In this document: one piece after another, positions 1-64,000 of the stretch | Layout: each line of letters opens with the position of its first letter | How positions within the stretch are numbered: the first letter of the stretch is position 1 | Assembly (NCBI GenBank): GCA_002269645.1 | Contig: NIVC01001693.1 | Span: 66,145 to 130,144 of the forward strand | DNA from: Macrostomum lignano | Taxonomy: Eukaryota | Direction: 5' to 3' | DNA: 64,000 bases | Made by a program: the position numbers and the translations under genes | The notes under the pieces: generated by a model | What the model was told of the DNA's origin: nothing | Seen by the model: the letters and a program-made list of their open reading frames with translations, nothing else | Databases searched by the model: none

Positions 1-250
1 GATCGCTAACGGAGGACGCCTCCACCTTGGCAACTGCCGGCATTGACTGATCATCGCCGTTGTCGCATTTCAGTCTGGCCAGTTTGACCGCCGGCTGCAT
101 CAGCTGATCGAATTGAGCGGCCGCCAGCGACGACGACGAAGTTGACGGCAATTGCGGAGACAATCGGCGCCGATTATTCAATTTGACCGACCGGGGGCAG
201 GCCTCGTGCTCGTCGCTGCGCTGACAGACCCGATCGTAGCGCGGCTCCAT
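1..250 (-). CDS. Partial coding exon of an unidentified gene running off the left edge (MEPRYDRVCQRSDEHEACPRS...VEASSVSD)
   Basis: Open frame from ATG at 250-248 to base 1 with no stop, GC/CpG-rich like the other exons. The frame stays open upstream to about 324 (LIETARELLRALKIANSLHTHIVGI), so the ATG may be internal. No family recognised. Confidence 0.5.
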   Translation of the reverse strand, partial: MEPRYDRVCQRSDEHEACPRSVKLNNRRRLSPQLPSTSSSSLAAAQFDQLMQPAVKLARLKCDNGDDQSMPAVAKVEASSVSD

Positions 251-453
251 GATGCCGACAATGTGAGTGTGCAGACTGTTGGCTATTTTTAGCGCGCGAA
301 GCAGCTCCCTGGCGGTTTCGATGAGTTAATTAGATGAGTTTTGGAGACACCTGAGTTGCTTTTATACCATTTCAAACCAGGTTGCGAGAAAACCATTACA
401 GTAGATCAAGGATACAAATATAAATGCATGTATGTGCAACTTGCATGCCATTC

Positions 454-474
454 GTCTGTCTGTCTGTCCTGTCC

Positions 475-570
<96 letters not shown>
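454..570. repeat. (GTCT)n microsatellite
   Basis: Directly visible tetranucleotide run. Confidence 0.97.
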
Positions 571-3367
571 CACCAGCCTTAGTGTTCGTCAGTTTGTAGT
601 CTTAGTGTATTACAAGACTAGCTAGCAAAGTAGCTTAGATGGTTATTGTGCTGTTTTTGTCATTGCTTATCTACTTTTCATGTGGCTGTCTACCTGTAAT
701 GTTAATCTAGCGTTAGTTTTTCCTAGTTCTTTATAAGGTCAAACATAGCGCGCTTCATCTAGATTACTATTACTAAAATACTAAGTCTTGTATCTGTAAC
801 ATCTTGGATGCAATAAGTTCCATTGGTGGCTGTATTTTTAAACAAAAAGCTTAACCATGATTCCTATTGCAGAATCTTGTTATTAATATTGTAATCCTAA
901 TCGGTCCAAGTTTCAATTCTGTATCAAGATTTTAGGCATTGCTGCTTTAGAATGCCAAATTCTACCACAATTCTGATGAAAAACCCAGCATGTCAATAAT
1001 GCCAATACACTTCCACAGATTGAACAAATAAAGACACTACTCACCTGTCAGCCATAGATTCAACAAGCATCTGAGCATTAGTCACAGTGCACTCAAACAA
1101 AGTTAATGGAGAGAACACTGGATTGCCTGGGGCAGTTGCAACATCACATGCCATGATGAAACTTAATTTTTAAAGGCTATTTTTAATATTGAATAAACAA
1201 GCTGTTGAAGCCAATGAGATTTCAATTGATTAATGCATGCAAAATATAATATTAAATCAGAATGGAAATTTGAAGTTTAATATTATTATATATAACTTGA
1301 ATTAAACACATTTAATAATTATTCTTAAAGTTCAATTTGGTGACTAGATATCTTTCATACCAAGCAGTAACTTTAGCTATTTAATTAAATCCTATATGCC
1401 TACTTATATACATTTCTTATTTCAACCTTTAAGTTAGCAACCTTTAAGTTAAATAGCTAATATTTAACATTTAGTTTATCTTTTCTATTAAAATTAGTTA
1501 TATTCACTAAGTATAACACAAATAGAATATTTTATTAGTACTCGTATTTAAACCTTATACTAAAAACTAAAATATTATACTTCATATAATAATCAAATAA
1601 ACTATTTATAACATTATAAGGTATTTATTTTATCTAATAGACTTACAATATTCAAATATAATTACTATTAGTTATTTGTTATAGTTTCTTTGGTGCCACT
1701 TGCCTATGTTTATTACCTATTATTGACTCACTTTGCAATAATAATTGCAAATAATAATTGCACAACTTTTGTAAAAATATTATACTTAATATTTTATATA
1801 CTCATTGCCAATGTATATAGCATGCATGTGTGGCAAATTACATCTATGCTAAAGCTTGAAATTGTTTAATTGCACTATTGTATAGGTAGCAAGTTGCCAT
1901 CAATAATTTTTTAGATAATAGAATGGCTAGTTCAGCTATTAGTTAAAAGTAACATATTCTTGGCTGATGTTTAGCAAAGCAATCTCTTAAAAAGATAGTC
2001 CTCTTTACTAAAATATTAGGGCCTATTGTTTGTTTTGTTTGTTTAAAGTAAATTAATGAAAAACAATGAAAATGACTAATTTGACAAATTTGCTGCTTTT
2101 TTTATAATTCTATTTTAAAATGAATATGGAATAAATAAGACCAAGACTTAGTTTCTAGTTTATTTTAGTTCAAATAAAACATAATAACCAAATGAAATAG
2201 GTAATCCAAAATAGGATTTGGTCTTAATTTTATTCAAAGTCTCTAGAAATAGATTAGCTATAAATTTATTTACAATTAAGCCAAATAAGACATATAAAAA
2301 AGAAAACCTAACTAGATTAAGCATTGTTTGACAATAATAAATATAGCTATTAATGTATTTATCATATTGGCTAGAAAGAGTATAGTTTTATGTCTTTATA
2401 AGATAATAGATAACATATTTGCAAACTAATAATATTTTACTAAGGCTTAGTCTCTTAATTATTATATTTTGACTTAAAGTTTGATTAAAAATTAAACAAT
2501 ATCAAGGTGCATTGAGCTAACATCATACTTGCACAATTGCTAGCTAAACTGGCCAATCTGGTCACCAAAAATTTTAGTGGACCAAGGGTAACAGTGTTGC
2601 TACAGGCATTTGAAAAAAAATAGACGCAGCCGATAAAAAAAACGCAGGCAGTACTAAAAATTATAATGAAGCTCAGAACTACTCTATTGTACATTCATGC
2701 CTCTGCCCTGCCTATGTGGGTGTGCTCTGTGTTTTTGCATATGTACACGGCACCGTGTAAAGCAACAATTTTCTTAACAAATCCGAAGCCTGCTGTCCTT
2801 AATTTTTAGATGCGAACTGCTAGTACATTACATGTTAGATGCCAGTCAGTAGCTAATACAAGTATTAAGAAGCTGTTCTCGAGTTGCACAACTGCAGGCT
2901 GTACCCTTGTCTGTTGAGCAAATAATGATGAACGACATCAAGGAGTTCGGGGAACAAATTTACATTGCACTATTAGTAGAATACAGAGAAATGATCTAGG
3001 CCCTGAAACATCCTAGCACTGTGCCCTGGACATACAACTATACTGTATAAATGCACACAAGTGACTAGCAGCCCTAGGATGATTAACAACAAGATACATT
3101 AGCAACGAAACATGTTCTTATATCTAATGCATAATAGAAAATCATGACGATGCTGAGCAATACAATAGTAAAAAGGCTGAGAGTACATCAGTACATTTTA
3201 TTCCAAAATCAACACGGCTACCAGCCAACCAGCAGATGTCATAAATGGTCACATGCAAAAATTTATTTATTTCCTCTTTAATCAGCAGCGGCCAGCGAGT
3301 GCACAAAAATTGGCCGATGGATATTGGCTAACAGACAAACTAGGATACGCAACTTATCCTGCACTTA

Positions 3368-3728
3368 TTGGGTTGTCCAGAAAGTTCTGTCCGATTTTTT
3401 CACATGGTCTAACTTCCTTATACTAAAACTTACTTATCTATTATCCATTGTTGTTCATATTTGCCTATTAGCAATACATGTTACTCACCTTTCTACCACC
3501 ACCTGCATCTAACTGAAAGTTGCTTCTTTCCAGCAAAGAATGGCACATGATAATGAGCACCTTTTGCACTGCTTGCTCTATCTATCTATTCCGCGCCATT
3601 GACCGGCATCTGCAAGGCAAGAGCTTCAACAACGAACTGGCCCTCATCTCGGAGATCGGCAACTTTTTTGACTCGATGAACATTTGTATAAAAAAATGGA
3701 CAGAACTTTCTAGACATTGGACAACCTA
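3368..3728 (+). mobile_element. Internally deleted mariner (Tc1/mariner) relic nested in the hAT element
   Basis: TA-flanked imperfect TIRs: TTGGGTTGTCCAGAAAGTTCTGTCC at 3368 and GGACAGAACTTTCT[agacatt]GGACAACCTA ending about 3728. Internal peptide YLFRAIDRHLQGKSFNNELALISEIGNFFDS resembles the mariner transposase C-terminus (YHLFRSL..FL.GK.F.N). Confidence 0.7.
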
Positions 3729-4295
3729 TACATATAAGAGCGACAGTGAGTACGTATATGTGCAATATGTGTATCTCGATCGATGGCCGATGCAAACATA
3801 CATGGAAACAGCACGACAACAACAATGCAACAACTTGAAGAATAAATGTAAAAATTCATGTCATCTGTTACTCTTTCAGTTCTCACTGTCTCTACCCTCT
3901 CAGTCACTCAAAGAGCAAGATTGCGAGCATAGCTGTTCGTAATAAAATGCATGTAAAATAAAACTGATGCCTAGATCATGCCTGGATGCATCTTTGTTGC
4001 AAACCCTGTATCCCCATATGCAGTGTTTGGCAAAGTTCATTTTTGGAAAAGTTCAATTCATTTTTAAAATGATATTGAAAGAATAGCAGAATGAGATCAT
4101 TTTTAACTGTTTGGCAGTAGAATGAGGTAAAGAAATGGTTGTTACTCGAGCATGACTGACCAAGTAGGAAATGCCCTTGCATAAAGTTCAAAAGTTCGTT
4201 GTACGAAAGTTCCTTTTTTGTGAACTTGCCCAGCACTGCCTATCTATTTATGTCTATGTAAGCCCAAAAATCATTGTTACCAAAAGTTACCGGCG

Positions 4296-6719
4296 TCACT
4301 TTTTGAAATAACTGGCGATGGTAGACTTGGTCGCCTTCTCCTCCAACTTTCTCTTTTTCTCTTTGAGGCCCTCAGTCTCCTTCTCCAGTGTCTTGCACTC
4401 AATCGCTAGGGCAGCTACCTGTCGCTGATATTTGTCAAGCATTGCGGCAGCTCTGTCCGCTTGCGCATCTACCTCCAGTCTCCTCTTCCGTATGCTCTCC
4501 TCCTTTGCCTGCAACTGTGCAGAGTGTGTTGCCTTCTTAATTTCCTGTGCAATTTCTACTGCCAACTCTCTCTCCTTTGCCAACTTCTTCTGCTTCTCCT
4601 CATTCTCCTCCCGCTGCCGCTCCAGGTGCTGCTTCCAGCTGTGCCGAGCATGAAAGCCTGCGTTGATGTACGCGTCATTGAAGTGAAACGTTTCACAAGT
4701 CAAACCGGTCGACTTCAGGAAACCTCGGGTAAGCAGACAGCCATCTATGGTGCGGATGTCCAGATTGCTTCTTTTCTTTGAAAAAAGGTCTGTAAGATCG
4801 GCAAACACACGCTCCACTGCCGCATTGCCATGCGGGATGGAAAGAGCGGCAAGCACCAATTTGCGCAGTGCAGGGTATTCGTACACACTACCTTCCTCCG
4901 CAGTACCAACACCGCTCAGTGTAGCATTTACGACTGGAAGCCAGAAATCAAGTACCTCAACGTCCTACAGCTTATCACAGTCTTTTGAACACAGTGCCAA
5001 TGAAAGTCGCCGAAAGTCAGTGTCAATGGTCGAAATGTCTTGCTCCGAGAAATGCATTTCTTTAGCCAATCCAACCGGGTACGAGCTGTCAACCAACGAA
5101 ACCTTCAATGGGTCAAGAAATTGTGCGCACCTCAAAGCAGCATTTGCCAGTGGGAGATGGGATTGGAGGTATTGTGTCAGCTCGTTGTAGAACTGTCTCG
5201 CGCGCACGATACAGACCTTCTTGACATCAGCACTCTCACAAGTCGAAAGAAAGTTGCGCACCTTCTCGCCAATGAAGACTTGATTGTCTGGTAAGCATGC
5301 TTCAAATGGGAACTTCATTCTAGATAAATGCTTGGCATTAGAAGCCACGTGCTCCTTTGTTAAGAAGCAGGCCAGTAGTTCCTTGAACAACATACGGAGC
5401 TCAATGTACATCAAATGGATCTTGACGTTGTTACCTTGGAATGCTTTCTCAAACTTGTCCAACATTGGCAGCACAGCCTGGAGGAAAAGAAGATCGAATT
5501 CAACTTCATCATCAGCTAGGAGTGACTGGATAGACTGGACCGATTCTTTTTTCAAATCATTGGGATTTTCCAGGCGCAGCCTCTTTAGAAAAAACTCACG
5601 GAGTCCTTCCAACTGCTCAACAAGCCTGTTAACCACCGGCAAAAGCTGTATCCACCTAGTTTCAACATGTCGCAAAAACCTGTGCGACTGCAATTCAAGC
5701 ATGTCTTGCACATGCTCGTACCTAGTCCAGCGAGATGTGTACAGAAAGTACGAGTGAACAAGATCAGCCAGGTTTTCGGCTTTTTTCCTGAGCTTGTCAC
5801 ATGCAGCCCGTGCGGCATTCGAAACATGGTGGAGTGAGCACGTGGCCATTTTGAGTAGATGGGGTGCATGTTTGTTCATGAGGGTGTGGAACCCACCATG
5901 CCGCCCTGTCATCACCGATGGGCCATCAGACATAACACAGACGCACGATTTGAACCGAAGGCCTAATTTGTTGCAGGTGTTCGCGACGGCAGCTTCCAGA
6001 GTTGCGGCTCGCCCATCAGGAATGCTCACAGTCTTGAGAGGCAGTATGAGAAGTTTCTTCTTCGTGATGGAAATGAATGACACTACAATACTTAGAAACT
6101 TCTGCGAGCCCATCGCCTGGTTAGATTCGTCTATGGCTAGGCTAAAATAGCCGCTTCCAGAGTTAATGTCTTGTATAATTTCATTCCGAATGGTTGGAGC
6201 GATTGCCTCTGTTACCAAGTAGGTGGTCTTCTGCCGCTGGCATTTGAATTTTTGGGCAATTTGGCTGTCCGGAAACATGGTCTTGTATATTCCGTGGTCA
6301 GCAGAGGCGAATGACCAATGGTGCTCCACAATATTCAGAGCGTGCCTCAGCTTGGCCTTCATGACTTTGGCATCTAAAGTGCTTGGCTTTTCAGTTGTGG
6401 TATCGCCATTTGTGCCATCAGCACTAGGATTGGAGGTTGACGACCTCTGGGGCTTGAAATAAAAATTGATGGACGTCGCCGAGCTTTCCTTTTGGAGCTT
6501 GAGCATATAGCGATCAGAATGCTTCTTGCTCTTCGCATGATTTTCTACCGCTCCAAAGCCAGCTGAGCCGATTTGGAAATCTTTGGCACAAATTGAGCAG
6601 TAGGCCCGACAAGCGTCTTTTGGGTCAGGCTGGAGCCAGAGGCTGCACTGCTGGTTATGGGCCGTTCAGTTGCACCAGGAGTCCACAAACTTTGTGGCTC
6701 GAACTTTCGATAGCGACAT
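4296..6719 (-). pseudogene. hAT transposase (~807 codons) interrupted by two in-frame stops
   Basis: ATG at 6719, TGA at 6668-6666, BED-like CSIC...HAKSKKH finger, then ORF 6506-4965 (SLAIDES, SDGPSVMTG, CSLHH, ETRW motifs), TAG at 4967-4965, and the same frame continues DVEVLDFW...PHGNAAVERVF (dimerisation domain) into a coiled-coil tail ending at 4296. No frameshift. Confidence 0.9.
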
Positions 6720-8109
6720 GAATGATGAAGGGCAGTTGAAGCTCGCATAAATGGACATATTACAATTGTTGCGTTACCAAATTAATTTAATTGAGCTTAT
6801 GAAGTTGGCTGCTAAAATGGTCTTCGAGGTTGTGAATTTTCGAGCCTATGAAGTTTCGGATTTATGAAAGGATGTGCTTTTCGAGGTTGTGAAATTTCGA
6901 GCTTGTGAAGCGACCCCAAATGCAGGAAGTAGTTTTCTTTGTATTTTTCAAACAATGGATTTTAAGATAAACAAAGCTGATGCAACAAACATAAAACGTG
7001 GGATTTTAGATAATACAACAGCAAAAAGGACCACTTAAGTCACCAACAAAACAGCTAGCAAGTAAAAACGCAGAATGAAAAAAAACGCAGAAAAAACGCA
7101 CAAACGCAGATTTTTCAAAGAAAAAACGCAGCTGCGTTAAAAACGCAGCCTGTAGCAACACTGAAGGGTAAATAGCAAAAATGCCTATCTAAAAGAATAG
7201 AGATATAGTACTAATTAGATGATGAGGCATTTAGCCTTAATAAGACAGTCATAAATATTCTACCATTTACTAAAAATTATATTAATTTTTGCCTTAGGGT
7301 TTTTTATATGTAAGTCACATGTCTATAACAAAAGAAAGCTTGAGGCCCCAAAAGAGCCAATTGCTTCAATATATTTAGCAAGCACTATACATAAGCAACA
7401 AAGACCTTAAGGGTCTCCTATAGATATATGCAAAGCAAAAGGGGCAAAAGGAAAAGGAAGGAATGAAAAAGCAAGTAATCAATGACACATTGCAACAAAA
7501 ACATTTTATCCCATTTTTTTCAAACTTTCTCACACTACCCAACTATACTATAAGCCATTATAGTAATGTCTACAATTTGTTATAGTATTCTAATAGGGGA
7601 TAAAAATCTCTTTTTTGGTTAAGAATCTTTAAAAGTAAAGATTAATTTTGATATAGGCTTAACTTTTATACTTTCAATAGGACCTAGACTTTTCAATTCA
7701 TATAAATCAAGGTCAATGCCTAAACACTTAAACAGGATAAAAATAGCTATTGACAGACTAGAAACAAGATAGTTTAAATGCCAAAATAAATCAAAATGTG
7801 CTTAATCAAGATAAAGTAGACTATTACTAACAAGGGCCATTATAGCAAAAGCAGTACCATTCTATAATATTGTTAATTGATATCATTTTCTGCCATTTAG
7901 ATAGTCTTATACTCTAACATCTGCTTATAGTAATGCCCAAGGAATATTAAATAAAAACATTGTGCAACTTTTTTAAAGCCTATATATAATGCAATCAATA
8001 ATTTCTATTTTCAAGTTGGTTGGATTCAGCTCCTAATTAGGCCTAGTCCCACTCATATTGCTAACTGGAATCTATAGCAAGCAAGCCTATTTAACCATAA
8101 TAGATAATG

Positions 8110-9106
8110 GAAGTGCTTATCCCTATAGTCTTATACTAATAATTCTAATTTTATCCACATAGATAATCTATATTGATAATTTCTAGCTTATCCCCATAGC
8201 AGCTTATTGAAATATCTGCTACCATTCAAGTCTAGGCCATGTTGATAATTCCAATTTTATTCATATAGTGTCAATAATTTTTAGCTTATTCCCATGCATA
8301 CATGCGCAACCCCCTGATTTACACTGGCCATGCGACTTACTTTTCAACAAAAAATGCGACTTACCTGTAAAAAAACCTTAACGCAATTTTGGGTAAACGG
8401 CAGAGTAACTATGACTGTCTTATTAGGGCTAAATGCCTTGTCATCTAATTAGTACTCTGTTTATATTCTTTAGGTTGGGCATTTTTGCGACTTACCCCTG
8501 GTCCACCACAATTTATGGTGGCTAGATTGGCCAGGTCGGCCAGCAGTTGCGCATGTATGTTCCCATGGTAGATTGGAATAGAGAATCTTAAAATGAATCT
8601 ATTAAAAAACTGTCTATTTGTTTTCATTGTTTTACAAATATTCCAATTCAAATAAACTACTAAATATTGAATAGTATTGAGTACTTTGTTAAAACCTTTT
8701 CATTGTTAAAAGGGTTAATTTTAAATATTCACTTAGCTGCTAGCTTTTCTTAGAATGACCAAATGACCCTAAGATTGAGGCAAATGAGACTTGAAAAATT
8801 CAAAATTTAATATGTAATGATAATTATTAATAATACTAATAATAATGACAATATTGATTTAATGTCAGTATATAAAAAATACAAACAACTGCACAATCTT
8901 AACCATGGGGATAAGCTGAAAATTATCGACACAGATCCATCCATATAGATAGTATTGGAATTATTGACATGGCCTATAGACTTGAATGGTGGCAGCTATT
9001 TCAGTAAGCTGCCATGGGGATAAGCTGGAAATTATCAACATGGATCTGTGTGGATAAAATTGAAATTATTGGTATTACAGTACAGGACCATGGGGATAAG
9101 CACTTT
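8110..9106. mobile_element. Degenerate foldback/MITE-like element with ~200-bp inverted arms (about 8110-8296 and 8903-9106)
   Basis: The arms align as reverse complements (AAGTGCTTATCCCTATAGTC versus rc of GGACCATGGGGATAAGCACTT) with internal CCATGGGGATAAGC subrepeats. True ends not defined. Confidence 0.7.
8297..8559. mobile_element. hAT-type MITE (263 bp)
   Basis: 14-bp perfect TIRs CATACATGCGCAAC (8297-8310) and GTTGCGCATGTATG (8546-8559). Identical 8-bp TSD TTCCCATG at 8289-8296 and 8560-8567. Confidence 0.9.
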
Positions 9107-10232
9107 AATAAATAATTGCCATTGGCCATCATAATACTGTATCAAGTTATTGTGTTTAAGCCTGAGTGCTAATGCTACACAAATTGCCTCTATTGTTATT
9201 CCTCTTTGTCATATGATTCTCATTAAAAAATATAGATAAGATAGAAAGAAAAAGACTTTATTACTTTATCAGAAGCTGAATGTAATTTAGAGGATTGAAT
9301 GTTAGGCTAAGTAAACATACAATCTAGAATTTTTATCTGTATACTTTTGCACATCTTTTTCAGCTACTAATCTAGAACATCATTATGGAAAAGTTTTGTA
9401 AAACGGAACAAGAAATATGAAAGGTTCTAAAGTGCAATTTTAGTGCTAGAATTGCTAAGATCGTTTTTTGCCTGCCTGCGTGTTTGACTAACGGTCACGA
9501 GCCCGCCGCCCGCGCCACGACATCTTTTTTACTTTTTTCTACTATTTAAATTGTATTTAACGTTTTGGCAATTGAAATTACTCTTTCTTGACCTTTATTT
9601 TTTTAATTTCTTCGGAAAGGACTTGTAAACAAAAAGTTTATTTCAGGCTAGTATGACAATTTAATAAAGCAGGTTAGTTATTATCAAATAAATATTTGAA
9701 TAAGGTGTTTTTTAAGGTCCTTGCAACGTTTAGCGCACGCCGCGGCCGCGCACGCTGGACTGGCAGTAGCGCTCGCGTCGCGATCCGCATGTGCAGTGCA
9801 CGTGCAATCAGTTTTTTAATCATCGGCATGTGGCCGTCTGAGATGCTGAATTCTGATATTTATCCTAGCGATCTTATGACAGATCTCATTTTGCTCCTAT
9901 GACAGAATTTTTGTTAAATGTTTAACTGTGCCTCGACTCAAGTCAGAATAGTGGGGCTGTTTAATTGCTGTTTATAAAGTATTTTTAATATTGGCTGTTG
10001 TGTTTGTCTGTTGAGTGTTGATTGAACAAATAACAACTGCCATTTTAATGTAATTTTAACTTGATAAGTAGGGCCTACATTCACCTTGTTGGAGTACAGA
10101 GGCCTATTGACATTGTTATAGAATTGCAATGAATTAATTTTAAACGAGATGAGACAAGCAAAAAGACCAATTATATATTTCTAGGCAACTAGCCAGTTGT
10201 CTAGTTTGTTTGATTTTGGGCTTGTCTTCTAT

Positions 10233-10596
10233 CAGGGTTTTTTTGTGCGCAAATTGTGCATATGCACCCTAAATTTTAAAATTGCACCCTGAAATTAAAA
10301 AAGTAGGTGCGGTTTAGGTGCAGTCTTATAACCATTTTTCTTTAAAGGCTTAACCATGCTTAAGCTATTTTTCATGCACTGCCTTAAAATATAAAACAAA
10401 ATAACTCTTTAAATCCTATTAAGTCATATAGGCAATATAGCCTATGGCTATAGCATTATGTAAGATATACATTCCTAGTTGTCTCGTCTGAAACAAGACT
10501 CAAGAGAAATTGCACTCTGGGCCTTAAAATCGCACCTTGAAATTTGGCACAAGGTGTGATTTCACACCTTGTCTCGGGCGAAAAAAAACCCAGTAG
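10233..10596. mobile_element. Degenerate hAT-like MITE
   Basis: Begins CAGGGTTTTTTT and ends AAAAAAAACCCAGTAG. Flanking 8-mers TCTTCTAT and ACTTCTAT match 7/8. Confidence 0.4.
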
Positions 10597-12751
10597 ACTT
10601 CTATCATGGGCAAAGATAGGTCTTATTTATTTTATGCCCTAGGCCCCCCTAGCAAACAAGAATTATATGCACATTCATATTTTGGCAACAATTTCAGTTT
10701 GGTTATTAACTAGCTAGGCTATAGTCTTATAGACTTAAACCTTTCTTAGGAAATTCAAATTGTAAAAATTGAATGACCTTTTACTAGAAATTTTTGGTGT
10801 ATATATAAGTAAGAAAAATTTTAAGTCCCTAGAATTTAGGATTCAAATATTAATATCTAGATTGCCAATGCTATTTCTGGGGACTAAAAGTAAGGACTAA
10901 AGTTAAAGTTGTTTTTACTTTCAAAGGGGAGCTCTTAAGTCCCTAGGATAGGGGATTAGATGGGGTTAGAGTATTGGAGGCTAAATTAAGGATGAATATT
11001 TTCACTTTCAATATGAGGGCAAAGGGAGCCTTTTAAGTTCTTAGAATTGGAGACTTAAGCAATAGACAAAAATGTTTGACACTATACGCATATTGAGGTT
11101 AGAATAAGGAAGGGGTTAAAGTTAAGATATGTTTTCACTTTCAATACAAAGGCAGCTATTAAGTCCTCTAATTACTTAATTACTAAATTAGTTAAACAAT
11201 ATCAGAAAAAAAGAGAAAAGGGAAAGAGGAAAAGAAAGAAAGTAGTAAAAAAGGAAAAGAAAAGATAAGAAAAGAGTAGGAAGAGAAGAGAGGGTAGGAA
11301 AGGAGAAAGGAAAAAGGATGTAGAAAAAAGAGAGGAAAGAAGAGAATTTTTGCCCTTGGCCTCAATTGCATAGTCTTTGTAACTTGAGTAGCAGCACTTT
11401 GTATAGCAGCTCAGGGCAGTGGGCATATAACTAGATGATGTGGCCAGCCAATCAAAGTCATTGCCCACATAGCAAGTCAGAAGGCTATATCAGGCACACC
11501 CTTGTATAGAGTATAGTATTGGTCTTGCTATCTAGACTGATAAATATTTCAAATATTGCATGTAGCATAGCCACATATGTAGCATCTAGCTATCTCTCCA
11601 AGGTATCTATCAGGGTCCAGGTCTCTATTATACAATAGTTATGGAAATTTTACTAGCTATAGATATAGAATATATTGTAGATAGCAGTCTTCCCACTAGC
11701 TGCGGAATTTCTGCAGTTAGGAAATTTTAAGTAGACCTGCGGAAAATCAAGGGGATTTTTGTACTCTGTGGAAATTTTTCATTTCTGAATTTGCTCTCAT
11801 GTTATACCCCAATTTTTCAGTGCTGCATTATTATTCATGTTCATAATGATAATAAAAATATATAGGGATAACATAATGTGAAACTTTTGCCAATCAGTTG
11901 TTAGGCTTTAGCTTTATCTTTGCACAATTCACCCTCCTAGCTCTCTTCTAGCCTCACTCCAGCAGACTGCAGTCCAGTAGACATCGATGACAATTATTCC
12001 TTATATTTTTGTTTTAATTTCAGAAAACTAGATCACCGTCAGTCAGTCAACGATGATTAGACAGTGATCAGATGACCCTCAGTCATCTGATCACTGTCAC
12101 CTTTATTGTATCCCTGCCCTTCCTGTCTTCTCCCTGTCCTTTCCCTTCCTGTCCTCTCCCTTCCTGTTCCTCTCCCTTCCTGTTCCTCTCCCTTCCTGTT
12201 CCTCTCCCTTCCTGTTCCTCTCCCTTCCTGTCCCTCTCCCTTCCTTTCCTGTCCCTGTGCTTTCCCCGTACAAAGATTTCTGAGCATACAGAATGGAATT
12301 TGCTTATCCATCCACTTGCACACTTGTGGCTTGCATGCAAGCTGCAAGCTGCATCAGTTGTGGCTAGATGTAGTTTTAGCTCAAAACTGGCTTAGGGGGT
12401 CATCTGAACCAGCGCAAAACAGCCTTGGGTAGGGCGCAAAACAGTCTTATGAACCTAAAAAGTAGTAAAAATTTATTTGTCTAGCTTCATTTTTAGGGCT
12501 TGCATTGGTTAAGACATATTTTTCTATCTTGCGGAATTTCTCTTAAGCTGCAAAAGAAAAATGGGCAAAGTGGCATGGCAAAACTGAGATAGGCTATGGG
12601 AAATTTTCTAAATATAACTACAGCTATAGATACTAGAAAAATTTGGTTATAGCAGAACTCTAATAATATAGTTAAAGGATATACTCATTGCATCATATAC
12701 TCATTATAGCTGGATAGCAGACTGTGTAGGCCTAGTCTTTCAAGGCTACTT

Positions 12752-13219
12752 GCAACAAGACATTTTGGCAACAGTCACTTTGGCAACAATGTTAGGCCAT
12801 TTTAGCAATTTTTTCAAATATACCTATTTAACAAAATAAAGATGCAGCTGCTGCTTGCTAACTTTGTATATTACAATTAGTAATTAAAGCAGTAAATTAA
12901 ATTAGTAAATTAAATCAATAAGTTTCTAACTGTTGCAACAAAGTTTTTCAATGAAGTACATGACTGACTTATTTTCATTTTACTATTATGGTAAAAATAT
13001 TATCCTTGCGACCTTATTTAAAGTTCATTTTACCTTCAAAATAAATGAATTACAAATATAGATTGCTTGCCAAATCAAGACATTCATAAATTTATATTGC
13101 AGGCCTTTTGCCAAAATGTCTCCTTCTTTTGTCATTGATATGACAATTACTGTTGCCAAAAAATTAATTTGTCCCAAAATTGTTGCCACAAAGTGTCCAT
13201 TGCCAAAATGTCTTGTTGC
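12752..13219. mobile_element. MITE-like element with inverted ends
   Basis: Exact 20-bp inverted pair GCAACAAGACATTTTGGCAA (12752-12771) and TTGCCAAAATGTCTTGTTGC (13200-13219), plus TTGGCAAC subrepeats. TSD not resolved. Confidence 0.55.
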
Positions 13220-13850
13220 CTAAGACTCTGGCTAATGTAATGATTCTTTAAACTTATTTAATTTGATTTGATGTTAATTCAATGTTAATTTATATATACA
13301 TGATTCTATTACTTAAAATTGCTCTATAAGTTATCTCATATGTACTGTGAGCTGGTAAAAAAATATTTCATTTGCATAATTTGTCATTTGACCTGCTATA
13401 TTTGAATATGCTCTATGGAATTTGCACCAAGGCATAATAGTAGACAATCTAGTGCTAATTTCTCTATTAAAAGCATTTATTTGAAGGCAATTTGCCAAAA
13501 TGACTTAAAATGCTAAAATTGTTGTTAGAATGTCTTGTTGCAACATATCCTTTCGTTAAAGTGACTAATAGCCTACTAAAAGGTCTATATATAGATACCA
13601 ATTTGATTTTATGACAATTATTTTTAGTCAAGGTTTGAATAAGAAAGTTTAAATAGGTTTAACTATATATACATAATACATTTAGTCTCTATACTTAACA
13701 GCCAAATACAGCCTTCAGATATGCCACTCAATAGCTGCAGCTAAGCTCTTGGTTGCACATCTGCCCATTAGAGCAGGTGTAATCAATTATTATTATTATT
13801 ATCAGGTACAGTAAATCAAGCTAAACGCTCACTATTATTTCTTCTTCAAG

Positions 13851-14339
13851 GCCTCATCTTCATCAGCCTCCAAACAGGCAGTTAGCCAGGCAGAATTTCT
13901 GCCAGTTGTCCATCGCGTATTTGCTCCTTGGACAGCTGTCAGACTCTTAGTGGAACACCAGGCTGGCGGGCCAGACACACAGGCTAAGGTGGACTGGATG
14001 CAGCAGGCGGTGTGCCATTGGATGCTGGAGAACAGCGCCCTGGCACCAGACGAACTAGCCGAAGTGCTTGAACAGTACATTGACGAGCTGTTTAGCAGTG
14101 TATTTGACGATGGCAGTTGCTACGAGGTTGCCCGCCTACTATGCGACCTGTTAGAGAGGCTGAGACGAGGCGAGACTGCATTCGTTGAAGCCGCCCTGAC
14201 TCGCCTGGCCAGAGGCGTCAGCCTGCAGGCCTGCGTCAGCGCGCCCAGTAGTCAGCAGGATGACGATGATGCCGACGACGGGGACGGCGCTGGCGATGAC
14301 AGCGGAGATGAGCAAGACTATGGCGGGGTGCACGCTTGA
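13851..14339 (+). CDS. TSR2: Pre-rRNA-processing protein TSR2 (single coding exon, no ATG at its 5' end)
   Basis: From 13851: ASSSSASKQAVSQAEFLPVVHRVFAPWTAVRLLVEHQAGGPDTQAKVDWM...ELFSSVFDDGS, which matches the TSR2 WGG domain, followed by an acidic tail. Acceptor TTTCTTCTTCAAG ends at 13850. In-frame TAA at 13812. AATAAA at 14643. Confidence 0.85.
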   Translation, partial: ASSSSASKQAVSQAEFLPVVHRVFAPWTAVRLLVEHQAGGPDTQAKVDWMQQAVCHWMLENSALAPDELAEVLEQYIDELFSSVFDDGSCYEVARLLCDLLERLRRGETAFVEAALTRLARGVSLQACVSAPSSQQDDDDADDGDGAGDDSGDEQDYGGVHA

Positions 14340-14366
14340 TTGGGGTTAGCTGGGCAGAGTTAGTAA

Positions 14367-14560
14367 CGAGGGCTGTCAGAAAAGTTCTGCTTATTGGTGT
14401 GTATCGCCGTCTGTTTAGATCTCAAAAGGACTCGCCAGATCTTAGTCCTTGCGACTGTTTTAATGGAGAAAAGTTAGTGATAGATTCTGGAGGGTATCGT
14501 TTTAACATAACTACTTTGTACTTTACAGACCAATAAGCAGAAATTTTCTGACAGCCCTTG
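14367..14560. mobile_element. Tc1/mariner-type MITE (194 bp) in the TSR2 3' UTR
   Basis: 32-bp TIRs CGAGGGCTGTCAGAAAAGTTCTGCTTATTGGT (14367-14398) and ACCAATAAGCAGAAATTTTCTGACAGCCCTTG (14529-14560), 2 mismatches. TA on the right, AA on the left. Confidence 0.8.
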
Positions 14561-14913
14561 TATAGTGACGTCCCTACACTAGTTTTGACTATTGTTCGCT
14601 TTGCTGAATTGTATATTTTATATTACTGTTTTATTGATGTACAATAAAGCGCTGTCGTATTTTATCTTTGAAAGGCGGATTGTTGCTGTTTTAGTATTGA
14701 GTTTATTCCATTCTTCATTTAATTTAGAATCTGAATAGTTGCTTTTCGAATTTCTAGATAAGCATGTCTAAGTTTTGTAGTCTCCCAGATTCTTAGTTGT
14801 TGGGTGCCCTGCTACCTGGGCAAGTCCTCAGACTTACTGACCCGATCCCAGTTGTGGTGGAAAAATCATTCGAAACGGCATCAAAAAGCAAGATGCAGCA
14901 AATAAGTAAAGAG

Positions 14914-16518
14914 CAGTATTAGACAGTAAAGAAACAGCATTAGGCTGTAAAGAAGCAGCATTAGACAGTAAAGAAGCAGCATTAGGCTGTAAAGAAGCAG
15001 CATTAGGCTGTAAAGAAACAGCATTAGGCTGTAAAGAAGCAGCATTAGGCTGTAAAGAAGCAGCATTAGGCTGTAAAGAAGCAGCATTAGGCTGTAAAGA
15101 AACAACATTAAACAGTAAAGAAACAGCATTAGGCTGTAAATAAACAGCATTAGACAGTAAAGAAGCAGCATTAGGCTGTAAACAAACAGCATTAGACAGT
15201 AAACAAACAGCATTAGGCTGTAAAGAAACAGCATTAAACAGTAAAGAAGCAGCATTAGGCTGTAAAGAAACAGCATTAAACAGTAAAGAAACAGCATTAG
15301 ACTGTAAAGAAGCAGCGTTAACTGTAGATAAACAGCATTAGACAGTAAACAAACAGCATTAGACAGTAAACAAACAGCATTAGACAGTAAACAAACAGCA
15401 TTAGACAGTAAACAAACAGCATTAGACAGTAAACAAACAGCATTAGACAGTAAACAAACAGCATTAGACAGTAAACAAACAGCATTAGGCTGTAAAGAAA
15501 CAGCATTAGACAGTAAAGAAACAGCATTAGGCTGTAAACAAACAGCATTAGACAGTAAAGAAGCAGCATTAGGCTGTAAATAAACAGCATTAGACAGTAA
15601 AGAAGCAGCATTAGGCTGTAAATAAACAGCATTAGACAGTAAAGAAGCAGCATTTGGCTGTAAACAAACAGCATTAGACAGTAAACAAACAGCATTAGGC
15701 TGTAAACAAACAGCATTAGACAGTAAAGAAGCAGCATTAGGCTGTAAACACACAGCATTAGACAGTAAAGAAGCAGCATTAGGCTGTAAACAAACAGCAT
15801 TAGACAGTAAAGAAGCAGCATTAGGCTGTAAACAAACAGCATTAGACAGTAAAGAAGCAGCATTAGGCTGTAAATAAACAGCATTAGACAGTAAAGAAGC
15901 AGCATTAGGCTGTAAATAAACAGCATTAGACAGTAAAGAAGCAGCATTTGGCTGTAAACAAACAGCATTAGACAGTAAACAAACAGCATTAGGCTGTAAA
16001 CAAACAGCATTAGACAGTAAAGAAGCAGCATTAGGCTGTAAACAAACAGCATTAGACAGTAAAGAAGCAGCATTAGGCTGCAAACAAACAGCATTAGACA
16101 GTAAAGTAGCAGCATTAGGCTGTAAACAAACAGCATTAGACAGTAAAGAAGCAGCATTAGGCTGTAAACAAACAGCATTAGACAGTAAACAAACAGCATT
16201 AGGCTGTAAAGAAGCAGTATTAGACTGTAAAGAAGCAGCGTTAACTGTAAATAAACAGCATTAGACAGTAAACAAACAGCATTAGACAGTAAAGAAGCAG
16301 CATTAGGCTGTAAACAAACAGCATTAGACAGTAAACAAACAGCATTAGGCTGTAAAGAAGCAGTATTAGACTGTAAACAAACAGCATTAGACAGTAAAGA
16401 AGCAGCATTAGGCTGTAAACAAACAGCATTAGACAGTAAACAAACAGCATTAGGCTGTAAAGAAGCAGTATTAGACTGTAAACAAACAGCATTAGACAGT
16501 AAACAAACAGCATTAGAC
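14914..16518. repeat. 21-bp minisatellite (CAGCATTAGRCWGTAAASAAR), about 75 copies
   Basis: Directly visible; accounts for the spurious LMLFVYC ORFs. Confidence 0.97.
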
Positions 16519-16565
16519 GGCTAGAAGCCCTCATTTGCTCTCCGCTGCCTCAACCGCTGGCGTCA

Positions 16566-18909
16566 GTGCCGCACCTACACCGGCGCCTGTGCCAGGCCGT
16601 GCTGACCCGCGGCAGCCGTTGGCTCAGTGGCTGCTGCACCCCTAGCAGCGTTGAGCACCGGCCAGCCAAGAATCCTGACGCTCCCAAATCCGCGCCGTTC
16701 TTCGAACCGCAGATCGATTGGGAAAGCCTGTCAGATCCCGTCCGTGCGGCGGCCGCGCGCCAAAATGCGCGCCAACGCGGCGCCGATCCCGATTTAGTTG
16801 ACGCGGCGCTGCGTTTACGCACCGAGTCGTCGGACGGCGCCGCGGCGGTGGCGGCAGCGGCCCGCTTGCCGAACTGGACTCACCCGGACTCGCCCGTTGG
16901 CGGCGAGGCCAACAGCCGGCTGGTTCGCCTGATTGGCACAGCGCCATCGACTGAGGAGCGGCGCGGCTTTGACGCGCGCACTCTGTTGCAGAATCTGAGA
17001 TTGTTGGCGTCCAGAAATCTGTCCTTGCTGACTGGCCAACGGACTCACTATTTTAGAGGCCAGTTAGCACAGCTAGAAACTGCGTTGATTGGACTAGCGC
17101 TGGATGTTGCTCGGGAGTTCGGCTTTCAGCAGGTAGTCATTTTTAATTATTTGTTTTTATTTATGCGTTTGATTTCTTTTTAAATTTTATAATCGCATTC
17201 TAGAATTTCCCAATCACGAGCTTCTAGAATTTCTCAATCACGAGCTTCTAGAATTTCTCAATCACGAGCTTCTAGAATCCCCCGATAATCCCGAGCTTCT
17301 AGAATCCCCCGATAATCCCAAGTTTCTAGAATCCCCCGATAATCCCAAGCTTCTAGAATCCCCCAATAATCCCAAGTTTCTAGAATCCCCCGATAATCCC
17401 AAGCTTCTAGAATCCCCCGATAATCCCAAGTTTCTAGAATCCCCCAATAATCCCAAGTTTCTAGAATCCCCCAATAATCCCAAGTTTCTAGAATCCCCCG
17501 ATAATCCCAAGTTTCTAGAATCCCCCAATAATCCCAAGTTTCTAGAATCCCCGATAATCCCAAGCTTCTAGAATCCCCCGATAATCCCAAGTTTCTAGAA
17601 TCCCCCAATAATCCCAAGTTTCTAGAATCCCCCAATAATCCCAAGTTTCTAGAATCCCCCGATAATCCCAAGTTTCTAGAATCCCCCAATAATCCCAAGT
17701 TTCTAGAATCCCCCGATAATCCCAAGCTTCTAGAATCCCCCGATAATCCCAAGCTTCTAGAATCCCCCAATAATCCCAAGTTTCTAGAATCCCCCAATAA
17801 TCCCAAGCTTCTAGAATCCATGCTAAATAGAATCGCCAAGAAAAGATTTAAACGAAATTAGTCTAAAATTGCTTTCTTAAAAATGCTTATTTGAGTAAGC
17901 ATTTCGCTACTTGCTACTTGTATTTTTGAAAGTAGTATCGCTAGTATATTTCTACGGGATACAATATTTACATCGCTTTTACCAGATTGGCGTGCCCGAA
18001 CTGGTCCCGCCGGAGCTGGTTGACGCGTGCGGCTTTGCGACTCAAGGTACCAGGTCGCAGGTATTTTTAACTGGCTCCATGGCACTGATTGGCACGGCTG
18101 AGATAGCTCTGGCCGGTTACCTGGCTGGCCGCGTCTACCGTATTGACCAGCTGCCTGTGCGCCTCTGCGCCGTGTCACGCTGCTACAGACGGGAGATCTC
18201 TAAAGTTGAGGACGCCATGTACCGCGTGCCGCAGTTTACTAAGGTATGAGATTAGCGGATTAATCATGTTGCGCAGTCTACTACTACTGCTACTACTACT
18301 ACTTTTACTACTACTACTACTACTACTACTACTACAAGCTACAACTATCTACCGAGAAAATGAAGCTCAGCGTACTAGTTTACACCTCCAAAAAACGGCT
18401 TCACCCCCCTTTCCGCCCAGGTGGAGCTGTTCAGCCTGACCTCGCCGGCGGACAGCGAGTCCGAGCACCAGCGCCTGCTGTCAGTGCAGGAGGCCATACT
18501 GAACCAGCTGGGCCTGCACTGCCGCCTATTAGACATGGCCACCGAAGAGTTGGGCAATCCGGCTTATCGCAAATTCGATTGGGAAGCCTGGCTACCATCC
18601 GAGGCCAGGTTTGGCGAAGTCTGCAGCGCTTCCAACTGTACGGATTATCAGAGCCGCAGGCTGGGCATTGGATTAGCTGGTACTAATCTAGGCGGATTTC
18701 CGCACACTCTCAATGGCACGGCTTGTGCAATTACTCGAACTATTAAAGCTCTGGTAGAGACTCATCAATGCTCAGATGGCGGCAGTGTAGCCCTACCGCC
18801 GGCACTGGCGCCCTATATGGCTCCATTTACTAACGAGTTGACCATGCTGAAACGGCCACCAATGAAGTCGATGTATTTTGCTAGACTGAAACGGCAGCCT
18901 ATGCTGTGA
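16566..18909 (+). CDS. SARS2: Mitochondrial seryl-tRNA synthetase; exons ~16566/16596-17132, 17986-18243, 18421-18909
   Basis: LPNWTHPDSPVG, motif 2 CAVSRCYRRE...MYRVPQFTK|VELFSL, EVCSASNCTDYQSRRL and HTLNGTACAITR. Phase-0 GT-AG introns (CAG|GTAGTC, ACCAG|ATT, AAG|GTATGA, CCCAG|GTG). Arg-rich N-terminus like a targeting peptide. Start codon unresolved. Confidence 0.92.
17198..17820. repeat. 27-bp minisatellite (CCCAAGTTTCTAGAATCCCCCGATAAT) in SARS2 intron 1
   Basis: Directly visible tandem array. Confidence 0.95.
18278..18335. repeat. (CTA)n microsatellite in SARS2 intron 2
   Basis: Directly visible. Confidence 0.93.
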
Positions 18910-19106
18910 ATTGCTTGTTTGGCATTTTGAACTTGAAACTGTGTCAGTTTATAGTTTTTATTTATTTGCCATGTGCTGCTATGCTTGATGCGTTAGATGA
19001 TAAAATTATATTATATTGTGTTTGTATGAGTCTTCAAGTTTATTCAACTTGCTTTTTAATTTTGCTAACTCATTTAGCTTAGTTTATTGATTTGTTGAGG
19101 CGAATA

Positions 19107-19290
19107 GGATTGTAGCTTAGTGAAGGGTTGTAGCCGAAAGTCGGGGGTTCGATTCCCAACCAACTCGGAACAAATTGTGTCCTTGAGTAAGACACTTTAC
19201 TCTGCATTGTTGTAAAATGGCTGCCAGCATTAGCTGGGGTAATTGAGGGTATGTGTGTGTGTGGCGACCCCCCCCAGTCCTTGGACTGAA
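19107..19290 (+). mobile_element. tRNA-derived SINE
   Basis: A-box-like TAGCTTAGTGAAG, B-box GGTTCGATTCC (19146-19156), then the TGTGTCCTTGAGTAAGACACTT hairpin resembling the conserved central domain of MetaSINE-type elements. Confidence 0.6.
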
Positions 19291-19329
19291 CAGCAGCCGT
19301 ACGCAGCCTTCAGATGCGCCGCGCAATAG

Positions 19330-19868
19330 CAGAATAGCTCAGTCATTAGCACAGGCACTGAGGCAGAATAGCTCAGTCATTAGCACAGGCACTGAGGCAG
19401 AATAGCTCAGTCATTAGCACAGGCACTGAGGCAGAATAGCTCAGTCATTAGCACAGGCACTGAGGCAGAATAGCTCAGTCATTAGCACAGGCACTGAGGC
19501 AGGATAGCTCAGTCATTAGCACAGGCACTGAGGCAGGATAGCTCAGTCATTAGCACAGGCACTGAGGCAGAATAGCTCAGTCATTAGCACAGGCACTGAG
19601 GCAGAATAGCTCAGTCATTAGCACAGGCACTGAGGCAGAATAGCTCAGTCATTAGCACAGGCACTGAGGCAGAATAGCTCAGTCATTAGCACAGGCACTG
19701 AGGCAGGATAGCTCAGTCATTAGCACAGGCACTGAGGCAGGATAGCTCAGTCATTAGCACAGGCACTGAGGCAGGATAGCTCAGTCATTAGCACAGGCAT
19801 TAAGGCAGGACAGCTCAGTCATTAGCACAGGCACTGAGGCAGGATAGCTCAGTCATTAGCACAGGCAC
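19330..19868. repeat. 34-bp minisatellite (GCAGAATAGCTCAGTCATTAGCACAGGCACTGAG), about 16 copies
   Basis: Directly visible; period measured as 34. Confidence 0.96.
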
Positions 19869-19921
19869 AGCCACCCCGCACACTCTCTGCCCCGCTGCAG
19901 CATCCTTCAACCCCGAGCCCG

Positions 19922-21598
19922 ATGGCGCACTCGCAGGATGCGTCGACCTGGTCCAAGCTGCTGTCGCTCACCTGGTCAGATGCGAATCGGTGGAACATGC
20001 AGCAGCCAACGCCAGCTAATATATTGGACTATTTTTGCGAACGTACAAATCCATTTTACGATCATCACTGCAATAATGAGCAGATTCGAATGCAGAGGCT
20101 TAATCCGGAGCATCTGCTCAGCATGCAAGGTGTTGAGTATGTGCTGCTCCGCTTTCAGGAGCCAATACTCTTTGTTATACGCAAGCAGTTTCGGAAATCA
20201 CCTACTGAGGTAAAAGCTAGTGGATTGTAGAATTATGTAATGAATCATAGCAGCTACTGCAGGAGGAAAAACCGAGATTCTAATATGAGTGTAGTGAAAA
20301 TGAGGGTATAAGGAATGTGAAAGTGTAAATTAAGGGTGTAATGAAGGTATGGGTATAGGGAATAGGTATGGGGAAGGTGAGGGTATAGGGAAGGTGAGGG
20401 TATAGGGAAGGTGAGGGTATAGGGAAGGTGAGGGTATAGGGAAGGTGAGGGTATAGGGAAGGTGAGGGTATAGGGAAGGTGAGGGTATAGGGAAGGTGAG
20501 GTATAGGGAAGGTGAGGGTATAGGGAAGGTGAGGGTATAGGGAAGGTGAGGGTATAGGGAAGGTGAGGGTATAGGGAAGGTGAGGGTATAGGGAAGGTGA
20601 GGGTATAGGGAAGGTGAGGGTATAGGGAAGGTGAGGGTATAGGGAAGGTGAGGGTATAGGGAAGGTGAGGGTATAGGGAAGGTGAGGGTATAGGGAAGGT
20701 GAGGGTATAGGGAAGGTGAGGGTATAGGGAAGGTGAGGGTATAGGGAAGGTGAGGGTATTGGGAAGGTGAGGGTATAGGTATAGGGAAGGTGAGGGTATA
20801 GGAAAAATGAGGGTATTGGGAAAATGAGGGTACAGGGAAGGTGAGGGTGTAGGGAAAATGAGGCTACAGGGAAGGTGAGGGTGTAGGAAAAATGAGGGTA
20901 CAGGGAAGGTGAGGGTATTGGGAAGGTGAGGGTACAGGCAAGGTGAGGGTACAGGCAAGGTGAGGGTACAGGTAAGGTGAGGGTACAGGCAAGGTGAGGG
21001 TACAGGGAAGGTGAGGGTACAGGCAAGGTGAGGGTACAGGCAAGGTGAGGGTACAGGCAAGGTGAGGGTACAGGGAAGGTAAGTGAGTAATTTCGATGAA
21101 GAAATGAAGGTTAAATGGTGCAAACAAAACCCGCAGGTGATACCGCAGTCTCTGTACTACATCATCAACGGTGTAGTGCACGCTGCACCGGACCTTGGTT
21201 CCCTGTTCAACTCGCGCCTGTTAACAACAACATATCACTTGCAGTGCGCGTTCAACTCCTTAAATAGCATTGTTAGGCACCATCCGGACACAGGCTACAG
21301 CTGGGCCACGCCTGGCAGCGGTCAGGGCGACTCTTCTGGTGCCGCTTCTGGCGCCTCAACAGCCGCCGCCACCGCTGCCGCTGCTTCTGGCAAAGCGACC
21401 GGAACTGGAGGCGGTATCAAGAAGGAGAGCAGCGTGTTTCAACGGCAACGAGTTGACGCCCTGCTAAAGGAATGGTCGGCTTTGTTTCCTTCGCCGCATT
21501 TCCAACAGCAGCAGCAACCGCAACAGCAGAAGCAGCAACAGTCTCAGCAACAGAATCAGCAGACGCACAGTGTTAATAAAAAAGCTCCTTCGGCTTAA
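19922..21598 (+). CDS. MED6: Mediator subunit 6; exons 19922-20209 and 21137-21598 (~249 aa)
   Basis: NILDYFCERTNPFYDHHCNNEQIRMQR...GVEYVL...QEPILFVIRKQ and VIPQSLYYIINGVVHAAPDLGSLFNSRL. GAG|GTAAAA donor and CCGCAG|GTG acceptor, both phase 0. AATAAA at 21632. Confidence 0.95.
20345..21080. repeat. 17-bp G-rich minisatellite (AGGGAAGGTGAGGGTAT) in the MED6 intron
   Basis: Directly visible. Confidence 0.96.
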
Positions 21599-21943
21599 TA
21601 CATGCGCTGTTGTGGTTTCTTCAACTTTTATAATAAAACATCTAAAGCTGTAAATGTCTTTGTCTGTTAATAATCAAACTATTACTCTGAACTATAATGA
21701 TGATAATGAAATCATATAATAATTATGATTTTTGTTTGTGTTGTTATTTTGTTATTTTCTATTAATTTAGTAACTTGGTAGCTATCTATTTAGGCAACAA
21801 ACATTTTGGCCTTGTGCAGTCACTGTTGTTAGTGTCCTACTGAAAATGATGTTTAAAAGCAAAAAACACAGCCTAAGATAGCGGCATCCCCTGTGAGCTT
21901 TGGACTGTGACCAACTGACCCTTGGCATCTTTGCAGAAACAGA

Positions 21944-24900
21944 ATGCCGTCAATCAGTTTAGCAAAGAATCCAAGCGAAGCTGCATCGCATCTGTCTGGT
22001 TTGACTCATCAGCATCCGGTCAAGCCGCCTCATCATCACTCCGGATCTGGCGGCTATCGCCTGCTAAGCGATTTAAGCGCGATAGACGGCGCCAAGAAGC
22101 AGTGGCACTCGGAGCCGCCGCCAGTTGTGGCCGCCGTTGCCTACCAGCCGCTTGCCGGAGTGCCAACTTATTCGGGCTGCGTCACATCCATACCCTGCGC
22201 TGTCCGGCTCAGGACTGTCGATTCCGGCTGCTGGGAGCATCTGTCTCAGCCGTCTCCATCTCAGGATGACGCGGCTTTGAACTCGTCCAGCTGCTCAGAC
22301 TGGTGGTGGAAACTCGAACCGCTGCCCGGCTGCCGACAGTCCGTCTCCGCCAGCTCCCTGCTGTCCGCTGATGATGAAGAAATCAAATCGGATTCGGTCA
22401 CGGCTGCGCTTGACGAACGGATCGAACAGCTGGTCAGGGCCAGGGCTAGCGGGCTGGCCGCTGACGAGCTGGCGCCCTACGCTGGAGCGGCTAAAACTAT
22501 TCCTTCTGTTCCCGCCGCCGCTGCTCAGCCATTGACCTCTCAGCTGCCACTGTCTGGCGTCGGCTCGTCCAACCTCATGTCGATGCCGATGCATCTGGAA
22601 GGCGTAGAAGAAGAAGAGGAAGCTGAAGTCGAGGATGATGAAGACGACGAGGCGATGCTGACTGCCGCTTATTCGACTAGGGCTAGACTGGTCAAGTCCC
22701 CTGACAATAAAACTAACAATAAGAGGAAATCTCAGTCTAGAAAGCCAGATATCGATCGTGAATGGTGAGCTAATATATTTCGGGAGACGTGCTACTCACT
22801 TTTTGTACCGTTGCTTTCGGCTATGCTTTGCACCTTATGCCTGCGCGCTTCATTGCTGCGCTTCTACTTGTAACCTTATGCGCGCTTACTGTCTGCGCGC
22901 ATCTACCTATGCGCGCTTACTGTCTGCGCGCTTATACCTATGCGCGCGCTTACTGTCTGCGCGCTTCTACCTATGCGCGCGCTTACTGTCTGCGCGCTTC
23001 TACCTATGCGCGCGCTTACTGTCTGCGCGCATCTACCTATGCGCGCGCTTACTGTCTGCGCGCTTACTGTCTGCGCGCTTCTACCTATGCGCGCGCTTAC
23101 TGTCTGCGCGCTTCTACCTATGCGCGCGCTTACTGTCTGCGCGCTTCTACCTATGCGCGCGCTTACTGTCTGCGCGCTTACTGTCTGCGCGCTTACTGTC
23201 TGCGCGCTTCTACCTATGCGCGCGCTTACTGTCTGCGCGCTTCTACCTATGCGCGCTTACTGTCTGCGCGCCTTTACAAATAGCTACCATCTTGTTTAAC
23301 TGCACGCTTTTTTAAATTGCAAGCTACTGCCTACGCGCATTCGCCCTCATGCGCACTGTGTCAGTTCAGCATAGATGCTGGAATATTCGAACCAGCCAAT
23401 TCTCCCCGTCTCCCTCTCCCAGCCCGCCGGGCATCGCCATGGCGGCCTATCCGCAGCCCATCGGCTACGCTGCCGATGTCGCCGGCGTCCGCCTCCTGCC
23501 GGTGCGCCTGCCGGCGCCTGACGAGGCTCGCCGGCGTCACCTACTGGCCGAGCGCTCGGCCGCTGTCGCCGTAGCCACCGCGGACGCCTCGGCCGCCGAC
23601 TTGGCCGCCGGACTGTCGGCCGCCAGTGGCCGGCCGCGCGAACTCGTGCCCTACGCCGGCTGGACTCTGCGCGAAGTTCAACTGGCCGAGTCCGTGGCCG
23701 ACGCCAATGCAAACGACAATGACGATGACGATTATGATGACGATGAGGCGCCGCGCGCGCACCCGGAGCCGGAGCGCTACCAGCCGTTGACGCAGCTGAC
23801 GCCGTACGCTGGCGGCGAGAAAATCTTGCCTGGCATCGCCTATTCGCCTTTTCTGGTGCGTCAGCAGATGCGGACGCCTCGGTGGCAGCGGCGGAGGCGA
23901 CGGCTGAGCATTGTAGAGCGGCCGCTGAGCGATTGTCGCGTTGACGAGGTACCATTTACCATCCTGCAAAATGATCCCCAATCCTTATCCAGCAACTGAT
24001 CCCCAATCCCCATCCTGCAACTGATCCCCAATCCCCATCCTGCAACTGATCCCCAATCCCCATCCTGCAACTGATCCCCAATCCTTATCCAGAAACTGAT
24101 CCCCAATCCTTATCCAGAAACTGATCCCCAATCCTTATCCTGCAACTGATCCCCAATCCCCATCCTTCAACTGATCCCCAATCCTTATCCTGCAACTGAT
24201 CCCCAATCCTTATCCAGCAACTGATCCCCAATCCTTATCCAGCAACTGATCCCCAATCCCCATCCTGCAACTGATCCCCAATCCTTATCCAGCAACTGAT
24301 CCCCAATCCCCATCCTTCAACTGATCCCCAATCCTTATCCTGCAACTGATCCCCGTCCCCATCCTGCAACTGATCCCCAATCCCCATCCTGCAACTGATC
24401 CCCAATCCCCATCCTGCAACTGATCCCCAATCCCCATCCTGCAACTGATCCCCAATCCCCATCCTGCAACTGATCCCCGTCCCCATTCTGCAACTGATCC
24501 CCGTCCCCATTCTGCAACTGATCCCCAATCCCCATCCTGCAACTGATCCCCAATCCCCATCCTGCAACTGATCCCCGTCCCCATTCTGCAACTGATCCCC
24601 GTCCCCATTCTGCAACTGATCCCCAATCCCCATCCTGCAACTGATCCCCAATCCCCATCCTGCAACTGATCCCCAATCCCCATCCTGCAACTGATCCCCG
24701 TCCCCATTCTGCAACTGATCCCCGTCCCGATCCTGCAACTGATCCCCAATCCTTATCCTGCAACTGATCCCCAATCCCCATCCTGCAACTGATCCCCGTC
24801 CCGATCCTGCAACTGATCCCCAATCCTTATCCTGCAACTGATCCCCAATCCCCATCCTGCAACTGATCCCCGTCCCCATTCTGCAACTGATCCCCAATTC

Positions 24901-25454
24901 TCCCACTGCAGGCGGTCCTACTGAATCAGCGAATCTTCATGCTGCTGCCGGACTTGCTGTTCGACGACCTGAAAGACCTGCTGCCCACCGTGATCACTGT
25001 TGATAGCCCTGACGGTCGGGCTCCGCTGCCGCCCAGTCTCTCAGCTTCCTCGTCAAGCGCACCGAAACCGGTTACCATGGCAACGCTGGCCCGGCATAGG
25101 TCGGCCAGGCCGCCGCTATGCGACACGGTGCGCCAGAACGGCATGGAGCTGGCTTTGCTGCGCATTGGGGACGCGGCCTTCGCCTGCGACCTTCGCTGTC
25201 CCCACGCCGGCGGGCCGATGAACTTTGGCCAGCTGGTTAACGACTACAATGGCGACTGTCTGCTGCGCTGTCCGTGGCACGGCTATACGTTTAATCTGTT
25301 TGCCAATGGCGAGATTCACTCGCCCAGTTCTCGCACCGACTTGCGTCTGCGAATGTACCCGGTGGAACGGGACCAGCTGGGCCGCCTGTACATCGGCTAC
25401 GATCAGCTTAGCAAGCTGTGGTTTTCTTATACTCCGGCTGAAGAATTGTTTTAA
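21944..25454 (+). CDS. Predicted ~629-aa protein: low-complexity N-terminus plus C-terminal RFESD-like Rieske [2Fe-2S] domain; exons 21944-22764, 23423-23948, 24912-25454
   Basis: Donor TG|GTGAGC (phase 2), acceptor TCTCCCTCTCCCAG|C, donor GAG|GTACC (phase 0), acceptor CCCACTGCAG|GCG; all phases are compatible. LxPYAG motif is shared by exons 1 and 2. Rieske ligands CPHAGGP...CPWHGYTF resemble human RFESD (CYHSGGP...CPWH). Confidence 0.7.
22878..23272. repeat. 33-bp CpG-rich minisatellite (ATGCGCGCGCTTACTGTCTGCGCGCTTCTACCT) in intron 1 of the Rieske gene
   Basis: Directly visible, with 15-bp subunit variants. Confidence 0.93.
23960..24898. repeat. 25-bp minisatellite (CAACTGATCCCCAATCCCCATCCTG) filling intron 2 of the Rieske gene
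   Basis: Directly visible. Confidence 0.96.
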
Positions 25455-25545
25455 AACTGCGGCCTCCTTGGCGCTTTGTTTGTGTCCTTTGTCAAATGGG
25501 AACTTTTATAGCATTCCCCAGGACTCTTGCTTCTGCGTCACCGTT

Positions 25546-26297
25546 AGATGACACCTCCAGCTTCATCTCTGGATGATGGTCCTCCAGCTTTATCTCTGGA
25601 TGATGGTTCTCCAGCTTCATCTCTGGATGATGATCCTCCAGCTTCATCTCTGGATAATGGCTCTCCAGCTTCATCTCTGGATAATGGCTCTCCAGCTTCA
25701 TCTCTTGATGATGATTCCCCAGCTTCATCTCTTGATGATGATTCCCCAGCTTCATCCCTGGATAATTATATCCTCCAGCTTCATCTCTGGATGATGGTCC
25801 TCCAGCTTCATCTCTGGATGATGGTCCTACAGCTTCATCTCTGGATGATGGTCCTCCAGCTTCATCTCTAGATGATGGTTCTCCAGCTTCATCTCTTGAT
25901 GATGATTCTGGAGCTTCATCTCTGGATGATGATTCTGGAGCTTCATCTCTGGATGATGATCCTCCAGCTTCATCTCTGGATAATGAATGGCTCTCCAGCT
26001 TCATCTCTGCAGATAGTGGCTCTCCAGCTTCATCTCTGGATAATGGCTCTCCAGCTTCATCCCTGGATAATTATCCTCCGGCTTCATCTTTGATGATGGT
26101 CCTACAGCTTCATCTCTGGATGATTATTCTCCAGCTTCATCTCTAGAATATGATTCTCAGGTTCATCTCTGGACGATGATTCTCCAGCTTCATCTCTGGG
26201 TGATGGTTCTCCAGCTTTATCTCTGGATGATGGTTCTCCAGCTTCATCTCTGGATGATGATTCTCAAGCTTCATCTCTGGATGATGATCCTCCAGCA
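25546..26297. repeat. 27-bp minisatellite (CTCCAGCTTCATCTCTGGATGATGGTC) downstream of the Rieske stop codon
   Basis: Directly visible. Confidence 0.95.
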
Positions 26298-27081
26298 TTA
26301 CGCTTAATTTGCCAAATATTTTAACAGTTTATAGCATTATACTTTGCTTTTTGTGTGCATTTCTATTTCAAAATCTTTATTAGCCTGCGAAAGCTTCAAA
26401 AAAGTAACTTAGCATTTTTATGTATATTCTTTGTCGCCTACTGTAGTCTATTGTTTACATTAAATTTGCTTTTTGTCATTCAAAACATTGGTGCAATTTT
26501 TACAATTATCTCAATATATTTGAGTCATTTTCCTACTTTAAGTAGTTAATAAAGTTGCCGATTTGTTTGTTAGTTTGTAATATTCTTTGTTACATTAAAA
26601 GAACTTGCCTATTCGCTGTTTGAAATTGTTTCTATACATGTCGGTTTAGCCGACATCTCTAGTTTATTATTAGCAATTTTCATGATCTCATATTTTATTT
26701 CTGACATTTCTCGTCCTACTAACTACTTAAATTGCGTATCAAGTAGGAAATTACGAGTGGCCTTGTCATAAAAAGAATTAATTCATTATTTTCATTGCAA
26801 TATTTGTAGTGAAATATTTGTAATCTGCAATAATCAAGTGGCATTTTTAACCACCCTGCGCTGTTTTCTATACATTACTTTGCGTTTATTTTTATCTCAT
26901 TTTTCTATCGATGCAGCCATTTCTGCCAAAGTAAAAAGTCTGATAGGTTTGCTAATAGGCTAAAAAATTAATTTTACTATGCCAACATTGCCTTTCATTT
27001 CAGCCTCAGTTTGAACTAATCCAAGTAGTTAATCGAGGACAAAGATTCGATTCAGACACCCGCATTTAACTTTTATCGGCC

Positions 27082-30000
27082 ATGTTCGGCGGCACTTCTA
27101 GCGGCTCCGCCTTCAACTTCGGCGCCAGCGCGGCGCCTGCCGCTGCTACAACATCTGCGTTCAGCTTCCCAACCGCTGCCACCACGGCCACATCCGGTTT
27201 TGGATTTTCCGCACCTGCCGCCACGACTGCCACTTCCGGTTTCGGATTTGCCGCTCCGGCCGCCTCTACGGCCACTTCCGGTTTCGGATTTGCCGCTCCG
27301 GCCGCCTCTACGGCCCCTTCCGGTTTCGGATTTGCCGCTCCGGCCGCCTCTACGGCCACTTCCGGTTTCGGATTTGCCGCACCGTCCGCCTCTACGGCCA
27401 CTTCCGGTTTCGGATTTGCCGCACCGTCCGCCTCTACGGCCACTTCCGGTTTTGGATTTGCCGCACCGTCCGCCTCTACGGCCACTTCCGGTTTCGGATT
27501 TGCCGCACCGGCCGCCTCTACGGCCACTTCCGGTTTCGGATTTGCCGCACCGGCCGCCTCTGCTGCCACTTCCGGTTTCGCGTTCCCCGCTCCGGCGGGC
27601 GGCGCCGCAACTTCGGCACCATTTGGATTTGGCAAACCGGCCGGCGCCGCCGTCTCTTCCGCCGCCTCATTTGGCGCCGGATTTGGCGCGGCCGGTAAGC
27701 TCACGCTTGGCGCCTTTGGCCAGACTGCCGGAGTTGCTACGTCGGCTGCGGCCTCCGCCGCGAGCAGCGTGGCTTTCTTTGCTAGTCTGACTCAGCCGGC
27801 GCTGTTTCCTGACGAGCGGGACTCCGTGCTGGCCCGGTGGAATCAACTGCAGGTGTGATTTATCTGCGCTACCGGAAGTTGATGTACAATTCTGACCAAC
27901 TGTCTTGACGAACCCTTTGACCGGAAGCTAATTTCCAGCTCATCTTAATAACCTGAAGCTGTATTAACAAGCTTCCCAATAACCGGAAGCTAGATTGACA
28001 GACATCCCAATGACCGGAAGCTAGATTGACAGACATTCCAATAACCGGAAGCTAGATTTACAAGGATCCCAATGACCAGAAGCTAGATTGACAGACATCC
28101 CAATGACCGGAAGCTAGATTGACATACATCCCAATGATTGGAAGCTAGATTGACAGATATCCCAATAACCGGAAGCTAGATTTACAAGGATCCCAATGAC
28201 CGAAAGCTACATTTAAAAGAATCCGGAAGCTAGATTGACAGACATCCCAATGACCGGAAGCTAGATTGACAGATATCCCAATAACCGGAAGCTAGTTTAC
28301 AAGGATCCCAATGACCGGAAGCTACATTTAAAAGCATCCCAATAACCGGAAGCTAGATTGACAGACATCCCAATGACCGGAAGCTAGATTGACAAGCATC
28401 CCAATGACCGGAAGCTAGATTGACAGATATCCCAATAACCGGAAGCTAGATTTACAAGGATCCCAATGACCGGAAGCTACATTTAAAAGAATCCCAATAG
28501 CCGGAAGCTAGATTGACAGACATCCCAATGACCGGAAGCTAGATTTACAAGGATCCCAATGACCGGAAGCTAGATTTACAAGGATCCCAATGACCGGAAG
28601 CTAGATTGGCAAGCATCCCAATGACCGGAAGCTAGATTGACAAGCATTCCAATGACCGGAAGCTATGTTGCCAAACATCCCAATGACCGGAAGCTATGTT
28701 GCCAAACATCCCAATGACCGGAAGCTATGTTGCCAAACATCCCAATGACCGGAAGCTATGTTGCCAAACATCCCAATGACCGGAAGCTATGTTGCCAAAC
28801 ATCCCAATGACCGGAAGCTAGATTGGCAAGCCATTCGCATAAAATTAACAACCAAAATGTGTAAAATCCCCACTACAGGAAGTTGTCCCCATACTCGCAC
28901 CCTCCGCAGGCGCAGTGGGGCGCCGGCAAAGGTTTTTGCTCGCAGGGCCCCGTGGAGTACCAGCCGGGAAACCCGTTCTGCCGGCTGAAATCCGTCTGCT
29001 ACAACGCCCTGCCAGCCGCCAAAGATGAGGACGGCCTGGTCGGCCTGACGGTGACCAAAGCGGCCACCGAGATTGCCGAGACCGGCGTCAAGGACGCGCT
29101 ATTTCGGTTGCTAGGCAACAAGCCCAATTTGACGCCGCATATTGAAGAGATTCGAGCGCTGGGCGAGAAGCTCTGCCAGTTGGTGGTGTACATTCGCGAG
29201 CAGCTGCCGACTGGCGGCGCCAGGCGGATTCTCAGCACCGAGCTGGCTGCCTATCTGTCCCAGCCAATGAACAAACAGCAGCTGTCTACTCAACTGCAGG
29301 TCACCGCTGTGCAGGCTCTGGTAAGCGACTCTGATGCTTTTCTAATAATAACAATGTTTACAGCTTAAGGATCGGCCAATAATCTGCTTCAAATCGCCCA
29401 AAACTTATCCCAACCCGCCTCTGACAATCGCTTCAAACCCCTGACAATCGCATTCAAACCCCTGACAATCGCTTCAAACCCCTGACAATCGCTTCAAACC
29501 CCTGACAATCGCTTCAAACCCCTGACAATCGCTTCAAACCCCTGACAATCGCTTCAAACCCCTGACAATCGCTTCAAACCCCTGACAATCGCTTCAAACC
29601 CCTGACAATCGCATTCAAACCCCTGACAATCGCTTTAAACTCCTGACAATCGCTTCAAACTCCTGACAATCGCATTCAAACCCCTGACAATCGCTTCAAA
29701 CCCCTGACAATCGCTTCAAACCCCTGACAATCGCTTCAAACCCCTGACAATCGCATTCAAACCCCTGACAATCGCTTCAAACCCCTGACAATCGCTTCAA
29801 ACCCGCCCATGACAATCGCTTTAAACACGCCCCTGACAATCGCATTCAAACCCCTGACAATCACATTCAAACCCCTGACAATCGCTTCAAACCCCTGACA
29901 ATCGCTTCAAACCCCTGACAATCACATTCAAACCCCTGACAATCGCATTCAAACCCCTGACAATCGCATTCAAACCCCTGACAATCGCATTCAAACCTCC

Positions 30001-30741
30001 AAGAGTCGCTTCATGCCCGCCTTTGACAGCGCCTGTCCCTAACCTAAGCCTAAGCCTAACCCGCCCCCATCGCTGCAGACGCGGCCCAGCCGGGACCAGC
30101 TGACGCAGTACCTGGACCGTCCAGCGGCCGGCGTACCGCTGATGGTGTGGCAGCAGGCCAGGCGCGAGAACCCCGACCCGGAGTCGCTCCTGCCGGTGCC
30201 TCTGGTCGGCCTGGAGCAGGCGCAGGCCCGAATGTCCGCACAGCGAGCCCAGTGCCAGGCCCAGCAACGGTTGCTAGGGACGCTGGCAGCCCGTTGCGAA
30301 CGGCTGCGGGTTGAACAGGCGGCCTCGTCCGCTCGCCTGGACGCGGCCAAGCGCCGCCAGCTGGAGCTCGGCCGCCGGGCCGTCCGCCTGCTGTGCCGCC
30401 AGGAGTCGGCCAGGCGGCCGGGCCAGACTCTGCTGCCCAGGGAGGAGCAGCTCCGGTCCGCTGTTGAGCAACTGCTCACCCAGCTGCCCACTGGCCGGCT
30501 GCGCGAGCTCGCCAGCCAGGTGAAACTCGGCGTCCGCCCGGCCGATCGGGACTCCGCCGGCGGCGGCTCGGCGCCTGTTGCCGTCTCCGCCTCGTCGTCA
30601 GGCGGCCTGCTATTGGATGCCCCCAGTCTCGATGCCGTGATGACTCACCTGGCTGGGCAGCATCGCTCCGTTGGCGAGCTGGTCCGCCTGACCAACGTTC
30701 TGGCTCGCGATCTGGACACTGTGCAGGCCGGACTTGGTTGA
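27082..30741 (+). CDS. NUP54: Nucleoporin Nup54; exons 27082-27852, 28910-29320, 30079-30741 (~614 aa)
   Basis: FG-repeat N-terminus; DERDSVLARWNQLQ|AQWGAGKG matches human DERDAILAKWNQLQAFWGTGKG; NPFCRLK, KDEDGLV, VWQQARRENPDPESLLPVPLVG. Phase-0 GT-AG introns. Confidence 0.96.
27925..28830. repeat. ~31-bp minisatellite (CCGGAAGCTAGATTGACAGACATCCCAATGA) in NUP54 intron 1
   Basis: Directly visible. Confidence 0.95.
29422..29997. repeat. 20/21-bp minisatellite (CAAACCCCTGACAATCGCTT) in NUP54 intron 2
   Basis: Directly visible. Confidence 0.95.
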
Positions 30742-30777
30742 CTGAAGCATCTCTTCACCAATCTCTCACTTACCGTA

Positions 30778-31010
30778 GAATCCGCATAGCAACTAAAGCA
30801 ATCCGCATAGCAACTAGAGCCCTAGAATCCGCATAGCAACTGAGCAATTCGCATAGCAACTGAGCAATACGCATAGCAACTAGAGCCCTAGAATCCGCAA
30901 AGCAACTAGAGCAATACGCAAGCAACTAGAGCCCTAGAATCCGCATAGCAACTGGAGCCTTAGAATCCGCATAGCAGCTAGAGCCCTATAATCCGCATAG
31001 CAACTAGAGG
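30778..31010. repeat. Degenerate ~26-bp repeat (GAATCCGCATAGCAACTAGAGCCCTA) just after the NUP54 stop
   Basis: Directly visible, with variable unit length. Confidence 0.85.
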
Positions 31011-31764
31011 CCATAGTAACAAAGATATTAAGGAAAGTTTAAAGTACTAAAATACCTGTACAGAAATTGAACATTGATTCTTGCGTTGTATGGTTGTTTT
31101 TGCTTTCTCGGGCTAACAATTTCCGTCATATTATGTGTTCCCTGCGTGGGTTGCGTGGAATTCGATTCAATAGTCACACTGGGAGCATATTGTTGCGCAA
31201 ATATATATTTTTAACTGTCGTTTCATTGCCGATTCGCTTAGTGAATAATCATCAAAACAAATATAAGTTTATACTTACACAGTGCAACAAACATGAAACC
31301 AGCCTTCGGTCAGTGCATTTTGAGTTCTACCAAAAATTCAAAAAACTAGTTTTTCGCTTAGAATATTCAGTGCTAGTTTTTTTATTTCGTAAAATTTAGC
31401 TTGATAAAAAATGTCTATCATACTACTAATCGAAGAATGCAAAGCGCGTTTAACTCAATGAACTAAATACTTGCATTATAAGGACATGTAAATTTGCTTA
31501 TGTTATTCTGTCATTGCTGTTTATGGCTTGATATTTTATATTTGATGTTATTATATGTAAACTTAAAGTTTGGCGCAAATTGAAGAAAAAACTATAAAAG
31601 TTACATGTATTACACAACATATCGGCATACTAAAATTATGCAGCAAGTATTGTATTTTAGCGAAATAAAAGCCTGCTGCAGCTACTGTGAAGAGAAAAAA
31701 AATTGTTCCCCGTGCAATGCTCAGCGTTTAATTAGGATTTAAACATTTTTGAAAAAATAAATCT

Positions 31765-31846
31765 CGACGAGGATGGGATTCGAACCCACGCGGGGAAACC
31801 CCAATGGATTAGCAGTCCATCGCCATAACCACTCGGCCACCTCGTC
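31765..31846 (-). tRNA. tRNA-Ser (anticodon GCT)
   Basis: GACGAGGTGGCCGAGTGGTTATGGCGATGGACTGCTAATCCATTGGGGTTTCCCCGCGTGGGTTCGAATCCCATCCTCGTCG, 82 nt, long variable arm, near-identical to the metazoan Ser-GCT consensus; oligo-T Pol III terminator downstream. Confidence 0.97.
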
Positions 31847-32329
31847 TGCTAGTTGAAGGCTCTAAACGCTTATTTTAAACGCATTTTTGTTTAAAAAAAA
31901 TGTGCAGCTGTGCAAGCAGTGAAAAATTACTTAATACTTTTTAGTTCCGTTTAAAATACATACAATTAGACGGGGTATAACGTATACGTAAGTTTACCAC
32001 AAATTTTGTGCATTGCACTTGTAAAGTCAGGATCCACTACATGTATAGACTTCAATTCAAGTTGAACGATTTGATTGCGTATGCTTATAGAAGTTGAGCT
32101 CATTCAAGCACTTTGACTTAGTTTTAATAACTGTTACTAACCAACCAAATGGGAAACTACGCCTGGGGTCAAATGACAAAATTAAAGCAGACGGATGGCA
32201 GATAGAAAAGGTATACAGTTGAATAGATACCAGAGAAAGTAGATAAATCACACAGAAAGTAGACAGATCCCAGAGGGTAGATACATACCACAGAAGGTAG
32301 AGAGATCTCACAGGATGTAAATCTGTAGA

Positions 32330-33785
32330 TCTGTAGATCTGTAGACCTTCTGTAGATCTCTCAGAAGGTACATAGAGCTCACAGGAGGTAGATAGATCTC
32401 TCAGGAGGTAGATAGATCTCTCAGGAGGTAGATAGATCTCAAAGAAGGTACATAGATCTCACAGAAGGTAGATAGATCTCAAAGGAGTTAGATAGATCTC
32501 ACATAAAGTAGATAGATCTCACAGGAGGTAGATAGATCTCACAGGAGTCAGATAGAACTCACAGGAGTCAGATAGATCTCACAGGAGGTAGATAGATCTC
32601 ACATAAAGTAGATAGATCTCACAGGAGGTAGATAGATCTCACAGGAGGTAGATAGATCTCACAGGAGTCAGATAGATCTCACAGGAGGTAGATAGATCTC
32701 ACAGGAGTCAGATAGAACTCACATGAGGTAGATAGATCCCTACAGGAGGTAGATAGATCTCACAGAAAGTAGATAGATCTCACAGGAGGTAGATAGATCT
32801 CACAGGAGGTAGATAGATCTCACAGGAGTCAGATAGATCTTACAGGAGGTAGATAGATCTCACATAAAGTAGATAGATCTCACAGGAGGTAGATAGATCT
32901 CATATAAAGTAGATAGATCTCACAGGAGGTAGATAGATCTCACAGGAGGTAGAAAGATCTCATATAAAGTAGATAGATCTCACAGGAGGTAGATAGATCT
33001 CACAAGAGGTAGATAGATCTCACAGGAGGTAGATAGATCTCACAGGAGGTAGATAGATCTCACAGGAGTCAGATAGATCTCACAGGAGGTAGATAGATCT
33101 CACAGGAGGTAGATAGATCTCACAGGAGGTAGATAGATCTCACAGGAGGTAGATAGATCTCACAGGAGGTAGATAGATCTCACAGGAGGTAGATAGATCT
33201 CACAGGATTCATATAGATCTCACAGGAGGTAGATAGATCTCACAGAAGGTAGATAGATCTCACAGGAGGTAGATAGATCTCACAGGAGTCAGATAGATCT
33301 CACAGGAGGTAGATAGATCTCACATAAAGTAGATAGATCTCACAGGAGGTAGATAGATCTCATATAAAGTAGATAGATCTCACAGGAGGTAGATAGATCT
33401 CACAGGAGGTAGAAAGATCTCATATAAAGTAGATAGATCTCACAGGAGGTAGATAGATCTCACAAGAGGTAGATAGATCTCACAGGAGGTAGATAGATCT
33501 CACAGGAGGTAGATAGATCTCACAGGAGTCAGATAGATCTCACAGGAGGTAGATAGATCTCACAGGAGGTAGATAGATCTCACAGGAGGTAGATAGATCT
33601 CACAGGAGGTAGATAGATCTCACAGGAGGTAGATAGATCTCACAGGAGGTAGATAGATCTCACAGGATTCATATAGATCTCACAGGAGGTAGATAGATCT
33701 CACAGGAGGTAGATAGATCTCACAGGAGGTAGATAGATCTCACAGGAGGTAGATAGATCTCACAGAAGGTAGATAGATCCCACAG
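32330..33785. repeat. 20-bp minisatellite (GATAGATCTCACAGGAGGTA), about 72 copies
   Basis: Directly visible. Confidence 0.97.
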
Positions 33786-34483
33786 ATGTTAAACAAACAG
33801 AAGGACATTATGGAAGGCAGAAGGATGCAAATAATTAAATTGTAAGGGAGACAATGAGGTTTTGGATCAATAAACGTGTCAGTAAATAAGAAATACAAGC
33901 AACAATATGGATACAGATTTATATATTTCCGTACAAATCCTGAACACTTGGTCAGATAAGGTAATCAAGGATTCAACAAAAGTAGAGCACACTGAATTTA
34001 AACGGGGCAGGACAATATAAGAAGCTCAAAAACAGTAAACGTCGCGCTTGAGAAATTTACACTAAACAACACTAAGATTGAAAAACCAACAAAATCGCTG
34101 ACACATTCGCATATGTGCAAAGCAAATATATAATCGGCTCCCTACAGTATATCGACGTGAAAATAGAACAAATTTGCAATATGCATGCAAGCTACTGGCA
34201 CTAAGTAGGCTGTAGCGGAAATGGCGACTAAAAATTAGGAATAATAAGAAACTCTGAGAGACAAGCCGCTGCCTAAGCTCGATTAACTTGGGAGGTGAGG
34301 GATACAAAAAATAAGCGGAGAGGCAGCTTTTAGGGCTGAACTTCGATGCTCGGATGGTATTGAAAACAGAAACAAAAATATGGGATACGGCTGGCCGAAT
34401 CTTCCTGAAAATTGTATGGAGGAAATACATGCAGGTTTTTCAGATATGATAGTTTGTGGAAGAGCAGTCTGAACTGAGGATTT

Positions 34484-35425
34484 GGGAGGCTGGCCCAGCA
34501 ACTGAGGAGCTGGGGAGGCTGGCCCAGCAACTGAGGAGCTGGGGAGGCTGGTCCAGCAACTGAGGATCTGGGAGGCTGGCCCAGCAACTGAGGATCTGGG
34601 AGGCTGGCCCAGCAACTGAGGATCTGGGAGGCTGGTCCAGCAACTGAGGATCTGGGAGACTGGCCCAGCAACTGAGGAGCTGGGGAGGCTGGCCCAGCAA
34701 CTGAGGATCTGGGAGACTGGCCCAGCAACTGAGGAGCTGGGAGGCTGGTCCAGCAACTGAGGATCTGGGAGGCTGGTCCAGCAACTGAGGATCTGGGAGA
34801 CTGGCCCAGCAACTGAGGAGCTGGGGAGGCTGGCCCAGCAACTGAGGATCTGGGAGGCTGGCCCAGCAACTGAGGATCTGGGAGACTGGCCCAGCAACTG
34901 AGGATCTGGGAGGCTGGCCCAGCAACTGAGGATCTGGGAGACTGGCCCAGCAACTGAGGAGCTGGGAGGCTGGCCCAGCAACTGAGGATCTGGGAGACTG
35001 GCCCAGCAACTGAGGAGCTGGGAGGCTGGCCCAGCAACTGAGGATCTGGGAGGCTGGTCCAGCAACTGAGGATCTGGGAGACTGGCCCAGCAACTGAGGA
35101 GCTGGGGAGGCTGGTCCAGCAACTGAGGATCTGGGAGGCTGGCCCAGCAACTGAGGATCTGGGAGGCTGGCCCAGCAACTGAGGAGCTGGGAGGCTGGCT
35201 CAGCAACTGAGGATCTGGGAGGCTGGCCCAGCAACTGAGGATCTGGGAGGCTGGCCCAGCAACTGAGGAGCTGGGAGGCTGGCTCAGCAACTGAGGATCT
35301 GGGAGGCTCGCCCAGCAACTGAGGATCTGGGAGGCTGGCTCAGCAACTGAGGATCTGGGAGGCTGGTCCAGCAACTGAGGATCTGGGAGGGTTGTCTTAG
35401 CAACTGGGAGGCTGGCCCAGCAACT
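34484..35425. repeat. 28-bp minisatellite (TGGCCCAGCAACTGAGGATCTGGGAGGC)
   Basis: Directly visible. Confidence 0.96.
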
Positions 35426-35899
35426 AAGGATATTTAAGGTGAGTATCGAGTCCAAGAAAGCGGGGATAAGGATGGTTGAAAGTAGCAAGCAACATGACTA
35501 AAAGTTTTCAAATTAGTACAACAAGCACAGTTAAAGTGAATGCGAATCAAATGAATAAATTTCTATAAAATAGGCAGGCAATCAAGAAGGCGAATTCAAT
35601 GAAAGCTAATAAAAATACGCATATATATATATAGATAATGGCCGATGGGTCAACGCAGATTTGACATCATACCAGAGACAGATTAAGCGCACGCAAAAAA
35701 TGCAACATTACAATATAAACGAGATCATATATTATACATGTAGTCTGAGTTTTTTGAGCCACGGAAAGCAGGTAGAGCTGGGCGACACAGGGAAGGTTAA
35801 AAACTGGCATCTTATAGCTTTGTCCACATGTAGACTCTGCTCTGGGAACAGATTCAATATATAATAGGCGATATGCGATTTTCGGGTCAGTGCAGTGTG

Positions 35900-36230
35900 G
35901 AGGCGATTTCCTGGGAGAATTGGGGGCGATTTCCTGGGAGAATTGGGGGCGATTTCCTGGGAGAATTGGAGACGATATCCTGGGAGAATTGGAGACGATA
36001 CCTGGGAGAATTGGGGGCGATATCCTGGGAGAATTGGAGGCGATTTCCTGGGAGAATTGGGGGCGATTTCCTGGGGAGAATTGGGGGCGATTTCCTGGGA
36101 GAATTGGGGGCGATTTCCTGGGAATGGGAGAAATGGGGGAAATTTTCCAGGAAAATTTGAGGCGATTTTCTGGGAGAATTTGAGGCGATTTCCTAGGAGA
36201 ATTGGGGGCGTTTTTTGGGAGAATTGGAGG
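35900..36230. repeat. 23-bp repeat (GGCGATTTCCTGGGAGAATTGGG), degenerating rightwards
   Basis: Directly visible. Confidence 0.9.
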
Positions 36231-36431
36231 CTATTTTCCAGGAGAACTGGGAGGCGATTCCCGAGGTGGCCTAGTGGCGATTCCAGGGATGCAGCAAAGT
36301 AATTACTAAAAGCAGTTTATCAAGTTTAAGTTTACACAAAATTTGGTTCGCAGCCTACAAGCGATCACTTAACAATCGGCAATAGATCCGGTTATTATTG
36401 AGCTACAAAAATGTATGACAGGTCATAATAG

Positions 36432-52797
<16,366 letters not shown>

Positions 52798-55700
52798 GTC
52801 TGACTGTACTTGAATTAGATTTACAGTCAAATCAATGTGTTAATTGGCAGCAACATATATAAATAAATATTATCCAATTTTACTTAATCATAATTCAACA
52901 TATATGTAGGTCTTTAATAAGCAAATCATGTATCTTGAAATTTGAAACATCTTTCAATAGTATTTTGTTTATTGTTACTTGGTGGGTAAAACCATTATAC
53001 AAACTACTTGAACACAATTTCAAAGAAATCATCATAAATCTTCAAAAGTAACAAAATCAAAATATAAATTCTATATCTCAATTTAGTTATAAGTTAATCA
53101 TAATTTATCATAATTTATTATAATTTAGTTATCAAGTACTGGAGGACTGGACTTATCAAAAATTAACTTCTATTACCCAAGCTTAGCATTCTAAAAAAAG
53201 AACTAGAAAAATTTGCCACTTTAAAAAAGTAACTTCTGGTACTAAAAGTGCCAGATATGCCAGAACTTTGGCCAACACTGAAGATTGGTGCATATATGCA
53301 GTGTCTAGAACATTTTTTTCGACTATATAAATAAAAAGGGAATTATAAATATACACTTTATTGGCTTACTAACAAGTCAATATTCTAGGTTTAGGCCTAA
53401 GTTTCTTTCTATATACGAGGACCACATTAATGATAGCGGGGCTTGTAACAATATTATGAAGCTAGGACACTTATATATTAGGAAGAGATGAGAGAGGCGG
53501 CATTTGGGTGCAGCGACCATAAATGTACTAGAATATTGATACTATATTTGTATGCTTTAGCTAGTTTTGGTTAACAACAATAAGCCTTATAATAAGGCTT
53601 TGTATCTCCCTTATCTAGTAGGCCTATGCTTAGTTTTGCTAGCTGATTAGTTAAGCTAAATGTCTTTCCTTTTCTTTATTCTTTGCAACCCTTCTCTTCT
53701 ATGCACCTACTTTATAAAAAAAGGTGCTAAACAATTTTGCAACAAATAAATCAAGCAAAAAAATTCACCATTGACAAATTTGGCAATAATCTAGTCAAAT
53801 TTGGTGACAATGAAAACATAACAATAGTATATAGGCCCTAATCTTATTGATTATTTTAATACAATCATATTAAGGCCCTAGTAAATACATATAGGCTTTT
53901 TTTAAATTATACTTGTTTTATCAAATCTTTATCCTATGCTTTTCAAATGTGCTTTCTAAGAAATTTGTTTATATTATACAAATGTATAATTGTCTAGTTT
54001 ATTTTCATCAAATACATTTTTTCTATTAAAGGTCATAAAGGCTCTAGTATAAAAATCATTAAATGGGTAAACTGATTAGTCATATAAGTAGAGTATAATA
54101 TACTTTGATTATAATACGTGGCAAAGGACTATTGAATTGACAATCAGATAAGATAGTAGGCACTTGACTTGTCATTTTGCCTTAGTAAAAATATTTAAAG
54201 AAAACTACATTTAACTATATCTAATAAATATAAAAGATTTATTATCAAAGTTGTGTAGATTGCTACCAATTGTTGCTAAAAAAGAATTGCACAAAAACAC
54301 TGCTTGCTTAGCAGTACAACTAGAATAAAATACCTTCCTGCTAATAGAGAGATAGGCACCTATAGTTTAGAAGGCAACATATATGCTAGGATTTCCTAGT
54401 ATACAATAAGGGTCTTACCATTTTTTAGAATATATCTTAGTGTACATGACACAGCAGATACATTGTGTAAAATGACAATTTTTTATATTGTCACATAAAC
54501 TCGGCATACAAACAAGGTCTCATCATTTTTTCTAGAATAAAACCTGGTGTTCACTAATACATAGGCCCTAATCCAAACTATAGATAGGCACCCATCCAAC
54601 TAACACAAGAAATATACACACACAGCAAGGGGGCATACAGAATAAGCACACTTGGGCACTGAAGCTGGTTTTCTCAGGGCAAGCCTAATACAAAATGCAG
54701 CATATATATAAAAATTAAATTTTAAATATATTCACATTTTATTAATTTGAAAAGCTTAATATTAGTTTTTACATTGTAATAAAAAATTTATAATTTTTTA
54801 GCTTTTTATTTTATAATTATATTACATATTATTTATTATTATTTTAGCTTCCTAATGATTGTTTAACCTTGTTTACTAAAAAACATTAGGCCCTAACCTA
54901 AGCCAAGGCTAATGTTGATTCCAAAATTACTTTTTTTTATAAAAAAATTCTAAAGTATCAAAACATATTCATAAATGATGTTAGGGCAAGCCCTTTTCGA
55001 GCATTTTTATTTGTCAACATAAATTTTATATTTAGTATAAATAGTGTAGTGCAATTTTAATATTTTTAAATCTCTTAATTGGTTGACTGTTTTTAAGTTT
55101 TCATAACAATTATTCTTTTAGAAAATAGACCTCCAGATTTATTTTCTAATTTAGAAAATATTCTAATTTTCTAATATCTTCTAGTCTTCTAATATTCTTT
55201 TTTTCTAGAAAATTTAGAAAACATCTGGACCGAATCACATAAAATATTGCTAGCTTGGACTTGAAATGATAAGGAAAAAACTAGTAAGAAGTCCATATCT
55301 AAGTTTATTTTAAATAAATGATTAATAACATGTTGAGAGGGCTGCTGGCCTGCTGGTGACTGCTGAGTACGGCATGATCGGATCGCATCATTATCTTAGA
55401 AAAAGATGATAAAATTCGTATATTTTTAAATTATCGCTAAAGGCTAGCGCGCTGCGTTTTCGGAGAACTCAGAAAGGGTTTTTAAAAAACTCAAATTTTT
55501 TTGCGTCGGCAAGACTTCGCATCGAAATACGTTTGCCCTCCAGAGGCTAATTCGAAAAAATATAGTAAGCCGAACTCTTGCAAAACACCTATGATTATGG
55601 TTATATTTTGACACTGTCGACTTAGTTGACAAAGGGGGTTTAGGCGATGCCGCAAATACGGTGACAGTGTAGACCTTTACCCCATGATTCACGAGAAAAT

Positions 55701-57522
55701 TATGAACAGCGTAGTAATATCGATTTCCGTACCATGTGTTCATTACATATGCAGAAGATTTCTTTATCACCAGAGTTCCAGAGATGTACACTGTTGCCTT
55801 GAGGGTGGGCTGGCCTAAATTAATGTGGAGTGTGCACGGATCGGCGGATCTACCGTTAATCGACGATCAGCAGCGCATTCGAGGCGCCCGACTGGTTTGA
55901 CTTATTTTTTTATTTCAGAAGAGAGTAGATGAAAATATCTTACCATTTAACAGCTTTCTTTGCCCGCATAGCAAAATTACATATCCAATAGAAAGTGGGA
56001 CGTCTCCGATACGTAACTTTTTTGGTTGCAGGAATGTCCCTGATACGTATCCAATTTTTATGATCCTCTAAAGAAGCTCGTTTCTACAAAAATGGTGCAG
56101 TGAACAGATAATGCTTCCATTATTATTTATTCCATCTACTACTTTGCATATGTCATCGTTGACAAAAACCGGCCTTCAAAACAGTCCCCAATGGTATTGT
56201 AAATGTATATTACGTACATTCGATACTTTTCCTACAATCGGTCCCCATAAGTATCAAAAGATCATGTATTAAAAAATCAAAAATCAAGTTTTAGTTTTCA
56301 CTTATATTGATCAAGTACAATCAAGAACAACTTAAGTCGTCATTTAATTGGTACAAAATAAAGTATCCCACATCAACGCGCGCCAATCTCCCTTTTTGAT
56401 TCTGATGCTGACGTACAAAATCGAAATTATTATATTCATATATTGTCCTTAGCTCTTCATGATATATAATTTTGACCCGCTCTCCATGCAACTAGCCCTA
56501 AAATTTTTATCAGAGTCGCCCCTGACCCACAAATTAATTGGAGTCGTTCTTTAACTCTCGATATGAGATTCGCACAAAACTACAAGCTCAATTGTGCGTC
56601 TTTCTTCATAAATGGATAGCAGATGGCTGTATCAACTACTTCAAGTAGTAGATCAAGAACGTACACAACTTAATTTAGATTCTAGATTCTCATTCTCATT
56701 CTAGATTCTCATTCTAGATTCTTAACGTAGATTCATTCTCAGATACTCAGATATTCAGATACTGCGATACTGCGGGGAGACCACCAGATACTCGATATTC
56801 AGATACTCAGATATTCTGATTAGATACTCACAGATACTCAACCACTGATTGTGGTCTAAAAAAAGGAAGATTAACTTTCAACTTTCAAAAATCAATTTAT
56901 TGTACAAGTTCTGAAACAGCTGGGCCATCTTTAGGTAGGCTAATGTTTAGCCAATACAGTGCGCCTTCTGTCAAGTCATTTGTTTTGTACAAAAACCTGA
57001 AGCGAAATGGACAATTTTCTACAGTGCAGCTTGCGCATGATAATAGAATTGAGTTGGTTGGGCATAGAGACGGAGAACGATCGTATCTTAGCTCAGACGA
57101 GCTGCAGAGGTGCCCACGGAGAGCATCGGAGAGAGAGCAGCGGGAAAAATCCAACAAAACATAACAGAGTTCGTAGACAACGATTTAGCAAAAAATAATC
57201 ACTAAGAAGTTATGCATAAATTTGATTCGATCAAACAAATTTGGAGACAGTGAATAATATTATATTTGAAAATCGAGACTTGAGTTCCGCAATTAAGCTT
57301 GCTTCAAACAATCTAAAAAATATGATCTAGATTGCCATCTCAGTCTACTTGTCAGTAGGCATTTTAAAAGAAGGTTGGTGAATTTTTACACAATTATGGA
57401 ATTTTCCTATGTATGCGGGCGTTCGAATTTTGACTGCCTGATATTAACACCGGAAATACTCCGTTTCTAAGAAAATCTAGCAGGTCTTCGCACCTCTGCA
57501 TCCATAGCGAGTCCTCGGTGCC

Positions 57523-58863
57523 TCAGTGCATCGGCTGGCCGCCCAGCTTCGCTCCCGGCTGGAAGGCCAGAAACGCCGCCGCTGCGGCAGCCGCTTGAAC
57601 AGCCGCCGATGCTGACGTTGGCGGCTGCGGCTGCGGCTGCGGCGGCAAAGCTGGCGCTGGCTGCGGCAGCGGTGGCGCACCAGCCGAAGCCGCAGCGGCT
57701 GAGGCGGTAGCGGCGACAGCGGCTGCAGCGGCGAAGTCGTTCATCGCAGCCTGGGCGAAGGTCAGCGCGTCCATCGGCTGGTGCTGCTGCTGCCCGGCTA
57801 GGGGAAACTTTGAGCAGCTGCCGATGGAGCTGCCGCGTAGGCGGGCGTTCTGATCGAGCAGCAGCTCATTGGCTGCCAGCAGATCGCCGCACTGCCTTCG
57901 CAGTTCGTCTAGCCGGCGCCGCAGGACGGCGTTCTCTTCGGCCAGAGCGCGCAGCTCGCAGCGGCCGCTCCAGTCGAGGCTGCCGACGAGGCCGCCACAG
58001 CTGCCGCCGGAGGGCAGGAAGCCGAAAGCGGCGGCTGCTGCAGCTGCCGCGGCCGCTGCGGCATTCGAAGTCGATACGGAAACTGTTGAGGATGATGCCG
58101 TTGTCGATGCTGAAAATGACATGGTCGCGTTCTGCGCCTGCGTCGGCAGTGTCGGCAGTGTCGGCAGTGTCGGCAGTGTCGGCAGTGTCGGCAGTGTCGG
58201 CAGTGTCGGCAGTGTTGTTGCAGGCTCTGGAATTTCCAGTCGGCGCCGTTTTGGCAGTTGAAACGTTGTCAAGTCGTCCAGAGCAGCTGGTGGTGGTGCC
58301 TGAGTCAGTGGCTGCTGCGACGGCTGCGATGGAGGCTGCGGAGGCTGCGGCGTCGACGCCGGCTGCTCGACGTGTCGGAATCGGCACTTGGCCCCGCGTA
58401 CGCAGGCGCCCTTCAGAAAGTCCTTGCAGACGGGCGGTTGATCGGAAGCTGCATCTGCAAATGCGGCGCTCGCCGCGGCCAAGTCGGCCTGTAGTTGCTG
58501 CTGTTCTTGCTGCTCCTGCTGCTCCTGCAAGAGGCAGGCGGGCAGAACGCCCGTGCTTCTGTAGGCGGCCTCCTCCTCGCGGCTGCAGTGGACGAATCGG
58601 CAGGCCGGCCGCTGGCAGCCGCCGTTCTGGTAGTCGTGGCAGAAGACGGGCTCGGCGGAGCGGGCCAGACGCGCGCACTCCTCGGGCTCAGGGTGCCGGT
58701 AGCGGCACCGACGGCCCCGCTTGCACACGTGGCGGAGGAAGTCGCGACAGACTGCCGCGACCGCTGCCGCTGCGGCTCCTCCGTCTGGCGAGCCCGCGGT
58801 GCCCAGGCCGCTATCGCCGGAGTCGCTTTTGGCGCCGGAGTCGGCACAGCAGGGGTGGTTCAT
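57523..58863 (-). CDS. ZC3H10: CCCH zinc-finger protein ZC3H10 (single exon, ~446 aa from ATG at 58863)
   Basis: Three C3H fingers (CRDFLRHVCKRGRRCRYRH, CHDYQNGGCQRPACRFVH, CKDFLKGACVRGAKCRFRH), a KRRR motif and the coiled coil CELRALAEENAVLRRRLDELRRQCGDLLAANELLLDQNA, all matching human ZC3H10. The track start at 59001 is a TTG. PolyA signal (rc AATAAA) at 56895-56900. Confidence 0.93.
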   Translation of the reverse strand: MNHPCCADSGAKSDSGDSGLGTAGSPDGGAAAAAVAAVCRDFLRHVCKRGRRCRYRHPEPEECARLARSAEPVFCHDYQNGGCQRPACRFVHCSREEEAAYRSTGVLPACLLQEQQEQQEQQQLQADLAAASAAFADAASDQPPVCKDFLKGACVRGAKCRFRHVEQPASTPQPPQPPSQPSQQPLTQAPPPAALDDLTTFQLPKRRRLEIPEPATTLPTLPTLPTLPTLPTLPTLPTLPTQAQNATMSFSASTTASSSTVSVSTSNAAAAAAAAAAAAFGFLPSGGSCGGLVGSLDWSGRCELRALAEENAVLRRRLDELRRQCGDLLAANELLLDQNARLRGSSIGSCSKFPLAGQQQHQPMDALTFAQAAMNDFAAAAAVAATASAAAASAGAPPLPQPAPALPPQPQPQPPTSASAAVQAAAAAAAFLAFQPGAKLGGQPMH

Positions 58864-59112
58864 ACCGATGTGGCTCGCGTACGGAAAAAAACTGGAACGG
58901 AAAACAGGGGCCGCTCCCGAGTCAGTAAAGCCAAGCCAGGGGCAGAAATGTTTCTGGATTAACAAAACGCCGCTTGCCGAATAACTATTAGTGCAGATCA
59001 ATAAATATTTCTTGTCTAGTTGGCTAAGCAGAAGTCTGAAACTTGCTCTTAATTAGGGAGGCTCTTTGAGTCCAATTATTCATTTGGGAAATGCACATTG
59101 TGTTCAGTTTTC

Positions 59113-59718
59113 TCCAGCTGGCAATCCTTCTAACCTCCAGCTGGCAATCCTTCTAACCTGCAGCTGGCAATCCTTCTAACCTCCAGCTGGCAATCCTTCT
59201 AACCTCCAGCTGGCAATGCTTCTAACCTCCAGCTGGCAATCCTTCTAACCTCCAGCTGGCAATCCTTCTAACCTCCAGCTGGTAATCATTCTAACCTCCA
59301 GCTGGCAATCCTTCAAACCTCCAGCTGGTAATCATTCTAACCTCCAGCTGGCAATCCTTCTAACCTCCAGCTGGTAATCATTCTAACCTCCAGCTGGTAA
59401 TCATTCTAACCTCCAGCTGGTAATCATTCTAACCTCCAGCTGGTAATCATTCTAACCTCCAGCTGGTAATCATTCTAACCTCCAGCTGGTAATCATTCTA
59501 ACCTCCAGCTGGCAATCCTTCTAACCTCCAGCTGGCAATCATTCTAACCTCCAGCTGACAAACCTACAAAACTCCAGCCGGCAAACCTTCTAATCTCCAG
59601 CTGGCAAACCTCCGAACCTCCAGCTGGCAAACCTCCGAACCTCCAGCTGGCAAACCTCCGAACCTCCAGCTGGCAAACCTCCGAACCTACAGCTGGCAAA
59701 CCGCCAAACCTCCAGCTG
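59113..59718. repeat. 23-bp minisatellite (CTCCAGCTGGCAATCCTTCTAAC) upstream of ZC3H10
   Basis: Directly visible. Confidence 0.95.
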
Positions 59719-61592
59719 TATTCCACAATCAGTAATCTTTTTCTTTGAAAAAGACGGTTAATAAATTGCAGCCAAAAGAAGTTATCAATGGCATGCGCCA
59801 ATTCTTTTCTGAAATTCTGTTTCGTCTTCTGCCACTGCTACAGCGGTAGCAGACCTGCTCACTCTGCCCAAGCTAGAAGGGATCGATCTTCTTCCGGTGT
59901 TGTCTGGCGCAGCTCCCAACTTCCGCTGCTGAAGGCGTCCTCATGCAGCCCCTGTCAGCCGCCCACCTTCACCGGCCAGATCCCCCAGCCACATGGGATC
60001 GCCCATTGTAAAACTGGTTAGTGGGGAGGAAGCCGAGGGACACGGCTGACTCAGTGTGAAGAAGGATGCAGGTTGAGCTCCCCCCCCCCCTACCACCCCG
60101 TCCGCGTAAAACTTCTGTGCAGCCGTATCCGTGCAAACTGACAGCTCACCCGGGGAGACGCTCTGCAAGAAACTGTAAGAAAAGTTTCTCAAGGTTGCAG
60201 CGCGTGCAGAATAAACGAAAGAAGGCGTGTTCCAGATGAGACCTTGGCAGAGACTGGCAACATCCGGGATGTCTGGAATGCTCTGGAGTATATCACCTGG
60301 CTGTGTCGCCTTGGGAGACTTGAAACTATTCCTAACCCTGACTCTAACTCTAAGCCTACGGGTTAGCAACTAATGGAAGCTGAAGTAAAGCAAAGCCAGC
60401 TAGAACTCGGAAACTTTTGCCCGAGATTGGAAGCGAAGAACTGAAAAGAGAGACTGACTGCGCATGAAATGCTCGAGAAGAGAGCGAGAGAGGGAGAGAA
60501 ACTAAGAGAACAGAAGAGCGAATCTGATCCTCTCAAGAGTCGAACATGAAGTGCTGAGTGACGCGAGCTGTTGGGATTGAAGAGAAGCGAATTGAGTTGA
60601 CTCTCGCACGCACAACACTCTCACTCTGGCCTCCGTCTATAGTACTCGCATATTGAGCAGCAGCGTGAGTGTGAGCCCTAGCTGCTGCTTGAGTGGCCTC
60701 CGTCGATGCCAATGAGCCCCCCTCCCCAATGAAAGCTCGCCAAGAGTGTGGAGCTCGGGTCGTTGACAGCGGCAGTGGCATGAAGAGCAGCGGAGAGTGG
60801 GGGGCGGGGGGCCAAGGAGGCGCTGATACGAGAGCTGTAGGTAGTTGAGGCCACACTCAGACAGAAGAGACAGACGCACCGGATGCCCAGGCATAGCCCA
60901 TTGCGGATGAGGTGGGCATTAGGAAATTGTCTATCGCAGCTGCTTCCAAATGGCCCGCCTAAGACTCCTGGGTGATGGGGTTCGGGCACAGCTCGTAAGA
61001 AAATGGCAGAGAAGATCAATGCGACTTCTCCCCTTCTCTTCCCGGAGGCTCCGACCGGACTCGACAAATCATGCCGGTGACAGGGCTGGGAGGCATTTGA
61101 CAGTGCAGGAAAGAGTTAATGAGTTCAGTGCGATGAGGGAGACCAGACTCCTGTCTTTGACTTGGCCTGAGATAAGAAAAATGAGCGGAATTTGCTTCCC
61201 AACTCGCTGTCTCTTCGACTCTCCCCATCGCCCAATCCATTTATCTGTAATAGCTCAGCCTCCAAGATGAAGATTAATCCTGCTCTCGAGGGCCACCTGG
61301 GCCAGGGCTGGGCGCGCCGGGAGCGGGGGAGGCGTTTTTCGATAGCAGAAAACAAGAGAAAAGGAAATTAAAGAAAAAACTGGCTAGCCAGAGAAGGGGT
61401 CTCAGGAGGGTTGCTCTTCTTGCTGCGTGGAACAAGCAGGAGGCTGCATGCCCCTCAGCATCTTTAGCTACCTGTGTAGCTGCCTGCTTAGTCTGTAAAA
61501 ATCCCAGTTTCTGGAAGAGTAAGGAGAAGTATGAATTACAAATTAAAGTAATTGAGAATTCCCCATTCATGAATATTCCATTCAATAACAGT

Positions 61593-61893
61593 TCCCCAAG
61601 CCTAAGAACCCCCTGCATCCTGACAGTCAATGAGGAATTCCCCAAGCCTAAGAAACCCCCTGCATCCTGACAGTCAATGAGGAATTCCTCAAGCCTAAGA
61701 AGCCCCTGCATCCTGACAGTCAATGAGGAATTCCCCAAGCCTAAGAAGCCCCTGCATCCTGACAGTCAATGAGGAATTCCCCAAGCCTAAGAAGCCCCTG
61801 CATCCTGACAGTCAATGAGGAATTCCCCAAGCTAAAGAGACCCCCTGCATCCTGACAGTCAATGGAGAATTCCCCAAGCCCAAGAAACCCCAT
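61593..61893. repeat. 46/47-bp tandem repeat (CCCCAAGCCTAAGAAGCCCCTGCATCCTGACAGTCAATGAGGAATT), about 6 copies
   Basis: Periods measured as 47, 46, 46. Confidence 0.93.
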
Positions 61894-63017
61894 CCTGACG
61901 AGGAGTCAAAACGGTGCCCTCCTCTCTCGAGCAGCGCACCTGATCAAAGCTTCTCCGCCAGCCAGCCAGCTTCCGCTTGAATTGGCGCCAATTTAAATGT
62001 GCTGTTCTTCTCCCGGTTGACAATTTCACGGCTGTGGCCCTGGGCATATGTGCCACAGGGAGGCTAGGAGGAACGCATCCAGCACCCAGTTAGGAATAAA
62101 CACACACAGCACACACACCAGCACACAAACAGCTAGAGGCATAAAATTTATCCGATATCCCCGAACAGAATTAACGAACAGCCGAAGATCTGGGACACTA
62201 AAACTGGCGGCATGGCAAAAATCCTCAGTTTCGTCACAGAGGAGAAGCTGGTGGGGGGTGCATGGCCTGCGTGGGGATTCCTTCGTTTAATTTTTATCCT
62301 TCATCTACCCCTCACCCACCTCCCTAATCCTAGCTGATCCCCCCCTGTCTGGAGCCATTTTTTCGGCAGTTGGGAGCTGCGGAGCGATATGAAAATGCGA
62401 GCAAAACTCCTTGGCATTCAGATTTTGCCAGACCCGGAGAGCGTCAGCAGAATACGAAAGATGGAGACTGAGAGAGACTGCTGCTGCTGCTGCTGCGCGA
62501 GTGTGAGCACTCAAGAGGGAAGCCGGTCTGCAGCAGCTTCCTGCCAACATCGTTGAACCATCATCCTTCCAGCTCAGACTGGCTGGCGAAAGCTTTGAAG
62601 GAAAACTACACATTCAATGCTCTGCCCCTCGCTCTGCCCCTCGCACACTTCTATAACCTCTCTGTGCCCCAGGCAGCTGCAGACCCACCTCGCTCGCATG
62701 AAATCCGAGTGGCGCGGGTGGGGGGGGGGGTTGGGACGGCGCAGAATTGAGAATTGGCGGAAGAACAGAGAAATTCTCAAGAGCCCGAGAGGGTGGGTGC
62801 GCAAAAGCGGGAGATGGAGAGAAAGAAGGGGGAAGACAGGAGGGATATTGCTCGCTTCTCCTCAGCTGATGGCTGTTCGAATATGAAGGAAGCGCGCGCT
62901 GCAAGGTGCTCAGGTATACCAAAGAGCTGGCTGAGGCTGGGGTCCCTAGTAATTAGAGAGAAAGGAGCAGGCAACGGAAGTAGATTTTCAAGCGGGTTTT
63001 GAACTTCCGTGAAAACA

Positions 63018-63387
<370 letters not shown>

Positions 63388-64000
63388 GATAGATAGGCCG
63401 AGAAGCCTGCACGCACTGCACAGCTGATTAGTCAGCAGCTGATGACCAAGCTGATGAGGAAGTGATGCCTTTATCAGCTATAATGAGACGCACCAGCGGT
63501 TTTATTACAGAAGCAAGCCGGCCACACTGCCTTAAACAGAGACCTATTAATCGACAAGGACTAAGCAAAAGACTGGCTGTGCAGCGAGCTTAAGTTAGCT
63601 AATCCGCAGTTTCTGATGATGGAATTAATTAAATTTCCATTTAGAAAATTTCGAGTATCCCATTATTGTGCACTTTAAAATGCAGGACAAGGTCTTCCGT
63701 CTTCAGCTGTCAAAAGCACCCTAGGACCCCAGGACAGCTGGACAGTTTTCGAGTCTGTGGTCAACGCGCGGAAGGCAGTCGTACTGAAGGTGCCCGGCGA
63801 CATCATGGATGAATGAATAGCTCGTAGAATGGATTGCTATTCTGGCTCTGGCTATTTTCGTTTTTGACTCTTTTGCATCCGGTTTCCCCCGTGCCTTTTC
63901 ATTGGTTGATGATTGCCATAGACAATTTTCGGCCTTCGCCCCTTTCTTTCGATGCACAAGCGCAAAGAACTGAGAATTTCAACAAAGTTCAATTTCAACA

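What the first reader, a model, noticed from the sequence alone, without database searches (positions are those of the whole stretch)
13851..30741. Candidate five-gene polycistronic operon: TSR2-SARS2-MED6-Rieske-NUP54
Seen: five co-directional, mostly housekeeping genes in 17 kb. MED6 stop (21598) > AATAAA (21632) > U-rich tract > TTTGCAG acceptor (21936) > next ATG (21944) spans only 346 bp. Each gene has a splice acceptor just before its coding start (13850, 16595, 19900, 21936, 27055). The MED6 acceptor CCCCGCTGCAG is also in frame with its ATG (21 nt). The non-repeat spacer between genes is at most about 0.9 kb. Established: SL trans-splicing resolves operons in nematodes, tunicates and flatworms. 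Inference: one primary transcript is cut into monocistronic mRNAs, and minisatellites have inflated the intercistronic spacers.
Basis: partly seen in the sequence, partly recalled or inferred. Interest (0 to 1): 0.75.

Follow-up and report, generated by a model that had tools for sequence, protein, structure and literature searches.

The report
Flatworm spliced-leader operon, already a known kind
This is a cluster of five same-strand housekeeping genes in the flatworm Macrostomum lignano that fits the trans-spliced operons with repeat-swollen spacers already published for this species, so it is a correct reading of a known phenomenon, not a discovery.

Summary
The window is the last 64 kb of Macrostomum lignano scaffold NIVC01001693.1 (assembly Mlig_3_7). 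Five + strand genes lie at 13851-30741: TSR2, mitochondrial SerRS, MED6, an RFESD-like Rieske protein and NUP54. My exon models reproduce the GenBank proteins exactly.

M. lignano has one 35-nt spliced leader (SL) ending in AUG. About 15% of its genes are published as operonic, defined by same-strand trans-spliced neighbours with repeat-subtracted spacers under 1 kb. All four spacers here qualify: 338-859 nt from stop to acceptor, roughly 150-480 nt from predicted poly(A) sites. The same minisatellites sit in three genomic copies at very different lengths, for example 816, 1613 and 4984 bp.

GenBank gene-name prefixes derive from RNA-seq transcriptional units. They link TSR2+SerRS, SerRS+MED6 and Rieske+NUP54, but not MED6 to Rieske.

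SerRS has no genomic ATG in any copy, and its frame opens at acceptor 16595, so the SL AUG must start it. Two corrections apply:
- The TSR2 "acceptor" AAG at 13850 is ATG in both other copies.
- The NUP54 acceptor at 27055 is weak, and 27003 is the better candidate.

No SL-read or promoter data were reachable. A single five-gene transcript therefore remains unproven (about 0.45).

Novelty: already known. Interest: low.

The parts
12587..13847 (+). Upstream region shared by all three copies of the locus. Candidate promoter plus outron or 5'UTR of the first gene (inferred only).
   Evidence: blastn against L002 and L003: homology runs from window 12587 to about 13848 and is lost further upstream. 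No annotated gene lies within 10 kb upstream.
13848..13850 (+). It is ATG, a genomic start codon, in both other copies.
   Evidence: Alignment A3. Pyrimidine tract 0.8 directly upstream.
13851..14339 (+). TSR2 coding exon. There is no ATG in this copy before codon ~49.
   Evidence: Pfam WGG/TSR2 5.5e-21. The stop-to-stop ORF 13815-14336 has no early Met. The GenBank CDS is 160 aa, partial.
14643..14648 (+). AATAAA, the likely TSR2 poly(A) signal.
   Evidence: Pattern scan.
14906..16518 (+). 21/42-bp minisatellite in the TSR2-SerRS spacer: 1613 bp here, 4984 bp and 816 bp in the other copies.
   Evidence: TRF.
16594..16595 (+). SerRS trans-splice acceptor (CCAG|GCC). It is the only AG upstream of the CDS that puts the SL AUG in the SerRS frame without an intervening stop.
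   Evidence: Acceptor and frame scan. The 77 nt upstream are 100% identical in all copies.
16596..18909 (+). Mitochondrial seryl-tRNA synthetase. Exons 16596-17132, 17986-18243 and 18421-18909. There is no genomic ATG before residue ~210.
19329..19868 (+). 34-bp minisatellite in the SerRS-MED6 spacer (540, 575 and 744 bp in the three copies).
   Evidence: TRF.
19899..19900 (+). MED6 acceptor CTGCAG. It matches the published YTNCAG motif, and an SL AUG would be in frame 21 nt before the genomic ATG at 19922.
19901..21598 (+). MED6. Exons 19901-20209 (ATG at 19922) and 21137-21598.
   Evidence: Pfam Med6 3.1e-36. Exact match to PAA65015.1.
21632..21637 (+). AATAAA after MED6. It reads AATGAA in the two other copies.
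21935..21936 (+). Rieske-gene acceptor TTGCAG. It matches YTNCAG and is conserved in all copies. An SL AUG would be out of frame and open a 111-codon overlapping ORF.
21944..25454 (+). RFESD-like Rieske-domain protein. Exons 21944-22764, 23423-23948 and 24912-25454.
   Evidence: Pfam Rieske 4.9e-08. Best solved relative is 3D89, Rieske domain-containing protein, 3.7e-09. Exact match to PAA65016.1.
25555..26296 (+). 27-bp minisatellite after the Rieske stop (742, 169 and 1282 bp in the three copies). It probably lies inside the 3'UTR.
   Evidence: TRF. The first AATAAA after the stop is at 26548.
27002..27003 (+). Better NUP54 acceptor candidate, TTTCAG: pyrimidine tract 0.75, and the SL AUG would give a 22-codon ORF that ends before the genomic ATG.
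   Evidence: Conserved in all copies.
27054..27055 (+).
27082..30741 (+). NUP54. Exons 27082-27852, 28910-29320 and 30079-30741.
   Evidence: Pfam Nup54 2.4e-25. Exact match to PAA65017.1.
31765..31846 (-). tRNA-Ser(GCU) on the opposite strand. It marks the downstream limit of the same-strand cluster.
   Evidence: ARAGORN. Rfam tRNA 64.3 bits.

Best explanation
The region is a Macrostomum lignano spliced-leader operon cluster. Five same-strand housekeeping genes are transcribed as one polycistronic precursor, or as two adjacent ones: TSR2-SerRS-MED6 and Rieske-NUP54.

Each upstream mRNA is released by cleavage and polyadenylation. Each downstream mRNA receives the single 35-nt M. lignano SL (ending in AUG) at an acceptor just before its coding region.

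For SerRS in all copies, and for TSR2 in this copy, the SL also supplies the start codon. The spacers and every intron carry unstable minisatellites that lengthen the DNA without changing the short non-repeat spacers.

Shown here:
- species, gene identities and exon structures;
- spacer lengths with and without repeats;
- length variation of the repeat arrays between copies;
- absence of a genomic ATG in SerRS.

Taken from published work:
- the SL sequence and the operon criterion;
- the rule that gene-name prefixes come from clusters of assembled transcriptional units.

Inferred:
- actual SL addition at these acceptors;
- co-transcription of the genes;
- the position of the promoter.
For: - Species and locus: 100% hit to an M. 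lignano protein and contig NIVC01001693.1.
- Same strand with no intervening opposite-strand gene. No annotated gene lies within 10 kb upstream. tRNA-Ser and PTEN lie on the minus strand downstream.
- Published background: a single SL ending in ATG, 30% of genes trans-spliced, 15% in operons, repeats inflating operon spacers, and a threshold of 1 kb after repeat subtraction (PMC8629364).
- Spacers here after subtracting tandem repeats are 643, 451, 338 and 859 nt from stop to acceptor. From the predicted poly(A) site they are about 314, 279 and 430-482 nt.
- SerRS: the frame is open from the acceptor, with no ATG until residue ~210. Only the AG at 16595 puts the SL AUG in frame. This holds in three copies and in models from two assemblies, all flagged partial.
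- The flatworm SL AUG is a documented initiator (PMC9851317 citing Cheng et al. 2006; PMC12582326).
- Name prefixes come from clusters of assembled transcriptional units that 'often represented precursor mRNA'. Unrelated neighbouring genes share prefixes: TSR2/SerRS Mlig004933, SerRS/MED6 Mlig012582, Rieske/NUP54 Mlig014252.
- The MED6 and Rieske acceptors match the published YTNCAG motif.
- The same arrays sit at the same sites in three copies with lengths differing up to six-fold.
Against: - No SL-junction reads, poly(A) reads, transcription-start data or long reads were reachable, so co-transcription is indirect.
- MED6 to Rieske has no shared unit prefix in any of the three copies, although it has no repeat to break an assembly.
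- Predicted poly(A)-to-acceptor distances (about 150-480 nt) are several times the published mode of about 100 bp. AT-rich spacers of 340-860 nt could hold promoters.
- About 60% of trans-spliced M. lignano genes are not in operons.
- The TSR2 'acceptor' is a start-codon position in the other copies.
- An SL AUG at the Rieske acceptor would open an overlapping out-of-frame ORF.
- GenBank CDS 5' ends are ragged and do not sit at AGs, so they cannot confirm the sites.
- SerRS has no canonical poly(A) hexamer in its spacer.
Confidence: 0.7

Rival explanations
1. Five independent transcription units. Each gene, or most of them, has its own promoter in the AT-rich spacer upstream. SL trans-splicing only trims an outron and, for SerRS, donates the AUG. 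The shared orientation and proximity are coincidence or a loose housekeeping neighbourhood.
For: - Most trans-spliced M. lignano genes are monocistronic.
- The non-repeat spacers are 338-859 nt and 32-43% GC, long enough for a compact promoter.
- Proximal regions of up to 2 kb suffice for expression in M. lignano transgenes.
- Five genes in one orientation is only a 1/16 event.
- Acceptor-like sites are common, about 8 per kb.
Against: - Unrelated neighbouring genes share transcriptional-unit name prefixes at three of the four junctions.
- All four repeat-adjusted spacers fall under the published operon threshold.
- GenBank SerRS models run 18-33 nt upstream of the acceptor, so the spacer next to the acceptor is transcribed.
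Confidence: 0.2
2. Two adjacent operons instead of one. TSR2-SerRS-MED6 is one precursor. Rieske-NUP54 is a second, with its own promoter in the 340-bp MED6-Rieske spacer.
For: - Unit prefixes link genes within each group but never across MED6 and Rieske in any of three copies, although that spacer is repeat-free and easy to assemble.
- That spacer is the most diverged between copies (88% identity, 21 gaps), and its AATAAA reads AATGAA in two copies.
Against: - This is the shortest spacer (about 279 nt from poly(A) signal to acceptor), and it has a conserved YTNCAG acceptor.
- Fast processing could remove the bridging RNA, so a missing assembled precursor is weak evidence.
- The published authors note that RNA-seq units under-call operons.
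Confidence: 0.3
3. The ATG-less 5' ends reflect missed cis-spliced first exons, not SL-donated start codons. The minisatellite-bearing 'spacer' upstream of SerRS would then be a first intron, like every other intron in this locus.
For: - Every intron here carries a minisatellite, as the spacers do.
- The 21-bp repeat unit contains GTAAAG/GTAAAC donor-like strings.
Against: - Three RNA-seq-guided gene models and two models from an older assembly all lack an upstream exon and are flagged partial. They extend unspliced past the acceptor.
- The one ATG followed by a donor-like site that I examined by eye before the array (ATGCAGCAAATAA|GTAAAG, about 14893-14911) would join out of frame.
- The SL ends in AUG, and AG|GCC gives a good AUGG context.
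Confidence: 0.05

Closest known systems
Macrostomum lignano SL operons (Wudarski et al. 2017, PMC5730564; Ustyantsev & Berezikov 2021, PMC8629364)
   Same: Same species and assembly. Same single 35-nt SL ending in AUG. Same-strand conserved housekeeping genes. Spacers lengthened by simple repeats, with repeat-subtracted spacers under 1 kb. Acceptors of YTNCAG type. Gene names cut out of multi-gene transcriptional units.
   Different: Nothing different in kind. With five genes it would be in the large-size tail (75% of published operons have two genes, 18% have three, and the maximum is nine). Its predicted poly(A)-to-acceptor spacers (about 150-480 nt) are longer than the published mode of about 100 bp. 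I found no paper text naming these gene IDs.
Caenorhabditis elegans SL2-type operons
   Same: One promoter, with 3' end formation of the upstream gene coupled to trans-splicing of the downstream gene. Enriched in housekeeping genes. Two to eight genes, with spacers of about 100 bp in the commonest case (as summarised in PMC8629364).
   Different: C. elegans uses a specialised SL2 for downstream genes, whereas M. lignano has a single SL. The nematode SL does not end in an AUG used as initiator. Nematode spacers are not filled with kilobase minisatellites.
Parasitic flatworm operons and SL-AUG donation (Schistosoma, Echinococcus; PMC12582326; Cheng et al. 2006 as cited in PMC9851317)
   Same: Same phylum. 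The SL ends in AUG followed by GU. The SL AUG is in frame in a fraction of mRNAs and is required as initiator by some. Chimeric gene models are taken as signs of polycistronic precursors; here UniProt A0A1I8I6U8 fuses Rieske and NUP54.
   Different: Operon candidates there are defined with spacers of 300 bp or less and are few. No conserved gene order with this locus could be shown: the Dicrocoelium MED6 has no neighbour within 10 kb.
Tunicate operons (Ciona, Oikopleura)
   Same: A single SL type resolves polycistrons of housekeeping genes.
   Different: Tunicate operons have almost no intercistronic spacer (my own knowledge, not tested here). Here the spacers are 0.3-2.3 kb of DNA, and up to 5.6 kb in another copy.

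Membership tests
M. lignano SL-resolved operon (criteria of Ustyantsev & Berezikov 2021) | Immediately adjacent genes on the same strand, not interrupted by an opposite-strand gene. | tested here: met
   The GenBank gene calls around the locus show five consecutive + strand genes. The only RNA gene nearby, tRNA-Ser, lies downstream on the minus strand.
M. lignano SL-resolved operon (criteria of Ustyantsev & Berezikov 2021) | Repeat-subtracted intergenic distance below 1000 bp. | tested here: met
   643, 451, 338 and 859 nt from stop to acceptor after TRF subtraction. About 314, 279 and 430-482 nt from predicted poly(A) sites. Only tandem repeats were subtracted, and the poly(A) sites are predicted, not measured.
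M. lignano SL-resolved operon (criteria of Ustyantsev & Berezikov 2021) | Downstream genes carry the SL (SL-containing reads at the first-exon acceptor). | tested here: inconclusive
   No read data were reachable. Indirect support is strong for SerRS (no ATG in three copies, frame opens at the AG). The motif matches for MED6 and Rieske. The NUP54 site is uncertain (27003 versus 27055). The TSR2 site is polymorphic, AAG versus ATG.
Operon in the strict sense (one promoter, one primary transcript) | A precursor RNA spans consecutive genes, with a single transcription start. | tested here: inconclusive
   Shared transcriptional-unit name prefixes link three of the four junctions in at least one copy. 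MED6 to Rieske is not linked. No transcription-start or chromatin data were available.
C. elegans-type SL2 operon | A specialised downstream spliced leader (SL2), distinct from the SL used at first genes. | tested here: not met
   From the literature, not from the sequence. M. lignano has one 35-nt SL sequence on all trans-spliced mRNAs (PMC8629364). No SL RNA gene lies in the window.
Flatworm mRNAs that need the SL 3'-terminal AUG as initiator (Cheng et al. 2006) | No genomic start codon, with the open frame starting at the trans-splice acceptor in phase with the SL AUG. | tested here: met
   SerRS meets it in all copies. TSR2 meets it only in the window copy. The other two copies have a genomic ATG at that position.

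The most novel reading that the evidence does not exclude
At TSR2 a single T/A difference between genomic copies switches the same three bases between a genome-encoded start codon (ATG|GCC in two copies) and a 3' splice site (AAG|GCC in this copy) preceded by a strong pyrimidine tract. Because the flatworm SL ends in AUG, trans-splicing at the AAG would rebuild exactly the same N-terminus (M-A-S-S-S-S). If the window copy is spliced there and is functional, this is a one-step evolutionary route between SL-independent and SL-dependent start codons, caught as a difference between copies in a recent polyploid. It could also mean that many '5'-partial' CDSs in the GenBank annotation are in fact complete.
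Probability: 0.25. Interest if true: 0.45.

Novelty: already known. Interest (0 to 1): 0.2.

Why it matters
The cluster would be among the larger M. lignano operons.

It also offers three copies of one locus whose intercistronic arrays range from 0.2 to 5 kb. That makes it a natural test of how far RNA polymerase II can travel past a poly(A) site through repeats and still feed a downstream trans-splice site.

Two genes illustrate dependence on the SL's AUG:
- SerRS lacks a genomic start codon in every copy.
- TSR2 carries ATG in two copies and AAG in this one.

This dependence affects how 'partial' gene models in this genome should be read. None of this changes current understanding.

Tried and rejected
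- SL sequence in the window (up to 3 mismatches): no hit, so no SL RNA gene lies here.
- Rfam over the whole window: only tRNA-Ser. A permissive scan of the SerRS-MED6 spacer found only a T-arm-like 13-mer.
- Paper full-text search for Mlig004933, Mlig012582, Mlig014252 and Mlig026491: no paper. Supplements of three M. lignano papers: nothing held or no hit.
- Gene order outside the species:
  - The MED6 homologue search found no close Macrostomum relatives.
  - The best Logan hit is a 1-kb AT-rich transcript from an unknown organism with no recognisable M. lignano SL.
  - The Dicrocoelium MED6 spans 77 kb with no neighbour within 10 kb.
- Conservation among the three copies as a guide to functional spacer elements: the copies are 88-100% identical, too close to be informative.
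- GenBank CDS 5' ends as proxies for trans-splice sites: rejected. They are ragged between copies (SerRS 438, 434 and 433 aa; Rieske 631 and 622 aa) and not preceded by AG.
- The chimeric UniProt model A0A1I8I6U8 (Rieske + NUP54 + sequence from downstream of NUP54, overlapping the PTEN gene region) as evidence for a precursor: treated as a prediction artefact.
- The bacterial promoter/terminator scanner was not used, because it does not apply to this organism.
- The third large protein search was not spent on TSR2. The MED6 search had already shown no close relatives in the collection.

Full report
**Source of the window.** The spliced SerRS model from the window is 100% identical over its full length to GenBank protein BOX15_Mlig004933g1 of Macrostomum lignano. 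The protein lies on contig NIVC01001693.1 of assembly GCA_002269645.1 (Mlig_3_7, 130,144 bp). The fetched locus L001 is identical to the window from position 6563, so record position equals window position plus 66144. The window is therefore the last 64 kb of that contig.

**The five genes.** Six-frame ORFs and GT-AG junctions gave these models:

| Gene | Coding exons (window coordinates) |
|---|---|
| TSR2 | 13851-14339 |
| Mitochondrial SerRS | 16596-17132, 17986-18243, 18421-18909 |
| MED6 | 19901 (ATG at 19922)-20209, 21137-21598 |
| Rieske-domain protein | 21944-22764, 23423-23948, 24912-25454 |
| NUP54 | 27082-27852, 28910-29320, 30079-30741 |

Pfam confirms all five identities. The Rieske domain is closest to the solved RFESD-type protein 3D89. 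Translations of these models, trimmed to the GenBank starts, were found by exact look-up in the protein collection, which verifies the exon structures.

**Surroundings.**
- No gene is annotated within 10 kb upstream of TSR2.
- A hAT transposase remnant lies at 4299-6665 on the minus strand.
- Downstream come tRNA-Ser(GCU) at 31765-31846 (minus strand) and a PTEN gene from 36432 to beyond the end of the fetched locus at 40741 (minus strand).
- A CCCH zinc-finger ORF follows at 57526-59052 (minus strand).
- The same-strand cluster is therefore exactly these five genes.

**Checking the observation.**
- The MED6 to Rieske details are exact: stop at 21598, AATAAA at 21632, TTTGCAG ending at 21936, ATG at 21944.
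- The non-repeat spacers are 643, 451, 338 and 859 nt.
- AG dinucleotides are present at all five stated positions.
- Acceptor-like sites occur about 8 per kb on this strand, so their presence alone carries no weight. Five genes in one orientation is a 1/16 event.
- Tandem arrays occupy about 42% of the non-coding part of 13851-30741. They sit in every intron as well as in three of the four spacers.

**What is published for this organism.**
- M. lignano adds one 35-nt SL, CGGTCTCTTACTGCGAAGACTCAATTTATTGCATG, to about 30% of its genes. About 15% of genes are assigned to operons.
- The published work found that subtracting repeats from intergenic distances uncovers a peak near 100 bp between trans-spliced genes. 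It concluded that repeats lengthen operon spacers and set 1 kb after repeat subtraction as the operon criterion.
- The top motif at trans-splice acceptors is [T/C]TNCAG (PMC8629364).
- The genome paper describes assembled 'transcriptional units' that often were multi-gene precursors and were cut into genes using SL-read and poly(A) signals. Units clustered at 95% identity received the same name prefix (PMC5730564).

**How this locus scores.** All four spacers pass the published distance rule.

Name prefixes tie unrelated neighbouring genes together:
- Mlig004933 covers SerRS in the window, and TSR2 plus SerRS on contig NIVC01000521.
- Mlig012582 covers MED6 in the window and SerRS on NIVC01002257.
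- Mlig014252 covers Rieske and NUP54 in the window.

By the naming rule, genes without sequence similarity can share a prefix only if they were cut from one unit or from clustered units. This is indirect evidence for precursors across three junctions. MED6 to Rieske shares no prefix in any copy, although it is the only spacer without a repeat.

**Start codons.**
- SerRS: the frame is open from 16503. It has no ATG until about residue 210, inside the catalytic core. The only upstream AG that places the SL's AUG in frame without a stop is 16594-16595, giving M-A-V-L-T-R-G-S-R-W, a plausible mitochondrial presequence. The 77 nt before the acceptor are identical in all three copies. Five deposited models from two assemblies all lack a start codon. 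Use of the flatworm SL AUG as initiator is established (PMC9851317 citing Cheng et al. 2006; PMC12582326).
- MED6: the SL AUG would be in frame 21 nt upstream of a genomic ATG.
- Rieske: the SL AUG would be out of frame and would open a 111-codon overlapping ORF.
TTTCAG at 27003 gives a 22-codon ORF that ends before the ATG. Both sites are conserved in all copies.

**The TSR2 site.** In the alignment of the three copies, the window reads TTCTTCTTCAAG|GCC where both other copies read TTCTTCTTCATGGCC.

In this copy TSR2 has no ATG before codon ~49, inside the WGG domain. It is therefore one of two things:
- a start-loss copy, tolerated in a genome with extra copies; or
- a copy rescued by the SL AUG, spliced at 13850 (pyrimidine tract 0.8) or at the in-frame AAG ending at 13820.

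The direction of the change cannot be decided without an outgroup. An assembly error at this base cannot be excluded either.

**Minisatellites.** The same arrays, with the same unit at the same place, occur in all three copies with very different lengths:

| Array | Window | L002 | L003 |
|---|---|---|---|
| TSR2-SerRS spacer | 1613 bp | 4984 bp | 816 bp |
| SerRS-MED6 spacer | 540 bp | 575 bp | 744 bp |
| Rieske-NUP54 spacer | 742 bp | 169 bp | 1282 bp |
| Rieske intron 2 | 940 bp | 296 bp | 197 bp |

The flanking unique sequence is 88-100% identical between copies. Inflation of the spacers by unstable arrays is therefore directly supported. Some of the length differences could reflect assembly uncertainty.

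**Verdict.**
- I put about 0.7 on polycistronic transcription of at least parts of the cluster.
- I put about 0.45 on a single five-gene unit.
- I put about 0.3 on two units split between MED6 and Rieske.
- I put about 0.2 on fully independent promoters.

Noticed in passing
window 13848-13850 versus L002 3884-3886 and L003 8034-8036 (approximate): TSR2 has AAG in the window copy where both other copies have the start codon ATG. The same three bases are either a start codon or an AG acceptor that would receive the SL's AUG.
   Followed up: partly
window 31765-31846 (-): A tRNA-Ser(GCU) gene lies 1 kb downstream of a cluster that includes the mitochondrial seryl-tRNA synthetase. This is probably coincidence.
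   Followed up: no
window 14366-14403 and 14524-14561: A 38-bp inverted repeat (92% identical) flanks about 120 nt inside the TSR2 3'UTR. It looks like a small MITE-type insertion or a long hairpin.
   Followed up: no
window 19097-19170: A tRNA-like fragment with a perfect T-arm (GGGTTCGATTCCC at 19145-19157) lies in the SerRS-MED6 spacer. It is possibly the head of a SINE. It is not called as a tRNA by ARAGORN or by Rfam.
   Followed up: partly
window 27184-27580: A coding 42-bp tandem repeat encodes the FG repeats of NUP54 (units of 14 residues, consensus ATSGFGFAAPAAST). Its length is 397, 344 and 397 bp in the three copies.
   Followed up: no
window 21632-21637 versus L002 and L003: The MED6 poly(A) hexamer AATAAA reads AATGAA in both other copies. 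This spacer is the most diverged between copies (88% identity).
   Followed up: no
window 14906-16518: Every unit of the 21-bp spacer repeat contains a donor-like GTAAAG or GTAAAC and a CAG. The array is a long run of splice-site-like strings just upstream of a trans-splice acceptor.
   Followed up: no
window 4299-6665 (-): Two long ORFs (222 and 566 aa) lie here, and the shorter one has a weak hAT dimerisation-domain hit. This is probably a hAT transposon remnant, and it is not annotated in GenBank.
   Followed up: partly
UniProt A0A1I8I6U8 (P0137), covering window about 22000-38200: An older gene model of 1387 aa fuses the Rieske gene, NUP54 and sequence from downstream of NUP54 that overlaps the PTEN gene region. 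It is a chimeric prediction.
   Followed up: partly
window 30040-30065: A short run of telomere-like hexamers (CCTAAG/CCTAAC; the reverse complement reads TTAGGC/TTAGGG) lies inside NUP54 intron 2.
   Followed up: no
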